Made by a program: the position numbers and the translations under genes. DNA of 64,000 bases, from positions 13,745 to 77,744 of the forward strand of contig CAZILC010000004.1 of the NCBI GenBank assembly GCA_964540055.1, written 5' to 3'. Positions 1-64,000 of this stretch are shown here, in pieces (positions within the stretch are counted from its first letter, which is position 1; every line of letters starts with the position of its first letter). The notes beneath the pieces are model-generated. The model worked only from the letters and a program-made list of their open reading frames with translations, was not told the origin of the DNA and made no database searches. The stretch comes from an uncultured Gammaproteobacteria bacterium (GTDB lineage: Bacteria; Patescibacteriota; Microgenomatia; Levybacterales; UBA12049).

Positions 1-1
1 G

Positions 2-1198
2 ATTCTGAATAATTTCACTAAACTCTCCGGTTCGCTACTTTCTACTTACTCGTGGATCTCCAATACCACATTAACGTACTTTATATCCGATCCAAACCAA
101 GCATTTGACAGTGTGTACTGGAGTCTGGCGGCAGAGGTATTATTCTATATTATCTACCCGATAATTTGTGTTCCTGTCATTCTTTATTTATCTCCAAAAA
201 GCCGACTGATAAAAATTCTGTTTATCATTTCGTTAATTCCATTATTCTTCGGTGCTTCTCGAATGTTGGGTAGGTCTCCGAATATCAATGCTATCCGACC
301 GGTATACTTTTTCTACTTTGTCGGAGGAATGTCTATGGGCTATTTATATAATAAATACTATTCCAAACTTGCAAATTTAAAACCCTCGCACATAAAAGTA
401 GCTTCAATTATCGGGATACTAACAATAGTTGGATATTTTGCATTTATGCAAATACCCCCGCAATGGATCAACTTTTATATCAGGCAATTGGTTGTCACTT
501 TACCGTTTGTAATTATACTTGGTGTGCTTCTTATTCCTGACACAGTGATTGGACGGGTATTCAGTAGCCGCGCAATAGTTTTTATAGGGACAATAAGTTA
601 TTCGCTCTATTTGACTCATAACTGGATTATTTTCTTGATCGTTCGTACAATGGGCAAGTCACAATCAATACTTTTGGACATACTTGCAATCGCAACAATA
701 CTTTGCGTTTGTATACTAATCGCTTCAGCAATGTATTGGCTTCTTGAAAAACCGTATTTCCAAAAACAAAAAGCAAAAAGCATTTCTGTTGCGCAGGTTA
801 AAAATTTTAACACAACCAATGGTCTTGCAGTTTGCATCGGTATATGCATCATTTATTTAGGGTTAACGACAATTTCATATCGAACAAATTTAACATATGA
901 AGACCTGTCTAATCCTAAAATGCTTAAGATGATAGCTTCATCAATCCATACAAAAACCGACTCAGCATTACTCGTAGATGAACGAGTAAAAGTTACTGAT
1001 GAAAGGAACAAAACAATTGAGATGATTCTCCCGTTTGCTCTTATTTTGCTATACTTAATTTGGGATAGAGTATATAAAGCAAGATCAAATCGTATGGTAA
1101 AAACTTTTGCCGTTGATGAAACTATGGTCAGGACTAAAATAAATTCAAAAGAAAAAGCTCAACAGATAAGTTTACTTCGCTTTGGACAAAAGAAATAA
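2..1198 (+). CDS. Acyltransferase family 3 (O-acyltransferase) membrane protein, 5' end cut by the window edge
   Basis: Frame 2 is open from nt 2 with no stop before the listed ORF. It carries VYWSLAAEVLFYIIYP (the WSLxxExxFY-type motif) and ISYSLYLTHNWII, with multiple hydrophobic spans. Confidence 0.65.
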   Translation: MLNNFTKLSGSLLSTYSWISNTTLTYFISDPNQAFDSVYWSLAAEVLFYIIYPIICVPVILYLSPKSRLIKILFIISLIPLFFGASRMLGRSPNINAIRPVYFFYFVGGMSMGYLYNKYYSKLANLKPSHIKVASIIGILTIVGYFAFMQIPPQWINFYIRQLVVTLPFVIILGVLLIPDTVIGRVFSSRAIVFIGTISYSLYLTHNWIIFLIVRTMGKSQSILLDILAIATILCVCILIASAMYWLLEKPYFQKQKAKSISVAQVKNFNTTNGLAVCIGICIIYLGLTTISYRTNLTYEDLSNPKMLKMIASSIHTKTDSALLVDERVKVTDERNKTIEMILPFALILLYLIWDRVYKARSNRMVKTFAVDETMVRTKINSKEKAQQISLLRFGQKK

Positions 1199-1412
1199 TA
1201 AGTATTGCACTATACAAAAATCGTCCATTTAACAATAGCTACGATATATATAATAGTATAATTTTATTTCTAAACTGTTTTTTTGAATGAGATACCGTAG
1301 TTTTGCTCTCACAAAAAAAGAATTAAGTGACATCAGCATTGCAAGAAACAAATCCCTGTCGAGCCATTTAACACTTTAAACTTTTTCACTACTCTGGTAT
1401 AAATACTACAAT

Positions 1413-3077
1413 ATGCAAATAACCATCCATTCACTTTTTAAAACAATACTAAAATTATTCCGGCATCATGGTTTACTTATAATTCTCATAGCCTTTCTTG
1501 TTCTTTATATAGTGGTCCAACTACGTGTCATTGAGTGGGGAATTCCAAGTCAATCAGTTGCTTTCCCTCATGCATTAGATGAATGGCATTTCTTTATGGG
1601 TGATGCATCAATAATTAAGCATTTCACAAACAATGTATCAGGAGCTCAGAGAGGTCCAATGTTTTTCTTAACGACATCGACACTTTATCTTGGGTTTTTT
1701 GTTTTACTGCATGTAATTCATCCATCTCTTCTTTCAGATCGTTTTTCTCCCACAGCTCTAACGGAACTCAATCATATATTTCTCATCCTACGCTCTTTCT
1801 CTCTAATTTTTAGCATTCTGACTCTAATACTTATGTATATTGTTAGTAAACGTCAGTTACGGATAAACCCACTTCTTACGGTAGTACTTCTAGGAACTAT
1901 ACCGCTGTGGGCAGTATGGAGCGACATTTACAAATATGAGATCGCCAATGTATTCTGGATAACAGCAAGCATTTATCTGCTTCTTACATATAAAAGTACC
2001 CCTAAACGACTTATATATTGCTTAGGTGGCGTTACAATTGCTTTAGCCATAGCTACGAAAGTAAGCTCGACACCGCTTCTCCCACTCTACATTGTTGCTT
2101 TTTTTCTCTTTACGCGTAAGCCATTAAAAAACATTAAAACACTTTTGGCAGGATTGCTTATTTCCATTCTTACCTTTGCGGTATTTGGTATCCCTGATGT
2201 TATTTTCCTTAGAACAAATTGGGGTGATTATATCTCGTCTGGCTTTGGCGCAACACCTAACGGCAATTATGGCATGCCCTGGTATTTGTATCTCATTACA
2301 AAACACTATCAAATTATATTTGGTCATGCTTTCTATTTTCTTATCCTGTTAGCCGGTATCTATTACCTCTGGAAATTGCCTAAGGCATTTAGCAAACGAT
2401 CAATTAGTAAGTTTAGCGAACTTTTCTTTTTAGGTATTGGATTACTCCTCTTTTGTGTAACCCTTATACAAATTGGTATTGGCGCTTCAGGCTACCGTTT
2501 GCTTCCTACACTTCCGTTTCTAGTGCTTCTCGTTTCAATTGCGCTGAATCGTCTTTTATCGTCTCACAAGCTACTTTTTACCATTGTTGTCTGTTGTATC
2601 ATAGCTTTCCAAATGTTCGAAAGCTATGCGTGGTTATATGCTCGGTCCGGTGCCGATACACACGTCACATCTTCTATGTGGATAGTAAATCATATTCCTA
2701 AAGGGAGCAAAATTGGCATGCTGAACATACCTCTCTATCAAGCAGAACCAAATATCTTGCTTCTTGATTATTATCGAGGTCAGAACCATACTTATAAAGG
2801 CCTCTATCAATACGAAATCATAGATTACAAAACAAAAAATTTACCTGACTATATTATTATCAGTGATGCAATTGATACAAAAAAGTTTGTAATTATATCG
2901 GACAAGAACTACCTGGTAGATCGACTCAATAAAATGGGCTATAAAATTATTGCCACTTTTAAACCAGACCATACCCTGTACTATTATTTTGCTGATGAAC
3001 GCGATTATTTCTTTTCAGAGATGTTTACAAATAACGCAATCTACGTATATCGTAAAAGTACAATTAATCACAGATGA
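1413..3077 (+). CDS. Polytopic GT-C-type (ArnT/PMT-like) membrane glycosyltransferase candidate
   Basis: 554 aa with at least 10 hydrophobic spans, the acidic first-loop motif HALDEWHF and a soluble C-terminal ~100 aa. The call rests on architecture only. Confidence 0.45.
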   Translation: MQITIHSLFKTILKLFRHHGLLIILIAFLVLYIVVQLRVIEWGIPSQSVAFPHALDEWHFFMGDASIIKHFTNNVSGAQRGPMFFLTTSTLYLGFFVLLHVIHPSLLSDRFSPTALTELNHIFLILRSFSLIFSILTLILMYIVSKRQLRINPLLTVVLLGTIPLWAVWSDIYKYEIANVFWITASIYLLLTYKSTPKRLIYCLGGVTIALAIATKVSSTPLLPLYIVAFFLFTRKPLKNIKTLLAGLLISILTFAVFGIPDVIFLRTNWGDYISSGFGATPNGNYGMPWYLYLITKHYQIIFGHAFYFLILLAGIYYLWKLPKAFSKRSISKFSELFFLGIGLLLFCVTLIQIGIGASGYRLLPTLPFLVLLVSIALNRLLSSHKLLFTIVVCCIIAFQMFESYAWLYARSGADTHVTSSMWIVNHIPKGSKIGMLNIPLYQAEPNILLLDYYRGQNHTYKGLYQYEIIDYKTKNLPDYIIISDAIDTKKFVIISDKNYLVDRLNKMGYKIIATFKPDHTLYYYFADERDYFFSEMFTNNAIYVYRKSTINHR

Positions 3078-3121
3078 ATTTCCTTTTTACCATAAATATA
3101 GAGATACTCTGCTCTCCACGG

Positions 3122-4906
3122 TTATATATTTTTTAGTTTTCTTGTGACTATAACTCCTATCCCTAAAACAATCGTACAAAGACTTATCATCTTGGAAACG
3201 CTCCTTACAAATGAATCCATATAAATAACCTTTACTAGGTATAACCCTTTCTTTAGAGAAAATGTTATGATTCCTACACTGTTGCTTTCTTGATCTTTAT
3301 AATTAATAGGAATCTTTTTGTTGTTCGCAAATGCCATCCATCCTGGGAAGTAAAAAGTATTTTCCCGTAACGTGACAGGTGTTTCCGCATTAATAATATA
3401 TTCATGTGAGGTTTGTAATCTTGAAAGCTCCAAAAATGTCCCTTTACCAGAAAGAATTTTCATTGGTTCTGTTGGGGGATTTGCAATTATCTTCTGACCC
3501 AGAGATTGGTCATGTTGGTATTGTTTAATAAAGAGAGGATTCCGGGGTTCAAAATATTCGGTATATACAGCATCACCCACCTTGAAAGGATCACCCGTAG
3601 CAGGGACCATATATCTGTTTTCCCAATTAAGTATAGTTGATAAAATAGTTATTATACAAATGATTACAACAACTGAGGGTTTCGTAAAATGTTTGACAAC
3701 AATACCAGCTATAGCAGCCGAGATAAAGGAAATTGGGACAAATAATCTAAACGGTCCTAAGAAAGTATAGAGAAGAGGTACATGTGTCCAGATAAAATAT
3801 GATTGCGAGAGTAGCATAAAAAAAAGTAGAGAGAAATAAAGTAGAAGTACGATGAGAAGCGGTTTCAGTTTAGGTTCAATTTTATTTTTAATGAGAATGT
3901 AGATACTAAACAATATAAGTAAGATATGTGGGTATCCAATAATCAATCGAATGTCTCCCTGATGTCCTTGGAAGAGAAAGCCGTAGGCAAACGGAGAAAT
4001 GAAATATTCCCAAATTGGAAAAAAATTTCCAAGTCCGGGGTGGATAAAAACACTACTCCACCATGTATATTTCACCTCAAGTAGTGCCGGTAACCAGTAA
4101 TAAGCTGATAGTAATATTCCATACGGTATAGATGCTAGAGGTATAAGTATGTCTTTACTATTTCTTTTCTTTTTTCGGCGCCAGAGTATGAAACAATATA
4201 GAATTGTTAGAGGCAATGAAAAGTAAGTTGTGCTCGAATGAGAAAGGAGAATAAACCAGACAGAAATTGCCTCAAGGAAAAAATACTTCAATTCTCCTCT
4301 TTCTACAAGTCGCTTCATGAAAAGAAATAGCAACGGTATAAAAACAAAAGAAGTCACCTCACCTACAGATCCTCGAAATTCAAGATTTATTAAATTAAAA
4401 GGGGCAAAGAGATAAAAAATAGCAGCAACGAATCCTGCTGCTGAACCTAATTCTTCTTTAGCCCAGAGATACATGGTAATTCCTGACACTATAAAAGTTG
4501 CCGCTAATTCGAGCTTTAAACTGGTTAAAAAGGAAAATCCAAGTAAATGGAAAAATGAGGCAAGATAATAGGGAAGTACATATTCAATTTCGTATATTGG
4601 GCATCCATACTCACCGCAAAGATTTCCTGCCCATTGGGGTATAATATTTCCTTGCTGCAGGTTGTAGTAAAAATCCATGAATTGAGCAGTATGCGGTCTA
4701 AGATCACCAGCTTGATATGTACCGGGCCTAAAGAGACTGAATGTCGGAATAACGGCAATAATTAAGAGTAAGATGAGACGACTAATGCGTTTTTTAGGAT
4801 AAACAAAACGATAGATTCCAGTCCCGAGTAGAACAATTAACGAGAAAATGACATTAAAAAGAATTATCCAATATGGACCACTTATATCATTTAAGTTTAA
4901 TTGCAT
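3122..4906 (-). CDS. YfhO / 'PTPS-related'-type GT-C-like membrane protein, paralog 1 of 3
   Basis: 594 aa. It aligns by eye over its full length with 37965..39737 and 40761..42581. Shared motifs are the GDLxxH loop, YLFAPxxLIxLxFRxSVGEV and C-terminal ENTFYFPGW. Confidence 0.55.
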   Translation of the reverse strand: MQLNLNDISGPYWIILFNVIFSLIVLLGTGIYRFVYPKKRISRLILLLIIAVIPTFSLFRPGTYQAGDLRPHTAQFMDFYYNLQQGNIIPQWAGNLCGEYGCPIYEIEYVLPYYLASFFHLLGFSFLTSLKLELAATFIVSGITMYLWAKEELGSAAGFVAAIFYLFAPFNLINLEFRGSVGEVTSFVFIPLLFLFMKRLVERGELKYFFLEAISVWFILLSHSSTTYFSLPLTILYCFILWRRKKKRNSKDILIPLASIPYGILLSAYYWLPALLEVKYTWWSSVFIHPGLGNFFPIWEYFISPFAYGFLFQGHQGDIRLIIGYPHILLILFSIYILIKNKIEPKLKPLLIVLLLYFSLLFFMLLSQSYFIWTHVPLLYTFLGPFRLFVPISFISAAIAGIVVKHFTKPSVVVIICIITILSTILNWENRYMVPATGDPFKVGDAVYTEYFEPRNPLFIKQYQHDQSLGQKIIANPPTEPMKILSGKGTFLELSRLQTSHEYIINAETPVTLRENTFYFPGWMAFANNKKIPINYKDQESNSVGIITFSLKKGLYLVKVIYMDSFVRSVSKMISLCTIVLGIGVIVTRKLKNI

Positions 4907-4928
4907 TATTTATTAGATAAATTAAGAA

Positions 4929-4949
4929 CCCTGCGGCAAGACCGCAGGG
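4929..4949 (-). terminator. GC-rich hairpin, likely an intrinsic terminator after the sugar-tailoring operon
   Basis: CCCTGCGG-caaga-CCGCAGGG is a perfect 8-bp stem with a 5-nt loop in an AT-rich spacer. On the minus strand it is followed by TTCTTAATTT. It lies between the stop at 5020 and the next start at 4906. Confidence 0.55.
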
Positions 4950-5019
4950 AAAAGGGATTATATAAATTTGATTAGCCTGTTACAATAGACATGAATATTT
5001 ATTTACGCTTTTAAAACTC

Positions 5020-5832
5020 TTATTTATAAACTTCAGTAATAAATTGAAGAGTTTGCTCAATAACTTTTTCATTTGATTCTGAGTCATCTCTTCGCATTTC
5101 AATGGATAACCACTTGTCAAAATGTAATTTTTTTAAAACGTCAACTATTTTTTTATGATCAACATCAGTTGTTCCAATCTGTTTAAGACCTCTTTCACTG
5201 ATATGGAAATGTTGAAGATAAGATAAGGCATTTGTTAGAGCCGAATTGTAATCCTCACTATTTATCGTTAACGCTCCGGAATCCAGATGTAATCTAAAAT
5301 TTGGATGATTTACATGTTTTACTAAAACGATACCTTCTCTTGTGGTGTTGATAAAATTTGTGCCATACGTTTTGGGAATTGGTTCTATGCAAAAATAGAT
5401 ATTAAATTCCTGTGCAAGTTCACCAACTTTATAAAAAAAATCTGTAGCAATATCTTGTGCTTCATCTATCCCAACTTCTCCTCTGTCTCTGTTACGAGGA
5501 GATCCAAAAATAATATCTTTGACTCCTAAGATTTCACATACTTGTAACATTTTTTCAATATATGCAAGGGTACTTTTTCTTTTTTCACTTGTTTCAAATA
5601 TAGTGAGCTCCGGATGACCAAATAATAATGATTGTATTGAAACGATAGCAATTCCCTCATTATTCCAAAACTTCCTGTAATTTCTAATTCTATCGGTAGA
5701 TTCCTTTGTGGGTTCTTTCCAAATCATAGTTGGCGCGAGTTCAATTGCTTGTAAAGAATATTTTTTTAACAGTGCTACTATTTGTTTGTCTTCATCAGTA
5801 TTCCACGCGATATTTGAGATAGCAATTTTCAT
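5020..5832 (-). CDS. Sugar phosphate isomerase/epimerase, xylose-isomerase-like TIM barrel
   Basis: 270 aa. The N-terminus MKIAISNIAWN...AIELAP and the overall pattern fit the AP_endonuc_2 / TIM-barrel family. Its start overlaps the upstream stop (TAATG). Confidence 0.55.
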   Translation of the reverse strand: MKIAISNIAWNTDEDKQIVALLKKYSLQAIELAPTMIWKEPTKESTDRIRNYRKFWNNEGIAIVSIQSLLFGHPELTIFETSEKRKSTLAYIEKMLQVCEILGVKDIIFGSPRNRDRGEVGIDEAQDIATDFFYKVGELAQEFNIYFCIEPIPKTYGTNFINTTREGIVLVKHVNHPNFRLHLDSGALTINSEDYNSALTNALSYLQHFHISERGLKQIGTTDVDHKKIVDVLKKLHFDKWLSIEMRRDDSESNEKVIEQTLQFITEVYK

Positions 5833-6815
5833 TATTCTTTAATAGTCAATAATTTTCCATTTTGCACAATTGATTGTTCTGCCAAATCAAGCAGTTGTGT
5901 TACTTTTAATCCTAATTCCAATCCCGAATAGGTTATTGCTCTATTAATCGTAATCGCTTTTGCAAATTCTATTATTTCATTTTCAAGTGAAGTTTTAGAA
6001 CTATACTTCGGGTAAGAAATTTTAGCATTTTGGTATCGTATATAAAGATCTTGATTGGGCACAATATCTTTGTAATAAATAATCTTCTTTGTGGCTTCTG
6101 CATCATACATAATACTGTCAGATTCTCCTGTAATAACAAGCTTTCTTCTTTTCTCAGGGAATATCCAATTGAGTCTAATATATGCATAGGTTTCATCTGC
6201 AAACTCGAGTTTAAGAGAAGTTGTGTCAAAAAATTTCGTTTTTGGATAGAGTAAATTTTGGCCCCATGCACTGATTGCTTTCGGATAGCTTTGCGAAATA
6301 TCCACACATAATGAAATTGCATGTGACCCAATATCCCACAATGCAGATGTGTTTTTTCTTAACAAACCATAACTCGTTCCTTCATAATCAATGTAGCGAA
6401 TTTTACCTATATTTTTTACAAGTTCTTTTGTCTTTATATAAGCCGGATCAAAAAGATATACATGTCCTACCTGTAACTTACCTTTAGATTTTTTTGGTAA
6501 TGAAAGTAATTTTTTTGCATTTTGATAATCTTCACTTAAAGGTTTTTCAACCAATACCGTAAAACCTCTTTTCAAAAATTCATAGGTAATTTCATCGTGC
6601 GTTGCATTAGGTGTTGCAATAATTACTCCATCAATATCAGAAAACTTGAATAAATATTGGTAATTTGTGGTTTTAATATAATCTCCCGGGTAAGCTGCAA
6701 AACTTTTTTCATTTGTAGCGCAGAGATATTTAATGCGGATATCAGGAAGTTTTTTAGCTGTCGCTAAATAATTCTTCCCCCAGGAACCAACGCCAATTAA
6801 AGCAAGATTAATCAT
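5832..6815 (-). CDS. Gfo/Idh/MocA-family NAD(P)-dependent sugar oxidoreductase
   Basis: The Rossmann N-terminus MINLALIGVGSWGKNY and later EKPL fit the family. I prefer the ATG at 6815, 2 nt after the upstream stop, over the ORF-track start at 6839. Confidence 0.65.
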   Translation of the reverse strand: MINLALIGVGSWGKNYLATAKKLPDIRIKYLCATNEKSFAAYPGDYIKTTNYQYLFKFSDIDGVIIATPNATHDEITYEFLKRGFTVLVEKPLSEDYQNAKKLLSLPKKSKGKLQVGHVYLFDPAYIKTKELVKNIGKIRYIDYEGTSYGLLRKNTSALWDIGSHAISLCVDISQSYPKAISAWGQNLLYPKTKFFDTTSLKLEFADETYAYIRLNWIFPEKRRKLVITGESDSIMYDAEATKKIIYYKDIVPNQDLYIRYQNAKISYPKYSSKTSLENEIIEFAKAITINRAITYSGLELGLKVTQLLDLAEQSIVQNGKLLTIKE

Positions 6816-6817
6816 AG

Positions 6818-7876
6818 TTAATTTCCTTCCCGAACCCATTCAATTGTTCTTTTTAGCCCGCTTTCCAAATTTATTTGGGGAGAATATCCTGATAATTCTT
6901 TAACTTTGGTGATATCCGGACATCTTCTCTTTGGCTCATCATTTGGATACAAATCAGGATATTTTATTCTTTTTATTTTAAGGGAGTTATTAAATAACTT
7001 ATTCATTTTTTGCGCGAGTTGATTGACAGATACTTCATCTGTATTATTTCCAATATTATAGGCCTCACCATTTTTAGATGAAAGTAAAACTTTAAGTATA
7101 TAAACTATGGCATCAGCGATATAACAATAGCTTCTTGTTTGTTCCCCCTTCTCATACACCTGTAACTCTTGACCATTTATCGAATTAAAAACAAATGAGG
7201 GAATTACTCTAAAATCGTCTTTATGGATTCCTGGACCATAGACATTAAAAGGACGAACCGTTTTTACCGGAGTCTTAAACTTATCAAAATAGACCATGCA
7301 TAAAGTTTCACCAAGTCTTTTTGATTCATCATAACATGACCTTGGACCGGTACACGATACATTTCCGTAGTAATCTTCAGTTGTTGGTACATGTTTATTA
7401 TCCGGATCGCCGTAAATTTCACTTGATGAAAAAAATAAAAAGCTTTGTACTTTTTTCTTTTTTGCATACTCCAGTAAATTTCTTGTACCATTTATCGTGA
7501 CATCAATTGTTTCAAGTGGAAATTGACGATAATATCTTGGTGAAGCAATACCGGCTGCATGCATAATGTAATCAACTTTTTTTCTAATAGCGATAGGTTG
7601 TGAAACATCTGCTTTGATAAAGGTAAAATATTTTTTGTCGAGTTCAAGTTTTGCCACACGGCTGCTTTTACCGGTGAGATAATTATCAATTGAAATTACT
7701 TTGCATTTTTGTTTGAGCTTTTTATTATTTAATTCATTGATGACTGCAAGGATATAACTGCCCAAAAATCCAGCACCACCCGAAATAAGAAGCGTTTTAC
7801 TTTCTAATTTTTTAAAATCTTTTCCTAACGCTGAAATAATTTCATCAATATCCTGAGCAATAATTTGGGATTTCAT
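6818..7876 (-). CDS. UDP-glucuronate decarboxylase (UXS / ArnA-C-terminal-like) extended SDR
   Basis: Motifs are GGAGFLGS and SSSEIYGDP...TEDYYGNVSCTGPRSCYDESKRLGE, which closely parallels the UXS signature STSEVYGDP...GPRACYDEGKR. The ATG at 7876 forms an ATGA overlap with the stop of the upstream gene. The longer 7972 start lies inside that gene. Confidence 0.7.
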   Translation of the reverse strand: MKSQIIAQDIDEIISALGKDFKKLESKTLLISGGAGFLGSYILAVINELNNKKLKQKCKVISIDNYLTGKSSRVAKLELDKKYFTFIKADVSQPIAIRKKVDYIMHAAGIASPRYYRQFPLETIDVTINGTRNLLEYAKKKKVQSFLFFSSSEIYGDPDNKHVPTTEDYYGNVSCTGPRSCYDESKRLGETLCMVYFDKFKTPVKTVRPFNVYGPGIHKDDFRVIPSFVFNSINGQELQVYEKGEQTRSYCYIADAIVYILKVLLSSKNGEAYNIGNNTDEVSVNQLAQKMNKLFNNSLKIKRIKYPDLYPNDEPKRRCPDITKVKELSGYSPQINLESGLKRTIEWVREGN

Positions 7877-9123
7877 TTTTTGATTTTTGGTCGTGGGACC
7901 GGTACAATAAATTTTCCTCCTTTTTTTGAGAAGCTCTGATTCTTTGCAATAATTGAATCGGCAAAATTCCAAGCCAATATCAAAAGATAATCAGCTTTGT
8001 CATTACTAAAAGTCGCGAAATCTTTGACAGGTATTCTTTTCCCGGGGGAATAAAGTCCTTGTTTCCACGGACTATCATCAACGATATACTCAAGCGTCTC
8101 TCGACCGATATTGAAATAATTTAGAAGCGTATTCCCTTTTGCCGGTGCACCATACCCGACAATTTTTCTTCCTGATTTTTTCAATTTATATAAAAGGTTC
8201 AAAAGAAGTATTTTATTTTTTTCTATCTCTTTGGCATAATCGGTATATGTACTTATCTTATTAAGTTTACTTGCTTTTTCCTTAGTAATAAATTTTTTAA
8301 CAGTTGGTCGAACTTTCACATCACTTTCTTTTCTTGCAATATATACTCGTATACTGCCCCCGTGTACCGAAACTTTCTCTACATCGACAACATGCATTTC
8401 AAACCTGTCAAAGATTCGTTGTAATGTCTCAACGCGCCAGTAAGACATATGTTCATGATAAATCAAATCAAAATATCTTTTTTGAATAAAATCAATAAGA
8501 TATGGTGCTTCAATCATAAATACACCATTTTTACCAAGCAGCATTTTAACTGAAAGAATTATTTCATCCAGATCATCAATGTGAGCAAAAACATTGGTTG
8601 CCGTAATTAAGTCTGCTAAGCCATATTTCTGTTTTATTTGCTTTGCAACTTTTCTGTTCATAAACTCTGCAATTGTGTCAATTCCAATGTTCTGTGCAAC
8701 AGTAGCAATCTTTTTTGCAGGCTCTACTCCCAAAACCCTGATCTTTTTTTCTTTAAATGGTTTAAGAAGTATTCCGTCATTGCTACCAATATCAATTACT
8801 AATGATTCATTGTTCAATTGAAATTGTTTTTCAGCTTTGTCTGCAAATTGGATAAAATGATCAATAAAAACTTGCGATGTTGAAGAAACATACACATAGT
8901 TGGAGAATAAAAGCTCCGAAGATATGCTATGACCTAATTGGAGAAAAGTACACGTATTACAAAAATTTACTTCAAGCGGATAATATTTTTCATCTAATTC
9001 AACCTGTTTTTCCGTTAAAAAAGCATTAGCAAGAGGTGTCGATCCAAGTATGATGACCGTTGTGAGATTGGTGTTCAGACATACTCGGCAGCTTTTCCTT
9101 TTATAAATTTGAGGCTGTATCAT
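7873..9123 (-). CDS. NDP-ketosugar C-methyltransferase (Zn-ribbon + class I SAM MTase + C-methyltransferase C-domain), paralog 1 of 3
   Basis: It has an N-terminal CxxC...CxxC (CRVC...CNTC) plus VIDIGSNDG, TATNVFAH and YHEHMSY. This is the TylCIII/NovU-type architecture. Confidence 0.7.
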   Translation of the reverse strand: MIQPQIYKRKSCRVCLNTNLTTVIILGSTPLANAFLTEKQVELDEKYYPLEVNFCNTCTFLQLGHSISSELLFSNYVYVSSTSQVFIDHFIQFADKAEKQFQLNNESLVIDIGSNDGILLKPFKEKKIRVLGVEPAKKIATVAQNIGIDTIAEFMNRKVAKQIKQKYGLADLITATNVFAHIDDLDEIILSVKMLLGKNGVFMIEAPYLIDFIQKRYFDLIYHEHMSYWRVETLQRIFDRFEMHVVDVEKVSVHGGSIRVYIARKESDVKVRPTVKKFITKEKASKLNKISTYTDYAKEIEKNKILLLNLLYKLKKSGRKIVGYGAPAKGNTLLNYFNIGRETLEYIVDDSPWKQGLYSPGKRIPVKDFATFSNDKADYLLILAWNFADSIIAKNQSFSKKGGKFIVPVPRPKIKK

Positions 9124-9497
9124 ACAATCTTAATTCTGATAGTATCTTCTTCATATTTGTCCATGCTCCGTTCTTCTGTTGTTATAGCTATAAAAATAGA
9201 ATCTTGAGTAAATTCCATTGCATGAATTTCTCCGGGGGGTGTATACACAATTTCTCCTTTATGAACAACAACTTTTTTCGGCTTCTTTTTTTCATCGCTA
9301 GTGTAATAGTAGTTCATTCCCCCTTCAAGCATATAAGAATAATGTGCATCTTTTTTGTGATAATGATTTGCCCGTATAGCACCTTTTTTGCAGGTAATAA
9401 GAACAGCGCTGTTGAAAGATGTATCTCCTTCAATTAAATGGTACATTTTGCCTCTGGCATCGGTAAAAAAGGGTTTTATTTTTTTAACAGTTGGCAT
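9120..9497 (-). CDS. Cupin-fold sugar 3,4-ketoisomerase / WxcM-FdtA-like protein
   Basis: 125 aa with FTDARGKMYHL and RANHYHKK motifs. It has an ATGA overlap with the C-methyltransferase. Confidence 0.5.
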   Translation of the reverse strand: MPTVKKIKPFFTDARGKMYHLIEGDTSFNSAVLITCKKGAIRANHYHKKDAHYSYMLEGGMNYYYTSDEKKKPKKVVVHKGEIVYTPPGEIHAMEFTQDSIFIAITTEERSMDKYEEDTIRIKIV

Positions 9498-9690
9498 TCA
9501 GTTTTTAAGGATAACAGAAGCATGTTCTATCGTCAATAGTGATTATTCCAAATGTTTATTTTCTGCAATTACAGCAATATTACCAGCTGTATGATAATTG
9601 GTAATGCATTGATTCGGGCACTTATTTCGAGTTCAAATAACGCACCGAGCGTGATCGTATAGCCTCATCCACCATTTCTACTGGATAATT

Positions 9691-11811
9691 TTATTTCATG
9701 AATTTTTTTAGCATAGTCCAAAAAGAATCATAAAATATTAGTCCTATCATTATACAAACTGCTATGATTTGAAACGCTATACTCCATGATAAATAGTTTG
9801 GATGATAAATTAATGTTATGTCATTTTTACCTTTTTGAAGTTTAAAAGTTGTGAATCCAAAAGCTGCTTGGGATGTGGATTTTGAATATCCGTTTATATA
9901 AAGTTTCCAGTCAGGAGTGTACGTGCTACTCCAAATTAATTGTTGATTTACTTTTCTAGAGTTAACAGTTGCCGATATGGAATTAGGTTCAAATTGCGTA
10001 ATTTTTATTGTTTTTGATAATACTGCAATTGGTTTCTGATTAGTGTCGGGAAAATAAAAAATGTAATGTGTTAGATAAAGGAACTCCTTCTCCCCTAAAG
10101 TCATTCGGAGATGATGCATAGATGGCGCGCTTAATACTGAACGTTCCAAAGAAGACGTAGGAATTTTGGTAATCTGAGAGTTAACTGAGTTTGCTCTGAT
10201 ATTTGATTTGTAGGTAAAATTGTATCGTGCGTTTTTATTTAATTGTGCTACAAAGCTTTTTGCATCCGTATTTATAAAACTTGCCGCCCTATCACGGTAC
10301 GATAAATAATGAAATGAATTCGGAATATATTCGGTAAGACCTACAAAGACAAACAAAATAACAATAAACTTTTTGTCAAACTTTTTAATAGATTTATAAA
10401 CCAAAAAACCATATGAGGTAATAAATATGAATGTCAATAAAAAGATCAATTGTAAAGTGAAAAAATTGTAGGGATGAGGTGATGATTTAACAATTAACAA
10501 AATTATTGAAACTGTCAATAAAACCAATATTATAATTTGTGCTAGTAAAAGCTTTTTAAGCTCTTTTTTATCGAATTGTTTATATAATATCCCAAGACCG
10601 AAGCAAGTTAAGGTTATCATAAAAAATTCAACAAGTACCAAATACCAACCATGCCATCGTGAAAACTGTAAAAATGGCAAGAACTTTGTAGCAAAAAATC
10701 CGGTAGCATAATTACTATCTAAACTTATCGCAAATATAAAAATACTAAAAAAAGCCAAAAGAAGCGTTTGACTAAGATATTTTTTATGAAAGAGCGAATA
10801 AAGAAGCAAACAAAGATTAAAAATTCCTATGTAAATCATATAGGTATTACTTGGTGAAGGAATAATAGCAAACCAAGGAATAAATGAAGGAAAATTATTA
10901 ACAAAAAATAGGGTAAAAATTTCTTTCATATGAGCTGCACCTGAAAAAGGGCTATAAGGAACCCAACGAAGAGAATTTAAAGATAATTTTGTAAATTCCC
11001 ACAACTGCAACCACTCCAAATTTGAGATTCCGATAAAAAGTAAAATTGCCAGAAAAACAGGAACTGACATTTTAACAAGATAGATAAATCTTTTGGAATA
11101 TTTTCCTTGTAATAAAACAAAAAAATGTTCCGAATAAACGAATAGGAAAATTATTGGTAAAAATAAAATGTTCAATCCCAAATACCCTGTCGAAAAAATA
11201 ATTAGTAAAAAAAGCGCGAACAAACCAATATGTCTTTTTGAACCCCCAAGTATTAGTTTTAGCGAATAGGCGAGAAACGGAATCATACTCATTGTTGTCA
11301 GTGGATTTTCTTCAGGAACCGTGGTCACAATCATAGGACAAATACTGAAGCAAAACGCTCCATAGAGAGCAATCCATCTGTTTACATACATTTTAAGCCA
11401 ATAAAACATTCCTAAAAAGCACAGTATTTGTACTATGAAAACGTCAATGGTATATATAGTCATTGTATAGTTACCGAAAAAACTTGAAAAAAGAACTAGT
11501 GGAGAAATGTTATAAAAACTAACATTAAACGAATCAGGCATTCCGTTAAATCTCCATTGATCCCATAATGGATAAATTCCTAAACGAAATGCATTACTTG
11601 TGATAAATTTGTTCGGATAATCATAAACAAGTGAATCTCCAAAAGTAATATGATTACTAGAGGTGCCATAATAAGAATAGAAAATGACAAAAGAAAATCC
11701 AAGCAATAGAATAAACATTAGATAAAAAATGATATTTCCGAAGCGATTTTTTTTATTTTTATTCATTAAAACACAAAAATATTTACCATCGATATTTATG
11801 TTATCATTCAA
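9691..11811 (-). CDS. YfhO-like GT-C membrane protein
   Basis: 706 aa and highly polytopic, with an FGDSLVYDYP...YPLWDQWRFNGMP loop and a C-terminal YTPDWKLYINGY beta-domain plus a final TM. The listed start is TTG; an in-frame ATG lies at 11766. Confidence 0.55.
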   Translation of the reverse strand: MNDNINIDGKYFCVLMNKNKKNRFGNIIFYLMFILLLGFSFVIFYSYYGTSSNHITFGDSLVYDYPNKFITSNAFRLGIYPLWDQWRFNGMPDSFNVSFYNISPLVLFSSFFGNYTMTIYTIDVFIVQILCFLGMFYWLKMYVNRWIALYGAFCFSICPMIVTTVPEENPLTTMSMIPFLAYSLKLILGGSKRHIGLFALFLLIIFSTGYLGLNILFLPIIFLFVYSEHFFVLLQGKYSKRFIYLVKMSVPVFLAILLFIGISNLEWLQLWEFTKLSLNSLRWVPYSPFSGAAHMKEIFTLFFVNNFPSFIPWFAIIPSPSNTYMIYIGIFNLCLLLYSLFHKKYLSQTLLLAFFSIFIFAISLDSNYATGFFATKFLPFLQFSRWHGWYLVLVEFFMITLTCFGLGILYKQFDKKELKKLLLAQIIILVLLTVSIILLIVKSSPHPYNFFTLQLIFLLTFIFITSYGFLVYKSIKKFDKKFIVILFVFVGLTEYIPNSFHYLSYRDRAASFINTDAKSFVAQLNKNARYNFTYKSNIRANSVNSQITKIPTSSLERSVLSAPSMHHLRMTLGEKEFLYLTHYIFYFPDTNQKPIAVLSKTIKITQFEPNSISATVNSRKVNQQLIWSSTYTPDWKLYINGYSKSTSQAAFGFTTFKLQKGKNDITLIYHPNYLSWSIAFQIIAVCIMIGLIFYDSFWTMLKKFMK

Positions 11812-11886
11812 AGTATGATTGAAACAATATTATTAACTGAAATATAAAAAAATAATTTTTAGTAAGATTTCGTGTGCATATACATT

Positions 11887-12951
11887 TTAGAAAGAAGAAG
11901 CCATTTTTATCCCAAATTCAATGCGACCTCGTAATATTTCTCGGTTTTTATGATGATATATACGCGCAACAGCTTTCGCAAGAGAAAGACGAAGGTAATA
12001 ATACCAATACCTTTGCCAAAAATTCTTTGGGAGTTTTTTATTTTGACAATACCCTTCAAAAAGAGCGTCAAACCAGGACTGATTCCCATAAGCACCGCTC
12101 CCGAAAAAAGCGAGGTCATAAATAAAATCACCTGATAATGCATCTCCCCAATCGATAAATACTATTTCCTTATTTCTTACGAATATATTATGATTAGCGA
12201 GATCGCCATGAAGTAATACAGGCTCTATTTTTTTTAATAAAAAGCTTTGTTTGGTAAGAATATCCTTTATTATCTTTCTCTCCTTCACGGAAATTACATT
12301 TTGTTTCTCACAGAATTGCAAATGTGAATCAAGATTGCAAAAAATAAATTGTTCCCAGCTTTCATATGCTCCTGTCAAAAATGTTTTATTTACTTTGAGA
12401 AGATAGGGACCGTATTTTTTTCTTTTTATCTGATGGATTTTTGCAAGTAATTTCCCTGCATTTTGATGAAATTCTTTAGGAATTTTTTTTTGTAATGAAA
12501 TCGTATATAGGGTATTACCATACTGATATTCACTTATTTCATAATCTGTTGGAATTACTTTTCTTGATACATCAACAAAAAGAATATTTTTTCGCGGAAT
12601 ATTTTTTGTTTCGAAAAGTTCATCAATTTGTTTTTCGATAAAAAACTGAAACTCTTTATGTATCCGGGGAAAACTATTAAAACGGACTACATGTGTTACA
12701 TTATTATTATCAGTTACGAAATATACTTTGTGAAGACTCGTATTTGATACCTGTTTAATTGTTCTCGGTTCTCTACCAAAATAAACCTTATAAAGTTTTT
12801 GTATATTCTTTATTGAAATTTCTATTGGGGAATTATGCCTTATTAAACGTGGAAAGTCAGTGGTAGTAATAAAGAGTGATTTTCTAGAATTTTCAAATTC
12901 CAGTATATCTTCTTTATAATCACGCAACACCTTAGAAATTGTCATAACCAA
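11887..12951 (-). CDS. APH/choline-kinase-fold small-molecule (sugar?) kinase
   Basis: LLHGDLANHNIFV matches the HGDxxxxN catalytic loop and FIDWGDA is the DxG-like metal-binding motif. Confidence 0.6.
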   Translation of the reverse strand: MVMTISKVLRDYKEDILEFENSRKSLFITTTDFPRLIRHNSPIEISIKNIQKLYKVYFGREPRTIKQVSNTSLHKVYFVTDNNNVTHVVRFNSFPRIHKEFQFFIEKQIDELFETKNIPRKNILFVDVSRKVIPTDYEISEYQYGNTLYTISLQKKIPKEFHQNAGKLLAKIHQIKRKKYGPYLLKVNKTFLTGAYESWEQFIFCNLDSHLQFCEKQNVISVKERKIIKDILTKQSFLLKKIEPVLLHGDLANHNIFVRNKEIVFIDWGDALSGDFIYDLAFFGSGAYGNQSWFDALFEGYCQNKKLPKNFWQRYWYYYLRLSLAKAVARIYHHKNREILRGRIEFGIKMASSF

Positions 12952-13858
12952 GTTGTTGGCTAATTACTCGTGTATACATTTTAATTTCTGCATATTCCTG
13001 TTTTGTTAATTCTTTACTTGTTTCTTTATTTTCGTGACTTGTAGGTGTTTGAATTGTTCCCCAAGGTGTTGTAAAAGTAAGTCTTTTTCCATTCCATGAA
13101 CGATACGCGAGGCTGTCAGAATAGGTAATTCCGAGTTTTTTAACAAGAGGTAGAAAAAAATTCTCTTTTTTTGCAACGAGGTCTTCAAAAGTTACAAGAT
13201 GAAAATTTTTAGGATATTTTTTTGCAAAAATAAGCGCGTAGTATTGTACAATACTCCATGTAAGAGCATATCTTTTAAGAGAATAAGGAACCGGACGTCT
13301 TTTTGTCTCAGCATATGCGGAATAAGGATTACGAACAATATGGACAATATGCGCTTGCGGAAAATCCGCAAAAATCTTATCAGCATCGACACCAATGATA
13401 GGGCTATAACCCATATAGACTTTTTCCCTACCGCTACGGTTATAATCTTTCCAGGCTTCAAAAGTGGAAATAAAAAAAGATTCGATGATATTTTCTCGTG
13501 TTCTTGGTGACTTTTTAAGTAACTGTAAAAAAATATTTTTACGATCACTATCTGTTAATTTCATTTCTGCGTCTTTAAATTTACTTGCAAGAGGTGTTTT
13601 AATATGTCTTTTGAGTTCTTCGTCGATAATATTTTCGTAATCATTTTCAAATGTATCATTGAGAGAAAATTCAGGCCAACGGTATTTGACAGGAAAACTA
13701 CTTTTCAAATAATCATTAACAAATGGTGTCCCTAACTGAGACTCGAAAGGATATACAAATAATTGTGGGTGACCATCAAAAAAACGATGTATTGTGTTTC
13801 CTCCATTCTCATACATCGCTGAGATCATGATAAATTTGAATGGTAATTTGTTCAACAT
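12932..13858 (-). CDS. Sulfotransferase-family protein (putative)
   Basis: 308 aa and soluble. HIVHIVRNPYSAY resembles the 3'-phosphate-binding RDPxD-type motif, and there is an N-terminal P-loop-like segment SAMYENGGNTIHR. The assignment is moderate only. Confidence 0.4.
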   Translation of the reverse strand: MLNKLPFKFIMISAMYENGGNTIHRFFDGHPQLFVYPFESQLGTPFVNDYLKSSFPVKYRWPEFSLNDTFENDYENIIDEELKRHIKTPLASKFKDAEMKLTDSDRKNIFLQLLKKSPRTRENIIESFFISTFEAWKDYNRSGREKVYMGYSPIIGVDADKIFADFPQAHIVHIVRNPYSAYAETKRRPVPYSLKRYALTWSIVQYYALIFAKKYPKNFHLVTFEDLVAKKENFFLPLVKKLGITYSDSLAYRSWNGKRLTFTTPWGTIQTPTSHENKETSKELTKQEYAEIKMYTRVISQQLGYDNF

Positions 13859-13890
13859 AATTTATATTGTTATAATACACTATTTTATAA

Positions 13891-14586
13891 TTAGTGAAAA
13901 GGCCTAAATCGAAAAATAATCATATATTTAAGCATTTCGAAAATATTTTTTATTGTAGTTGATGAAACACCAGTAGATCTTTTACGTGAAGTAATAGGGA
14001 TTTCAATTATTTTTATTTTTCCTCTAATTTTAAGGAGCAATTCTAAATCAAAACTAACATTTGGTGAAATAAAAGATACTGAAGAGATAACATCTGAAGG
14101 GAGTATTTTTGGCGTACCATTGATATCTCTATAGCGAATGTTAAAAAGTATAAAGGCAAGATTATTATAGAAATTTGAATTGATTTTTCTGATAAGATTT
14201 TCTCGTGTAATGCGTTTCGTTTTAACCAAAACATTTTTTTTTGTGGATGCCAAACGATACATCTTGGGAATAATTGCAGGATCAATTTGATTATCTGAGA
14301 CGGTATAACAAATATATTTTCCTTTCGCATGCCTAATTCCTTTTGCTACTGCTTTTCCCCAGCCTTTCTCAGAGGTATACAGGTAATAATTTTTGTAAAC
14401 TTTTATTAGTTTTTTAAGCACTTCAAAACTTTTATCTGTAGAGCCGTTTTCAATACACAAAACCTCATAAGAGATGGTTGTCTTTGACAGGTAATGATGG
14501 ATATCATGGACAACCTTTTGGATTACTTGTTCTTCATTGTGGACAGGAACAATAATTGATAAGTCAGGTAATGTATTTCTAGACAT
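13891..14586 (-). CDS. Short GT2 glycosyltransferase (DPM1/ArnC/GtrB-like polyprenyl-phosphate sugar synthase candidate)
   Basis: 231 aa with LSIIVPVHNEE, ENGSTD and VSDN (DxD-like). There is no C-terminal TM. Confidence 0.6.
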   Translation of the reverse strand: MSRNTLPDLSIIVPVHNEEQVIQKVVHDIHHYLSKTTISYEVLCIENGSTDKSFEVLKKLIKVYKNYYLYTSEKGWGKAVAKGIRHAKGKYICYTVSDNQIDPAIIPKMYRLASTKKNVLVKTKRITRENLIRKINSNFYNNLAFILFNIRYRDINGTPKILPSDVISSVSFISPNVSFDLELLLKIRGKIKIIEIPITSRKRSTGVSSTTIKNIFEMLKYMIIFRFRPFH

Positions 14587-14821
14587 GTGATTTGTATTAA
14601 TCCATTGCCATTATACATACTGCTCAAAAATATTGCTATTCTTTCGCACAATGATTCCCAACAATAACCATCAGCAATCTCTTCCGTCCTGTTTTGATGT
14701 AAGTCCAATCACCTTAGTTAGTACAATGGGACGGTAATTTACCGGCCACACTAGGTGGAATTAGAATAAATATAGATTGTATTGCTCAAATAAGCATTAT
14801 ATAATAGCAAGCATTGTGAGT

Positions 14822-15775
14822 ATGTCTACAAAAAGCAAAGGACAGGTTTTTATAACCGGTGCAAGCGGTTTTGTCGGAGCAAATCTTACAAGAGCTTTAA
14901 TAAAAAAAAATTACGCAACGCATATTCTCACAAAATCAAAAATTTTCCCATGGAGATTACAAGGTCTTGAAAATAAAATTAGCAATCATATTGGAGATAT
15001 AACTGATTTTTCCTCAGTAAAGAAGACCTTAACAAGCGTTAAACCTGATTATATTATCCATCTTGCAGTCTACGGTGCCTATCACTTTCAAACCGAATTG
15101 GATAAAATTGTAAATGTTAATATTGTCGGTGTAAGAAATCTTCTTGATGCGTCACGTGATATTCCCTATAAGTGTTTTATTAATACTGGAAGCTCATCGG
15201 AATATGGTATTAAAAATGCTCCGATGAAAGAAAATGATTTTTGTGACCCGATTAGTTATTATGCAGCCACCAAACTCGGTGCAACACATATTGGTAAAGT
15301 ATTTGCTCTCATGAATAACAAGCCGGTAGTAACTTTTCGTTTATTTTCAGTGTATGGGCCTTATGAAGCCCCAACAAGACTTGTACCTGTAATGATGAAA
15401 TCGTTAATCACGAGACAAACTATTAATCTCTCTCCTGGAAAACAAAGACGTGATTTTATTTATGTTGAGGATGTTTGTGATGCGTATCTTAAAGCATTAA
15501 CAGTAGGTAAAAAAATCACAGGGGAGATTTTAAACATAGGAACAGGAAGAGAATATACAAATGAAGAAGTCGTCAAAGCACTTTTTGCGGTTACCGGACA
15601 AAAAACAAAGATTGCTAAAGGAGCATATCCCAAAAGACCCTGGGAAGCATTACATTGGAAAGCAAGTATATCCCATACGAAGGAACTATTAGGTTGGACT
15701 CCTAAAGTTACTCTTGACAAAGGCTTGCAAGGAACATATTCTTGGTTTGAAAAAAATGTCCATCTATATCAATAA
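14822..15775 (+). CDS. NAD-dependent nucleotide-sugar epimerase/dehydratase (extended SDR)
   Basis: VFITGASGFVGANL and YYAATK (YxxxK) fit the family. I prefer the ATG at 14822 over the TTG at 14777. Confidence 0.7.
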   Translation: MSTKSKGQVFITGASGFVGANLTRALIKKNYATHILTKSKIFPWRLQGLENKISNHIGDITDFSSVKKTLTSVKPDYIIHLAVYGAYHFQTELDKIVNVNIVGVRNLLDASRDIPYKCFINTGSSSEYGIKNAPMKENDFCDPISYYAATKLGATHIGKVFALMNNKPVVTFRLFSVYGPYEAPTRLVPVMMKSLITRQTINLSPGKQRRDFIYVEDVCDAYLKALTVGKKITGEILNIGTGREYTNEEVVKALFAVTGQKTKIAKGAYPKRPWEALHWKASISHTKELLGWTPKVTLDKGLQGTYSWFEKNVHLYQ

Positions 15776-15777
15776 AA

Positions 15778-16506
15778 ATGTCGAAATTTTCCCTTAAAAA
15801 GTTAACAAAAGAGCAAAAAAAGTTAAGAAAAAGAATCCTTGAAGTAAGTTATGAACAAAAACTTTCTCATATAGGATCTTGTCTCAGTGTCATCGATATT
15901 ATTGCAGCTATTTATAAAATAAAAAAACCTACAGAGAAATTTATTTTATCTAATGGTCATGCCGGAGTTGCCTGGTATATTATTTTGGAAAAATATAAAA
16001 TTATCGATAGTTCCCAGTTAAAAACATTGGGTGTTCATCCCGACAGAAATCCTCTGATTGATATCCATGTTTCAACAGGAAGTTTGGGCCAAGGATTCCC
16101 CATTGCACTTGGCATGGCTCTTGCCAATCGTCATAAAAACGTCTACTGCATGCTATCAGATGGTGAAAGTACCGAAGGAAGTATCTGGGAGACCCTCAGA
16201 ATTATTCAAGAAAATAACGTACTTAATTTAAAAACAGTGATAAATGTTAATGGCTGGTCAGCTTATGCTAAAGTAGCTATTCCTCCTCTGGTAAAACGAT
16301 TTAAAGGTTTTGATTTTAATGTAGATAAAATTGACGGTCATGACATAAAAAAAATTGAACAAGCATTGAAAAAGAAAAATACAAAACCAACAATAATTTT
16401 TGCATATACACAAGTTGAACAATTTTCTTTTCTCAAAGGTTTGGATGCACATTATTATGTCATGAATCAAGACGACTTTGAAAAAGCGCTAAAAAAATTA
16501 ACATGA
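15778..16506 (+). CDS. Transketolase-like ThDP enzyme, N-terminal (PP-binding) subunit
   Basis: 242 aa with SHIGSCLS, SNGHAG and LSDGESTEGSIWE (GDG-type ThDP/Mg motif). It has an ATGA overlap with the next ORF. Confidence 0.65.
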   Translation: MSKFSLKKLTKEQKKLRKRILEVSYEQKLSHIGSCLSVIDIIAAIYKIKKPTEKFILSNGHAGVAWYIILEKYKIIDSSQLKTLGVHPDRNPLIDIHVSTGSLGQGFPIALGMALANRHKNVYCMLSDGESTEGSIWETLRIIQENNVLNLKTVINVNGWSAYAKVAIPPLVKRFKGFDFNVDKIDGHDIKKIEQALKKKNTKPTIIFAYTQVEQFSFLKGLDAHYYVMNQDDFEKALKKLT

Positions 16507-17003
16507 GCAAACATAAATTTCACCGAATGCGGCCTCTTTTTGCCACTAGCATTCACGAACATATGAAAAAAAACAAAGACATATGGGTAATTGTCGGCGA
16601 TTTCGGTTATCGCATGTGGGACGATGTAAAAAAAGATTTCCCGGATCGTTTTATTAATGTTGGTGCATCTGAGCAAGCTATGATCGGAATTGCCGTTGGA
16701 CTAGCTCTTGAAGGGAAAATTCCTGTTGTTTATACAGCCACAACTTTCCTTCTCTATAGACCTTTTGAGACTATCCGTAATTATATAAATTATGAATCAA
16801 TCCCTGTACATCTTATCGGATCGGGAAGAAAAAAAGACTATAAGCATGACGGTATATCCCATTGGGTGCTTGAAGATAAAAAGGTTATGTCTTTATTTAA
16901 AAATATTTCCGCTCATTGGCCGAAAGATGAAAATGAAATTCCAAGACTTGTCGAAAAAATGATTATCAGTAACAAACCATGGTATATTAATTTAAAACGT
17001 TAA
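16503..17003 (+). CDS. Transketolase-like ThDP enzyme, pyrimidine-binding subunit, lacking the usual C-terminal domain
   Basis: 166 aa with FINVGASEQAMIGIAVGLALEG. It ends at KPWYINLKR, about where the Pyr domain normally ends. Confidence 0.55.
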   Translation: MSKHKFHRMRPLFATSIHEHMKKNKDIWVIVGDFGYRMWDDVKKDFPDRFINVGASEQAMIGIAVGLALEGKIPVVYTATTFLLYRPFETIRNYINYESIPVHLIGSGRKKDYKHDGISHWVLEDKKVMSLFKNISAHWPKDENEIPRLVEKMIISNKPWYINLKR

Positions 17004-17203
17004 ACTTACTTAAAAGTTAGAAATCTCATTCCAAAAACCTTGTAGCAAAATTCAAGGTATTAAACATTACCCTAATATATCACATAGATACCTGCTTTAC
17101 CCAATATATTTTACCCCTAATTCGTTCGACAAAAGTATCAACTCCAGAAGCCTCGTATCGACCAAGGATCTCATAACTTGATAGCATAGCAGAGCCGATT
17201 ATC

Positions 17204-17233
17204 TTGCTAAACGCAAGTTACTAGTACTATAAT
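17204..17233 (+). promoter_or_regulatory. Sigma70-like promoter, TTGCTA-18 nt-TATAAT
   Basis: The -35 is at 17204..17209 and the -10 at 17228..17233. The ATG follows 10 nt after the -10 and no SD is visible. Confidence 0.4.
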
Positions 17234-17243
17234 TTTGTAAGCA

Positions 17244-18482
17244 ATGTATCTCGCTAACAAAATTTCTCTCAGCTCAATTCTTCTAGCTTGTTCCTTCTTA
17301 ATCGCTGTAATTATTTCCTTCCACTATATACTTCCTGACATAATTGGATCCCCTGGAGGATACTTTCCGGGAGGTGAAAGTGTCTCAGTTCATATCGCAA
17401 TGGCAAAAATGATCCTTAACGGTTCAATTCTTCATCCGCCAAATCTTATCGAAAACTTTTTATTTCCCGCTTCGAACCATCTACTTCTTGCACTAATTTT
17501 GTTAACCAGAATTCCCGTCAATCTGTTTAATGTAATTGGAATTGCTGCGCTTTTTGCTGTAGCTTTATACACGGGAAAAATATTTAACTTCACTCGCATA
17601 TACGCTGTTTTTTTTGCGATTGCATTATGCTCTATCTATGGCATTCTGCGTTATGCTTTAGCTCAACAAATCGATATATGGTTATTAGTCTGGTTTTTAT
17701 TAACTTTAATACTATTATATAAGCCAAAGCCAACAATGTTATACTATGTTTTTTTGGGGTTTAGTTCGGGGATGTTATTTGGAAGCCGGTATTTCACTTG
17801 TGTGAATTTACTGATTCTACTCATTTTATATTATCGTAACTTTTTTAAGTATCTCACTATTAAGCGGTTTCTCATCTTTGCATGTTTGGTTTGCATCTTG
17901 GGAGTGTCCTGGTATATACGAAATTATATTGCAACGGGTAATCCATTTTATCCGCAAGGATTCCTCATGTTTAAAGGGGCGTGTCAAAACGAATGCTACA
18001 TGAATACTGTACTCAAGACAGTCATCACTCATCCCGCTTTTATAATCAGTGCATTTATTTCAGAATATATGATCTGGTCGTTCGCGTTTGTCCTTCTGCC
18101 AATCTTTTCAATTATTACATTTATAACCAAGCAACATAAAAAATTCACTACGGTAAACAAACTAATTCTTCTGGGAATGATAAATATTCTTATTTATTTA
18201 TTCTTTCCATCATCAGATGTGTATCATGGAGTAGTCTCAAGCGTACGATATTCATTTCCCATATATGGAACATTCATGCTCGCTCTATTCGTACTCGCTA
18301 AGCAATTACATTATGAGAAATTACTCGAGATAATCACTTTTGCAAACATCAGCTTTCTCATATTACCATATCCTTATCATCCAAAACTGTTATATCTTTA
18401 TGTGCCAATAGTAACTTCTGTAATATACTTCCTGGACAAACAAGCTGCTAAGTTTTATATTCTCAAAAACGCCCGTAAATAA
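17244..18482 (+). CDS. Polytopic membrane protein (GT-C or O-antigen-polymerase-like; family unresolved)
   Basis: 412 aa with about 11-12 hydrophobic spans and no soluble domain. Confidence 0.3.
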   Translation: MYLANKISLSSILLACSFLIAVIISFHYILPDIIGSPGGYFPGGESVSVHIAMAKMILNGSILHPPNLIENFLFPASNHLLLALILLTRIPVNLFNVIGIAALFAVALYTGKIFNFTRIYAVFFAIALCSIYGILRYALAQQIDIWLLVWFLLTLILLYKPKPTMLYYVFLGFSSGMLFGSRYFTCVNLLILLILYYRNFFKYLTIKRFLIFACLVCILGVSWYIRNYIATGNPFYPQGFLMFKGACQNECYMNTVLKTVITHPAFIISAFISEYMIWSFAFVLLPIFSIITFITKQHKKFTTVNKLILLGMINILIYLFFPSSDVYHGVVSSVRYSFPIYGTFMLALFVLAKQLHYEKLLEIITFANISFLILPYPYHPKLLYLYVPIVTSVIYFLDKQAAKFYILKNARK

Positions 18483-18606
18483 AGCACTTTTTCTTGGAAA
18501 ATTTTTTAGAATATCCAAGCAATGAAAGTTAACATAAAAACTTTGCCAAATAGCTACTTGCTCTTTACCATCCTGAAGTTGTTGCGTGTCAGGTGAACTA
18601 ACCTTA

Positions 18607-19689
18607 CTACTTTAAAAATTTTTCGAGGTCTTTTGTACGCTGTTCCCAATCCCAAAATTTGCGAATATTTTGTGAAGCATACTTTGACATCTTTTTACGT
18701 TTATTTTCATTACGAAGTAGGAAATTTATTCTATCACAAAATGCTTTTACGTCCCTCTTAATCAGGAAACCATTTTTTTGATCTATGATCGATTCACGAT
18801 ATCCTGCCTCATCAACTGCCAGCACAACAACTCCGCATCCCATTGCTTCAAGCGGAATCATTCCAAGAAGCTCATTATATGATGTAGCAATAAGTATTTT
18901 CGTTTTTCGGTAAAGATCACGTATCTGGATGTCATTCAGCCATTCATTTTCAAATAGTACTTCTCTCACAGTTATATTTTCTTTATATTGTTTTATAACA
19001 TCTTTAAAGAAATCATATCCATCGAATCGATCTCTCGAGCCAACAAATAAAATATCTATAATTCTCTTTTCACGAGTATCGGTAAAAAAATCTGAATGAA
19101 GTCCGACGTATGCAACACCTACATCTTTACCATATACATGTTTTGAAAAATCAGCTGAGTATTTTGAAGGCCCGACAATTTTATTTGCAGCGTTTATATT
19201 TTTTATATCAATTTTTTTTCTAATCAACCTATTAACTTTTTCATAAACATAACGGGTCTTATCAATATTCTCAGGAATACGATTTACAGGATCGTATACA
19301 ATTCTTAGTGGTTCCATTGCAAAGTATACTTTTTTTGGTTTTAGAAATTGGAGTATGAATGGTGCTTGTGTATATCGAGAAGGGAAAACTAAAACAACAT
19401 CATATCTTTTTCGATTAATAGTGTCTGCAATTTCCTTATGTAATTTTTTTAGTTTAAATAATTCAAATGTATCTTTGTAAATTCGAACCTTCCAGTTTTT
19501 ACCCTGCCACTTTGCCGGATTAAAAAGATAAAAATTAACAGAGTTATAAAATATTGTTTCTTTATCATTACTTTCTTCATCTACTATATATAGATCAACA
19601 GTATGTTTTTTCTTAAGACGAATCGCAAATTCATTTGCAGCTCTTCTTGCGCCGCCATTGTGGAGTTCATGAAAAATAGCTATCTTCAT
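18607..19689 (-). CDS. GT4-family (GT-B fold) glycosyltransferase
   Basis: The C-terminal motif is PLEAMGCGVVVLAVDEAGYRESIIDQKNGFL. Confidence 0.65.
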   Translation of the reverse strand: MKIAIFHELHNGGARRAANEFAIRLKKKHTVDLYIVDEESNDKETIFYNSVNFYLFNPAKWQGKNWKVRIYKDTFELFKLKKLHKEIADTINRKRYDVVLVFPSRYTQAPFILQFLKPKKVYFAMEPLRIVYDPVNRIPENIDKTRYVYEKVNRLIRKKIDIKNINAANKIVGPSKYSADFSKHVYGKDVGVAYVGLHSDFFTDTREKRIIDILFVGSRDRFDGYDFFKDVIKQYKENITVREVLFENEWLNDIQIRDLYRKTKILIATSYNELLGMIPLEAMGCGVVVLAVDEAGYRESIIDQKNGFLIKRDVKAFCDRINFLLRNENKRKKMSKYASQNIRKFWDWEQRTKDLEKFLK

Positions 19690-19691
19690 AA

Positions 19692-20945
19692 TTACAAACT
19701 TCCCTTTAAGGCCTTTCCTTTCTTGTAATTAATAAAAACAAGCACAACAAACAAAGTTATAAGAGGTATCTCAACAATAACAGATATCACCTGAGCATAT
19801 CCCGCGCCGACGATTCCATAATAATGAACAAATGGAACAACTGCAATTGCAAGAGTTAAAAACCGAATAAAAACGGTAAAACTCACAATCTTTTGTTTAC
19901 TTAACGAGAGAAATAATGCGGAAGAGGGACCCGCAACTGTTCGCAAAACTCCATAAATAATCAATATTTTAAGTACTGGAATTATAGATAACCACTGATT
20001 ACCGAGAAAAATTCGAATTATTTGTTCAGGAAAGAAAAAGATAATGAACCCTAAGAATGATGCTCCAAAAAAGACTAATATAACTGTTTTTAAAAATGCC
20101 TTACTGAGACGTTTTGTATCGTGCGTAATCTTTGTATAAACAGGAAATGCAACACTGCTGACAACATCTGATATTTCAGTAAGAGGAAGAATCGATATTT
20201 TATAGGCCATTTGATATAAGCCTAAACTCGTTGCCCCCAACAATCTTCCTACAACTACGTTATCTAAATTCTCGGCAAAGTAATTAAATATGGTATATCC
20301 TGTGACCCATATTCCTTTATGGAATATTTCCTTAAAATAACTTTTTTCAATCGCAAAACGGGGTCGGGGTTTTATAAAAGTAAGAGATAGAAAAACTTCA
20401 AATAGAGCACTAATTAGCATCCCCCAAACGATGCTATATACAGAGTGAGTTAAAAAAATTACAAAAACTGCAACAGCTGTATCAATAAGATTAAGCCCCG
20501 AGGTAAACCAAAATTGGAGATTAAAATTAAGATCTTTTTGAAATTTTACTTCTGAGGGATTAATAAATCCACGAACAAACGGAACTATACTAATAAAAAG
20601 TAATATACCGAGCGCATCTGGAGTTCTGAAAAAAATAACCATAAGGGGTGTTAATAAAATAATAAAAATAGAGATGAGTAAGCCTCTGATAATTGAAACA
20701 ACCCATGCGGCATTAATATAATCTTTTAAATCTGCCTTTGACTGAATTAAAACAATATTGATACCAGTTTCAGTAATTGTTTCCAGTAATGCCAATAGAA
20801 GTGAGGCAATACCGAAAAGTCCAAACTGCATCGGTGTTAAAAATCGTGCAAGAATAAAAATTTTTACAAATGAAAAACCGCGAAATACAAAGCGTGAACC
20901 AGACATCCAAGATATCCCTTTGATGGTATTTTTAGTATATCCCAT
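19692..20945 (-). CDS. Wzx-type (MOP superfamily) polysaccharide flippase
   Basis: 417 aa with about 12 TM. The N-terminus ...FVKIFILARFLTPMQFGLFGIA is typical of Polysacc_synt proteins. Confidence 0.6.
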   Translation of the reverse strand: MGYTKNTIKGISWMSGSRFVFRGFSFVKIFILARFLTPMQFGLFGIASLLLALLETITETGINIVLIQSKADLKDYINAAWVVSIIRGLLISIFIILLTPLMVIFFRTPDALGILLFISIVPFVRGFINPSEVKFQKDLNFNLQFWFTSGLNLIDTAVAVFVIFLTHSVYSIVWGMLISALFEVFLSLTFIKPRPRFAIEKSYFKEIFHKGIWVTGYTIFNYFAENLDNVVVGRLLGATSLGLYQMAYKISILPLTEISDVVSSVAFPVYTKITHDTKRLSKAFLKTVILVFFGASFLGFIIFFFPEQIIRIFLGNQWLSIIPVLKILIIYGVLRTVAGPSSALFLSLSKQKIVSFTVFIRFLTLAIAVVPFVHYYGIVGAGYAQVISVIVEIPLITLFVVLVFINYKKGKALKGSL

Positions 20946-20946
20946 A

Positions 20947-21993
20947 TTAGAAACGACCTAACTTCTCTCTTTTTATTATACCTCTACTAAAACCTAATAA
21001 GACAGCTATATCTGAGATGAATTGTAGCGTGGGTAATATATAAAGAGCAGGCAACTTTTTAACGTATCGATAATTTTTTTTAATTGCCCAAAGAATATAC
21101 AAAACTAACATAAAAAAGATCGTAATAAGGAGCAAATAAGATTTAGAAATAATAAAAACAACTAAAAGTATTAATCCTAATACATAACGTAAAAAAAGTA
21201 ATGGTGTTTGGGGCCGGATATACAAAGCTTCTCCATCACCCTTTGCATAAGAATAAAATTGAAAAAATGCTTCTATTAGCGAATGTCTTTGTGGCCAATA
21301 AACGATAGCGTCTTTGCAAAAATAGAAATAAAAGCCAGCATCTTGAAGTTTTCGATCAAATACCAAATCTTCACAGGTATCAAGATTTTCAGGATATCCT
21401 CCAACACTTTCCCAAGCTGATTTTAAAAAAGCAACAGATCGCGAGGAAGGAAGAAAATTGTGAGGATTTATATTATCAGGCATTACACAAGTATATGCTG
21501 CTAAACACTTCTCAAAAACATTATTTGTGATAGGGTGATAAAATCCACTAACAACAGAAACATTTTTACTTTTTTTTATACTTTCTGTAAAACTTTGCAT
21601 TTTTGCTGATAATAAGTTGACATGTGATTTGCTTTTATCTGCTGTTACGGGAATAGTAAACGGCTCTATAATATTTCTTACCCAATCTTTATCCAAAATA
21701 CATCCTGCATCTGAACAAAGAATAATTTCACCACTTGCATGTTTGATAGCTTCATTACGTCCAACTGACCGATTTCCTTTCTTTATCAATAGAGCAAAAT
21801 CAACTTTTTTTTTCTTAATAATTAATTCATAATTCTTAATTCTTGTTCTCGTATTATCATTGCTTCCTCCATCGACAATTATAATTTCATGAGGCTTTAT
21901 AGACTGATTTAGTAAAGAGTCAAGAAATGGTACTATTGATGTCTCTTCATTAAAAATAGTAGTAATAAAAGAAATTTTATACTTAAATATCAT
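20947..21993 (-). CDS. GT2 glycosyltransferase with C-terminal membrane anchor
   Basis: Motifs are SFITTIFNEE, IIIVDGGSNDNT and CSDAGC (DxD-like). The C-terminus has 2 TM. Confidence 0.65.
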   Translation of the reverse strand: MIFKYKISFITTIFNEETSIVPFLDSLLNQSIKPHEIIIVDGGSNDNTRTRIKNYELIIKKKKVDFALLIKKGNRSVGRNEAIKHASGEIILCSDAGCILDKDWVRNIIEPFTIPVTADKSKSHVNLLSAKMQSFTESIKKSKNVSVVSGFYHPITNNVFEKCLAAYTCVMPDNINPHNFLPSSRSVAFLKSAWESVGGYPENLDTCEDLVFDRKLQDAGFYFYFCKDAIVYWPQRHSLIEAFFQFYSYAKGDGEALYIRPQTPLLFLRYVLGLILLVVFIISKSYLLLITIFFMLVLYILWAIKKNYRYVKKLPALYILPTLQFISDIAVLLGFSRGIIKREKLGRF

Positions 21994-22051
21994 GTTTACA
22001 TTGGTCTTGCAGACGTTTATAATTCTACCATACTACTGTTAGTTACTATCA

Positions 22052-23314
22052 ATGAATAAAAGTATTGTCACTGTTATTGGTATAGGAAGAGTTGGATTAC
22101 CGTTTGCCCTCGTTATCGCTAATGAAGGATATAAAGTTTTTGGTATTGGAAGAGACGAAGAAAAAATTGAAAGTCTAAAAAAAGGAAAAATGCCGTTTGT
22201 TGAGGAAGGAGCAGAACTGCTTAAAGAACATGAGAATAAAAATTTTTTCCCTACTACCTCTTATGACTCAATAAAAAAATCGGACATCATTATTCTTACC
22301 TTGGGTACCCCGATTGATGAAAATATGAATCCGGTATTGGGACAGATCAATACTGTAATTCAAAAAATCACCCCGCTTTTAAGGAATGGTCAACTAATAA
22401 TTCTACGAAGTACTGTTTCACCAAATACAACAAAATATGTGAAAGAAACCCTAGAAATCAAAACAAAACTCAAAGTAGGACGAGATATCTTCCTCGCTTT
22501 TTGTCCTGAACGGATCGCAGAAGGAAAAGCGGTAAAAGAAATTAAAGAAATTCCTCAAATTATTGGGGGTATTGATATTCGTTCAACAAAACGGGCTAGA
22601 CTTTTTTTTGAAAGTTTGGGAATTGAATGTATTACAACAGATGCGACAAGCGCAGAATTGGCGAAATTATTTACTAATATGTACCGGTATATTTCTTTTG
22701 CGATAGCAAATGAATTTTTTGTGATTGCGGAAAATTTTAACAGAGATATCAGTGAAATCGTAACGCTTGTTAACCAGGGATATAAAAGAAACGGATTGGC
22801 AATCCCAGGATTCAGCGCGGGCCCATGTCTTTTTAAAGATGGTTTCTTCCTAATAAACGATAATCCTTATCTGGATCTGATTACAGCAAGCTGGAAAATC
22901 AATGAAGCGATGCCTCTTTTCCTAGTAAAAAAATTAAAAGAACGGATTAACTTAAAAGGAAAAAAGGTAGTTATCTTAGGCGTTGCGTTTAAAGCGGAAA
23001 TTGATGATATTAGAGAATCATTAAGTTTTAAACTAAGAAAAGCGCTTCTGAGGGATCATGCTGAAGTAGTACTTCATGATCCTTATGTTAAATTCTATTC
23101 TCAGCAAAAAATTTATCATTCTTTATCTGAAGCATTAGAAGGAGCCGATGCGGTCATAATTGGTACAAATCATAAAATGTATAACGAGAAAAAAAGTGAA
23201 ATTATTGCATCTGTAAAAGGAAAAACGTATATTTGCGATATTTGGAATTCTCTAGAAACTAATAAATTACTATTTACTGCGAATCAGATGAAAACAAAAA
23301 AGAACTACACTTGA
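22052..23314 (+). CDS. UDP-glucose/GDP-mannose dehydrogenase-family nucleotide-sugar 6-dehydrogenase
   Basis: It has the Rossmann motif VTVIGIGRVGLPFA, a catalytic-Cys region GFSAGPCLFKDG and a C-terminal VILGVAFKAEIDDIRES. Confidence 0.7.
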   Translation: MNKSIVTVIGIGRVGLPFALVIANEGYKVFGIGRDEEKIESLKKGKMPFVEEGAELLKEHENKNFFPTTSYDSIKKSDIIILTLGTPIDENMNPVLGQINTVIQKITPLLRNGQLIILRSTVSPNTTKYVKETLEIKTKLKVGRDIFLAFCPERIAEGKAVKEIKEIPQIIGGIDIRSTKRARLFFESLGIECITTDATSAELAKLFTNMYRYISFAIANEFFVIAENFNRDISEIVTLVNQGYKRNGLAIPGFSAGPCLFKDGFFLINDNPYLDLITASWKINEAMPLFLVKKLKERINLKGKKVVILGVAFKAEIDDIRESLSFKLRKALLRDHAEVVLHDPYVKFYSQQKIYHSLSEALEGADAVIIGTNHKMYNEKKSEIIASVKGKTYICDIWNSLETNKLLFTANQMKTKKNYT

Positions 23315-23337
23315 ACTGCTGACAAAGATTACTCAGC

Positions 23338-23997
23338 CTACTTTTTTCTATATTTTCCAAATTGAAAAAATAATCTATGGCGATGCCAAATTTTTACAAA
23401 ATATTTTTCTAAAGCTTTACCAAAAAGAACCTGATTGTCAAGAAAATAAGGATACATCCCAGTTTCCATTTCAAGTTTCATGACTTCATAGCGGGTATTA
23501 ATTGGACCTATCCATTCAGGGAGGATGGTATGAAAAGTAATCATATCCATTAGTCGACGCACTAATGTTGGCGAAGGCTCCAAAAAACATAATAAACCGC
23601 CAGGTTTTAATATTCTGACGATTTCTTTCATTGCTTCATCATACTTATCTATATGATGAAATACCTGACTCACAATAACAACGTCCGCGAAATTTTTTGG
23701 CAATCCTGTTTTACCGATAAGACCTTTTCGGACATCTAAACCGTCTTTTATGCAGCTATTTCTACACAGATCATCTGGTTCAATACCAATTATATGTTTA
23801 AAAGAGCGATCACGAAGTGTTTTTAATAAATCTCCATATCCACAACCAACATCAACAATTATATTTTTTTTATCCAAATCAAACATTTCTGGATCATGTC
23901 TCAATAATTTTACTAATAGATTCCTATAGGTTCCAAAATGAACAGCATATTCTGGAACCTGAACAAAACTATTATTGTTTCTATTTGATGACTTCAT
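23338..23997 (-). CDS. Class I SAM-dependent methyltransferase
   Basis: It carries VDVGCGYGDLL (motif I). I prefer the ATG at 23997 (MKSSNRNN) because the longer ORF runs into the upstream gene. Confidence 0.6.
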   Translation of the reverse strand: MKSSNRNNNSFVQVPEYAVHFGTYRNLLVKLLRHDPEMFDLDKKNIIVDVGCGYGDLLKTLRDRSFKHIIGIEPDDLCRNSCIKDGLDVRKGLIGKTGLPKNFADVVIVSQVFHHIDKYDEAMKEIVRILKPGGLLCFLEPSPTLVRRLMDMITFHTILPEWIGPINTRYEVMKLEMETGMYPYFLDNQVLFGKALEKYFVKIWHRHRLFFQFGKYRKK

Positions 23998-24004
23998 AAT
24001 GTAA

Positions 24005-24712
24005 TTATATTTTATGTCGAAAAAATGCAAATAAGAACCAAGGCATATAAACAACAAGTGACTTTCCAAATTTAAATTTACTTTTACCATGAACTCGTTG
24101 GTGCCACACCGTCGGTATCTCAATTAGTTTATACCCTAATGCCTTAGACTTTACAACTATCTCCAAAGTGACACTAAAACTTGTCTTACTTTTTAATTCA
24201 AGTTTTTCTAACATTTCTTTTGAATACATTTTATAACTATTTGTTGGATCATAGGTGTTTATACCTGCAAAATTTTTTAACAGAAAGCCTGCTATCCGAG
24301 GAGCAAGTACTTTTAGAGTAAAATTTATTTGCTGTTTTCCACCAGGCATATATCGAGAAGGACAAGCTATTGCGGCAAATTCAGGAACTATCTTTAGCAT
24401 ATCTTTAACTTGCGATAAATCATCACATAAATCTCCCATTGTTACCAGCACTCTAGGAGCTTTTGCCCGCTTTATACCTGTCCTTATTGCACCAGAAGGG
24501 CCAGGTGTCACAATATTTTTCATCACAAAAAGATTCTTTTTACTCTTTAAAACATGTTTTAAAACAGGCAGAGTTGTATCTCCATCAAAATCATAAATTA
24601 TGAGTATCTCATGAGGTATATGAATATGTTTTTTTATTTCATTTAATGTCTTAAGTATATTCTCACTTTCGTTGTAAACAGGAATTATTATTGATAACTG
24701 TAGATTCTTCAT
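24005..24712 (-). CDS. Short GT2 (DPM1/ArnC/GtrB-like polyprenyl-phosphate sugar synthase candidate)
   Basis: 235 aa with LSIIIPVYNESENI and YDFDGD/MGDLCDD acidic motifs. It has an ATGA overlap with the upstream C-methyltransferase. Confidence 0.6.
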   Translation of the reverse strand: MKNLQLSIIIPVYNESENILKTLNEIKKHIHIPHEILIIYDFDGDTTLPVLKHVLKSKKNLFVMKNIVTPGPSGAIRTGIKRAKAPRVLVTMGDLCDDLSQVKDMLKIVPEFAAIACPSRYMPGGKQQINFTLKVLAPRIAGFLLKNFAGINTYDPTNSYKMYSKEMLEKLELKSKTSFSVTLEIVVKSKALGYKLIEIPTVWHQRVHGKSKFKFGKSLVVYMPWFLFAFFRHKI

Positions 24713-25965
24713 GGGACAATTCTTGGTTTGGGAAGAGGTACAATAAACTTCCCTCCTTTTCTAATATATTCACTTTTTTCTAGAAAAAAATCAAGATAAT
24801 TCCAGGTGAGTAATAATGCATATTCGGGCATTTTTTTAAGAAATGTTTCATCACTAATAATCGGAATATGTGACATTGGTGTAATAAGTCCTTGCTTTAA
24901 CGTATTATTTTCAGCGATATATGCAATATCTTTCTGTGTTAATTCAAAATAGTTAAGAAGGGTATTACCTTTTGCGGATGCACCAAATCCTCCTATATGA
25001 ACCCCAGTGCTTTGCAGTTTAACTATTATTGCTAATAATTCTTTTTTTACTTTTGCTATTTTTTTTGCGTAGTTTAAATATGTTTCAATATTTGCTATAC
25101 CCCATTTCTTTTCAAAAGTTGTAATTGTACTAACGGATTTATCTAATGTTCTTTTTCCTTCTTTTTTTTGTACGAAAACACGTATTGCTGGACCTGATGC
25201 CCCAAACGGTATGCGATCAACTTTGAAAATTTCAAGACCAAATTTTTCGAATAATCTAATCATCGGTGTAACGCTTAAATAGCTTAAATGTTCATGATAT
25301 ATGGTATCAAAAAGCGTTTGATCTATTAAATCTATCAAATATGGCGCTTCAATTACAAAAATGCCATTAACATCTAATAGAAAATGTAGACCTTTTACAA
25401 AGCTCGCTAAGTCATCAACATGCGCAAATACATTTGTCGCTGTAACAACTTTAGCTTTACCATATTTTTCCAGAATTTTTTCGGCTATTTTTAAACTAAA
25501 GAAATCTTTAAACACATCAAATCCTTCAGCTATTGCAATATCCGCAACTTTTGATGGTTCGACTCCGAGACGGATAATCCCAGGTTTTTTGTAACCATCC
25601 AATAAAATTCCATCATTGCTACCAATATCAACTACGACATCACCTGATTCAAGCGTATACTCTTTCGTAAGTAATTCAGCAAGCTCATGATAATGATTTT
25701 TTAGTGCTTTTGATGTAGAAGATAAATAAACATAATCATCAAAAATAATCTCAGCTGGAACAACATCTAATAATTGAACAAGATAACAATTTTGGCAAAA
25801 GTAGACATCCAATGGGTATGCAATTTCATTAGCTATTTGATCTGAACGAATAAAGCTATTTGAAGGTGGCTGATCTCCAAGTGAAAGAAATCTCTTAAGC
25901 TCTTTTGACCCACAGTATCTACATTTTTCATTTTTTTTCGCTAAAATACTTTTTTTAAGAGGCAT
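24709..25965 (-). CDS. NDP-ketosugar C-methyltransferase, paralog 2 of 3
   Basis: Motifs are CRYC...CQNC, VVDIGSNDG, TATNVFAH and YHEHLSY. It aligns colinearly with 7873..9123 and 30536..31804. Confidence 0.7.
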   Translation of the reverse strand: MPLKKSILAKKNEKCRYCGSKELKRFLSLGDQPPSNSFIRSDQIANEIAYPLDVYFCQNCYLVQLLDVVPAEIIFDDYVYLSSTSKALKNHYHELAELLTKEYTLESGDVVVDIGSNDGILLDGYKKPGIIRLGVEPSKVADIAIAEGFDVFKDFFSLKIAEKILEKYGKAKVVTATNVFAHVDDLASFVKGLHFLLDVNGIFVIEAPYLIDLIDQTLFDTIYHEHLSYLSVTPMIRLFEKFGLEIFKVDRIPFGASGPAIRVFVQKKEGKRTLDKSVSTITTFEKKWGIANIETYLNYAKKIAKVKKELLAIIVKLQSTGVHIGGFGASAKGNTLLNYFELTQKDIAYIAENNTLKQGLITPMSHIPIISDETFLKKMPEYALLLTWNYLDFFLEKSEYIRKGGKFIVPLPKPRIVP

Positions 25966-26068
25966 ATTGATTTACTATTTATATCACTACAATATATGAT
26001 AAGTAAATAGTACATTAAAAAATGAATAATACTAACAATATAAAATCATTTAAATTTTATTGTGTAAT

Positions 26069-27625
26069 TTATTTCGTAATAAGAATTGAGTGATAATTAT
26101 ATTTAATGACAGAACCTGGTAAAACAGTAACTTCACTTATTTCACTGTTAGCCGGCAAATGATAAACATTTACCTGATATCTCTTAATCCACGATGCGGA
26201 CTCATCATCAAGAAAAAGAATAGTTGATATTCCTTTTGGAACTTTAAATGAAAAATACTTTGTTTGGTACCAGTTCATATTCCAATTAATAGAGTCAATT
26301 CTGTAATGTAGATAAAGATAAGAAGCATTAATATTATTAAGTCCAAATAAAACTGTCATGGGATACATTTTAAGATAGTATGTATATGGTCTCCAAAGTG
26401 TTTCTGTAGATATTAACAAGGTGGAATGAGGATTAAATTTTTGTTTTATTAAGGCAACTTTCGCACTCATTCTGATATCATTTTTTCTAATTTCCGAGTA
26501 ATGGAAAGATTGTGTGATATACTCCTTCTTATCTCCTGGATCACGGTCCCTAAAAAAAGTAAATAAATTAAATAGAACTAGTAGCGAAAGAATAATCCAA
26601 AGAAGACTATTTTTATTTTTGAAACTACTCCATATTGCAAATGAAATAAGCATCAGAATACCTGACAAATATGTCATTTGGTGTGCTGCAGAATCACTTC
26701 TAACAAATGAATTAAATACTAGCGAAGGAATTATCCAAAGAATAAAAATCACTATGAGTTTATTTTCTGCCAATTGTTTAAACATATTTTTCCCCCGGAA
26801 GAAACGTATAGTTATTGGAATATAATAAACCAAAAACAAATTCGCTATCCCAAAACTCAGGAATAAACCTTTAACTTGTATAAACCACACCGAGAAAAAA
26901 TGAATAAACGAAATTCCTGGTAAAGCTGTCTCACTATACTTATTGAGTAAGTTGAGATAATTAAATAATCCTCCTGCCTGCAGCAAGAGGGGTATTAACC
27001 AAGAAAGCGTACCTATTAGACAACTGAATAATGCAAATACTCTATTCTTTTTATCACTCAGGTATAATCCAAAAATAAATAACGGAGTTAAAAAAAATGC
27101 ATCTTGAGGTCTTATTCCTATAGAGAATGCGTAAACGAGTCCTAAAAGAATCCCCTTGGCTTTGTTCTTATACTGCATTTCATAAACGATAAGTGCTAAA
27201 ATACCGGCGGTGGTAGGCAGAATTCCATATGGATTTGCAGTAATACCAAAATAAAAAAAAGTTGGACCTGATAATAACAAAAATGCTGCAATAATCCCTA
27301 CAGATCTGTTAAAAAACCTTTTTCCGATAATATAATACACAATAGCTCCAACTGCACTAAAAAAAACACTTACCAAAAGTATTGAAAAATATGGGTCTTT
27401 AAAAAATAGGTGGAACGCTTTACCCACGGCAATATATAAAGGATATCCAGGAACCGACGGAGTATCTTGTATTAAGGTGTAACGAAAAATCGCAATTGTA
27501 TACTCCGCAGCATCCCAGTGCGTCATCATTTTTGGCAAAAGAAGTAATCTGGTCAGGATACCCAGCAGAAATAATAATATTAGTATTAAATAATCTTTTT
27601 TATTCAAAATAATACAGTAGTGCAA
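26069..27625 (-). CDS. GT-C-type membrane glycosyltransferase candidate (DUF2723/PMT-like)
   Basis: 518 aa and polytopic, with the first-loop motif MTHWDAAEY and a soluble C-terminal ~130 aa. The listed start is TTG. Confidence 0.45.
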   Translation of the reverse strand: MHYCIILNKKDYLILILLFLLGILTRLLLLPKMMTHWDAAEYTIAIFRYTLIQDTPSVPGYPLYIAVGKAFHLFFKDPYFSILLVSVFFSAVGAIVYYIIGKRFFNRSVGIIAAFLLLSGPTFFYFGITANPYGILPTTAGILALIVYEMQYKNKAKGILLGLVYAFSIGIRPQDAFFLTPLFIFGLYLSDKKNRVFALFSCLIGTLSWLIPLLLQAGGLFNYLNLLNKYSETALPGISFIHFFSVWFIQVKGLFLSFGIANLFLVYYIPITIRFFRGKNMFKQLAENKLIVIFILWIIPSLVFNSFVRSDSAAHQMTYLSGILMLISFAIWSSFKNKNSLLWIILSLLVLFNLFTFFRDRDPGDKKEYITQSFHYSEIRKNDIRMSAKVALIKQKFNPHSTLLISTETLWRPYTYYLKMYPMTVLFGLNNINASYLYLHYRIDSINWNMNWYQTKYFSFKVPKGISTILFLDDESASWIKRYQVNVYHLPANSEISEVTVLPGSVIKYNYHSILITK

Positions 27626-27733
27626 GCATATATTTTTTACGATCTATTATAAAGAAAAAAAGTAAGTCAAACAACATAAATCTTGTTTATAGAACATAAT
27701 ATACAGTATAATACCCTTCAGACAAAGCTAATA

Positions 27734-29620
27734 ATGTATACTCAAAAGTTTATTAATTTTTTCAATAAAAGTTATGGTAAGTTTCTGCTATTTTTATTTT
27801 CATTTTTATTTCTCATTTTACTAATCTTAAACAATATCGGTCTTTCGTTTCGTCAAAAAATAATTATCGATTCTACATTAGACTTTTCCTGGTTTACAGA
27901 TATTATTGAACGAATGCTGCATGGATATGTTTTGGGTAAAGATTTTATATTCACCTATGGCCCTCTTTTCCAATATATTTATTCTTTACCATCTCTTATT
28001 TTTCATGTGCCATCCTATATATCCTTTGCACTTTCGCCTCTTATATCATTCATCATCATTTTTTTTCTATTTGTTATTATTGCTTCCTTTCTCACAAAAA
28101 ATTCTTTCGAGCAAATTGCATATATTTTTTTTGTTTTTATCCCATTAGGTTTACTTACCTCAAGCGGGACTGATACTATTAAAGCATTCATACCAATCTG
28201 CTATTCATTTCTTTTTTATTTTACAATAAAAAAAGAATTTAGCTGGATAAGAATAATCTTTATCTCAATTCTCCCAAGTTTATTCGGTTTTTATACTTAC
28301 AATCTTTTTTTTACAACTATTGTTATCAGTTTTTTGTTATCTGTATTTGTTTCACTAAAAAATAGAATAATAGGAAAAAATTTACTTGCAATATGGATAA
28401 ATTTACCTCTTATAGTATTCTTCCATATTATTTTTAGTTTTGCTCTAGCGCACAATTTGAATTACATAACGGATTCGTTAGAGGCAATTAGTAATTATCG
28501 GTATGAGCTTAATCTTCCTTGGACCACAGATAGGATAAATATTCTTCTTATCTTCCCAATGATTATTTTATTTCTAACATATTATATTTGGAAAACAAAA
28601 AACTTTTCATCAGCTCATAAAGAAACTCTTCTTCTCTTTATTTTTACTGCTCTAATAGAGCTTGATTATTTAGTTAGCAGATCCGATGCAGGTCATTTAC
28701 TCTACGCTCTATTACCAAGCATCATAGCATTTTATACCGTTGTCTTTTTCTCTTACAAGAAGATTCCATGGATTGCCATATTTGGAATTATTTTGTATGT
28801 ATTCGTGCCATTTAAACCAAATTTTTCAGATACATATTCTCTTAAGAATGTTATTACTGTATATAAAATAATTCATCAAAAACCAGCTTTTTTTCAAATA
28901 TATACCTTGCCCGATGACTATTATTTCAAAGAAAACGAAATTAATTATCTAGCACAATTTGTGCAAAAAAATAAAGGCAATATACTTATTTATCCATATG
29001 ACAGTTTTATTTTAAATATGGAAGAATCAACCTTCAATACCTATGCACTTGCACTTTATCTCTATTCAAATTCACCCGTTGAAGAAAAAACGATAAGAGA
29101 ATTAGCTCGAAATAAACCTAAGTATATTATACTAGACATTGACACAAAAGGAGCACTTAATTTAGATAATATACCAAATTTTACGAGAAACCCCCTTTTT
29201 ACAAAGTGGCTGATTGATAATTATACAATCAGCAAAAAATCAAAAAAATATTTGATTCTGCAATATTCTGGCCACAAAAATACTTTTAATAGCAGTTGTG
29301 ATGCCTATAAATTGAAAGTTAATTTAAGTCTTCATGAAACAATACCGCAAAAAATTCTTGACATGATTAAGCCTCCAATTTATTATTGGAACTATAGCCG
29401 CCTGCCATATAATACCTGGTCAAAAAGCTATACTGTCTTTCCTGAGATTTATTCCGAAACAAATGTTACTTCATTATTTAATAATTCCAGCAATGTTAAA
29501 AATAAAGACTTGCTTAAAAAAATGAATAAAACATTATATATTATTAGGGTAAGTCCGTTTACCGGAAGTAAAGAGAAAATTTTATTTAATACAAATGAAT
29601 ACACATTAAATTGTTTATAA
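27734..29620 (+). CDS. Large polytopic membrane protein with soluble C-terminal domain (unknown family, GT-C-like architecture)
   Basis: About 628 aa from the ATG at 27734. It has about 12 TM followed by ~240 aa of soluble sequence, and the loop motif GKDFIFTYGPLFQY. Confidence 0.3.
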   Translation: MYTQKFINFFNKSYGKFLLFLFSFLFLILLILNNIGLSFRQKIIIDSTLDFSWFTDIIERMLHGYVLGKDFIFTYGPLFQYIYSLPSLIFHVPSYISFALSPLISFIIIFFLFVIIASFLTKNSFEQIAYIFFVFIPLGLLTSSGTDTIKAFIPICYSFLFYFTIKKEFSWIRIIFISILPSLFGFYTYNLFFTTIVISFLLSVFVSLKNRIIGKNLLAIWINLPLIVFFHIIFSFALAHNLNYITDSLEAISNYRYELNLPWTTDRINILLIFPMIILFLTYYIWKTKNFSSAHKETLLLFIFTALIELDYLVSRSDAGHLLYALLPSIIAFYTVVFFSYKKIPWIAIFGIILYVFVPFKPNFSDTYSLKNVITVYKIIHQKPAFFQIYTLPDDYYFKENEINYLAQFVQKNKGNILIYPYDSFILNMEESTFNTYALALYLYSNSPVEEKTIRELARNKPKYIILDIDTKGALNLDNIPNFTRNPLFTKWLIDNYTISKKSKKYLILQYSGHKNTFNSSCDAYKLKVNLSLHETIPQKILDMIKPPIYYWNYSRLPYNTWSKSYTVFPEIYSETNVTSLFNNSSNVKNKDLLKKMNKTLYIIRVSPFTGSKEKILFNTNEYTLNCL

Positions 29621-29667
29621 AAAAATGCCAAGGGTCACTAATTAATATCCAAAAAACACTTTAATCA

Positions 29668-30546
29668 ATGAGAAAACAAAAAATACTTTTATTTGGTGGA
29701 AATGGTTTTTTAGGAAAGAAACTTATCAAGGAGTTAAAAAACAATTTTACTGTCGCTCCATCACACACTGAATTGGATTTACTACAAATTGATAAAGTAT
29801 ATGAATTAATTGATAAAACTATTCCTGATGTAATTATCTATACCGCTGGAATAACCAGAATTGATCAAGCAGAAGCAGATGAAAAACTTGCTTTTACTCT
29901 TAATGCAGAGATACCTGCAAAAATTTCACAATTTATTTCTCGCCAAAGAACATCATTTATCTATATTTCTTCAGATGCAGTATTTGATGGATATACAAAT
30001 AAATATATGTTTATCGAGACAGATAGACCAAAACCTAAAAGTATCTATGGAAAAAGTAAACAACAAGGTGAAGATAAAATTTTGAATAGTAACACAAATA
30101 ATACTGTAATCAGACTTATTACACTATTTGGATATGATAATATAAGGCAAAATTTTTTGACAAGAACTTTAACAGATTTGAAAAATAACAAAAAGATTTT
30201 TGGGATTATTGATCAGGTACAAAATCCCTTGTATGTTGAGGCAGCAGCACAGGCAATTTCATTCAGTATAAAAAAGCAATTATCAGGTATTTATCATTTC
30301 GGTTCCCTGGATTGGAATACTAATTATAATTTTATTACTAATCTCGCAGATGTATTTAGTTTAGATAAGAGTTTGATTGAAAGAATCTCTTTTAAAGATT
30401 TTATGAGGACAAGAAATGGATACAGAAAAAAAAAGAGTGTTTTGTTATGTGAAAAATTCAAAAGTATTTCTGATAATAAAATTCTTATAACTACAAATGA
30501 ATCTTTTGAGTTATTATATAAGGAATATAAAAAAATTACTCAATGA
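29668..30546 (+). CDS. RmlD-like NDP-4-ketosugar reductase (dTDP-4-dehydrorhamnose reductase family)
   Basis: Motifs are KILLFGGNGFLGKKL, SSDAVFDG and YGKSKQQGE (YxxxK). Confidence 0.65.
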   Translation: MRKQKILLFGGNGFLGKKLIKELKNNFTVAPSHTELDLLQIDKVYELIDKTIPDVIIYTAGITRIDQAEADEKLAFTLNAEIPAKISQFISRQRTSFIYISSDAVFDGYTNKYMFIETDRPKPKSIYGKSKQQGEDKILNSNTNNTVIRLITLFGYDNIRQNFLTRTLTDLKNNKKIFGIIDQVQNPLYVEAAAQAISFSIKKQLSGIYHFGSLDWNTNYNFITNLADVFSLDKSLIERISFKDFMRTRNGYRKKKSVLLCEKFKSISDNKILITTNESFELLYKEYKKITQ

Positions 30547-31804
30547 TTTTGGGGACTGGTAATGGTTTGATAAATTTCCCTTTAAATCCTTTCTCTTTTA
30601 ATTTGGTAATTAATTCATCTGCGATATGCCATGAAAGAAGAAATGCATATTCTGGTTGATCTTCGATCAACTTATCCTCATTGAGTACAGGTATGATTGT
30701 CCCCGGAATATAATGACCTATTTTATGTGAACCCTTAATTTCAACAACTGCATCAATTATTCCATCATCTAGTCCGAGATAATTTATCAAAGTCGTGCCG
30801 CGAGAAGGTGCACTAATACCATAAATTTTCTCTCCTTTTAATTTAATATTGCCCAGTAATTTATATAATCGTAATTTTGAATCTATGACATTTTTCCTAA
30901 ACACAGCAAAAGACTTTGTATCTGTTACTGCTGATTTCTCCTTTTTAAGAAGTTTTTGTACGGTTTTTTGAATAGGATATAATCCTTTTTTTGCCGAATA
31001 CACGCGTATTGAACCACCATGTGAAGGAATTTCTTTAGCATGAAAAACCTCTAAACCATGTAATTTAAGAAGATAAATTAAGCTATGGAGTGAATAGTAG
31101 CGTAAATGTTCATGATAGATAGTATCATATTGCACATTAGTGATAAAGGGTAAAAGGTAATGAGATTCACTTATAAACACCCCATCTTTTTCAAGAAGAG
31201 AAACAATATTTTCAATCACTTCGTGAATATTTTCCATGTGTGCAAAAACATTGGTAGCGGTGATAATCTTTGCCTTTCCATACTTTTCTTTAACGGCTTT
31301 CGTTGTGCTTTTATTAAAATACTCAAGAATTGTCGGTATCCCTTGTTTGATGGCCAATTTTCCGATATCCTCAGGTGTTATCCCTAAAACAATATGATTT
31401 TCTTTAAAATTTTTTAACAGATTGCCATCATTTGATCCGATATCGATAACGAGATCATCTTTTTTTAGATTAATCAATTTTGTACTTTCCGTATAAAGCT
31501 CTGCGAAATTTTCTCTTAAAACTTTGGTCGTACTACTAGTGTAAGGATAACTTTCAGAAAATAATATTTTTGGATCTACGATAAGACCAATCTGGACAAG
31601 TTTGCACTTACTACAAAAAAGTAATTCTGCCGGGTAACTTGGTTGTTCATGCGGTTTTGTGCCGATTTTTGGCATTGTATTCACTGGAGGCATGTATCCT
31701 AAAAAAATTATAGATTTAAGTTTTGGATTTTGACAAGTTTGACAAGAAGTAACAACGATAGCTGTATTTGATCCGAACGCTCGTGGTAAAATATCTTTCA
31801 TCAA
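30536..31804 (-). CDS. NDP-ketosugar C-methyltransferase, paralog 3 of 3
   Basis: Motifs are CQTC...CSKC, VIDIGSNDG, TATNVFAH and YHEHLRY. Confidence 0.7.
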   Translation of the reverse strand: MMKDILPRAFGSNTAIVVTSCQTCQNPKLKSIIFLGYMPPVNTMPKIGTKPHEQPSYPAELLFCSKCKLVQIGLIVDPKILFSESYPYTSSTTKVLRENFAELYTESTKLINLKKDDLVIDIGSNDGNLLKNFKENHIVLGITPEDIGKLAIKQGIPTILEYFNKSTTKAVKEKYGKAKIITATNVFAHMENIHEVIENIVSLLEKDGVFISESHYLLPFITNVQYDTIYHEHLRYYSLHSLIYLLKLHGLEVFHAKEIPSHGGSIRVYSAKKGLYPIQKTVQKLLKKEKSAVTDTKSFAVFRKNVIDSKLRLYKLLGNIKLKGEKIYGISAPSRGTTLINYLGLDDGIIDAVVEIKGSHKIGHYIPGTIIPVLNEDKLIEDQPEYAFLLSWHIADELITKLKEKGFKGKFIKPLPVPKIIE

Positions 31805-31828
31805 TTTCTTTTCTAGTTATACTATAAC

Positions 31829-32794
31829 TTATTCTTTTTGTCCAGATTGAATGTACCACTCGACTGTTTTTTTTAATCCTTCATCCAATGTAACATTTTC
31901 TTTGAATCCCAATTTTTTAATTTTTGTAATATCTGCTAGGCGTTTTGTCGTACTTCCTGGTTGTAGTTTGCCCGGTTGGATAGTAATAGTACAATTAAAA
32001 AGTTTTCCTATTTTTTGCGCTAACATTTTTGTCGTAGTTTCAATCTCTGTACCAACATTATAAATTTCTAAATGCTTTCCTTTCCTTAACAATAAATCAA
32101 TTCCGTCAATAAAATCATCAACATAGATATATGCTCTTGTTTCTTTTCCGGTTCCTTGTATAGGAAAAATAATTTTGTTTCCATTTATTTTCTTTAGTTC
32201 ATTCATTCGCAGACTAAACTGTGGTATTACATGCTCGCCGCCCATATCAGGACCATACACATTATGTGGTCTAAAAATTATAGCCCGTTTAAAGTGTTTT
32301 CTTCCATAATTAATTACCATCAGTTCACTGATAATTTTACCACCACCATAAGAAAACCGTGGATTGAGAGGATCAGGAATAATCATCGGAACATTTTCAG
32401 GTGTAGGAATAATAGGTGGTTCGTTATAAACTTCGGAACTTGATGCAAGAAATAATTCGGGTACTTTATATTTTATACATCCATCTAAAACATTTATCAT
32501 TCCTTTTACACCTACTTCCAAAACTAATTCCGGTTTGGAATAAAAGTATTCTGTTCCGTTGATGTAAGCCAAATGAAAAACTACGTCCTTATTTTTGCAT
32601 GCATTTATAATGCTTTCGGGATCCCTAATATCCCCTTTCAAAAATTCAATATCTTTGTGAATATTTTGTAGTCGGGATACTTTTCCACGATAGTCATTAT
32701 CAAAAATTGTTACGTTATACCCTTTTGATACGAGTTTATGAGTAAGCGCGCTTCCAAGAAAACCAGTACCTCCGGTTATTAATACATTTTTCAT
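31829..32794 (-). CDS. NAD-dependent nucleotide-sugar epimerase/dehydratase (extended SDR)
   Basis: Motifs are VLITGGTGFLGSAL, SSSEVY and YGGGK (YxxxK). Confidence 0.7.
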   Translation of the reverse strand: MKNVLITGGTGFLGSALTHKLVSKGYNVTIFDNDYRGKVSRLQNIHKDIEFLKGDIRDPESIINACKNKDVVFHLAYINGTEYFYSKPELVLEVGVKGMINVLDGCIKYKVPELFLASSSEVYNEPPIIPTPENVPMIIPDPLNPRFSYGGGKIISELMVINYGRKHFKRAIIFRPHNVYGPDMGGEHVIPQFSLRMNELKKINGNKIIFPIQGTGKETRAYIYVDDFIDGIDLLLRKGKHLEIYNVGTEIETTTKMLAQKIGKLFNCTITIQPGKLQPGSTTKRLADITKIKKLGFKENVTLDEGLKKTVEWYIQSGQKE

Positions 32795-32889
32795 AAATAT
32801 TTAACGGTATTATTAGAAATAATCGCTTAATCAGTTTCTCTATTTTATAAAACGTATTAGCAAATTTGTTGTTATGTTTAAAGCTTTTA

Positions 32890-33606
32890 TTATACTTTTT
32901 CAAATCTAACTTTTATAATTGTTTTAAGAAACGATATTCCATCTTTTATAGGCATCAATTTCGATTCGCCTTCAATTCTTTTTTTATATTCTATTGGTAC
33001 ATTAATTATTTTATATCCTTTTTTTGCGGCTTTTATTATTTCTTCTGCTTCATATCCATAATCATCTATGGTAATGTTTATATCTCTTAAAACGTTCGTC
33101 TTGAATGCCTTAAAACCAGCTAACATATCTGTAACACGTTGTCCGCATGCGATAGATGTAGCTAAAGACAAAAAATGAATGCCGAATTGACGAAGAGGTG
33201 TTACTGAGTCATTCTCCATTTTTGCTCCTTTTTCAAACCTACTTGCTAATGCTACATCATAACCATCGACAAGAGATTTTATAAGTTTTGGGATATCTCT
33301 CGGCAAAAACTGATAATCTGCGTCTATCTGTACAACGTAGTCACCCTTTATATATTTTTGAGCTAAACGTAGAGCAGCTCCCTTCCCTTTCCATTTCCCC
33401 GTATGGATAACTTTTGCCCCAGCTTTTTCTGCTACTTCTTTAGTAGCATCGGTTGTCTTACTATCTATTACAACAAAAATTTCTGTTTTTAGATTTTTTA
33501 GACTGATACATTCCTTAACGACTTTTGTAATATTTTTTTCTTCATTAAGCGCGGCAATTAGTATTGTGACAAATGGAGATTTACTTGTTTGTTTTTTAAT
33601 ACTCAT
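32890..33606 (-). CDS. Short GT2 (DPM1/ArnC/GtrB-like polyprenyl-phosphate sugar synthase candidate)
   Basis: 238 aa with VTILIAALNEEKNI and QIDADYQ (DxD). There is no TM tail. Confidence 0.6.
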   Translation of the reverse strand: MSIKKQTSKSPFVTILIAALNEEKNITKVVKECISLKNLKTEIFVVIDSKTTDATKEVAEKAGAKVIHTGKWKGKGAALRLAQKYIKGDYVVQIDADYQFLPRDIPKLIKSLVDGYDVALASRFEKGAKMENDSVTPLRQFGIHFLSLATSIACGQRVTDMLAGFKAFKTNVLRDINITIDDYGYEAEEIIKAAKKGYKIINVPIEYKKRIEGESKLMPIKDGISFLKTIIKVRFEKV

Positions 33607-33766
33607 ATATAATTTCCATTATAACAGAGGAAATTAATTTGAACAATAAAAATAAATACACTGTATTTATTCTTTTTTTAACAGGTATCATTATGACAAC
33701 CATTTCTGTTAGCCCCGGAGATAAAATTTACTACTGTTATCATTTCATTAAAGTATAAAAAAACCC

Positions 33767-34252
33767 ATGAAAACAAAATATTATTCATTACTACAAAAAT
33801 TATTTTGGATAACTATCGCAGCATGGATTATTATCGCGAGTATAAGATTCTTTTATAATATGTCAAAAGTTATTACAGAAGAAAACGCTTGGATTTATTT
33901 AAAACCAGAAGAAAAAAGAATTAAGCTCTACGGTAACCTTGAACCTATATACGTAAAATTAAATACCATTACAAATAACTCAGATTGTGTCTCTCTTATT
34001 ACATTCGATGATACACCTTATTTTTTTCTACGCTATCAACTCTATCCGAAACATATTTATTGGATAAATAATATTGATCATGCAATTAATACTCCTCCTC
34101 ACCCGTGCAGATTTATTTTACTCTATAATGCAAAACCGGATAAAAATACTGATAGATATTTGAATGAGTGGAATAAACATCCCAGAAAAATAGTTATCTT
34201 TTCAAATGCACAAACAAAAGAACAACCATCTGCGCTTTATCAAATAAAGTAA
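33767..34252 (+). CDS. Hypothetical protein with a single N-terminal TM anchor
   Basis: 161 aa with one hydrophobic span, LFWITIAAWIIIASI. It is the first gene of a plus-strand operon. Confidence 0.4.
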   Translation: MKTKYYSLLQKLFWITIAAWIIIASIRFFYNMSKVITEENAWIYLKPEEKRIKLYGNLEPIYVKLNTITNNSDCVSLITFDDTPYFFLRYQLYPKHIYWINNIDHAINTPPHPCRFILLYNAKPDKNTDRYLNEWNKHPRKIVIFSNAQTKEQPSALYQIK

Positions 34253-34253
34253 T

Positions 34254-35564
34254 ATGTTTTTACTATTTCTTATACCATTATTATTTATATTGTTTGTCGG
34301 CTTTACAATTATTGCAGCAGCGAACGAACTTCGGGATAATCCTTTCTTAAAAACTATCGCTTTATCATATGGTGCAGGAGTTGGCGCAATTGCAATGCAG
34401 ATGATGCTTTATTCATTTTTTGCTATCCCATGGTCAAGTTATTCAATACTTTTACCTTGGGTAGGTCTTCTTATTTTTGCTTGTCTAAAACACGGGAAAA
34501 TTCAAATACATTTTTCAAAATATAAAATAACTTCTCATCCGATAGAAAAACTTTTGATTCTCGGTATTCTCTTAACAATAGCTTTTGTAATAATTGAATC
34601 GCTACTTAGACCACTCAGCGCTTTCGATGCTTGGGCAAACTGGTTTATATCGGGAAAAGCATATTATCTGAGCGGACATATTGACCCACAATATGTTAAA
34701 TACGCAAATAATTCAAACGCTCCTGTTCTTAATTTATTGGTTGCTTTTATTTACCAAACTATCGGTCAAGCAAATGAGCAAATAGCTATGCTCTTTTTTA
34801 CATTTTTTTATGTTAGTCAAATTATTATCTTTTTCTTTACCGCAAAATATTATATGTCGACAAAAAGAGCTCTCTTATTTACATTTCTTCTTGCGACAAC
34901 TGAAAATCTTATCCGTCATGGCGGACGATATGATGTTGGCTATGGAGACTTGCCTCTTGGATATTTTATTTTCTGTGCGGTTGTATACCTATTAGAAATA
35001 ACTAAAACAAAATCCGTAAAAAAGCTACTCCTTTTCAATCTTTTTATTACAGCAGCAGCACTTATTAAAAGTGAAGGTATACCAATTTATATTATTACCC
35101 AATTAGTTGTCTTGTATTTAATGAGCAAGAACAAAAAAAACTATTTTACTTTTGGAGGAAGCGCTCTTTTAGTATTATCCTGGTATATTTTTTCCTACAT
35201 CTACCATCTCCCAGAAAATCCATTTATTCAGTCAAGTATAAAACTCTACAGGGTCCCTTCTGTCTTTTACTATATGATTAAAGAATTTTTTAACATAGGC
35301 AGATGGAATTTACTTTGGATAGGATTTCTCGTAAGCCTTCCTTTTATAAAAAATAAATACATTTCAAAGATATTGAGCATCATAATTTTATTACAATTAT
35401 CTGTGTATTTTCTCGTTTATCTCATGACACCTATACCAGTTGCGCAACATATTCCGAATTCTTTTGACCGGCTCTTATTGCAAATTGCACCTTTGGCTAT
35501 GCTATTGATCAGCACTGTGGTAACTACCAACAATAATAAAGAAGGTAGAATTAATCGTAAATAA
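34254..35564 (+). CDS. Polytopic membrane protein (GT-C-like candidate)
   Basis: 436 aa with about 11 TM and the loop motif SAFDAWANWF. It starts 1 nt after the upstream stop. Confidence 0.35.
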   Translation: MFLLFLIPLLFILFVGFTIIAAANELRDNPFLKTIALSYGAGVGAIAMQMMLYSFFAIPWSSYSILLPWVGLLIFACLKHGKIQIHFSKYKITSHPIEKLLILGILLTIAFVIIESLLRPLSAFDAWANWFISGKAYYLSGHIDPQYVKYANNSNAPVLNLLVAFIYQTIGQANEQIAMLFFTFFYVSQIIIFFFTAKYYMSTKRALLFTFLLATTENLIRHGGRYDVGYGDLPLGYFIFCAVVYLLEITKTKSVKKLLLFNLFITAAALIKSEGIPIYIITQLVVLYLMSKNKKNYFTFGGSALLVLSWYIFSYIYHLPENPFIQSSIKLYRVPSVFYYMIKEFFNIGRWNLLWIGFLVSLPFIKNKYISKILSIIILLQLSVYFLVYLMTPIPVAQHIPNSFDRLLLQIAPLAMLLISTVVTTNNNKEGRINRK

Positions 35565-35669
35565 TATCAATTTACTAAAATAATTCGTGTCTTTTTTTAA
35601 CCACAATAAGTTGATACTATTAAGCGAAAATATTAAAATACTAATTCAATTATTTCGTTTTAACGTCAT

Positions 35670-37232
35670 ATGTATAAAACTTCATTATTTAAAAAAAATT
35701 ATATAATTATTTTATTACTGATCATATTTTCGTTTTGTTTTGTTGCGATTAATATTGGTGGCCAAGGTTACAGTCTTGATGAACCTCAAACTGTTGGCGT
35801 CGCGAGAACTATTTTAACTTTTGGCTATCCTTCTCCTGGCGATGGGAGAAATATTTTTGCAGATTTTCCAAGTCAATATAATAAAATACACGGTATGTAT
35901 TTCTGGACATGGCATCCTTGGCTTCAGTTTTATCTGATCGCTCCAATGTATGCGTTTTTTGGGAACAATGTCGGAATGCTGCGTCTTCCCTTTGTTATTT
36001 TCGGAGCGCTTACTGTCGGCTTGTTATACATTGTCTCTAAAGATCTTTTTAACAATAAATTCGTTGCCTTATTGATTAGTCTGCAATTGGTATTCCTTCT
36101 TCCTTTTTTCCTCTATGTCCGTCAAACCCATTATTATAGTCCAACCACATTTTTTTCTTTGTTATTATTATGGCTTACTTTCAAGAGTGTTAAAACTTCA
36201 TTTAATAAAAAACTATTCCTTTGGATAACTATTGTAGGATTACTGCTTTTTCAATCCAATACTCTTGTATGGTTGAGCGATATGATACTTCTGTTTATTT
36301 TAGCTTGTTGGAAAAAACGGGTATCATATTTTGTACTTTCAGCAATTCAAGGATTATTTGGTTATATATGGTTTCAAATATTTCAACCATACGGAGGTCA
36401 TCCAATGGATGCATATTTAGGACACCCCAATTTGTTAAAGACAATTTTTCTTAACTTATCATACACAAATAATTTTATTTTCCCTGCAATTCTGGGAATT
36501 TTAAGCTTCTTTGCCGCAAAAAAACTTTCTCGAATACGATTATTTTATTTACTGGTCACTGTTATTGCGACAAAAATATTTATTTATTCAGTAATAGTTG
36601 ACCCTCACGGAAGATTTTTGGTCGACATAATGCCACTATGTTTACTTTTGTGTGGATTTGTATATAGCTTTCTGTTACAAGCGCGACTTGGTTTTTTGGC
36701 AATATTACTTTTCTTCTTCATAACCACAACCAATACTCTTTCACTTATTCCTGTCTACATTCTTAATTCGCATGAAAGAATATTCAGATTTTATCCGGAG
36801 GAATTTATGTCAGAATTTACAGCAACCACTCAATATGAATCAGTTCAAATTGCCAATTATATTTCAAAACATGCACATAAGGGTGATATCTTTTGGGCCA
36901 ATATGTATACCTTGCCAATTGAACTTTATACGAGTGTCCCGACGCTTGACCCAATGTGCGACAAGCAAACAGACAAATTTACAGGACTTTCTTCTTTTAA
37001 AGATCCAACTAAAGTGCGTTGGTACTTTTTTGATGATTATTTTTCATCTTCTTTAACCTCTACGCCATGTCTAGGAAAGAAATGGGAAGAATATCTAACA
37101 AAAAACTACACGAAAAAAACATTCCGGCTTGACGCAGAAATATATCGAATCAATGATACGGATATTGTCAACAGATCCTTTCCCCCAATAAAGCAACCAG
37201 AGAATTCAGTAATTATCTATGAAAAAAAATGA
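35670..37232 (+). CDS. GT-C (ArnT/PMT_2-like, GT39/GT83-type) membrane glycosyltransferase candidate
   Basis: 520 aa. It has the first-loop motif GQGYSLDEPQTVGVARTIL (the DE motif of ArnT-like enzymes), about 11 TM and a soluble C-terminal domain. Confidence 0.5.
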   Translation: MYKTSLFKKNYIIILLLIIFSFCFVAINIGGQGYSLDEPQTVGVARTILTFGYPSPGDGRNIFADFPSQYNKIHGMYFWTWHPWLQFYLIAPMYAFFGNNVGMLRLPFVIFGALTVGLLYIVSKDLFNNKFVALLISLQLVFLLPFFLYVRQTHYYSPTTFFSLLLLWLTFKSVKTSFNKKLFLWITIVGLLLFQSNTLVWLSDMILLFILACWKKRVSYFVLSAIQGLFGYIWFQIFQPYGGHPMDAYLGHPNLLKTIFLNLSYTNNFIFPAILGILSFFAAKKLSRIRLFYLLVTVIATKIFIYSVIVDPHGRFLVDIMPLCLLLCGFVYSFLLQARLGFLAILLFFFITTTNTLSLIPVYILNSHERIFRFYPEEFMSEFTATTQYESVQIANYISKHAHKGDIFWANMYTLPIELYTSVPTLDPMCDKQTDKFTGLSSFKDPTKVRWYFFDDYFSSSLTSTPCLGKKWEEYLTKNYTKKTFRLDAEIYRINDTDIVNRSFPPIKQPENSVIIYEKK

Positions 37233-37333
37233 AACAATGACCTATTTTAAAATTTTTAAGATCTTTCATCTAGATATGATATACTCAAATTTAAATTATT
37301 GCTTAGTTTAAAAATTTTGCATTTATTAAAATA

Positions 37334-37921
37334 ATGCTTACCATAAAAAAAATTTCAGAAGAAACAATTAAGATACGGAGTCGTTTAGTTGTCGGAGTTT
37401 ATCAATCTTGGGTTAAAAAACGAAGCAAAGTTTTAGATGTGGGTTGTGGAAATGCCGTGTTATCAAATATTCTCAGAAATGAACTCACAATTTCTCTCAC
37501 GGGCTGTGATATAGAAAAATATATTAAAAAAGACATTCCTTTTGTACTATTAAAGAACCCCACTATACTGCCTTTTGAGAACAATTCTTTTGATATTGTA
37601 ATGTTCAACGATATGTTACATCATACGAGTTATGCTAATCAAAAAAAACTACTTAAAGAAGGACTACGAGTTTCAAATAAAGTATTAATTTATGAAGATG
37701 AGCCTAACTTAATCGAAACAATAGTAGATTGGGGCATCAACAAAATTCATAACAGGCATATGCCTGTTATTTTAAGCTTTCGCAAACCAGCAGAATGGAT
37801 TAAGCTATTTACGGAACTTGAGTTAACATATGAATATAAAAAAGTACCAAAGCATTTTTTCTATCCACTTATTCATGAAGCATTTTGTGTATCGAAAAAA
37901 ATAAAAAATAAAAGGAGTTAA
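37334..37921 (+). CDS. Class I SAM-dependent methyltransferase
   Basis: VLDVGCGNAVLS is motif I and FDIVMFNDMLHH is post-I/III. Confidence 0.6.
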   Translation: MLTIKKISEETIKIRSRLVVGVYQSWVKKRSKVLDVGCGNAVLSNILRNELTISLTGCDIEKYIKKDIPFVLLKNPTILPFENNSFDIVMFNDMLHHTSYANQKKLLKEGLRVSNKVLIYEDEPNLIETIVDWGINKIHNRHMPVILSFRKPAEWIKLFTELELTYEYKKVPKHFFYPLIHEAFCVSKKIKNKRS

Positions 37922-37964
37922 TTTTTTTGTCAATGTTTATATTGTACAGTACAATTTATCGCAT

Positions 37965-39737
37965 ATGAATGGTCCATTCTGGATGGTTTTTGTTAATGTA
38001 CTTGCCTCAATTACTTTACTTGCCGGTTGTCTTATTTTTCGTTTTATTTATCCTAAAAAAAAGATCCATCTTTTTTATCTACTTATTCTGATCAGTCTGT
38101 TACCACTTATTAGCATTCTCAGAACTGGGGTTTACGAAAGTGGAGACTTTACTACACACGTGATGGAAGAAATGTCTTTTTATCAGGCTCTGCAGCATGG
38201 AGAATTTATTCCCAGATGGGCAGGAGAGATGAATGCAACCTATGGCTATCCGGCATTTATTTTTACCTATCCGCTACCGTTCTATCTTATGGCTGTTTTT
38301 CATACAATTGGCTTTTCGTTTATCACAAGTGTGAAATTGCTTTTGGCAGCGTCTTTCTTTTTTTCAGGAATTTTTATGTATCTTTTTTTGAAAAAGGAAG
38401 TTTCAAAAATGGCAGCATTCGTGGGTAGCGTATTTTATTTATTTGCTCCCTATCATTTAATTGACTTGCATTTTCGGGCTGATGTTGGTGAGGTACTGGC
38501 TTTTGTTTTTTTCCCATTAACACTTTTTGCCGCAAAAAGTCTTATACATTCGAAATCGTTGAAATGGTTTTTTCTTGAGATTATTTCATATTCTTTACTG
38601 CTGCTTTCTCATCCCGCGCTTTCTTTTGTAGGATTTGTAATAGTGCCATTGTATACTGCAGTTTTTATCATTAATCAAAAAAAAGGGTGGAAAATACTTA
38701 TTCTCCAGCAAATTTTGTGTGTAATATCCGCTCTTTTGTTAACGACATTTTATTGGTATCCCATTCTCAACGAATTACCATTTACCCACTCACATGTATT
38801 TGAACATACAGTTACATTCATAAAGCCTACTGAATTACTGTTTTCGCCCTGGCGATTTGGGTTGTTATTCCAAGGACACAAAGGAGAGCTATCATTTCTG
38901 CTGGGTTATGCGCAATTACTTATTCTCCTTTTTGCGATAATACTTCTTTTCAAAAAACGCATTCACGAAAAAGAAAAAAAATTATTACTTATATCATTAC
39001 TTATTACATTTTTTGCAATTTTTATGGCGCTTAATATTTCAAAGCCGCTTTGGACCAATATTCCATTTATTATGAGTTTCCAATATTCTTATCGTTTTTT
39101 GGGAATTATTATTGTATCTGTCTCAATTGTTGCGGCGATTGTGGCTAACAATATAAAAAAGAAATGGTTAATTATTTTTCTTTGCTTCATTGCCATTTTC
39201 CAAACTATTCTTAATTGGGGGAACAGAAAAGTATTACCAAATGTTAATGATACAATAGTTCAAAGTGAAATCCCGTTTATTGCGTTTAAGGGATCCCCTT
39301 TGGCTCAGGCAATTACTGTCTGGTCAGATAGCAAATATCCCTGGGCAACCACAATTCCAACACGGCATCTTGAGATTATAAAAGGAATAGGAACAATAAA
39401 AGATTTAGAAAGAACCAACATTGAACATGAGTATATAGTGGAAGCAAACATACCTCTCACAGTGCGAGAAAATACGCTTTATTTTCCTGGCTGGACTGCT
39501 TATATTGACTATAAACAACAACCTATTCATATTCTCACAAAATCTAAACCAAAGGGGTTAATTTCTTTTACAATACCTCATGGATTACATAAGATAACAG
39601 TCACTTTTTCAGATACAGTTGCAGTTAGTTTAGGCAAAATTATTAGCGCGACTTCTGTAGTACTTCTGCTTTTCAGTACTATTTTTTATAATTTTTTAAA
39701 ACGAAGAACTTTGCTTTTTATAAAATCTAAAAAGTAA
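37965..39737 (+). CDS. YfhO / 'PTPS-related'-type GT-C-like membrane protein, paralog 2 of 3
   Basis: 590 aa with ESGDFTTH, YLFAPYHLIDLHFRADVGEV and C-terminal ENTLYFPGW. Confidence 0.55.
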   Translation: MNGPFWMVFVNVLASITLLAGCLIFRFIYPKKKIHLFYLLILISLLPLISILRTGVYESGDFTTHVMEEMSFYQALQHGEFIPRWAGEMNATYGYPAFIFTYPLPFYLMAVFHTIGFSFITSVKLLLAASFFFSGIFMYLFLKKEVSKMAAFVGSVFYLFAPYHLIDLHFRADVGEVLAFVFFPLTLFAAKSLIHSKSLKWFFLEIISYSLLLLSHPALSFVGFVIVPLYTAVFIINQKKGWKILILQQILCVISALLLTTFYWYPILNELPFTHSHVFEHTVTFIKPTELLFSPWRFGLLFQGHKGELSFLLGYAQLLILLFAIILLFKKRIHEKEKKLLLISLLITFFAIFMALNISKPLWTNIPFIMSFQYSYRFLGIIIVSVSIVAAIVANNIKKKWLIIFLCFIAIFQTILNWGNRKVLPNVNDTIVQSEIPFIAFKGSPLAQAITVWSDSKYPWATTIPTRHLEIIKGIGTIKDLERTNIEHEYIVEANIPLTVRENTLYFPGWTAYIDYKQQPIHILTKSKPKGLISFTIPHGLHKITVTFSDTVAVSLGKIISATSVVLLLFSTIFYNFLKRRTLLFIKSKK

Positions 39738-40764
39738 TTTTCTTTCTACTGTTCCATAGTTTGAGATACATTGTTGCCATATTATCCCAAGTTTGTTTTG
39801 TAACCCACTGATATGATTTTTCAATCAATTTATTTTCTTCTTGAGGATGTGTTAAAAAATATGAAATTTTTTCAGCAAGTTTTTGAGTAGAATTTTCTAT
39901 GATAATCCATTCCGCATAAGGTGCCAATTTCAAATAATCTTCTTTCACGGGATTATCATATACTGCAAAGACTAATCGTTTTGCCGCAAATGCTTCAAGA
40001 ATCGAAAGATAGCGTGAAACAAAAGCGAAATGATATTGGGGGAAATATCTTTCAGGATTTTCTATGAAACCGGACAGTTTAAAATTTTTTCCTAACTTCT
40101 TTCTATCAGGTCCATCGCCAATAATAGTAAATACAAATTTTGGAAATTTTTTCCTAACTAATTCAATCGCTTTGGAGTATGTTAAAACCCCTGTTTGTTC
40201 ATCCAAACGTCCCATGAATACAGCAGATTCTTTCTTCATTTTTATTTCTCTAGAATTTTTTTTCGGAATGTCTACTGCACCATATGAAACAACTGTAGGT
40301 TTTGTCCCGTACCATTTCGGAATAAAATCGCCAATACAAATGTTCCCCCATGATAACTTCTCTGAAATTTTTCTCGTCCAAATAGCACCTTTTCTAATCG
40401 GATAAGTTTCATACCCATGGAATGTAGTATATACAGGATTTTGGAGATAGAGAAAACGAAAAGGCAAATACCAAAAAAAGACATCATGACAATGAACGAC
40501 ATCAGCTTCTTGTAAAAGAGAACGAAATCGCCACATTTCTTTCCAAATGGTGATTTTTCGCTTACCCGATTTATCATTAACAGCAATTCGATTAACAATT
40601 ATTCGATTAACTATTTCTGTTTTAGGCAATGACTTATCAAACTGTTCTGTTATTACAGTAACCTGATGCCCTTTTTCTATTAATCTCTTTGAAATCTCCA
40701 TAACGTGCTTTTCTACTCCACCAATGTGAGGATAAAAAAGTCGAGAAAGAAAAAGTATTTTCAT
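39727..40764 (-). CDS. GT4-family glycosyltransferase
   Basis: The N-terminus is MKILFLSRLFYPHIGGVEKHV. It has an ATGA overlap with the upstream membrane protein gene. Confidence 0.6.
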   Translation of the reverse strand: MKILFLSRLFYPHIGGVEKHVMEISKRLIEKGHQVTVITEQFDKSLPKTEIVNRIIVNRIAVNDKSGKRKITIWKEMWRFRSLLQEADVVHCHDVFFWYLPFRFLYLQNPVYTTFHGYETYPIRKGAIWTRKISEKLSWGNICIGDFIPKWYGTKPTVVSYGAVDIPKKNSREIKMKKESAVFMGRLDEQTGVLTYSKAIELVRKKFPKFVFTIIGDGPDRKKLGKNFKLSGFIENPERYFPQYHFAFVSRYLSILEAFAAKRLVFAVYDNPVKEDYLKLAPYAEWIIIENSTQKLAEKISYFLTHPQEENKLIEKSYQWVTKQTWDNMATMYLKLWNSRKKITF

Positions 40765-42581
40765 AGATTCAAAATTTTTTTGTTAGAAATTTTTTTGGAT
40801 ATTTTAATATAAATGCAACTTAAAACTAATATTATTAAAGAGACTAAACTGATACATTTGCCTAAAAAAGTAAATATAGTATCAGTAAATATCACTTTAA
40901 CATCATATAACCCCTTAGGCAGAATAAAAATAATTTTGCCAATATCTTTTTGATTTTTATAATTTATAGTTATCTCTTTATTATTAGCAATTACCCTCCA
41001 TCCAGGAAAATAAAATGTATTCTCCTTTATTACAGAGTCTTTATTGACCATTATAATATATTCATGGAGCTGAGGAGTTCGAATAATTTGTTTATATGAC
41101 AAGTTGCCGGAAATCAATTCAATAGGACTTTTTCTCCTATACTTTAAAGAAGCTAAATCTTTAATTTGACTTCTTTGTCGATATAACTTTTCATAAAAAG
41201 GATCTCCACTAATCATATATTCAGTATACTCATCACTATGAATAAAATAATCGTTCGGATTGTAAGATACCATTTTTCTACTACCCCAATTAAGCATTGT
41301 TATAACAACTGTCAAAAAACAAATTACAATAATAATTTTTAATTCTTTGATTTTACTTATTATGATTCCGGCTATAAAAGCAGTAATAAATCCTATCACT
41401 ACAAGAAGTCTCCATACCATAAGGAAGAAATTTAAAAAAGTAAAATAGTCCCAAAAAAATTTTGCATAAGTCTGCATCAGAAAAAAATAGAAAACAAAGG
41501 CTATAAGAAGATATACAAGAAGCAATTTTATATAACTATTAAATAGATTTCTTTTTCTGAATAGAAGGAATATAGTAATGATAACTATCAAAAGCTGTGA
41601 ATAACCTACAATGAGTCGGTATTCAGCATTATTGCCTTGAAAGAGAAACCCATACCTCGAAGGTGAATACAAATAATTTTGTAAAGGTTCAATATAATCC
41701 GTTGGGCCATTATGAGCTGTCCATGTGTATTTTGCTTCAAAAAAAGCAGGCAACCAATAATATGCCGAGAGCATAATGCCTGTTAAATATGAAAGTGCAA
41801 GTATAAATATTCGTCTAATAGAAAAATTTTTATACGTTTTTTTTAATATTATTAAATCGTATCCAATAAGAAGCGGTATCGTGGAAAATGTTGTAACTGA
41901 ATGCGAATATAAAAGAAAAATTATTGATGCAGTTACGAATAAAAAGTTTCGGATATTTTGCTGTAGTATCAGTCTTCTGCTAAAAAGAAACACTAAAGGA
42001 ATAAAAACATATGAAAGTACTTCTCCTACTGATGCACGAAAATAGAGATCTATTAAGTGATATGGAGAAAACAAATAAAAAATTGCTGCTATCACTCCAG
42101 CCCTTTCATTTAATTCTTCTTTTATAAACAAATACATAAAAATTCCCGAAAAAATGAAAGAGAATGCTAATACAAGCTTTATACTATTTAAAAATGAAAA
42201 TCCTATCAAATGAAACACGGATCCAAAATAATAGGAAAGAATGTATGAAAAAATAAATACTGGGCACCCGTTACCAGCACAAAAATCAGCTGCCCAACGA
42301 GGAACAAATATACCAAAAGATAAATTCTGATAAAAAGCCCGTAGATATTCTGTATGATTAGATAAATCTCCACCTTGAAAGGTTCCAGTTTTAAAAATGT
42401 TAAGAATTGCTGGAATGGATAGTAAAAATAGCAATATCAAAGGATTGATATTTTTTTTAGGAAAGATAAAATGGTATGCCAGTAAAGCAAAAATTGTGAC
42501 TACGGATAAAAGGAAAGGTATAAAAATTACTGATTGCTGACCTAAAATAATTATTTGATAAAAATTCTCAAAAATCCTCAT
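40761..42581 (-). CDS. YfhO / 'PTPS-related'-type GT-C-like membrane protein, paralog 3 of 3
   Basis: 606 aa with QGGDLSNH, YLFSPYHLIDLYFRASVGEV and C-terminal ENTFYFPGW. Confidence 0.55.
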   Translation of the reverse strand: MRIFENFYQIIILGQQSVIFIPFLLSVVTIFALLAYHFIFPKKNINPLILLFLLSIPAILNIFKTGTFQGGDLSNHTEYLRAFYQNLSFGIFVPRWAADFCAGNGCPVFIFSYILSYYFGSVFHLIGFSFLNSIKLVLAFSFIFSGIFMYLFIKEELNERAGVIAAIFYLFSPYHLIDLYFRASVGEVLSYVFIPLVFLFSRRLILQQNIRNFLFVTASIIFLLYSHSVTTFSTIPLLIGYDLIILKKTYKNFSIRRIFILALSYLTGIMLSAYYWLPAFFEAKYTWTAHNGPTDYIEPLQNYLYSPSRYGFLFQGNNAEYRLIVGYSQLLIVIITIFLLFRKRNLFNSYIKLLLVYLLIAFVFYFFLMQTYAKFFWDYFTFLNFFLMVWRLLVVIGFITAFIAGIIISKIKELKIIIVICFLTVVITMLNWGSRKMVSYNPNDYFIHSDEYTEYMISGDPFYEKLYRQRSQIKDLASLKYRRKSPIELISGNLSYKQIIRTPQLHEYIIMVNKDSVIKENTFYFPGWRVIANNKEITINYKNQKDIGKIIFILPKGLYDVKVIFTDTIFTFLGKCISLVSLIILVLSCIYIKISKKISNKKILNL

Positions 42582-42712
42582 TTTAAATACTATTTTATAA
42601 GTTATTATATATCAGTTAATAAAAATTATATTGTCAATAAAAGATAATTGCAATATTTCATCTATTAAAATCCCTGTTCACATGAAATTTTTTTTAATTG
42701 TGCTCCTACCCA

Positions 42713-42741
42713 TTGTCCGGAAAAGCTCAGTATGGTAAGAT
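42713..42741 (+). promoter_or_regulatory. Sigma70-like promoter, TTGTCC-17 nt-TAAGAT
   Basis: It lies in the divergent spacer exactly where base composition switches, 15 nt upstream of the ATG at 42757. Confidence 0.35.
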
Positions 42742-42756
42742 AAAGAGATATTTTTC

Positions 42757-43998
42757 ATGAAAATCGCGTTCTTCACTGACACGTATTACCCGCAATTAAA
42801 TGGCGTCACCATCTCCGTTGATAATTTCGCAAAAGAACTTCGCAAAAGAGGACATACTGTTTATATCTATGCACCCAAAATAAAAAAAAGACGAAGCCAT
42901 AATGACGTAGACCTCACCAATCTCACCACCATAAAACTCCTCTCAACCGAATCCCCCATCTATATCCCCACTCCTTCAACCTACACAGAATACAAAAAAT
43001 TATTCCGACTCGATTTTGACATCGTCCATGCACATGGCAACGGCGCATTTTCTCTCCTCGGCTATCAAGTCGCACGAATGAAACGCGTCCCGTATATCCT
43101 CACCTTTCATACCCTTCTCACAAAATACACCCACTACTTCCTCAGGGGTAAAGTAATCAAACCAAGAATGGTCGAGACAGGTCTTCGGGTGTTTGCCAAT
43201 CTCTGTGACAGTGTCATTACTCCATCAGAAAAAATGAAAAAAGAACTGGTACGGTATGGCGTTAAAAAACCTATCAATGTCGTTCCCAATTTTATTGAAA
43301 AAGATGATTTCACCAAAGTCGAGAAAAATTATCTGCATAAAAAATTAAAACTCCCTGCGGATACACCAATACTTCTCAGTGTCGGACGCCTTGGGAAAGA
43401 AAAAAATTTTGAATTCGTTCTGGAGGTATTTAAAGAGCTAACGCTTACTGATAATAAAACTCATCTCGTAATTGTCGGACATGGAACCGACAGCAGAAAT
43501 CTCAAAAAACTTGCCGACAATTTTGGAATTGCCAAAAGAGTCCATTTTACTGGAAAAGTAAATAAAAAATATATGCCTTCAATTTATAAAGACGCCACAC
43601 TCTTTGTCTTCGCATCAGTCAGTGAAGTCCATCCTCTTGTGACACTTGAAGCATGCGCTGCGGGACTTCCCCTTATTGTTGCAAAAGACGCGGCATTTAC
43701 GAATGTAGTAATTGATAAAAAAAATGGATTTGCTTTGCCTCTTCAGAAAAAACAATTTGTTGAAAAAATTCAGTTATTGTTAAACGATGAGAAATTGCGA
43801 ACGGCAATGGGAAAATATTCAACTGAGTTGATTGAAAAGAATTTCCCGGCAGAAGTACTCACTGATAATCTGTTAAAAATCTATAACCAAGTGCTTGAAG
43901 AAAAACGCGAAACCAAACGCCTACAGCGTATCAACAACAGTGCCGTCAGAAGACTGGTACAAACCACAAAAATGCTTGACCGATTCTTTACAGGATAA
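42757..43998 (+). CDS. GT4-family glycosyltransferase
   Basis: Motifs are MKIAFFTDTYYPQLNGV and EACAAGLPLIVAKDAAFTNVVIDKKNG. GC is about 45% (27/60 hand-counted at its 5' end). Confidence 0.7.
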   Translation: MKIAFFTDTYYPQLNGVTISVDNFAKELRKRGHTVYIYAPKIKKRRSHNDVDLTNLTTIKLLSTESPIYIPTPSTYTEYKKLFRLDFDIVHAHGNGAFSLLGYQVARMKRVPYILTFHTLLTKYTHYFLRGKVIKPRMVETGLRVFANLCDSVITPSEKMKKELVRYGVKKPINVVPNFIEKDDFTKVEKNYLHKKLKLPADTPILLSVGRLGKEKNFEFVLEVFKELTLTDNKTHLVIVGHGTDSRNLKKLADNFGIAKRVHFTGKVNKKYMPSIYKDATLFVFASVSEVHPLVTLEACAAGLPLIVAKDAAFTNVVIDKKNGFALPLQKKQFVEKIQLLLNDEKLRTAMGKYSTELIEKNFPAEVLTDNLLKIYNQVLEEKRETKRLQRINNSAVRRLVQTTKMLDRFFTG

Positions 43999-44014
43999 AC
44001 CACAAAATCTCCGG

Positions 44015-44033
44015 ATCCTGGACAAGCCAGGAT
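44015..44033 (+). terminator. Hairpin ATCCTGG-acaag-CCAGGAT, a possible terminator overlapping the next promoter
   Basis: It has a 7-bp perfect stem and starts 17 nt after the stop at 43998. The downstream T-tract is weak. Confidence 0.3.
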
Positions 44034-44047
44034 GACAAATTTATAAT
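44019..44047 (+). promoter_or_regulatory. Sigma70-like promoter, TGGACA-17 nt-TATAAT
   Basis: The -10 ends 6 nt before the ATG at 44054, which gives a leaderless geometry. Confidence 0.4.
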
Positions 44048-44053
44048 AAAAGT

Positions 44054-45283
44054 ATGAAATTACTTTTTATCAGCGAAGTCTATACACCCTGGCAGGGTGG
44101 GGCTATCGTTGCGATTAGAAACTTGATGAGGCAACTCGGAGAAGATGGGCATGAAGTCTCTATCGTCACAGGTGAAAAAAGAAAGCGCTGGCGGCTTTGG
44201 GGAGTGCGAAAAGAATATGATCAAGAATGCAAAGCAACTGTGTATCGAATTCCGGCAGTTCCCTATCCGTTTAACACCATGGCGACGATGACAATTCCGG
44301 ACTATACAGGAATTAAAAAAATTATCCAAGATGTGAAGCCCGACTGCATGCATATTTTCTCGCCCATTGGCATTGCCGAAAAAATAGCCCTTAAATATGC
44401 AAAAAAATTCCATTTGCCAGTGATCGTCACCAATCACATCATGCCGGAAAATTTCACCTTTAATGTCAAACTCCCAAGGTCCATGGAAACACTTGCTGAC
44501 AAACTCATTTATGATGATTTGATAAATTTCTGCAATCAAGCAAAAGTGGTCACAGCACCCACGAAAACTGCAGTCGGATTGTTAAAAAAACACGGACTGA
44601 GGACAGCGAGTATGGCAATAACTAATGGTGTAGACGCAGATTATTTCCATCCCGGCAAACCTGATGCCCAGACGCTTAGTCGATTTAATCTGGATAAAAC
44701 GAATCAGTATATTATCTATGTTGGAAGACTAGATGGTGAAAAACGGGTTGATTTACTGATCAAGGCAATGCCACATATCCTCAATCGTAATCCACACGCT
44801 AAACTTCTTATTGCCGGAAAAGGACTACAAAAATCTATTTTGGAAGAATTAGTAGCAGCATTACAAATTAAAGACTCAGTTGCCTTACTTGGGAAAATAA
44901 CTGAAGATGAAAAACGTGCGCTTTTACAAATGTCAGATATTTTTGTCATTGCCTCACCATCTGAGCTGCAATGTATCTCGGCCCTTGAAGCACTTAGCTG
45001 TGGTATACCAGTTGTCGTTGCTGACCAAATGGCGCTACAGGAATTGACAGATGGAGAGAAAAACGGATTACAATTTAGCTATCCCAATGAAAAAAATCTC
45101 GCTGAGAAAGTGAATACCTTGCTGGAAGATCCCAAACTCAGAGGCGAAAATGGGAAAAATGGCCGAGCATGGATTGAACAAAATCACCGGTTGTCACACT
45201 CATTGAAACTATATGAAAAAGCATATCAGCAGGCAATCGAGGCAAATCAAAATCTCAACGTTTCTTTACATACGAGTGATTAA
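44054..45283 (+). CDS. GT4-family glycosyltransferase
   Basis: Motifs are MKLLFISEVYTPWQGGA and EALSCGIPVVVADQMALQELTDGEKNG. Confidence 0.7.
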   Translation: MKLLFISEVYTPWQGGAIVAIRNLMRQLGEDGHEVSIVTGEKRKRWRLWGVRKEYDQECKATVYRIPAVPYPFNTMATMTIPDYTGIKKIIQDVKPDCMHIFSPIGIAEKIALKYAKKFHLPVIVTNHIMPENFTFNVKLPRSMETLADKLIYDDLINFCNQAKVVTAPTKTAVGLLKKHGLRTASMAITNGVDADYFHPGKPDAQTLSRFNLDKTNQYIIYVGRLDGEKRVDLLIKAMPHILNRNPHAKLLIAGKGLQKSILEELVAALQIKDSVALLGKITEDEKRALLQMSDIFVIASPSELQCISALEALSCGIPVVVADQMALQELTDGEKNGLQFSYPNEKNLAEKVNTLLEDPKLRGENGKNGRAWIEQNHRLSHSLKLYEKAYQQAIEANQNLNVSLHTSD

Positions 45284-45980
45284 AATTGTAAGGAATTTTC
45301 CCGTGGGTTATTTTTATTTTCAACAGCAAAAAGAGTGAGACATACATATATTTTACAAACAATCTGATTCTCCCTTCCTGCTCATAACGCCGGATGGAAA
45401 CAATAATTTTTTTGTCTCGCAGAAAACGAAATTTCCCCAATTTACTTGCGCGCGCGACATAATCCTGATCTTCGGTAATGAAAATTTCTTCATCAAATCC
45501 GCCAATCGAATCATGAATGCTCTTTTTGATAAAGGTACAATACCCAACCCCATTTTTAAGAAAGCGTTCAGTCGCAGCAAAATAGGTATTAATCATTCCG
45601 ACACCAAACCTGTCAATTACATTTTTTGAAATCGTGCTGGCTAAACAACAGGCAACACCTAATTTTTTACGATTAAATTCATTGGTAGTCACTTCCAAAA
45701 AATCATCATCCGGTAATAATGAATCCGCATCCAGAAATAACAATAACGGCGAAGTCGCAAATTTCTCTCCTTTATTCCTCCCGATCCCCGGATGATTCCC
45801 CCCCTGAACGACTTTGCAACCATACTCCTTCGCAATCTCGCGCGTCCTGTCAGTTGAATCTGCATCAGCAACTATAATTTCAGCGGGTTGAACAGTCTGT
45901 GATTTGATCGACTGAAGCAATCTCGAAAGATATGGTTCTTCGTTTTTGGTCGGGATAATGATACTAAGGGGGATGCTCAT
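45255..45980 (-). CDS. Short GT2 glycosyltransferase
   Basis: 241 aa with LSIIIPTKNEE, IIVADADSTD and FLDADS (DxD). Confidence 0.65.
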   Translation of the reverse strand: MSIPLSIIIPTKNEEPYLSRLLQSIKSQTVQPAEIIVADADSTDRTREIAKEYGCKVVQGGNHPGIGRNKGEKFATSPLLLFLDADSLLPDDDFLEVTTNEFNRKKLGVACCLASTISKNVIDRFGVGMINTYFAATERFLKNGVGYCTFIKKSIHDSIGGFDEEIFITEDQDYVARASKLGKFRFLRDKKIIVSIRRYEQEGRIRLFVKYMYVSLFLLLKIKITHGKIPYNFNHSYVKKR

Positions 45981-46026
45981 AAAGTCTATTGTACTATATA
46001 AGTCAATAACAAGTACAACTCAACAA

Positions 46027-46056
46027 TTGCCAATACTATAAGCCATGTGATACAAT
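46027..46056 (+). promoter_or_regulatory. Sigma70-like promoter, TTGCCA-18 nt-TACAAT with a TG extension
   Basis: The -10 overlaps the GTG at 46047 offered by the ORF track, which argues for the ATG at 46068 as the true start. Confidence 0.4.
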
Positions 46057-46067
46057 CCTACTTTACT

Positions 46068-47288
46068 ATGTCTCATGAAAGAAGATCACCTTTGGTAAGA
46101 AGAATCAGAAGTACTCGAGATATTTCGGTTGGTACCGCTCTGGACACTCCAGCTAGCACTGAAATAAGGCGGGAAAATCACAAAAGAATGTTCCCGCATT
46201 TTATGCATGGTGAATCTTGGACACTAGGTGATGTAGCTCGGGATATCCCTGTTGTTCCAAATGTATATCCAGATGTCTATTTTAGAGGTGTTAATGGTGA
46301 AACTCGATTTGCCGTGTCAGATTTTACTGGCTCCGTTTCTCCCCACCTTCAAAATCTTATTGTTGAAGCAGCTGCACTTACTTTACATACTTATCGTGGA
46401 CCCAAGGAAGTAGAAATTTTTCTTGTTGAAAATATGATTGATATTTCAACAAGACGCAAAGTAAACGCCGCAGGCTCTCATACGCGCATAAATGGCCATT
46501 CGTTTATAACAGTCGCAACTGAAACAATGCGTCGATATACTGATGGGACACTACTGCCCTCATATGTTTTAGAAGAGAAAGCTGCGGGTGTGGGTGCACA
46601 TGAAGCATGGCATGCAATAATGAGAAACAATGGAGTAGCTTATACGCATGCTCCAAATAGAACTCAAGCAGAATATGAAGCACATCCCGAAGAGACACAA
46701 GCGAGGAGTGTTGCAAGAGATATTGTCCAGCAGATGAGAGTAAGTAATCAATTACATCATTTGGATATTCATCACGCACAAACAGGATTTCATGGCGTTA
46801 GTACTGAGCCGGTTTCAGCAGGACAGCGGGGAACAAAAGAAGTTTGGCTGCCCAGTGAAATGATGGATACCTGGTATCCGGGTCCTTTGCGAAGACTTGA
46901 GACAGGTGATGCAATTATGTATGAACATCTTGTTTTTCCACCCGATACGCACACCTTTCCTAGAATACGTCAAATGAATCATGGCACTATGCCGTTTCAA
47001 ATAGCTGAACTTGTGGATACACCTGAGCATGTGGTAGATACAGTTCTGCAATCAAGCGCACAAACTCTGCAGGATCACGGAATAATTCCCACAAGACCTA
47101 TGAGAATTATTTTTAGTGATGTTATTGCTGGAACTCCTCTTTCCAATCCCGCCCGATATCTCCCGCAAAGTGGCATTATCGCAGTCGGTCTAGATAATCT
47201 CGCACGAGAAAGTCAGCAATTACACGCTGCTTCGCAACTCGCCCGAGGAGTCACAGAAGAATTTTTAGCGAGTAGCTTCCGTCCATAA
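46068..47288 (+). CDS. Hypothetical protein with an HExxH motif (possible Zn-metallopeptidase-like fold)
   Basis: About 406 aa with no TM or signal peptide. It carries GVGAHEAWHAIM. The N- and C-terminal halves look weakly similar to each other by eye. Confidence 0.35.
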   Translation: MSHERRSPLVRRIRSTRDISVGTALDTPASTEIRRENHKRMFPHFMHGESWTLGDVARDIPVVPNVYPDVYFRGVNGETRFAVSDFTGSVSPHLQNLIVEAAALTLHTYRGPKEVEIFLVENMIDISTRRKVNAAGSHTRINGHSFITVATETMRRYTDGTLLPSYVLEEKAAGVGAHEAWHAIMRNNGVAYTHAPNRTQAEYEAHPEETQARSVARDIVQQMRVSNQLHHLDIHHAQTGFHGVSTEPVSAGQRGTKEVWLPSEMMDTWYPGPLRRLETGDAIMYEHLVFPPDTHTFPRIRQMNHGTMPFQIAELVDTPEHVVDTVLQSSAQTLQDHGIIPTRPMRIIFSDVIAGTPLSNPARYLPQSGIIAVGLDNLARESQQLHAASQLARGVTEEFLASSFRP

Positions 47289-47308
47289 ACTTATATTCTT
47301 AAATATCA

Positions 47309-47337
47309 TTGACCTAACAAAACGGATAAACTATCAT
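47309..47337 (+). promoter_or_regulatory. Sigma70-like promoter, TTGACC-17 nt-TATCAT
   Basis: It lies 11 nt upstream of the ATG at 47349. Confidence 0.4.
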
Positions 47338-47348
47338 ATAGCTATTAT

Positions 47349-47903
47349 ATGGGTGAAGCTGATCAACATCCAATACCAGAACCAAAAAGAGAAGAAAGAC
47401 CTATACTTCCCGTGAGCGAAAACGCTGCAAAAAAAGCACTTGGAGATATAAAGGAAAATCCTGACAGAGCATATAGCAGTGAATATGCAGAATTAGCAAA
47501 ATCGGAAGCGGTATTTCGTTTTCTTATTGGTGAGCCGAATGCCCCCCCTAAAGTAAATCCTGATTTTACAGAAGGCGCATTATGGGCACACAGAATATTA
47601 CGAGAATCAGCCATTGCTTCTGGCCAACCACTTCCTAACATTACTGAAGATGATATCCCAGCCCTTGCAAGAAATATGGATGATGAGGTAAGTGCTGCCA
47701 CTGATCTGGCTAACTATTATCCCAACAAATTACGTGAAATTGGAGAAAATGATAAAGCATTTGGTGATGCTATAAATACCTTAAAAGCATACCGGATGGA
47801 TTCAAAAACTCTCATTACTGGTGCTGTATCCGTCTACCTTGCATATGATTCGATAATTAAAACTCGAAATATGGATAAACAATTCGGAACAGGTCAACAG
47901 TAG
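47349..47903 (+). CDS. Hypothetical protein (soluble, helical-looking, no recognisable motif)
   Basis: A 184-aa ORF with its own promoter. Its codon composition resembles the core region. Confidence 0.4.
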   Translation: MGEADQHPIPEPKREERPILPVSENAAKKALGDIKENPDRAYSSEYAELAKSEAVFRFLIGEPNAPPKVNPDFTEGALWAHRILRESAIASGQPLPNITEDDIPALARNMDDEVSAATDLANYYPNKLREIGENDKAFGDAINTLKAYRMDSKTLITGAVSVYLAYDSIIKTRNMDKQFGTGQQ

Positions 47904-47911
47904 CCTTGAGT

Positions 47912-47983
47912 GGACCCGAGAGGATTTGAACCTCTGACCTATGCAATGTGAATGCAGCGCTCTACCGCTGAGCTACGAGTCCG
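47912..47983 (-). tRNA. tRNA-Val (anticodon CAC)
   Basis: The reverse complement folds by hand into a cloverleaf. The parts are acceptor GGACTCG/CGGGTCC, D arm GCTC-AGCGGTA-GAGC, anticodon arm CTGCA-TTCACAT-TGCAT (one C:U at 27:43), variable loop AGGTC and T arm AGAGG-TTCAAAT-CCTCT. The discriminator is A and no CCA is encoded. Confidence 0.85.
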
Positions 47984-48007
47984 TGCCCCTATCTTAACAA
48001 AATTCAA

Positions 48008-48037
48008 TTGACAAATAAATGCATAAATTGAGATAAT
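48008..48037 (+). promoter_or_regulatory. Sigma70-like promoter, TTGACA-18 nt-GATAAT with a TG extension
   Basis: The -10 ends 6 nt before the lepB ATG at 48044, giving a leaderless geometry. Confidence 0.45.
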
Positions 48038-48043
48038 ACGTAG

Positions 48044-48619
48044 ATGGAATTTGCTCGAAAAGCCTACTTCTTCACTCTCGATCTGTTACAAACCGTTCTG
48101 CTGGCAGCATCCATTTTTCTGGTAATTTATATTTTCCTCTTCCGCCCCTTCCAGGTAAGCGGTGACTCCATGTACCCGACATTCAAAAACGGCGAATATA
48201 TCCTGACTAATCTCATCGCACTTCGCACCAACGGTCTCCAGCGGGGAGACGTCATTGTTTTCCAGGCGCCGCCTGATGCTGAAAAAGACTTTATCAAACG
48301 CGTCATCGGACTTCCCGGGGATACAGTGGAGCTCAAAAACGGTTTTGTGTATGTGAACGGCAAGAAGCTCGATGAAAGTGTCTATTTGCACAGTGATGTA
48401 CGAACGTATGGAGGAGCATTTCTGAAGGACAATCAACCGATTACCGTCCCCGCGGACAATTATTTCGTAATGGGAGATAATAGGCCTTTCAGTTCGGATT
48501 CACGTGAATGGGGCTTACTCCCCCGTCCCAAAGTCATAGGAAAATCCTTCTTCGTCTATTGGCCGGTAACGAACATGAGACTAGTACATAATCCATTCCC
48601 TCCGGACTTACAGAAGTAA
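48044..48619 (+). CDS. lepB: Signal peptidase I
   Basis: It has an N-terminal TM, SGDSMYPTF (catalytic Ser), KRVIGLPGD (Lys) and GDNRPFSSDSREWG. Confidence 0.9.
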   Translation: MEFARKAYFFTLDLLQTVLLAASIFLVIYIFLFRPFQVSGDSMYPTFKNGEYILTNLIALRTNGLQRGDVIVFQAPPDAEKDFIKRVIGLPGDTVELKNGFVYVNGKKLDESVYLHSDVRTYGGAFLKDNQPITVPADNYFVMGDNRPFSSDSREWGLLPRPKVIGKSFFVYWPVTNMRLVHNPFPPDLQK

Positions 48620-48725
48620 GATTGCAATTTTTCCCAAAGGGATCCCTTCGGGACAATCAATTCAAATATTTAAAATTTGCAAAATTGCGTAATTGGAACC
48701 TTCAATGACAATTGGAAATTGTAAA

Positions 48726-49547
48726 TTATTTAGTGAGGATTTCGTGGATTTGTTTTAGTTTTTCTGTTGTCACATCAGGTGTTCCTTTCATGATGACGGT
48801 AACACGAGCGAGTTTGCTTGACTGGAAGATCTGAACTTTATCAAAGGTGTATCGCTCTTCAATTTCTTTTGCCATCTGGTCCTGTTCTGGAACCCAGAGC
48901 TGATCTTTTGGTGCTGGTGGCTCTTTCTTCTGAACTTCACCTTTAACTTTTCTTGCCAACTCTTCAGTCTGACGTACCGTGTAATTATCGCGTAGAATTG
49001 TTTTAAACACATCCAACATCAACTTTGTGTCTCCAAGTGACAACAAAGGCCTTACATGACCTTCTGTGATAACTCCTGCAACCAATGCATCTTTGATAGC
49101 ATCAGGCAATGATAACAATCTAATCGTGTTACTAACAGCCGGGACACTTTTACCAACTCTTTTTGCAACTTCTGTCGTTCCGAGCCCGAATTCATCAATC
49201 AGTCTTCGATATGCGAGAGCTTTTTCAATTGGATTGAGGTCTTCACGCTGAACGTTCTCAACGATTGACATTTCAAGCATTCTTTGAGGAGTCGTCTCTT
49301 TAACAACGACCGGCACATGTTGCAAACCAAGCACTTTTGCTGCTCTCCAGCGGCGTTCTCCCGCAATAATCTGAAACCCTGCAGGAGTTTTTGCAACGAC
49401 TATTGGTTCAAGAATTCCCTGTTCACGGATGGATTCTACGAGATCAGTGAGAGAGTCGGGGGTGATAACGCCACGTGGTTGAAGAGGATTTGATTGTAAT
49501 TGACTTGTTTCTAATTCGTGTATTTTGTCGCTTGCTAAGTTATCCAT
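48726..49547 (-). CDS. parB: ParB/Spo0J-family partition protein
   Basis: Motifs are EPIVV...IIAGERRWRAAK and an HTH region LGTTEVAKRVGKSVPAVSNTIRLL. Confidence 0.85.
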   Translation of the reverse strand: MDNLASDKIHELETSQLQSNPLQPRGVITPDSLTDLVESIREQGILEPIVVAKTPAGFQIIAGERRWRAAKVLGLQHVPVVVKETTPQRMLEMSIVENVQREDLNPIEKALAYRRLIDEFGLGTTEVAKRVGKSVPAVSNTIRLLSLPDAIKDALVAGVITEGHVRPLLSLGDTKLMLDVFKTILRDNYTVRQTEELARKVKGEVQKKEPPAPKDQLWVPEQDQMAKEIEERYTFDKVQIFQSSKLARVTVIMKGTPDVTTEKLKQIHEILTK

Positions 49548-49791
49548 GGATTACCTCAACATATTTCTTGCCTCTGAGAGTCTTAAAATTGACTTTGCCG
49601 TCACTGATTGCAAATAAGGTGAAATCTTTTCCCATTGCAACGCCTACTCCGGCATTAAATTTGCTACCTTTTTGACGGACGAGAATATTACCGATTGCTG
49701 CTGATTCTCCACCGTACATTTTGACACCACGGCGTTTTGGACGTGAGTCTCTATTTCCTTTTACCGATCCTTGTGCTTTTGTATGTGCCAT
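49540..49791 (-). CDS. rpmA: 50S ribosomal protein L27
   Basis: MAHTKAQGSVKGNRDSRPKRRGVK...RQKGSKFNAGVGVGMGKD-type sequence. Confidence 0.95.
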   Translation of the reverse strand: MAHTKAQGSVKGNRDSRPKRRGVKMYGGESAAIGNILVRQKGSKFNAGVGVAMGKDFTLFAISDGKVNFKTLRGKKYVEVIHG

Positions 49792-49880
49792 ATTTTTCTT
49801 TCTGTGAAAATTTAACTTATCTTACGATACCTTTTCACATATGTCAAGCCCCTGTTATCGTATAATCTTTTGGAAAGTCG

Positions 49881-50225
49881 CTATTTTTTCGGGGCTGTTT
49901 TCTTTTCTGGTTTTGCATCCAGACTGGTGATCTCAACTCGGGTTAACTGTGCTCGAAATCCATTAACTTTACGATATCGTGCTTTTGCTTTGAATTTCGC
50001 AACGCGAATTTTATCACCTTTCACTTGCTCCAGAACCTTTGCCGCAACGGCAACATTTTCAAGATATGGTGCCCCAATAGTGACAGTATCGCCATCAACT
50101 GCGAGTAACACTTTATCAAGTGCATACATTGCCCCAGGCTCTGCTTGTACTTTATCAATCTCCAAAACCTGTCCCTGAGTAACTTTATATTGCTTGCCGC
50201 CGCTTGTAACTATCGCGTATTTCAT
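49881..50225 (-). CDS. rplU: 50S ribosomal protein L21
   Basis: Motifs are MKYAIVTSGGKQYKV and RVAKFKAKARYRK. An extended -10 TGGTATAAT (50237..50245) lies 11 nt upstream of the ATG. Confidence 0.9.
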   Translation of the reverse strand: MKYAIVTSGGKQYKVTQGQVLEIDKVQAEPGAMYALDKVLLAVDGDTVTIGAPYLENVAVAAKVLEQVKGDKIRVAKFKAKARYRKVNGFRAQLTRVEITSLDAKPEKKTAPKK

Positions 50226-50251
50226 AGATATTGCAAATTATACCAGACTTA

Positions 50252-51328
50252 CTATCTAATTTCCAGCACATTCTTGTGTTTTTCACCACGAAGCATAGCA
50301 GTGAGCATTCCTAGGAAAATAAAATTAGAAAGAAGCGAACTGCCGCCGAATGAGACAAATGGTAATGGAACTCCCACTATCGGCATAATGCCCAGATTCA
50401 TACCAATATTTACAAATGCCGGCAAGAGAAAAAATCCAAAAGCACACGCTGCAAAAATTCGAACAAACCTATCCTTACTGCCTCCAAAAATTTTGAAAAT
50501 CCGATAACAAAGAACAAGTAATGAAGCAAGAATAATTACCGCACCGATAAAGCCTAGTCCTTCGGAAATCGTTGCAAAAATAAAATCTGTCTGGCGCTCA
50601 GGAAGAAAGCGCAGACCTGATTGTGTTCCTTCAGACAAACCTTTTCCTAGAAACGTTCCGGAACCGACCGCGATGAGTGCTTGAATGCTGTTATAGGAAA
50701 CTCCAAGCGGATCGGCTTGAGGATTGAGAAATGTTAAAATTCTCGTTCGCTGATACGCGTGTAATTTCTCCCAAATGACCGGCATAAGAATAAGTACCGG
50801 CAAAAAAAGATAGACAAACCACCTATACGGATACCCGTCAATTAGCAGTGCAAATAACGCTACCAATATATAAAGAAGCGCACTTCCCAAATCCGGCTGA
50901 AAATAAACAAGAAAAAAGATCGGCAGGACAAAGAGAAAGGACATGAGAAACGACTTACGCTCAACAGTGGTTTGTTCGGCTAGATATGCAGCAAAAATGA
51001 GAGACAAAAACGGTTTGAGAATTTCAGAAAATTGCAGACGAATCCCGAGAATATCAATCCACCTCACTGCTCCATGACTTTCAATACCAATGGCAAGGGT
51101 AATTAATAAAAAAACTACAGCAAGTATATAAATAGAACCTTTAAATTGCTTAAAAAAGGCAATATTTATTTGAGAAAACGCAAAAAAAGCAACTAATGCG
51201 ATGATAAGTGAAATAAGCTGCGTTTTGAAATAAGCGAAATTAAGAGAAAGCAGCGTCACGAGACTAATTGAAATAAGAATAATAACCGGAAGTAACAAAA
51301 AAAAATCAATACGGAGAAGATTCTTCAT
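50252..51328 (-). CDS. SEDS-family peptidoglycan glycosyltransferase (RodA/FtsW)
   Basis: 358 aa with about 10 TM, PERQTDFIFATISEGLGFIGA and MPIVGVPLPFVSFGGSS. Confidence 0.85.
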   Translation of the reverse strand: MKNLLRIDFFLLLPVIILISISLVTLLSLNFAYFKTQLISLIIALVAFFAFSQINIAFFKQFKGSIYILAVVFLLITLAIGIESHGAVRWIDILGIRLQFSEILKPFLSLIFAAYLAEQTTVERKSFLMSFLFVLPIFFLVYFQPDLGSALLYILVALFALLIDGYPYRWFVYLFLPVLILMPVIWEKLHAYQRTRILTFLNPQADPLGVSYNSIQALIAVGSGTFLGKGLSEGTQSGLRFLPERQTDFIFATISEGLGFIGAVIILASLLVLCYRIFKIFGGSKDRFVRIFAACAFGFFLLPAFVNIGMNLGIMPIVGVPLPFVSFGGSSLLSNFIFLGMLTAMLRGEKHKNVLEIR

Positions 51329-51405
51329 AAATTTTCAATTTTCAAATTTGAAACATTGTATCATTGTACATTGATTGAAAATTGGAAATTGGAAATTAAC
51401 CAACG

Positions 51406-54234
51406 CTACTCAAGCCTTTTAACTCCAAACTCACCCTTACTTAGTTTATTAACCAATGCCTGTTGCTTGATATACTCTTCAAATGAAGCAGGCCAACTCT
51501 CAAGTGTTACCGAAACTTCTTCATCCAAACTTGTACCAAGTTTCTTTCGTTCTTCCTGAATCGAGCGAACTATTTCGCGAGCTTTTCCCTCAGCGATCAG
51601 CTCGTCAGTCAATTTGGTATCCAGTTTCACCACAGTTTCACCCATCAAGATATCACTAAACGTTACTTTTTTAACATTTAATTCATCGCGGATCAGATGA
51701 TCGAGATTGTCTTTGAACTTCGCTTCTTTATCCCCTGGTGAAATGGTAATTTGTGCCAAAGGCTGTTTGACTTTGATTTGCTGTTCTTTACGTTGAGCAA
51801 GACCCAATTCAACAATTTTTCTGACATACTGCATTTGCGCGATTAATGTTTTATTGATGCGTTTAGTATCAACATCAGGCCAGTACGAAAGATGCACCGA
51901 TTCCTCGCCGGTCAAATTTTTGTAGATTTCTTCTGAGATGAAAGGAACAATCGGTGCCAATAATTGCGTCACTGTTGTCAGAACTTCATAGGTTGTCTGA
52001 TAAAAAGCATGTTTATCATCCTCATCCGGCGCAGACGGACCCACTCGATCTCGACTTCTTCTGATGTACCAGGTTGAAAAATCAGTCACAAAATCCCGGA
52101 TTTTGTCAATCGCGACCACACAATCATAAGAATCCAAATTTTTCGTCACATCAGCTTTTAATTGTTCAAGCAGACTGAGAATCCACTCATCCAAAACATT
52201 TTGACTCGTCATTTTATCTTTTCCTAAACTCGGTTTCCATTTATCCAAGTTGGCATAGGTCACAAAAAAGTTGTAGACATTCCAAAGAATCAACATTGTT
52301 GAGCGTACCTGCATTTTGTACTGCTCTTCTGAAATAAGCACATCTTCCCCATGCATGACAGGACTGCCGAGAAGGTACAAACGCAACGCATCACCGCCAT
52401 ATTTCTCAAGCATTTCCCGTGGATCCGGATAATTCTTGAAATTCTTACTCATCTTGCGCCCATCCGAGCCCAAAATAACGCCCGTTACGGTAACATTTTT
52501 AAATGCTTTGGATTTATACAATGCCGCACCGATGACATGCAAAACATAAAACCATGCCCGGATTTGTCCTGTGTACTCGGAAATGAAATCAGGTGGGAAG
52601 AAATCTTCGAGCTTTTCTGATGTTTCAAATGGGAAATGCCTTTCAGCAAACGATGCAGATCCTGCCTCAATCCAGCTGTCTAACACTTCAGGAACACGTT
52701 TCACTTTTTTTCCGCATTTCTCACATGTGACTGTCACGTCATCAATCTCGGGTTTGTGCAGTTCTTTAATCTTTTTGCCAGATGCTTCCTCTAATTCTTT
52801 GATTGATCCGGGGACAAATCTTTCACCACATTCACATTCCCAGACTGGGACAGGCGATCCCCAGTAGCGATTGCGCGAGATATTCCAGTCCGGTGCATTT
52901 TCCAAACTTTTAAGAAAGCGGCCATTTTTGAAATGCTTAGGGAACCAATTAACCTGCTCATTGGTCTCCTTCATCAACGGCTTTAATTTTTGAACATCCA
53001 CAAACCACGCATCAATTGGGGCATAGTACAACCTTGTGTGACAGCGCCAGCAAAGTGGGACACGATGCGGTTGGGTTTGAATTTTATACAGGAGTCCTCG
53101 CTTTTGAAGATCTTCATCAACGAGTTTGTTGGCTTTCAAATAATATAATCCTCCGAAATGTGGCACATCTTCTTTGATATGTCCTTCTTCATCCAAATGC
53201 ATCTCGACATGGACATTGAATTCCCGCATCACCTTCATGTCTTCCTCACCATAAGCAGCAATCGTTACAATACCTGTTCCTTCCTCTGCAGTGACAAAAT
53301 CGCCAAGAATTATTTCAAAAATCTTTTTACCCTTTTGGACCTTATTTTTATAATAATCATAATGAGGCTCAAATTTGATTTCGGCCAGATCTTTTCCTTT
53401 GATATGTTCAACAATATCAAATTTGCCATTTAACGTTTTTATTGTCGACTCAGCAAGAATATAATATTCGTCACCTTGTTTTACCTTAACGTAGGTTAAT
53501 TTTGGATTGACAGCGAGAGCGGTTGTAACTAATTTATTCCATGGAGTAGTTGACCATGCAAGAAAGTATGTGTCTTTTTCACCTTCTAATCTGTATTTAT
53601 AGGTAGTTGTATCATCCTGAATTTCTTTATAATTATCAGCATCCATCGCGACTTCGAAATTTGAGATCGGTGTTGCGCAATGAGGGCAATATAATGAAAC
53701 CCGAAGGCCTTTATAGACAAATCCTTTATCATACATTTGTTTGAACACCCACATCACGGATTCCATATAATCCGTATCCCAGGTTTTGTAGGCATTTTTG
53801 AAATCAACCCAACGGCCGATGTGATCGACATACCATTCCCAGTCGCCTGAAATGACATTGACATAATGCTTGCACTCTTCAATAAATTTCTTAACGCCGA
53901 CAACTTCCTCGATATCTTTTTTACTCTTAAGTTCCAACTCGTTCTCAACCTTATTCTCAATCGGCAACCCATGCCCATCCCATCCCCAAACGCGTCTGAC
54001 CTGATACCCTTTCATCGTCCAGTATCGCCCAAACAAATCCTTAGACAAACTTGATAGTAATGAACCATAATGGGGCATACCCGTGACGAAGGGAGGACCA
54101 TCTAAAAATGTCCAGCGTTTATCCGCAGGTCGTGAAGTAATGGATTTTTCGAAAATATTATTTTTTTTCCAGTATGCGTTAATTTCCTCTTCCAATTTCG
54201 CAAATTCAACTTTAGGAGTGACGGGTTTAAACAT
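51406..54234 (-). CDS. ileS: Isoleucine--tRNA ligase, type 2 (eukaryote-like)
   Basis: Motifs are GPPFVTGMPHYGS, GWDGHGLPIE and KMSKNFKNYPDP. I prefer the ATG at 54234 (MFKPVTPK) because a promoter sits directly upstream of it. Confidence 0.9.
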   Translation of the reverse strand: MFKPVTPKVEFAKLEEEINAYWKKNNIFEKSITSRPADKRWTFLDGPPFVTGMPHYGSLLSSLSKDLFGRYWTMKGYQVRRVWGWDGHGLPIENKVENELELKSKKDIEEVVGVKKFIEECKHYVNVISGDWEWYVDHIGRWVDFKNAYKTWDTDYMESVMWVFKQMYDKGFVYKGLRVSLYCPHCATPISNFEVAMDADNYKEIQDDTTTYKYRLEGEKDTYFLAWSTTPWNKLVTTALAVNPKLTYVKVKQGDEYYILAESTIKTLNGKFDIVEHIKGKDLAEIKFEPHYDYYKNKVQKGKKIFEIILGDFVTAEEGTGIVTIAAYGEEDMKVMREFNVHVEMHLDEEGHIKEDVPHFGGLYYLKANKLVDEDLQKRGLLYKIQTQPHRVPLCWRCHTRLYYAPIDAWFVDVQKLKPLMKETNEQVNWFPKHFKNGRFLKSLENAPDWNISRNRYWGSPVPVWECECGERFVPGSIKELEEASGKKIKELHKPEIDDVTVTCEKCGKKVKRVPEVLDSWIEAGSASFAERHFPFETSEKLEDFFPPDFISEYTGQIRAWFYVLHVIGAALYKSKAFKNVTVTGVILGSDGRKMSKNFKNYPDPREMLEKYGGDALRLYLLGSPVMHGEDVLISEEQYKMQVRSTMLILWNVYNFFVTYANLDKWKPSLGKDKMTSQNVLDEWILSLLEQLKADVTKNLDSYDCVVAIDKIRDFVTDFSTWYIRRSRDRVGPSAPDEDDKHAFYQTTYEVLTTVTQLLAPIVPFISEEIYKNLTGEESVHLSYWPDVDTKRINKTLIAQMQYVRKIVELGLAQRKEQQIKVKQPLAQITISPGDKEAKFKDNLDHLIRDELNVKKVTFSDILMGETVVKLDTKLTDELIAEGKAREIVRSIQEERKKLGTSLDEEVSVTLESWPASFEEYIKQQALVNKLSKGEFGVKRLE

Positions 54235-54241
54235 GAATACA

Positions 54242-54270
54242 ATTCTACTTGAAATGCCACGACAATTCAA
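54242..54270 (-). promoter_or_regulatory. Sigma70-like promoter, TTGAAT-17 nt-TAGAAT
   Basis: On the minus strand the -10 ends 7 nt before the ileS ATG, giving a leaderless geometry. Confidence 0.45.
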
Positions 54271-54329
54271 GGCTAATACATTATCTCATATCTATTGAAA
54301 ATTTAGTCGTGAAAAATTAGTCGAAGAAA

Positions 54330-54884
54330 CTACCTTGCACACCAATAACAGAGATTAGTCCCACCTTGGGATTTACATGAGGTTCCCTGAGCACCTCCTT
54401 GGGTGTATTTAGTATTTGGATCCAGCTGTTGCGAATTTGACTGCGGCTCAAAACAAGCTACTGTATCGGTAGCATTTCCGCTTTGCGGGTCAGGATTGGT
54501 AATAATAACTTTTGAGAGATTTGCTGTCTGTGAGAATGATGCTTTCAGTTCTCCATTTGAAACGAGGGTGGTGATACAATTCGCAAGACTGTTCAATGGT
54601 ACTGCATTGAGGGTGTTTCCCCCACTGTAACAGTTGGCGCCACCATTGGCTACACTAAACCATGGCAGAGCATTGATTGTTGAATAATAACTGGTATTTG
54701 CTCCAACAAATTCAGTCGCAATATTTTTAAGACTGGTATCCTGACCTTTTCGAAGCTGTTCAACAGGATTGATAGCTGCAAGAAGTGCTGCCGCAAGGAT
54801 ACCGAGAATACCGAGTACAACAAGAAGTTCGATAAGGGTAAACCCTTTATGTGAAGAAAATAAGTTTCGAAACTTTATACTCAT
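54330..54884 (-). CDS. Type IV pilin-like protein (prepilin N-terminal cleavage/methylation domain)
   Basis: It carries KGFTLIELLVVLGILGILAA and C-terminal Cys residues. I prefer the ATG at 54884 because the GTG at 54923 falls inside the promoter spacer. Confidence 0.8.
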   Translation of the reverse strand: MSIKFRNLFSSHKGFTLIELLVVLGILGILAAALLAAINPVEQLRKGQDTSLKNIATEFVGANTSYYSTINALPWFSVANGGANCYSGGNTLNAVPLNSLANCITTLVSNGELKASFSQTANLSKVIITNPDPQSGNATDTVACFEPQSNSQQLDPNTKYTQGGAQGTSCKSQGGTNLCYWCAR

Positions 54885-54900
54885 AGTATCTATCACAATA

Positions 54901-54930
54901 ATTACAACATACTTTGAATTCACTTGTCAA
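54901..54930 (-). promoter_or_regulatory. Sigma70-like promoter, TTGACA-18 nt-TGTAAT
   Basis: On the minus strand it lies 16 nt upstream of the pilin ATG. Confidence 0.4.
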
Positions 54931-54975
54931 TAAGAAATAGTAGAGCCAATTCTTTTCTTACAATTGTGACTTTTA

Positions 54976-55794
54976 TCACTTAATTTGCTCTCTGCCGAAG
55001 ACATACAAACTGGCAAGCAGAATAAATAATTGGAGAATACTAATAATATAATCAAAACCGGATGCTCCCGACTGAGAAATAGATGGTGCTAGTACACCAT
55101 AAATAAGAGATCCACTGTAAAATAAGCCATTCGCGACCAGGGTTGTTCTCCACCAATTCCATCGATACATTTTATACTGCAAAATTACCCACAACCAGAA
55201 GATAACCATGGGGACAAAAAGAATTACGATAAAAGTGAATGAATACGTATCAACAGTTGCTTTCGAATTTCCGCCACCTATCATAAAAAAAGATGCAATA
55301 AATAGAAATACCGAAATTACAAATGAATATCCCCACAAAGCCATCTGGATCATTCCCCATTTAGGAAAAGTTTTATGTTTTGGAACTTTTTTTTCTTCAG
55401 GGTACACCTGCTCCTTAGTCAGTCGGTACATAGCATACAAAAGCGGTATATCTATGGCGACACCGGCGATTGCATTAATAAGCAAATTGTTATCATCTTT
55501 ATAAATTGTTAAAAAGCTAAGTGATGATAGGATCGGAACAGTAGGAAATAAAGCGTAAATGAGGTATATAATATCAATCAAAATATAAATTCCCAAAAAA
55601 TACTGCCAGAAAAGTCTGGGAACAAATCGCTCATGAAATACATATTCAAATAACCCAAAAAGAGCAATTAAAAATATAACTGTCATCACAACTTGGGTAA
55701 AGATATGATATCCTGGGTCAAGGAACAAACCAGAAACCCCAAGTATCGCCTCCCCAACCGCAAGAAGAAAATACAATCTCCACAATATATTCAT
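54976..55794 (-). CDS. Hypothetical polytopic membrane protein
   Basis: 272 aa with about 8 hydrophobic spans and no recognisable motif. Confidence 0.45.
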   Translation of the reverse strand: MNILWRLYFLLAVGEAILGVSGLFLDPGYHIFTQVVMTVIFLIALFGLFEYVFHERFVPRLFWQYFLGIYILIDIIYLIYALFPTVPILSSLSFLTIYKDDNNLLINAIAGVAIDIPLLYAMYRLTKEQVYPEEKKVPKHKTFPKWGMIQMALWGYSFVISVFLFIASFFMIGGGNSKATVDTYSFTFIVILFVPMVIFWLWVILQYKMYRWNWWRTTLVANGLFYSGSLIYGVLAPSISQSGASGFDYIISILQLFILLASLYVFGREQIK

Positions 55795-55857
55795 AATTAA
55801 ATCTTTGAAATTATAGCAAACTATAACAAAAAATGTGAAAATGAAGACTTTCTGAAA

Positions 55858-55873
55858 CCTGCCTGCCGGCAGG
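55858..55873 (-). terminator. GC-rich hairpin CCTGCC-nnnn-GGCAGG (16-mer CCTGCCTGCCGGCAGG), copy 1
   Basis: It lies 8 nt downstream of the stop at 55882. The transcript reads CCUGCC-GGCA-GGCAGG followed by UUUC. The same 16-mer recurs inverted at 62639..62654. Confidence 0.4.
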
Positions 55874-55881
55874 GCTTTAGC

Positions 55882-57198
55882 TTAAAGGCAGGAGTAATCG
55901 TAGTCGAAATTATTAAGGGTGAATTGCGTGATTTGAATTGTACCGCCAGTTGTGAGAGACGAGAGGGAACAATTTGATTGTGCTCCTGGCAAATCTGATG
56001 CGCCTGGTCTCCAATTGGCAAGACCGTTAAGATTGCTGTCTGATGGGACTGTGCCGACAATGGTTGACCACATGAATGTTGTTGAATAAATGCCGACTTT
56101 GATATTTTGCGACTGAAGATAGGTCACCATGGCTTCAAGATCTACTCTGTTTCTCATTAACGCATCATCCGATCCACTATCCCATGAATTTGCCGTCTCA
56201 ACATCAAGCCACCATTGATAATCACTTGGTGTCGTATCAACTCCTACAGCTTGTGCAGCCGGGATAAATTTATTCTGTATATCATCAACAGCTCTATTCC
56301 AGCCGTATTGCCATGCACATGCGTTTGAGACTGAGCCATCACAGGTACCGTAAGGATTTGGCGAGGAATTACCTCTTGGGTCCGTATTGTTTGATGGCCA
56401 TTGCCCAGCTTGTCCCGGATTACCAGTGTTGAGATACAATTGTACTTTTGCCTGATTTTGAGTACCCAATGATTGTTGTGCCCAGAGAAGCTGCGTACTC
56501 AAACAAGGATTTGTCGTGGTCGCAATTCCTCCATTTACTCCAACTATGCCAAACCCCTGCCCAGTGGGTAGTGTCTGGCCGCATTGAGGATAGGAAATAT
56601 CATTGCCGAGTTTGGTAATTGTTGGCGTGGGAGTCGGAATTGCAGTTGGAGTCGCCGTAGGAGTCAAATCAGTCGTTGGAGTGGGAGTAACAGTTGCTGT
56701 AGGTGTCGGTGTGAGGGTCATTGTTGGAGTTGGTGTGGCAGTAGGCGTTGGTGAAACTGAAACCGTAGGCGTTGCGGTTGGAGTAGCAGTTGGTGTTGGA
56801 GTGACACGCATCGTTGGCGTTGGTGTTGCAGTTGGTGTAACTGAAACAGTTGGTGTTGGCGTAAGTGTCATTATGGACGTTGGCGTAGCATTTGGAGTAA
56901 TAGAAACTGTTGGTGTTGGCGTAGGTGTTGCTGAAATCGTAGGAGTAGGTGTCATCGTTGCTGCTGGAGTTACACTAACCGTGGGTGTTGGCATATCTGT
57001 CGGCAGCGGATCAGCTGTCGGAGTAAGTGAAGGTTCATCGCTAATGATTGGAGAAGGCATATCGGTAGGAGTACCTGAAACTACAATTGTCGGTGTCGGG
57101 GTGATATTTGTTGGGAAATCTACTGGGGTGAAAGGAAATGATGAAGAGCTGAGAAAGAGCGAAAGGAAGTGAAAACACGTGAGCAGCAAGTGATACAT
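55882..57198 (-). CDS. Secreted protein: signal peptide + ~165-aa Thr/Pro repeat stalk + GH25-like (lysozyme-type) C-terminal domain
   Basis: It has the hydrophobic N-terminus MYHLLLTCFHFLSLFL. The TPTPT(V/A)... repeats span residues ~30-194. The C-domain carries GNDISYPQCG, FGIVGVNGG and WWLDVE. The GH25-like call comes from motif memory only. Confidence 0.45.
   Translation of the reverse strand: MYHLLLTCFHFLSLFLSSSSFPFTPVDFPTNITPTPTIVVSGTPTDMPSPIISDEPSLTPTADPLPTDMPTPTVSVTPAATMTPTPTISATPTPTPTVSITPNATPTSIMTLTPTPTVSVTPTATPTPTMRVTPTPTATPTATPTVSVSPTPTATPTPTMTLTPTPTATVTPTPTTDLTPTATPTAIPTPTPTITKLGNDISYPQCGQTLPTGQGFGIVGVNGGIATTTNPCLSTQLLWAQQSLGTQNQAKVQLYLNTGNPGQAGQWPSNNTDPRGNSSPNPYGTCDGSVSNACAWQYGWNRAVDDIQNKFIPAAQAVGVDTTPSDYQWWLDVETANSWDSGSDDALMRNRVDLEAMVTYLQSQNIKVGIYSTTFMWSTIVGTVPSDSNLNGLANWRPGASDLPGAQSNCSLSSLTTGGTIQITQFTLNNFDYDYSCL
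56617..57111 (-). repeat. Coding tandem low-complexity repeat (TPTPTxSVTPTATP units)
   Basis: The DNA is visibly periodic (ggtgttgg / gttggagt units on the plus strand). It generates the GVGVGV shadow ORF at 56603..57172. Confidence 0.8.
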
Positions 57199-57277
57199 AA
57201 ATAAAATTAAACCACAATTTATATTGTCCTGTCAAGCTTTATTTATCTACGCATAAAATGAACGTACATTGATCAGT

Positions 57278-58159
57278 TTATGCAACTAAATTATTCCAGT
57301 CACTTGAAAATGCCTCAATACCTTTAGCAGTCAGAGGATGAGAGATGTCATAATTCGACCAATCCTGGGACATATCTATCCGCTGGTATGGAATCGCCGT
57401 TAGATTGTGAGGATTATACACATAATGCTCATCCGGTATTTGCATACCTTTTTCAATCCATTCCTTATACACTTTCAACGGCGCCGTCACAATGTCAGCC
57501 CCATACGAAAAACACGCGAGCAAATGATCCACAGACCGGATACTTGCTGCCAAAACAGCTACATGATGATCACCTTCATCATACATCCTGACACAATTTT
57601 TAATAAAATCCATTCCGTTTTCTCCCCGATCATCTAGCCGTCCGGCAAATGGTGAGAGAAACACATTTTTATGACCAATTAACGTTGCCTCACCGCTTTC
57701 TTTTGTCGCAGAATAAACCGCAGCAGCTTGCTCTTGCGAGAAAACTAATGTCATATTTACTCTCATTCCCTCTTTGACAGACCGTTGTGCTGCCTCAAGC
57801 CCTGCAGTTGTCGTCGGATATTTTACATGTGCGTTGGGAATCCAGGTGAACATATCATTACCCTGCTCAAATAATTTATCAGGATCAGATTGCGCATTAG
57901 CATCAACTTCAATCGAGATCGAACCTTGTGGGATAAGACCGGAAATTTCACTTACTACATCTTTATAAAACGACATCACTTCATCGCGAGAAAACTTTTT
58001 CCCGCTCGCGACCCGCTCTTTTGCTTTAGGATTTTTTGCGATCAAAGTTGGATTGGTCGTCTGTCCGTCAAGAAAACCGAGCATTCCAATCAGTTCTCGG
58101 GTTTCATTCGGATCGCCACTGTCTAAAAATATTTTTGTCTTCAAATTCGCTGGCCGCAT
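57278..58159 (-). CDS. tal: Transaldolase-family protein
   Basis: Motifs are KIFLDSGDPNETRE and GQTTNPTLIAK. The protein is 293 aa. Confidence 0.75.
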   Translation of the reverse strand: MRPANLKTKIFLDSGDPNETRELIGMLGFLDGQTTNPTLIAKNPKAKERVASGKKFSRDEVMSFYKDVVSEISGLIPQGSISIEVDANAQSDPDKLFEQGNDMFTWIPNAHVKYPTTTAGLEAAQRSVKEGMRVNMTLVFSQEQAAAVYSATKESGEATLIGHKNVFLSPFAGRLDDRGENGMDFIKNCVRMYDEGDHHVAVLAASIRSVDHLLACFSYGADIVTAPLKVYKEWIEKGMQIPDEHYVYNPHNLTAIPYQRIDMSQDWSNYDISHPLTAKGIEAFSSDWNNLVA

Positions 58160-58194
58160 ACTTTAAGAAATCTATTTTACCACATGTTTTGTAG

Positions 58195-59019
58195 TTAAAA
58201 TGTAACAGGTTGTACCAATAATTCAGCTTCTCTTTCTTTAAAGGGAAAAACTGGTATTGTATCAAGGCTATTAGGGCCAACAAAAGGGAACATTCCCGAC
58301 AAAATTCTTTCGAGTATCTCTCTATTTGCTTTTTCTTCCTGTGGGGACCAGGTTCCATCTATTCTGTCTTCTAACTGTCCAAAAGCACGCGTATTTGGTA
58401 AATAATCTTCTGCAACTTTGCCTACTGCGCAAATATCTTGAGCCCATGCATCATTCATTGCCCGCGGCAAATGATCTTCAGAGGTTACAACAATAGCCTC
58501 ACTAGATTTTGTGTCGCGCATAATTTTTTTCAATCGCGTCATATTGGAAATAGTATCATACGATTGGGAATCAACGACCAAGTCCCGATCCCGCAATCTT
58601 TTATGGGTAAATCGTTTATATACTTTTTTTAAATAGCTTTCACCCTTTGCAGGTAAATCTACCTCGCCATCAACAAGCGCAATTTTAGGATTCATTCCCG
58701 GAGTAAGCTGTTCTTTAGCAAAGATTACAGCCCCTGCCTCAATTCTCTTTTTTTGTTTCATACTAAGATATCCTTCCCATCCGGCTGAGCCAAGAACAGC
58801 AACAATTGGACGATTTGTCCCCGCGTCAGGCTGCATACAGGAAATACCCGTAGGTGCAGTTGTATCTGCGCTTGCAGAAGGTACCGAACCTGCAACAGGA
58901 CCCAATAACAGTGATCCAGCCACAACAGCATTAACAGTTTTTCGAAACCCAGGCTTGAAAAAAGGTTCTTTTGAACTATGTTTGCCGGCATATCCCGCTC
59001 GATTTTCAGATCGTCCCAT
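58195..59019 (-). CDS. DUF218 (YdcF/ElyC-like) domain protein with N-terminal signal/anchor
   Basis: It carries AVVAGSLLLGPVAGSVPSASA and then IVVTSEDHLPRA, the DUF218 TSxxH motif. I prefer the ATG at 59019 over the TTG at 59058. Confidence 0.55.
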   Translation of the reverse strand: MGRSENRAGYAGKHSSKEPFFKPGFRKTVNAVVAGSLLLGPVAGSVPSASADTTAPTGISCMQPDAGTNRPIVAVLGSAGWEGYLSMKQKKRIEAGAVIFAKEQLTPGMNPKIALVDGEVDLPAKGESYLKKVYKRFTHKRLRDRDLVVDSQSYDTISNMTRLKKIMRDTKSSEAIVVTSEDHLPRAMNDAWAQDICAVGKVAEDYLPNTRAFGQLEDRIDGTWSPQEEKANREILERILSGMFPFVGPNSLDTIPVFPFKEREAELLVQPVTF

Positions 59020-59218
59020 AGTAGTGGATATTATAGCAAAAATGTACGTATTAAGCAAATATAATATGAGGTTTGAGTCAATAGTTTTTTGATATATTCA
59101 TTCGCCAAGATGCTAAATAGGTTCCGATAAATTACGACCGGGATTTTTTAGATCAATGGCGTGAAGACCAGAAATAAGACTCAGAGGTTGAATTCTTTGT
59201 ATATACGCTTATTCTTTA

Positions 59219-59851
59219 TTATTTGAGAGGCGGTAGTTTTGTCGGAGACTTTGCAACTTGTAAAATATGTTGTACTCCCTCTTGAACGATGCCAGCAAAT
59301 CCTCGATGTACAGTAGGATTATGAGGCTCATGCGCCGGAAAAAAACTTTTTATGTCCCAACCACGCCAATCTACAGCTTGCGCAATCATGATATTCATCT
59401 GAGAATATGGTTCAGGATCCACGGTAATGATACCAGTTAATGGCATGCCGGCATCATAAATGTACGTGCCGCGTGGGTTGCTTTTTGTTATGTGTACAGA
59501 ATTTCCCATAATTCCAGCTTTGATGAAATTTCCATCAGAAAGCGGTTCTTTCAGTTCGCGGCTTCTAAAATATACATCCGCCTCACCTTCCGGAAGTGTT
59601 GTTTCAAGTTTAAGTTCTTGTATTCCTCCACTTGAGAGAACTACTGCACGCAAAGCTGGGGCTACAAACATCATCTGAAATGAGAGATCCTCCAGGGTAG
59701 CAATTTCGGAAAGATCCATAACAGAAAATCTTTTCAGATTTTCGAGTGCAATTTCATAATCTTGCCCGGTTACATTTTCTATTGGTAGAGGCCCCCCAAA
59801 TTCTGCTTGAATTCTAGGTCGGCCTTTCGGTGCTTCAGATGGTGTTCCCAT
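59219..59851 (-). CDS. Hypothetical soluble protein
   Basis: About 210 aa from the ATG at 59851. It has no recognisable motif and sits immediately downstream of ftsZ. Confidence 0.4.
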   Translation of the reverse strand: MGTPSEAPKGRPRIQAEFGGPLPIENVTGQDYEIALENLKRFSVMDLSEIATLEDLSFQMMFVAPALRAVVLSSGGIQELKLETTLPEGEADVYFRSRELKEPLSDGNFIKAGIMGNSVHITKSNPRGTYIYDAGMPLTGIITVDPEPYSQMNIMIAQAVDWRGWDIKSFFPAHEPHNPTVHRGFAGIVQEGVQHILQVAKSPTKLPPLK

Positions 59852-59926
59852 AGGAGAGCTATTATAACCTATCAGACACTGAAAAAGCAATATATTATAG
59901 GATATTATACTGCATTATCCGGCTCC

Positions 59927-61165
59927 TTAGTTTCTCTGTCTGAGGAATGCGGGGATATCCCATTCGTCTTCGGCGCTTTTTTCTTCTTTTTTGTCATTCT
60001 GCTGCTGTTGTTGCTGCATTTGCGGTTGGTTGGTGAATGGATTGTGATCATCAGGATCTTGTTGCTGTTGCTGATTTTGCTGGTTTTGCTGCTGCTGTTG
60101 ATTTTGTTGGTTTTGTTGCTGTTGCATAAAAGGATCTTGTTGCCTACTCAAAGGGGTCGAACTAATCTCAGGTGTTGGTTGTGGGATGACAAATTGCTGT
60201 AGACGCTGTTTGGCCTGATCAAAGCCTGTCGCGACAACGGTGATTCTGATCTGATCATGCATTGATTCATCAATGGTGGCACCAAAAATAATATTCGCAT
60301 CAGGATCCGCTGCAGCTGAGATGATCTTTGCTGCTTCATCAACTTCAGACATGGTCAAATCAGGACCTCCGACTACATTAAACAAAACGCCTCGTGCCCC
60401 ATCCATTGAGACTTCAAGAAGCGGTGAAGCAATAGCAGAACGAGCTGCAGTTTGTGCGCGATTTTCGCCGATTCCTGAACCAATACCCATCAACGAGGAA
60501 CCTGCGTTGACCATAATATTTCGGACATCGGCAAAGTCCACGTTGATCAAACCCGGCATGGTAATAATTTCTGAAATTCCTTGAACTCCTTGGGTAAGAA
60601 CACTATCTGCGACCTTGAATGCGTCCAGAAGTGACAATTTACGATCAACTACTTCAAGAATCCGCTGATTTGGGATAACAATCAATGTATCGACTTTGTC
60701 TTTCAAATTGTCAATTCCCTCTTCAGCAGAAACCATCCTTCGGGTTCCCTCAAACATAAACGGCTTGGTAACAACCGCTACTGTCAAAGCACCGATTTCT
60801 TTTGCGACTTCAGCAACAACAGGTGTCGCGCCTGTTCCCGTACCGCCGCCCATACCAGCTGTGAGAAAGACCATATCTGATCCTTCAAGCACTGCCTTAA
60901 TTTTGTCACGAGATTCTTCAGCTGCCTCACGACCAATCTCAGGATCACCACCTGAACCGAGCCCTTTGGTGAATTGTTCACCAATTTGGATTTTGGTTTC
61001 AGCTTTGTTAAGAAGGAGTGCTTGCGCATCAGTATTGACGGTAACAAAATCGACTCCGGAAATATTTGCGCTTGAAATCATGGAGCCGATAGCATTGCTT
61101 CCACCGCCGCCAATTCCTATAACACGGATCTTGGCAAAATTGGTAGATTGAGGTCGAATCAACAT
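59927..61165 (-). CDS. ftsZ: Cell division protein FtsZ with a Q/N-rich C-terminal linker
   Basis: Motifs are [20 protein letters not shown] and the C-terminal peptide [10 protein letters not shown] prefer the ATG at 61165 because the TTG at 61183 abuts the predicted -10. Confidence 0.95.
59999..60142 (-). repeat. Coding CAG/CAA-rich low-complexity tract (FtsZ linker [22 protein letters not shown]...QQQQQQ)
   Basis: The plus strand shows ttgctg/ttgttg repeats, which generate the poly-Leu shadow ORF at 59807..60202. Confidence 0.85.
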
Positions 61166-61183
61166 AGTAGTGGACTTTGTCAA

Positions 61184-61212
61184 ATCCTACCAGATGTCCT
61201 AGGTAATTGCAA
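61184..61212 (-). promoter_or_regulatory. Sigma70-like promoter, TTGCAA-17 nt-TAGGAT upstream of ftsZ
   Basis: On the minus strand it would give a leader of only about 12 nt to the ATG at 61165. Confidence 0.35.
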
Positions 61213-61320
61213 GCCCGTAAAACACATTTTTTTATTGAATACTGTTCAAAGTCATCCCAACCAAAACAAAAACCGAAAGTAAATAAAAGAAGATGCATGG
61301 AACAGCTAATCTGATAATAC

Positions 61321-62601
61321 CTAGGGAATGAATGTTTTGACGAGGTTTAGGAGTTTTTTGACGACTTTGCCAACATTCATATTGCCGCCGGGGATGCCGA
61401 TTCGAAGAGTTGATTCTTTAGAAGTCGTTGATGTCATACCGTAGCGGATCAAACCAACCGCTGTTGAAAATGCAGGATGCTGGACTTCATCAATAATTCC
61501 CTTCACGTCTGTTGGCATACCAATTCTGACTGGCATCGCAAGCGTTCGTCGTGCCGCATCACGCAGACCCACTGTCAACGCTCCGCCGCCGGTGAAGACT
61601 ACACCTGCTGGAGTTTGAGCTGCGAATCCACTTTTCTTAATTTCTAAAGCAATCATTGTACAAATTTCATTCAGGCGCGGCCTGATAATCCCATCAACCA
61701 ATGTCTTCTGTGAAACTTTACGAATATCCTCAGCCAAATTGAGCGATGAGAGATCTACCTCATCAGATGGTTTCTGCTCCTTTTCACCTTCATCGGGCCG
61801 TGCAACACGTTTGCTTTGGGTTTGGGAGAAATACAGTTTGATCTTTTCAGCACTTTCAAGGGAGATTCGAAGGCCAATTGCGAGGTCGTTGGTGACATGG
61901 CGGGCGCCAATTGCCAAAACACTGGAGTATGCCATTGACCCTTCGGTATAAATGGCAATATCTGTTGTCCCTGCTCCGATATCAACCAGCACAACTCCCA
62001 ACTCCTTTTCAGTGTCGGACAAAACTGAAAGTGAGCTTGCATATCCACTGAAAGCAAAACTATCCACATCCACTCCCACCTCTGAAAAAGCTTTCTCCAG
62101 ATTGCGAAGTGAAACCGTATTTGCAGTAACTATATGCGTATCTACTTCTAAACGTGTGCCAGACATGCCGACAGGATCTTTAATCCCTTCCTGTCCATCA
62201 ACGATATAATTGCGGGGCAATACATGAATAATATCCCGTGTTGAGGGGATTGAGATTGCTTTTGCAGCATCAATCACCCGTTGCAGATCACTTTCGGTTA
62301 TTTCACCATTTGGTGTCGCGACAGCGACTACACCGCGGGAATTTTGGCAGCTGATCTGGCTTCCACCAAGTGAAACAATGACATGGGATGCTGAATAGCC
62401 AGCCATTCTTTCTGCTGATTCGAGTGAACTATTAATTGCATGTACTGCTTCTTCAATATCAACGACCTGACCTTTGCGGATACCTTGGGATTTTACTTCA
62501 GAAACACCAAGAACACTAATAACATTTTCTACTACTTTAGCAATGACTGTGACGATTTTATAGGTGCCGACATCAATTGCAACAATTATTCTTCCTTCCA
62601 T
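61321..62601 (-). CDS. ftsA: Cell division protein FtsA
   Basis: Actin-fold motifs VAIDVGTYKI, VLVDIGAGTTDIA and VFTGGGALTVGL. Confidence 0.9.
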   Translation of the reverse strand: MEGRIIVAIDVGTYKIVTVIAKVVENVISVLGVSEVKSQGIRKGQVVDIEEAVHAINSSLESAERMAGYSASHVIVSLGGSQISCQNSRGVVAVATPNGEITESDLQRVIDAAKAISIPSTRDIIHVLPRNYIVDGQEGIKDPVGMSGTRLEVDTHIVTANTVSLRNLEKAFSEVGVDVDSFAFSGYASSLSVLSDTEKELGVVLVDIGAGTTDIAIYTEGSMAYSSVLAIGARHVTNDLAIGLRISLESAEKIKLYFSQTQSKRVARPDEGEKEQKPSDEVDLSSLNLAEDIRKVSQKTLVDGIIRPRLNEICTMIALEIKKSGFAAQTPAGVVFTGGGALTVGLRDAARRTLAMPVRIGMPTDVKGIIDEVQHPAFSTAVGLIRYGMTSTTSKESTLRIGIPGGNMNVGKVVKKLLNLVKTFIP

Positions 62602-62638
62602 AATTTTGTAAACACGTACTTACGATGAACTTAACTTG

Positions 62639-62654
62639 CCTGCCGGCAGGCAGG
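62639..62654 (-). terminator. GC-rich hairpin, copy 2 (CCTGCCGGCAGGCAGG, the reverse complement of copy 1), between ftsQ-like and ftsA
   Basis: The minus-strand transcript reads CCUGCC-UGCC-GGCAGG. It lies 52 nt after the ftsQ-like stop and 37 nt before the ftsA ATG. It could be an attenuator or an RNA-stability element rather than a full terminator. Confidence 0.35.
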
Positions 62655-62705
62655 CACAAAACAGAGCGGAAAACTCCGCATCTTTAGGCAGTTGTGAACA
62701 AGCCT

Positions 62706-63152
62706 CTAAGGTTTTATCACAATAACGGGTTGTGCGAACCTTAGGTCCAATGAACTGAACTGTCTCCCTTCCATTGTAAGATGTGAAAGGATATATTGTA
62801 AAGAGGCTATTTGCGCCATTATATCCTTTTGCGCCGAAAAAGTCACTTTACTATCATCAGCAAGAGTTATTACATAAGAATCACTTTGTTTTTCAACTGA
62901 TTGAAATACTATTTGCTTTTTTCGCAATCCATTTTCAATTTGTCCAACTTCCAATTCTCCTTGATCAGCCGCTTGTGCAATCTGCGTCGTGGGAAGTGGA
63001 CTCACAAAAAGCGGCTTTTCTAATTTGGCAAGTAAGGAATAAAATCCTATGCCGAGAAGAACAATTCCAATCGCAAAAAAGAACGATGAATAGAACAGTA
63101 CTCTTTTAATATGGCGCCGGCGTTTACGCGGCAATTCTTGTTTCTTTTTCAT
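62706..63152 (-). CDS. Short FtsQ/DivIB-like bitopic protein (call by position)
   Basis: 148 aa with a basic N-terminus, one TM (VLFYSSFFFAIGIVLLGIGFYSLL) and ~95 aa outside. It occupies the ftsQ slot between murG and ftsA. Confidence 0.4.
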   Translation of the reverse strand: MKKKQELPRKRRRHIKRVLFYSSFFFAIGIVLLGIGFYSLLAKLEKPLFVSPLPTTQIAQAADQGELEVGQIENGLRKKQIVFQSVEKQSDSYVITLADDSKVTFSAQKDIMAQIASLQYILSHLTMEGRQFSSLDLRFAQPVIVIKP

Positions 63153-64000
63153 GGGCAGCCAGGACTACTTTAATAATTTTTCCAGCAGCTTCAGGATGGA
63201 TCAATTTTCTTGCCTCTTCTTTATGTTTTTTGTAATTTTGTAAACTGGACATCATAGCGTTAACTCTTTCATACAAATCATCTGGAGCAGTTGTAAGCTG
63301 ATCGACGAATTCTGCCAAACCGATCTTTTTAACAAATGCAGCGTTTGTCAGCTGCTCATTTTTCTGACCATAAGGTAGAGGGATAAACAAACTTGGTTTG
63401 CCCAGATACAACAATTCAGTGACAGTATTAATACCAGAACGCGCAATCACAAGATCAGCTCGATCCATAATAGACAAGACATCTTCAGGTTTGACGAATT
63501 TTTGCGGCAAATACTTTTTCTGCAAATCTTCTGGAAGCGTTGCTTGTAAACGTTGCAGCCGTTCAAAATCACCAAATTCTTTCGCGTCACCTGTCTGATG
63601 TACAACCGTAAACTTCTCCAACAATTTCTCCAAACACCCCTCAACCAACAGATTAATCCCATGCGCCCCCCCACTGCCACCGGTAATATAAATCAATGGC
63701 AATGAGGAAATTCCATTTCCTATTCCTGACTCCTTATTCCCTTGCATAAACTCTTTTCTTAATGGATTCCCCGTCAGCACAATTTTATTCTTGGGAAAAA
63801 ACTGCGCCGAATCAACCCATGAAATACAAATTTTCTTTGCAAACTTTGCAGCTATTTTATTTGCCAAACCAGCGTGCAGTGTCTGCTCATGAATGACAAT
63901 TGGCACACTGCTTCCTGCTGCTGCCAAAACGACGGGAACACTCACATAACCCCCAAAGGAGAGTACAACGTCCGGTTTGAATTGTGAAAGTATCTTTTTT
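63124..64000 (-). CDS. murG: MurG (UDP-GlcNAc:lipid I GlcNAc transferase), N-terminus beyond the right window edge
   Basis: The frame stays open upstream of the listed GTG (...KKILSQFKPDVVLSFGGYVSVPVVLAA). It carries ITGGSGGAHGIN and ARSGINTVTELL. Confidence 0.85.
   Translation of the reverse strand, partial: KKILSQFKPDVVLSFGGYVSVPVVLAAAGSSVPIVIHEQTLHAGLANKIAAKFAKKICISWVDSAQFFPKNKIVLTGNPLRKEFMQGNKESGIGNGISSLPLIYITGGSGGAHGINLLVEGCLEKLLEKFTVVHQTGDAKEFGDFERLQRLQATLPEDLQKKYLPQKFVKPEDVLSIMDRADLVIARSGINTVTELLYLGKPSLFIPLPYGQKNEQLTNAAFVKKIGLAEFVDQLTTAPDDLYERVNAMMSSLQNYKKHKEEARKLIHPEAAGKIIKVVLAAHEKETRIAA

Follow-up and report, generated by a model that had tools for sequence, protein, structure and literature searches.

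A two-chain transketolase-like enzyme without a C-terminal domain, encoded with an SDR in a Patescibacteria glycan locus: a candidate for two-carbon branching of nucleotide sugars

YerE and YerF of Yersinia pseudotuberculosis, which belong to the formation of yersiniose A, and ErwE and ErwF are pairs of a ThDP enzyme and a reductase (PMC9306805). AviB1/AviB2 and the KbDH-alpha/beta-type proteins (alpha-ketoacid dehydrogenase-2, E1-like) are ThDP enzymes of two subunits, by which deoxy-keto sugars receive a C2 branch. For miharamycin and amipurimycin it has been suggested that transketolase (TK)-type enzymes attach a hydroxyacetyl branch to keto sugars (PMC12247030), and 13 further split TKs of Streptomyces are cited there (Krug et al., in PMC12247030). 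The literature holds no in vitro demonstration of a TK-type sugar-branching enzyme. A split TK is known from Carboxydothermus hydrogenoformans (6YAK/6YAJ); it is the sole TK of that organism, and the diphosphate-binding (PP) and pyrimidine-binding (Pyr) subunits are both needed for activity. The TEED classification names a further ThDP family, SPDC (PMC2831816).

The window, the whole stretch of 64,000 nucleotides that was analysed, carries on its forward strand three tightly coupled genes, those of an SDR (14822-15775, 317 aa), of a PP subunit, TK-N (15778-16506, 242 aa), and of a Pyr subunit, TK-Pyr (16503-17003, 166 aa). The SDR reading frame opens with TTG at 14777; a start at ATG 14822 agrees with the homologues and with an independent gene call. 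The gene ends in TAA, and TK-N begins after a gap of 2 nt. TK-N and TK-Pyr are joined by an ATGA overlap, read directly in the sequence, and TK-Pyr ends with KPWYINLKR and TAA. These boundaries are as an earlier note on this DNA had described them, and an independent Logan assembly has identical genes. The cassette belongs to a cell-surface glycan locus of this ultra-small bacterium and lies in a variable island of 31% GC, compared to 41–45% in the core.

The PP subunit matches PF00456 (1e-13) and PF13292 (DXP_synthase_N, 3e-13), not PF00676, and the Pyr subunit PF02779 (6e-20). Against a TK equivalog cutoff of 488 (NF004559) the pair scores 146 bits, for the PP subunit, and 67 bits. In 120 family members there is no variation at the equivalents of TktA H26, H66, H100, D155, N185 and H261, nor in SDG, which stands where TK has GDG. 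The Pyr subunit runs from the equivalent of TktA R358 (R10) to that of R520 (R166), and has E57, D116 and H120 at the positions of E411, D469 and H473. E411 and H473 are conserved in the Pyr family; at the Asp469 position just 33 of 60 short forms have D, and long forms have A, L or Q. Of the four residues with which TK binds phosphate, both arginines are retained, while His461 is replaced by glycine (G108) and the region of Ser385 is deleted.

The final residue of the Pyr chain, R166, aligns with R520 of E. coli TktA, so that the chain ends where the Pyr domain ends; in alignment, the family profile spans residues 318-474 of human TK and 36-193 of 6yaj. Neither the window nor the related short-form loci yielded a TK C-terminal (TKC) domain in tblastn, in keeping with the earlier description of the second subunit. 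Both subunits model as complete domains with AF2. The Pyr model (pLDDT 95.6) superposes on the C chain of the split TK, 6yaj, with a TM-score of 0.87 normalised to the query and 0.48 normalised to the target, so that it covers only half of that chain. For the PP model (pLDDT 89.8) the best Foldseek match is 6yak_A, with TM-scores of 0.86 (query) and 0.74 (target).

The Pyr-only form is a family rather than a truncation: at 50% identity, its relatives make up dozens of clusters in Patescibacteria, and they are present on 407 IMG/VR viral stretches. Alignment and a neighbour-joining (NJ) tree place the pair in a distinct TK-like clade, marked by SDG for GDG, (A/W)HY at the position of TktA H261 and glycine for His461. 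Canonical TKs fall outside it in the tree, and histidine is missing from the H461 position in all 62 full-length (~300-aa) relatives that are among the 150 best representatives. Among loci with at least 2.3 kb on both sides, a Pyr-only reading frame follows TK-N in 31 of 31 from metagenomes and 61 of 63 from viruses, and an SDR lies on the same strand within 2.3 kb in 27 and 54 of these, respectively. The complete module recurs in loci L001, L003-L005, L011 and L013. In one further locus (L014) PP and Pyr are fused and adjoin a classical, ketoreductase-type SDR. In nearly every context examined, members of the clade adjoin an extended SDR within sugar-nucleotide or glycan loci.

The nearest relatives of the pair, which bear TKC (L008-L010), lie with an orthologous SDR in CDP-3,6-dideoxy-4-ketohexose operons. 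Glucose-1-phosphate cytidylyltransferase, CDP-glucose 4,6-dehydratase and RfbH score 449, 519 and 751 there against cutoffs of 300, 278 and 423, respectively. The pathway of these operons is the supply route of the substrate of YerE; Caldanaerobius fijiensis DSM 17918, which is in culture, carries the related operon. Viral loci combine the module with an SDR of the 4,6-dehydratase type and with enzymes of the DegT or E1 type. In the window no nucleotidyltransferase could be identified, and the cassette has neither a 4,6-dehydratase nor an E1 as its neighbour.

A PgfS/ArnC-like GT2 follows the module in related Patescibacteria cassettes (25 of 31 relatives). It is absent from the window, which has at this position a non-coding gap of 240 nt (17004-17243) and, on the forward strand, a gene for a 412-aa polytopic membrane protein (17244-18482). 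Tblastn with four orthologous GT2 proteins revealed no remnant in the gap, which contains a promoter-like TTGCTA-18-TATAAT at 17204-17233, a consensus match only. The membrane protein has at least about ten hydrophobic segments, belongs to no Pfam or NCBIfam family and has no homologue in L001 or L003-L005. The earlier note had counted it in the unit; its coordinates and polytopic nature stand, but it was rejected as a conserved partner, as the related loci have the GT2 in its place. Related cassettes usually also have a methyltransferase of ~300 aa, either between SDR and TK-N or divergent, where the window has a soluble GT2 on the reverse strand (13891-14586, 231 aa, PF00535 1e-21). This GT2 has no transmembrane segment and resembles PgfS (58 bits) and dolichyl-phosphate hexose transferase weakly; it may use the sugar product of the module. 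Beyond it, also on the reverse strand, are a sulfotransferase (12932-13858, PF13469) and an APH/fructosamine-kinase-like kinase (11887-12951, PF01636). They are possible accessory genes of weak association; the two recur near or contiguous with SDR and TK pairs in L013 and L025, where the sulfotransferase is 37% (full length) and 54% identical, respectively.

The reading that we favour, with modest confidence, is that SDR, PP and Pyr form one module, which makes a C-branched nucleotide sugar by transfer of a glycolaldehyde unit followed by reduction by the SDR. We infer its substrates, C2 donor, order of steps and quaternary structure as follows. The two subunits would assemble into a TK-type ThDP enzyme without TKC, probably an α2β2 tetramer by analogy with the Carboxydothermus enzyme. 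Since the pair retains, by sequence comparison, every residue that TK uses for activating ThDP and for holding 1,2-dihydroxyethyl-ThDP, the enzyme probably takes a glycolaldehyde unit from a ketose phosphate or hydroxypyruvate. The acceptor of this unit would be an NDP-4-keto(deoxy)hexose, at its carbonyl, instead of an aldose phosphate, and the product a tertiary alcohol with a 4-C-glycolyl group. The SDR would then use NADPH to reduce the ketone of the side chain, in the manner of YerF, which acts after YerE. R10 and R166, at the mouth of the substrate channel, may bind the donor phosphate and the diphosphate of the NDP-sugar, and without His461 and Ser385 there would be space for the nucleotide. 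In most Patescibacteria relatives, in which a methyltransferase gene is co-located with the module, the product would pass to the PgfS/ArnC-like GT2 to form a polyprenyl-phosphate sugar for GT-C enzymes. A role in glycan formation and C2 branching of an NDP-keto-sugar are supported by context, since the TKC-bearing relatives sit with CDP-deoxysugar genes and an orthologous SDR. Against this reading stand the lack, in the window, of a nucleotidyltransferase and of the PgfS-like GT2, and of a 4,6-dehydratase or E1 beside the cassette; the retention of both arginines and of Asp469 would fit sugar-phosphate substrates as well. A look through the literature brought up no sugar with a glycolyl or dihydroxyethyl branch from these organisms.

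The earlier note had also proposed a C2 branch on a keto sugar, with the adjacent SDR as the maker of that sugar; the first part gains from the context of the relatives, and the second is not supported. The SDR (PF01370 1e-46, PF16363 1e-44) falls under all NCBIfam equivalog cutoffs. It is 50–64% identical to SDRs of Patescibacteria cassettes, 41–42%, at full length, to the one that adjoins the TK pair in CDP-sugar operons, and at most 30% to any other SDR. It may be proposed that it converts a common NDP-hexose, by oxidation or dehydration, to the 4-keto sugar, to which the pair adds C2, with no separate reductase or with the same SDR re-reducing by its bound cofactor. Its best NCBIfam and PDB similarities (6zl6, only 114 bits) are to 4,6-dehydratases and UDP-GlcA 4-epimerases, enzymes with 4-keto intermediates. 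The motif FINTGSSSEYG, common to it and its orthologues, contains SSSEYG, which we take to resemble the TSE motif of dehydratases and decarboxylases. Patescibacteria cassettes without another keto-generating enzyme nearby also favour this proposal, above all the compact locus L004 (methyltransferases, SDR, TK pair, GT2, GT-C and GT4), which has no nucleotidyltransferase, 4,6-dehydratase or E1 nearby; in that locus the keto sugar could come from the SDR. In general we consider this order of steps unlikely. All orthologues have K or R, never Asp or Glu, after β-2, which by this one sequence rule would indicate preference for NADP(H) and usually marks a reductase with exchangeable cofactor. The precedents of YerE/YerF and ErwE/ErwF are for branching followed by reduction, and the fused relative adjoins a ketoreductase-type SDR. 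A YerF-type reductase acting after branching is the more likely role, since the orthologous SDR is kept where a 4,6-dehydratase and E1 (RfbH) already make the 4-keto sugar, and in view of the basic residue.

Formation of an acetyl rather than a glycolyl branch, by a DXS- or YerE-like acyloin synthase that decarboxylates pyruvate, is more doubtful. All characterised sugar-branching ThDP enzymes use 2-keto acids, PF13292 scores as well as PF00456, and DXS and TK match the Pyr model equally well in superposition. Among matches of the PP subunit, true TKs for the most part stand higher than DXS, and its motifs LSNGHA, HPD and STGSLGQG are of TK type. His100 of TK is Phe in DXS, and changing it moves TK toward pyruvate (PMC7661550); its invariance in the family argues against acetyl transfer, as does that of H26 and H261, which in TK hold the C1 hydroxyl of the donor.

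Other ThDP chemistry on a sugar or small precursor, such as breaking a C-C bond in a keto sugar or making an unusual ketose or polyol phosphate for later sulfation, phosphorylation and attachment, is quite improbable. Residues on the acceptor side vary across the clade, as at Asp469, the sulfotransferase and kinase co-occur with the module three times, and both arginines are retained. The extended SDR, which is the conserved partner, is of a class acting on nucleotide sugars, and relatives lie within complete CDP-deoxysugar pathways, the product of which is a known substrate of ThDP branching; by chemical reasoning, cleavage of the TK type requires a free hydroxyl next to the ketone, and NDP-4-keto-3,6-dideoxy sugars have none there.

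That the pair is a housekeeping split TK of the non-oxidative pentose phosphate pathway, minimised like many Patescibacteria proteins and merely situated in a glycan island, is barely credible: the pair has all catalytic histidines, Glu411, Asp469 and the two arginines that bind phosphate, the core region has a lone transaldolase (57278-58159, PF00923 7e-45), as noted earlier, with no canonical TK in the 64-kb window, and JGI records label some relatives plainly 'transketolase', but the substitutions at His461, Ser385 and GDG, the low equivalog scores, the viral distribution, the GC content of the island, the position of canonical TKs outside the clade, the TK genes of a closed Microgenomates genome, which lie in an operon with FBP aldolase (PMC7143001), and the links of the pair in more than 100 loci, always to SDR and glycan genes and never to pentose phosphate genes, support the conclusion, drawn earlier from context, that it is not.

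The likeness to YerE/YerF and ErwE/ErwF lies in a ThDP enzyme and an adjoining NAD(P)H reductase in a glycan locus, and in the company that the TKC-bearing relatives keep with genes for CDP-4-keto-3,6-dideoxy-D-glucose, the YerE substrate. YerE is a single-chain, pyruvate-using enzyme of the decarboxylase (acetolactate-synthase-like) superfamily, with a domain order that we take to be Pyr-TH3-PP, whereas the pair is of the TK superfamily, has two chains, PP then Pyr, and retains the residues that serve a hydroxylated C2 donor. AviB1/AviB2 and KbDH-alpha/beta are PDH-E1-like and use pyruvate only, in contrast to the PF00456/PF13292 affinity of the pair. The split TKs of the miharamycin and amipurimycin type, as described, share with the pair the superfamily, the two genes and a proposed hydroxyacetyl transfer onto a keto sugar handled by an oxidoreductase. 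In that description they are reported only from Streptomyces secondary-metabolite clusters, and they are presumably ordinary split TKs with TKC, whereas the present family is without TKC and is found on viral contigs and, in Patescibacteria, in loci for cell-surface glycans. The Carboxydothermus enzyme is the best match of both subunits in structure and in sequence (1.8e-21 and 1.3e-18) and also has PP and Pyr on separate chains; it has GDG, His461 and a TKC on the second chain, where the pair has SDG, glycine and no TKC, and the PP chain is ~40 residues shorter than the ordered N chain of 6yak (242 vs. 282 aa). Sulfopyruvate decarboxylase, ComDE (SPDC), is likewise cut to PP and Pyr on two small chains; it belongs to the decarboxylase lineage, has the gene order Pyr then PP, and shares with TK only the ThDP fold.

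The module lies on the plus strand and opens with an extended SDR at 14822-15775 (PF01370, 1e-46). The SDR reading frame extends upstream to a TTG at 14777, and the length of 317 aa from the ATG at 14822 matches both homologues and an independent gene call. Its TAA stop is followed, 2 nt later, by the gene for the PP-type subunit (TK-N, 242 aa) at 15778-16506, which matches PF00456 (1e-13) and PF13292 (3e-13). An ATGA overlap joins this gene to that of the Pyr-type subunit at 16503-17003 (166 aa, ending in KPWYINLKR; PF02779, 6e-20). After a gap of 240 nt (17004-17243) there is a polytopic membrane protein of 412 aa at 17244-18482, for which no Pfam or curated model gave a match. These ORF coordinates bear out the four-gene arrangement, with its 2-nt gap and ATGA overlap, described in an earlier note. 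An assembly artefact can be discounted as the source of this layout, as identical genes occur in a Logan assembly made independently (SRR9179560).

The module is embedded in a glycan island at about 3000-43000 of the window (28-35% GC), next to a core region at 44000-64000 (about 38-45% GC) that includes ftsZ, ftsA, ileS, ftsW and a lone transaldolase. The island encodes several SDRs, GT2 and GT4 glycosyltransferases, a flippase, and membrane proteins related to YfhO, PMT and PTPS. It also holds three paralogous NDP-sugar C-methyltransferases (PF08421 and PF08484) on the minus strand, at 7873-9123, 24709-25965 and 30536-31804, from which it appears that the organism makes several C-methyl-branched sugars, which also need NDP-4-keto intermediates. 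The island further encodes, at 22052-23314 on the plus strand, a nucleotide-sugar dehydrogenase that comes closest to UDP-ManNAc dehydrogenases (TIGR03026, 325 bits), a sign that the glycan also contains uronic-acid sugars. A search of the window for a nucleotidyltransferase found none. Locus L004, from a related MAG, is syntenic with the window, with core proteins 50-70% identical, and this likeness assigns the organism to the Microgenomates group of Patescibacteria; its core genes are the same and its island is much shorter, yet the SDR and TK cassette is kept.

The Pyr subunit ends where the pyrimidine domain ends. Its last residue, R166, aligns with R520 of E. coli transketolase (TktA), in agreement with the earlier observation that the C-terminal transketolase domain (TKC, PF02780) is lacking, and the family profile covers residues 318-474 of human TK and 36-193 of the C chain of the Carboxydothermus hydrogenoformans split TK (ChTK, 6yaj). 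An exhaustive search of 1.84 billion representatives yielded 5599 relatives of this subunit. The best matches are proteins of 150-180 aa, with identity dropping to about 35%, and longer relatives, of about 300 aa and with TKC, start at E of about 1e-30. The possibility that TKC is supplied by a separate gene was ruled out, since tblastn found it encoded nowhere in the window and a blastp survey of 160 related loci found no TKC ORF. Both subunits are modelled by AlphaFold2 as complete domains (pLDDT 95.6 for Pyr, 89.8 for PP). In Foldseek comparisons the Pyr model matched 6yaj with a TM-score of 0.87 normalised to the query and 0.48 to the target, half of 6yaj being covered, and the PP model matched 6yak_A with scores of 0.86 and 0.74, respectively; true TKs mostly ranked above DXS for the latter. 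Loss of TKC is a trait of the family.

A natural PP-Pyr fusion without TKC also exists (P0219, 427 aa, L014:6001-7284). Its neighbours are a classical ketoreductase-type SDR, a radical-SAM enzyme and glycosyltransferases. The ThDP motif of the fusion is GEAE, neither GDG nor SDG, and its metal binding may therefore differ.

Residues were numbered by a TktA reference sequence that reproduces 16 published residue positions. The ThDP/Mg motif, GDG-X(25-30)-N, is present in the PP subunit as S127-D128-G129 ... N158; its Asp and Asn are invariant in 120 of 120 family members, and in all of these the first Gly is replaced by Ser (SDG). Residues H31, H61, H87, D128, N158 and H225, equivalent to TktA H26, H66, H100, D155, N185 and H261, are invariant in the same 120 sequences, in which TktA D183 is replaced by Asn and I187 by Trp. 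In the Pyr subunit E57 (TktA E411) and H120 (H473) are each kept in 55 or more of 60 sequences. The equivalent of F437 is also conserved, and the D469 position is Asp in the query's subgroup and variable elsewhere.

The sugar-phosphate set of R358, S385, H461 and R520 is half retained. The R358 equivalent is R10, in a conserved N-terminal MRxxF, an assignment that comes from a profile-to-PDB alignment and a spacing count, as MAFFT alone did not align the two; it is Arg in 44 of 52 short (Pyr-only) forms and 55 of 61 long (TKC-bearing) forms. At the R520 position, Arg or Lys is found in 53 of 60 short forms. In 55 of 60 short forms and in 61 of 62 long ones H461 has given way to Gly, and the segment that carries S385 is deleted. 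A check of the His residues that bind sugar phosphate was proposed in the earlier note; H461 and S385 are lost here, and both Arg are kept. Taken together, these patterns of conservation indicate that the TK cofactor and donor machinery is intact and that the phosphate-binding set has lost two of its four residues.

Could the pair nevertheless serve as a housekeeping transketolase? It falls short on three counts: TKC is missing, the phosphate-binding set is incomplete, and the scores lie below the curated cutoffs. The TK model NF004559 (cutoff 488) gives 146 bits for PP and 67 for Pyr, and TIGR00232 (cutoff 682) gives 61 and 18.5 bits. Three signatures, SDG, (A/W)HY at H261 and Gly at H461, are common to the short forms and the 300-aa relatives. 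GDG and His461, the canonical residues, are found in both TktA and ChTK; TktA has HG at H261, and the ChTK reference fragment ends upstream of this position. In an approximate neighbor-joining tree of the Pyr domain, drawn without bootstrap, canonical TKs fall outside the clade, the forms with TKC branch basally as a paraphyletic group, and a single nested cluster takes in 55 of the 60 short forms, a topology that fits the loss of TKC inside a lineage of sugar-operon TKs. Glycan genes, not pentose phosphate genes, surround the pair in nearly every related locus examined. No canonical transketolase is encoded in the 64-kb window; in a closed genome of Microgenomates, transketolase genes stand in an operon with FBP aldolase (PMC7143001). 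The case made earlier against a pentose-phosphate role is upheld by this context, by the sub-cutoff scores, by the loss of H461 and S385 and by the tree.

Two matches from Firmicutes, at 34% (L006) and 30% (L007) identity, do not have the short-form build. The first, from a rumen Clostridia MAG (L006:9980-11757), is a split TK-like pair of ordinary length (279 and 332 aa). GDG is kept and the SDG signature is absent; Ser follows the equivalent of the H261 His, Glu is at the H461 position and Asn at the D469 position. Judged by these residues it may be another non-canonical TK. The second is a partial match at a contig end.

Nor does the pair belong with DXS or with the YerE-like or E1-like branching enzymes. 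The His100 of TK is Phe in DXS, and the mutants H100F and H100L move TK toward pyruvate (PMC7661550). The invariant His at this position marks the enzyme as TK-type, not DXS-type. Unlike DXS, in which a single chain carries PP, Pyr and TKC, it has two chains and no TKC, and TIGR00204 gives 35 and 40.5 bits against a cutoff of 466. The single-chain architecture of YerE (TPP_enzyme_N/M/C) is represented only by a weak local match to PF02775 (1.8e-6) over the ThDP motif; the overall domain architecture is that of TK. As to the E1-like class (AviB1/B2, KbDH), the PP subunit matches PF00456 and PF13292 and gave no match to PF00676 (E1 alpha) at E <= 0.01, and the beta-like subunit lacks TKC.

The neighbours of the pair are conserved in Patescibacteria. 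The set examined consisted of four cassettes (L001 and L003-L005) together with 31 metagenome loci that extend 2.3 kb or more in both directions. In all 31 of the metagenome loci TK-N is followed by a Pyr-only gene, an SDR lies within 2.3 kb on the same strand in 27, a downstream GT2 of 310-330 aa is found in 25, and 22 have a methyltransferase of about 300 aa; in many loci the methyltransferase is inserted between the SDR and TK-N. The GT2 (L001:9217-10203, L003:9229-10194, L004:5652-6599 and L005:11205-12185) gives full-length alignments with PgfS (250 bits) and ArnC (160 bits) and has two C-terminal transmembrane helices, features that identify it as a GtrB-type polyprenyl-phosphate sugar transferase. 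The window is atypical among these cassettes. At the position of the GT2 it has the unrelated 412-aa membrane protein, with a promoter-like site upstream, and the gap at 17004-17243 holds neither an intact PgfS/ArnC-like GT2 nor a pseudogene remnant of one.

Relatives of about 305 aa that carry TKC occur in Caldanaerobius fijiensis DSM 17918 and two MAGs (L008-L010), in one conserved operon with the order NTP-transferase, SDR, TK-N, TK-Pyr+C, SDR, DegT-like protein and GT2. Curated models identify glucose-1-P cytidylyltransferase (449 bits, cutoff 300), CDP-glucose 4,6-dehydratase (519, cutoff 278) and RfbH/E1 (751, cutoff 423). The product of this pathway is CDP-4-keto-3,6-dideoxy-D-glucose, which is branched by YerE, the branched product then being reduced by YerF in yersiniose A formation (PMC9306805). 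The SDR beside the TK pair in these operons is 41-42% identical to the window SDR over its full length, and both contain FINTGSSSEYG; the window SDR is at most 30% identical to any other SDR. The two SDRs are orthologous. The context of a CDP pathway plus a side-chain reductase is seen in all three operons, whereas the window has the SDR alone, with no orthologues of RfbF, RfbG or RfbH found there.

Relatives at 40-51% identity are also encoded in 407 IMG/VR stretches that lie on contigs classed as viral. These versions are smaller, with about 200 aa for PP and about 156 aa for Pyr. Of 63 viral loci, 61 have an adjacent Pyr-only gene and 54 have an SDR, with SDR-N-P, DegT-SDR-N-P-SDR and N-P-SDR-DegT-SDR as the usual arrangements; about 16 of the DegT-like genes are of the E1/RfbH type (440-459 aa, 40-49% identity). 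In L097-L176 the pair lies in co-directional sugar-gene islands, as in L104:5968-7084, where the island has a strong 4,6-dehydratase-type SDR and GT2, GT4 and GT10 genes. PHROGs holds no annotated family for either TK subunit. A superficial look at the viral character of these contigs showed an HNH endonuclease and YopX in L013.

In three unrelated contexts the SDR and TK module has two adjacent genes beside it, one for a sulfotransferase (Sulfotransfer_3) and one for an APH/fructosamine-kinase-like kinase: the window (11887-13858, minus strand), L013:9331-11303 and L025:7238-9230. The sulfotransferases of the window and L013 are 37% identical over their full length, and that of L025 is 54% identical to the better of these two references. 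In L025 all five genes (TK-N, Pyr, SDR, sulfotransferase, kinase) form one contiguous block. The sugar made by the module may be sulfated or phosphorylated, or the kinase may be an anomeric sugar kinase.

The best-supported reading, by analogy with known branching systems, is a four-step chemistry. The PP and Pyr subunits would assemble as a TK-type ThDP enzyme, dihydroxyethyl-ThDP would be made from a ketose phosphate or hydroxypyruvate, the C2 unit would be added to the carbonyl of an NDP-4-keto(deoxy)hexose, and the SDR would reduce the new side-chain ketone. R10 and R166 would hold phosphates or diphosphates in place, and the channel would be wider with H461 and S385 lost. In SDRs generally, a basic residue after beta-2 goes with NADP(H); all of the SDR orthologues have Lys or Arg there, which suggests that this cofactor is used. 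The earlier note had instead assigned to the SDR the formation of the keto sugar. The compact Patescibacteria cassettes, with no other keto-generating candidate nearby, are consistent with that assignment, but it is weakened by the CDP operons, in which RfbG and RfbH already supply the keto sugar.

A wider proposal can be made, which we hold tentatively and at somewhat less than even chances. The window pair would be the founding example of an unrecognised natural two-domain (PP + Pyr) TK family, born by loss of TKC from TKC-bearing sugar-operon TKs, with many members in Patescibacteria and on viral contigs that number in the hundreds. No earlier TK lineage would have had a physiological ketone acceptor, here an NDP-4-keto sugar, and the family would give glycolyl- or dihydroxyethyl-branched sugars new to surface glycans.

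The family shows that the TKC domain is dispensable in nature. With a TKC-bearing sister group in the cultured C. fijiensis, whose operon context points to a definite candidate substrate, the question of branching is directly testable. The findings point to branched sugars, as yet uncharacterised, on the cell surface of ultra-small bacteria and to viral contigs as carriers of sugar islands, and enzymes that add a hydroxyacetyl group to ketones could be useful biocatalysts for tertiary alcohols. Relatives are labelled 'transketolase' in some JGI records and 'DXP synthase N-terminal domain-containing protein' in other, NCBI records. With such labels, automated reconstructions of Patescibacteria could miscount the pair as an enzyme of the pentose-phosphate or MEP pathway.

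Only YerE-like and E1-like enzymes are established as ThDP-dependent enzymes that branch nucleotide sugars, and the present pairs add a large family of very small (242 + 166 aa) TK-like proteins as branching candidates. Our searches of the open-access literature turned up no account of transketolases that lack TKC, none of TK-like pairs in operons for CDP-deoxysugars or for glycans of Patescibacteria, and nothing relevant on dihydroxyethyl-branched sugars or on TK in glycan or Patescibacteria contexts. A role of TK in sugar branching is still pending according to a 2025 review, which gives split TKs of Streptomyces as the only candidates (PMC12247030). The TK-type class proposed for miharamycin and amipurimycin has a split TK beside an oxidoreductase, as does the window, where SDR, PP and Pyr are adjacent in a glycan island; the likeness is one of gene arrangement. 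To YerE/YerF the module would be alike in function, by analogy, whereas its fold is that of the TK superfamily, with ChTK (6YAK/6YAJ) the closest.

Follow-up and report, generated by a model that had tools for sequence, protein, structure and literature searches.

The gene at 55882-57198 (minus strand) of the 64,000-nucleotide stretch of DNA analysed here (the window) probably encodes a hydrolase of peptidoglycan glycan strands, exported and most likely tethered to the membrane, that is of the Chalaropsis/GH25 N-acetylmuramidase type and belongs to a divergent, uncurated sister family of GH25. The reading frame, which the first-pass annotation had placed at these positions, is intact. It runs from ATG to TAA and specifies 438 amino acids in three segments: a hydrophobic leader of 23 residues comes first, a Thr/Pro stalk of 164 residues lies in the middle, and the C-terminal domain takes up 244. 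Logan contig SRR9179560_964949 carries the identical protein; there is no second copy of the gene within the 64 kb window. The GC content of the frame (47%, against 35% for the window) raised the question of recent horizontal acquisition. This was rejected: the surplus sits at second codon positions, and the GC3 of the domain (0.38) resembles that of neighboring genes, which argues that the gene is native.

Reading the upstream sequence, we noted a promoter-like element (TTGACA-18 nt-TTTAAT with TG before the second hexamer; 57206-57235, minus strand) that ends 7 nt upstream of the ATG. It received no call in an automatic promoter scan because position 2 of its second hexamer is not A. The short spacing, together with the absence of a Shine-Dalgarno sequence, suggests that the transcript may be leaderless or almost so. 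Directly 3' of the stop codon, a GC-rich palindrome (55858-55873, minus strand) could form a weak terminator-like hairpin, and the next gene has a promoter of its own, TTCACA-18-TATAAT (55839-55810, minus strand).

Kinship with GH25 is apparent in the predicted fold of the C-terminal domain (residues 195-438; 55885-56616, minus strand). The AlphaFold2 model (pLDDT 93, pTM 0.91) predicts eight strands and five helices arranged as a barrel, with a terminal beta7-beta8 hairpin. In a Foldseek search of the PDB, GH25 muramidases took all of the top nine places (E 3e-4 to 8e-3, probability 0.98-1.0, TM 0.47-0.56); the matches that followed fell below a probability of 0.9, with TM about 0.3. Likewise, the top 35 viral matches in BFVD were all GH25 phage lysozymes. 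A TM of about 0.5 indicates substantial divergence from the GH25 structures, and the domain shares only 11-15% sequence identity with characterised GH25 enzymes. It escapes every sequence model applied. Pfam and NCBIfam gave no match to the protein or the domain, Pfam none even at E values up to 10, and phmmer and hmmsearch against the PDB yielded no usable match, the family HMM finding no GH25 chain. The two Pfam families with a GH25 fold, PF01183 and PF08924, were each matched weakly by a single member among 60 homologues (E 0.019 for the former and 0.0087, below cut-off, for the latter); the window protein itself has no PF08924 match.

When the family profile was aligned by hhalign with a small GH25 profile built from phage records (11 endolysin sequences), it scored probabilities of 68-71%, below the usual 90-95% level, with P values of 5e-6 to 5e-5. 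The best alignment (probability 71%, P 4.9e-6) spans 178 columns, and the reversed control gave P values of 0.2-0.5. Alignment of the family with the single Cpl-1 sequence failed (probability 1%), and a protein search started from Cpl-1 brought up nothing but relatives of at least 80% identity, which are unsuited to profile building. Failure of PF01183 and of every other sequence model points to a separate, uncurated family; the model and the alignments support placing the domain as a distant sister of GH25 and not as a member of the Pfam GH25 family. We found no paper on this lysozyme-like family in the literature.

The residues expected of a GH25 active site are in register. All four motifs read as GH25-like in the first-pass annotation (GNDISYPQCG, FGIVGVNGG, WWLDVE and VGIYST) are present, and their columns are at least 90% conserved among 34 homologues, several being invariant. 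hhalign pairs four acidic residues with those of the Cpl-1 active site. Asp200 (domain D6; 56599-56601, minus strand), on strand 1, aligns with Cpl-1 Asp10. Asp332 and Glu334 (domain D138/E140; 56197-56205, minus strand), on strand 4, form the D-x-E of WWLDVE, the motif that defines GH25 (PMC7954357), and correspond to Cpl-1 Asp92 and Glu94. Asp432 (domain D238; 55903-55905, minus strand), on the last strand, matches Cpl-1 Asp182. In a set of 60 diverse homologues (38-78% identity), the first three are invariant and Asp432 is kept in at least 90%. The signature Tyr and Gln positions of GH25 are retained as well. Since the predicted fold matches GH25 only and the four conserved acids align with the Cpl-1 active site, the GH25-like reading of the first-pass annotation is supported, in the form of a distant sister family.

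The manner of export is less conventional. The leader (residues 1-23, MYHLLLTCFHFLSLFLSSSSFPF; 57130-57198, minus strand) has the hydrophobic core of a Sec signal (Kyte-Doolittle maximum 1.83 over a 15-residue span) and a candidate cleavage site at Ser17-20. It lacks the basic N-region, there being no Lys or Arg in residues 1-30. The motif MF..LL(S/A/T/G)C.H..S.FF is common to the closest stalked orthologues, among which it is conserved while the stalk cannot be aligned; the remaining stalked subgroups have differing Phe/Leu-rich leaders, likewise free of Lys and Arg. Homologues of the short form carry canonical signal peptides immediately N-terminal to the domain, with Lys or Arg within residues 2-8 in 123 of 159. 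The LL(S/A/G/T)C portion was considered as a lipobox and rejected: an authentic one (L-[AS]-[GA]-C) lies at positions 15-35 after a basic N-region, and here the Cys is at position 8, in the orthologues' LL[SAG]C as well, with Thr at -1 and no such region. The leader's composition and the conservation of its motif among the closest orthologues fit a retained anchor better than a cleaved signal, and we therefore favor the former on these sequence features. The hydrophobic N-terminal signal originally described is thus present as a hydrophobic leader, one more probably retained than cleaved. Six Cys conserved in the domain fit an extracytoplasmic protein.

One could nonetheless envision a freely secreted enzyme, the leader being non-canonical but still cleaved by the Sec machinery and the Thr/Pro region serving as a protease-resistant glycosylated tail and not as a tether. 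We regard this as possible, though not likely. The four serines at positions 17-20 are small residues that could satisfy the -3/-1 rule, a signal peptidase I gene is present at 48044-48619, and in other lineages the homologous proteins are of a simple secreted type. Yet this leader has no basic N-region, whereas canonical signals do occur in the same genome, as in the DUF218 protein at 58195-59058; conservation of the motif would be unusual for a peptide that is discarded, and a long linker bearing nothing at its far end would have no obvious role.

The stalk (residues 31-194; 56617-57108, minus strand) is the sole Thr/Pro-rich segment across all frames of the window. Its 164 residues include 59 Thr, 41 Pro and 11 Ser, with Thr and Pro together making up 61%. 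It had been described as about 165 residues of tandem repeats at 56617-57111. The Thr/Pro character and, very nearly, the extent of this description hold; the clean repeat does not. Searches including TRF detected only a trivial, degenerate 6-nt periodicity, with DNA copies 60-82% identical and spaced by multiples of 6 nt. In the protein, Thr/Ser alternates strictly with Pro/Val/Ala/Ile/Met in a period of two residues (self-identity 0.36-0.48 at even lags, 0.00-0.03 at odd lags). Codon usage for Thr and Pro is mixed, which argues that the composition is maintained at the protein level and did not arise by recent slippage. Orthologues differ in the length of the stalk, which ranges from 0 to about 225 residues. 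Viewed as a linker, the stalk has the leader as its only N-terminal partner, an observation that we counted toward the anchor reading.

Taken together, these features allow the following scheme to be proposed. The leader would insert the protein into the membrane and probably remain there as an N-terminal anchor. The alternating 164-residue segment, probably bearing O-linked glycans, would act as an extended spacer. With about 0.3 nm for each residue, its length could be up to roughly 50 nm, which would let the domain pass the cell's own wall and project further outward. The barrel would then cut the MurNAc-GlcNAc backbone by means of Asp332-x-Glu334, assisted by Asp200 and Asp432, presumably through the substrate-assisted mechanism proposed for GH25, if the predicted fold and aligned residues are a reliable guide.

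Where would such an enzyme act? Our default is the producer's own envelope, in wall remodelling or cell separation, which we consider slightly more likely as a target than the wall of a host. This preference stems from the position of the gene, flanked by those for FtsW (50252-51328) and FtsZ/FtsA/MurG (59927-63945), and from the wall-anchoring modules found in free-living relatives. The gene belongs to a block with the conserved order GH25-like gene, membrane protein, pilin, IleRS, FtsW. The second member (54976-55794, minus strand), adjacent to the GH25-like gene in close relatives too, is a 272-residue membrane protein with about eight helices; it is lineage-restricted (41 homologues), and its moderate AlphaFold2 model gave no fold match (best E 1.4). 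The third (54330-54923, minus strand) resembles a type IV pilin and carries an N_methyl motif. Synteny with the division genes is confined to close relatives and may therefore reflect inheritance and not a functional linkage. Given the reach of the stalk, the enzyme might also act on a neighboring cell.

The first-pass annotation had raised the idea that, in an episymbiont, a stalked muramidase could act on a host wall. As a host-directed weapon or docking enzyme, it would thin or open host peptidoglycan at the point of contact and thereby assist episymbiont attachment, pilus passage or nutrient uptake. We judge this unlikely, although several observations speak in its favor. The inferred span of the stalk would suit such a role, and the conserved block sets the enzyme beside a type IV pilin. 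In the tree of the family, which is present in at least 598 species genomes (at least 1,335 clusters at 50% identity), the sequences of Saccharibacteria and Actinomycetota are interleaved, a pattern suggestive of genes passing between episymbionts and the phylum of their hosts. Actinomycetota are the known hosts of Saccharibacteria, which are proven episymbionts. GH25 lysozymes transferred between domains of life have a precedent as antibacterial weapons (PMC4241558). In addition, a lysozyme homologue of Southlakia epibionticum, encoded beside virB4, is reported to be essential for epibiotic growth (cited in PMC12102498); it need not belong to the present family. Against these points, the family is frequent in free-living Actinomycetota too, such as Arthrobacter and Blastococcus, the Saccharibacteria themselves possess the short form without a stalk, the gene sits amid the cell's own division and wall genes, and no immunity gene is evident. 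The genes flanking the actinobacterial homologues (P450, permeases, YceI and others) are unrelated and uninformative on function.

It is tempting to speculate further that the family serves to breach walls and has passed repeatedly between Actinomycetota and their CPR episymbionts, and that the Levyibacteriota form, rebuilt with an anchor and a glycosylated stalk about 50 nm long, extends over the gap between cells and opens host peptidoglycan next to a type IV pilus. Such a scenario seems decidedly improbable to us. If true, it would define a new kind of contact-dependent lysozyme and provide a handle on how episymbionts choose and enter their hosts.

A hydrolase with a GH25 fold might also be directed at some other polymer of N-acetylhexosamines, such as a secondary wall polymer, an S-layer or pilin glycan, a chitin-like polymer or an exopolysaccharide. 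This is a more doubtful proposition still. It draws on the strong divergence of the domain from characterised enzymes, on the genome's heavy investment in glycan synthesis, and on a conserved insert, about 35 residues long, that follows strand 3 (domain residues 64-97) and distinguishes the family from GH25. The insert has the consensus NTGNPG...WP..N.DP.G...NPYG.C....CAWQYGWNRA, and its conserved Trp, Pro, Asn and Cys adjoin the predicted active site. Rv2525c of Mycobacterium tuberculosis sets a further example, as a relative with a GH25 fold that is not known to have lytic activity. On the other hand, all four acids of the Cpl-1 active site are retained along with the signature Tyr and Gln positions, the partner modules found elsewhere in the family (SLH and CWB2) bind cell walls, and characterised GH25 enzymes are all muramidases (PMC7954357).

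Derivation from a prophage or a phage endolysin, which the many phage lysins among the structural neighbors might evoke, is effectively refuted: a tblastn search with the domain found no match among 50,697 phage records, no phage genes lie nearby, GC3 is native, the chromosomal position is kept in relatives, and the export leader would be atypical for a holin-dependent endolysin.

CPR bacteria (Patescibacteria) account for much of bacterial diversity. All known cultivated members live attached to other bacteria, and little is known of how they remodel their own walls or breach those of their hosts. Our preferred reading, that of an exported and probably anchored muramidase, would assign a probable function, based on modelling and alignment, to a family labelled only "hypothetical" in public databases. 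Since cultivable Arthrobacter, Sinomonas and Blastococcus carry members, direct testing is feasible. Should the protein turn out to be a housekeeping autolysin only, the result would be a useful annotation and not a discovery.

The properties of the stalk inspire analogies with the Pro-Thr linkers of glycoside hydrolases from Cellulomonas and Caldicellulosiruptor, which are heavily O-mannosylated by GT39 enzymes (PMC12757957). The sequence style is almost the same (TPTPTPSVTPSPTP..., TPTPTATATP); in both cases the linker is part of a secreted glycoside hydrolase, and in both the genome encodes GT-C glycosyltransferases. By this analogy it is plausible that the stalk is O-glycosylated. The same suggestion for the pilin, made in the first-pass annotation, found no support. 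Those linkers join two folded domains, whereas here the catalytic domain is joined to a 23-residue hydrophobic leader, and the 164 residues of the stalk exceed several-fold the 29 and 63 residues quoted in the same article. The enzymes differ as well. The GT-C abundance noted at the outset is real, seven candidate membrane glycosyltransferases of this type lying between 1.4 and 42.6 kb of the window, but unlike those of the GT39 systems their matches are limited to PMT_2, PTPS_related and YfhO, all of them broad models; PF02366 (PMT, GT39) has no match within the window. PMT_2 (PF13231) has three matches there, one being also TMEM260-like and one below threshold. The GH25-like gene lies 13 kb outside this glycan island, amid cell-division genes. 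In one relative (L022), a gene matching both PF02366 and PF13231 is found 2 kb from a stalked paralogue. Many GT-C glycosyltransferases of CPR genomes are unexplained, and the stalked form provides a concrete candidate for their substrate.

The domain itself is best compared with Chalaropsis-type GH25 enzymes: cellosyl (1JFX), Cpl-1 (2IXV/1H09), the Bacillus anthracis enzyme (2WAG), fungal muramidases (6ZM8, 6ZMV and 2X8R) and SleM (5JIP). As in these, the barrel of the predicted model has eight strands, the last of them antiparallel, and five helices; the strand-1 Asp, strand-4 D-x-E and last-strand Asp are in register, Tyr residues follow strands 3 and 5, a Gln lies on strand 7, and the biology is exported or wall-directed. 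Unlike them, the window protein falls below every Pfam and NCBIfam threshold, its helices are distributed otherwise (strands 1 and 2 have none between them, and a helix follows strand 6), and six conserved Cys mark its family; choline-binding, SH3, LysM or similar modules are replaced by the Thr/Pro stalk and the atypical leader.

Rv2525c (PF08924), a Tat-secreted protein, belongs to an exported family of Actinomycetota that has the GH25 fold and unproven activity, and resembles the present family in this respect. In contrast to that family, the window protein and 59 of its 60 homologues have no PF08924 match, and the signals are Sec-like or atypical instead of twin-arginine; no entry described as Rv2525c appeared among the top 50 Foldseek matches in the PDB. 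In architecture there is a parallel with the wall-anchored autolysins of monoderms. Family members from other lineages combine the domain with three SLH or three CWB2 modules, or with fn3 or TIG, and the SLH and CWB2 triplets stand where the leader and stalk sit here. The window protein differs from such autolysins in having no recognisable wall-binding module, so that any tether would be through the membrane.

The ORF at 55882-57198 (minus strand; ATG start, TAA stop) encodes a protein of 438 aa made of three parts: a hydrophobic leader, a Thr/Pro stalk and a C-terminal domain of 244 residues. With somewhat better than even confidence, we read it as an exported, probably membrane-tethered predicted muramidase set on an extended and probably O-glycosylated Thr/Pro spacer. 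The leader would direct export and would probably be retained as a membrane tether; the stalk, probably O-glycosylated, would be an extended spacer carrying the domain; and the GH25-like domain would act as a muramidase on the wall. The GC content of the ORF is 47% against 35% for the window, the excess coming from second codon positions. Since GC3 in the domain (0.38) is like that of neighboring genes, the gene is native despite its high GC. A phage origin was rejected, as tblastn of the domain against 50,697 phage records gave no match and GC3 is native.

All the motifs that the first-pass annotation had likened to GH25 muramidases are present in the last 244 residues, in columns at least 90% conserved in 34 homologues and in several cases invariant. 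By curated sequence models, the domain is not a GH25 member: Pfam gave no match for the protein or the domain, even at E up to 10, NCBIfam gave none for the domain, and neither phmmer nor an HMM of 60 family sequences found one in the PDB. The family comprises 3,495 clusters at 90% identity (at least 1,335 at 50%), all "hypothetical" and devoid of precomputed Pfam domains among the 120 matches listed. When 60 members were scanned, Pfam yielded one sub-threshold match to PF08924 (Rv2525c-like; E 0.0087) and one to PF01183 (GH25; E 0.019), alongside comparably weak matches to several unrelated families. With 34 homologues as input, AlphaFold2 gives a confident model (pLDDT 93, pTM 0.91) of eight strands and five helices that closes with a beta7-beta8 hairpin; the GH25 fold is an eight-stranded barrel with only five flanking helices, in which the last strand is antiparallel and the catalytic motif is D-x-E (PMC7954357). 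GH25 muramidases take all of the nine top places among Foldseek matches in the PDB (fungal 6ZM8, 6ZMV and 2X8R, cellosyl 1JFX, Bacillus anthracis 2WAG, Cpl-1 and SleM; probability 0.98-1.0, TM 0.47-0.56), followed by generic TIM-barrel hydrolases with probability below 0.9 and TM around 0.3. In the search of viral models, phage lysozymes fill the first 35 places.

Profile comparison points the same way. Aligned by hhalign to a GH25 profile of 11 sequences (the phage endolysin Cpl-1 and ten diverse phage endolysins), the family profile scored a probability of 71% globally (P 4.9e-6, 178 columns) and 68% locally (P 4.6e-5); reversed controls gave P 0.2-0.5. The alignment pairs Asp200, Asp332, Glu334 and Asp432 with Asp10, Asp92, Glu94 and Asp182 of Cpl-1, which are its four acidic active-site residues. 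In domain numbering (residue 1 being protein residue 195), D6, D138 and E140 do not vary among 60 homologues of 38-78% identity, and at least 90% of these keep D238; Y61, Y177 and Q231, also invariant in the 60, are in our reading the counterparts of the signature Tyr and Gln of GH25. Sequence and model together thus portray a sister family that has diverged from GH25 while its predicted catalytic apparatus stays intact: the initial GH25 reading is supported in the sense of a distant, uncurated family, not of a Pfam GH25 member.

The stalk (residues 31-194; 56617-57108, minus strand) contains 59 Thr and 41 Pro among its 164 residues and is the sole Thr/Pro-rich segment of its kind in all frames of the 64 kb window. 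This richness had been described as TPTPT-type tandem repeats, yet a clean tandem repeat is rejected: TRF reports only a trivial 6-nt array, and DNA copies are 60-82% identical at spacings that are multiples of 6 nt. The protein has a strict period of 2 (identity 0.36-0.48 at even lags, 0.00-0.03 at odd), one position being Thr/Ser and the other Pro/Val/Ala/Ile/Met. Because the Thr and Pro codons are mixed, the composition is kept at the protein level and does not stem from recent slippage. Orthologues have stalks of 0 to about 225 residues. A 189-aa Gly-Val-rich ORF (GVGVGV...) on the plus strand (56603-57172) was discarded as an antisense artefact of the stalk.

In Cellulomonas and Caldicellulosiruptor, GT39 enzymes heavily modify linkers whose sequence is nearly that of the stalk, a modification that can be coupled to secretion (PMC12757957); by this precedent, the stalk is probably O-glycosylated. 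The many GT-C-type membrane glycosyltransferases announced for the window are indeed there, as seven candidates: three PMT_2 (1413-3077; 26069-27625, also TMEM260-like; and 35670-37232, sub-threshold), three PTPS_related (3122-4906, 37965-39737 and 40761-42581) and one YfhO (9691-11811). The PMT-like genes are only of the broad PMT_2 type; a PF02366 gene is known 2 kb from a stalked copy in the related locus L022. With three GT4 and one GT2 genes, the seven candidates form a glycan-synthesis island (1413-47288) that also includes a Polysacc_synt_3 flippase (19692-20945), a UDP-glucose dehydrogenase-type gene (22052-23314), an epimerase/dehydratase (6818-7972), three paralogous sugar C-methyltransferase-type genes (7873-9123, 24709-25965 and 30536-31804) and several large ORFs with no Pfam match (17244-18482, 27683-29620, 34254-35564 and 46047-47288). 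The nearby pilin-like ORF had been proposed as a second glycosylation acceptor (54330-54923, minus strand, in its longest form from GTG 54923; the N_methyl motif better fits the ATG at 54884 assumed originally). Nothing marks it as a substrate, since its C-terminal half, which has four Cys, is not notably rich in Ser, Thr or Pro.

The GH25-like gene lies 13 kb outside the island, amid division and wall genes, in the order FtsW (50252-51328), IleRS, pilin, a 272-aa membrane protein, GH25-like, transaldolase, DUF218, FtsZ (59927-61183, minus strand), FtsA and MurG. The FtsZ C-terminus (59927-60100, minus strand) has a long low-complexity tail rich in Gln and Asn (...QQQQQQN), which the conserved C-terminal peptide follows. 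The membrane protein (54976-55794, minus strand; about eight helices), which in close relatives invariably separates the GH25-like gene from the pilin, is a lineage-restricted orphan: its 41 homologues in 5.8 billion proteins all belong to this lineage, and it matches no Pfam or NCBIfam model and no PDB fold. A promoter-like TTGACA-18-(TG)TTTAAT, read from the sequence (57199-57235, minus strand) and not called by an automatic promoter scan, ends 7 nt upstream of the ATG; no Shine-Dalgarno sequence precedes the ATG, and the mRNA may be leaderless. Past the stop codon there is a GC-rich palindrome, and the downstream gene has a promoter-like site of its own; the GH25-like gene looks monocistronic.

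Sampling one genome per species, we found the family in at least 598 genomes. The best 80 of these (at least 598) loci include Levyibacteriota, Saccharibacteria/Saccharimonadales and cultured Actinomycetota (Arthrobacter, Pseudarthrobacter, Sinomonas, Microlunatus, Blastococcus, Geodermatophilus and Modestobacter; 46-56% identity to the window domain). Mis-binning was rejected as the cause of this mixture, as locus GC cleanly separates CPR (0.36-0.54) from Actinomycetota (0.62-0.76) in the same 80 loci. Distance-based NJ trees of this sample do not separate the two: none of 200 bootstraps shows the CPR/Actinomycetota split. A Saccharimonadales copy (locus GC 0.52) and a Pseudarthrobacter copy (0.68) are 73% identical and paired in 86% of bootstraps, and the nearest neighbors of the Sinomonas and Microlunatus copies are Saccharibacteria in at least 99.5% of replicates; interleaved locus pairs are L069 and L073, L041 and L036, and L046 and L039. 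Such interleaving suggests repeated transfer between Saccharibacteria, which are episymbionts, and their host phylum, Actinomycetota. For GH25 lysozymes, both transfer across the domains of life and a role as antibacterial weapons are on record (PMC4241558).

One could envision a stalked enzyme directed at a host wall, as first proposed; the reach of the stalk, the neighboring pilin gene and the cross-phylum exchange all speak for it. However, the gene lies amid division genes, the family occurs in free-living Actinomycetota, and proven episymbionts carry the form without stalk. For these reasons we slightly favor remodelling of the bacterium's own wall. The linkage to division genes may itself be inheritance only, since the block from the GH25-like gene through membrane protein, pilin and IleRS to FtsW recurs in close relatives and is lost in more distant ones.

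Cleavage of a different N-acetylhexosamine polymer is a lesser alternative. In other lineages the catalytic domain is fused to SLH x3, CWB2 x3, fn3 or TIG; SLH and CWB2 are wall-anchoring modules, and these partners support a wall-directed role. The SLH x3 or CWB2 x3 fusions (proteins P0135, P0160, P0219 and P0231) come from Actinomycetota and other monoderm bacteria. Because RefSeq names them only by their anchoring modules, as for P0135 of Sinomonas susongensis (WP_138444658.1), named solely for its SLH domains, the catalytic domain goes unannotated even in cultured species.

The leader, MYHLLLTCFHFLSLFLSSSSFPF (residues 1-23; 57130-57198, minus strand), is hydrophobic and free of Lys or Arg. 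Short-form homologues from Saccharibacteria and Actinomycetota carry canonical signal peptides immediately ahead of the domain (Lys/Arg within residues 2-8 in 123 of 159, many signals ending in A-x-A), so the domain is predicted to be extracytoplasmic. The stalked forms make up one clade (94% bootstrap) from low-GC, Levyibacteriota-type genomes; each begins with a Phe/Leu-rich leader about 20 residues long, in most cases lacking N-terminal Lys/Arg. The closest stalked orthologues (P0005-P0024 and P0121) share the motif MF..LL(S/A/T/G)C.H..S.FF, with the basic N-region mostly absent and a His-rich stretch often next; other stalked subgroups have different Phe/Leu-rich leaders. The motif is in no other ORF of the window or the fetched loci and may serve this lineage as its own signal for anchoring or sorting; ordinary signal peptides are used elsewhere in the same genome, for instance by the DUF218 protein (58195-59058). 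A lipobox was rejected, the Cys being at position 8. A linker normally connects two modules. Because the leader is the stalk's only N-terminal partner and is better conserved than the stalk, we favor a retained signal-anchor over the lesser alternative of a free enzyme whose leader is cleaved off. In L022, a stalked paralogue of 469 aa (3000-4409; domain 79% identical, stalk of about 225 residues) and a stalk-less one of 263 aa (6001-6792; 64% identical, syntenic with the window gene) lie 1.6 kb apart, both within 3 kb; the public call of the stalked copy starts at 3183 and loses the leader.

We found no paper on this family in the literature; the only related report, as cited in PMC12102498, concerns a different, T4SS-linked lysozyme homologue essential for Southlakia epibiotic growth. 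The fold and chemistry are already known from GH25; the sequence family has no curated model, and the combination of leader and stalk is specific to the lineage. Compared with GH25, the AlphaFold2 model lacks the helix between strands 1 and 2, and the family has, as features of its own, a conserved insert that follows strand 3 and spans about 35 residues, and six conserved Cys.
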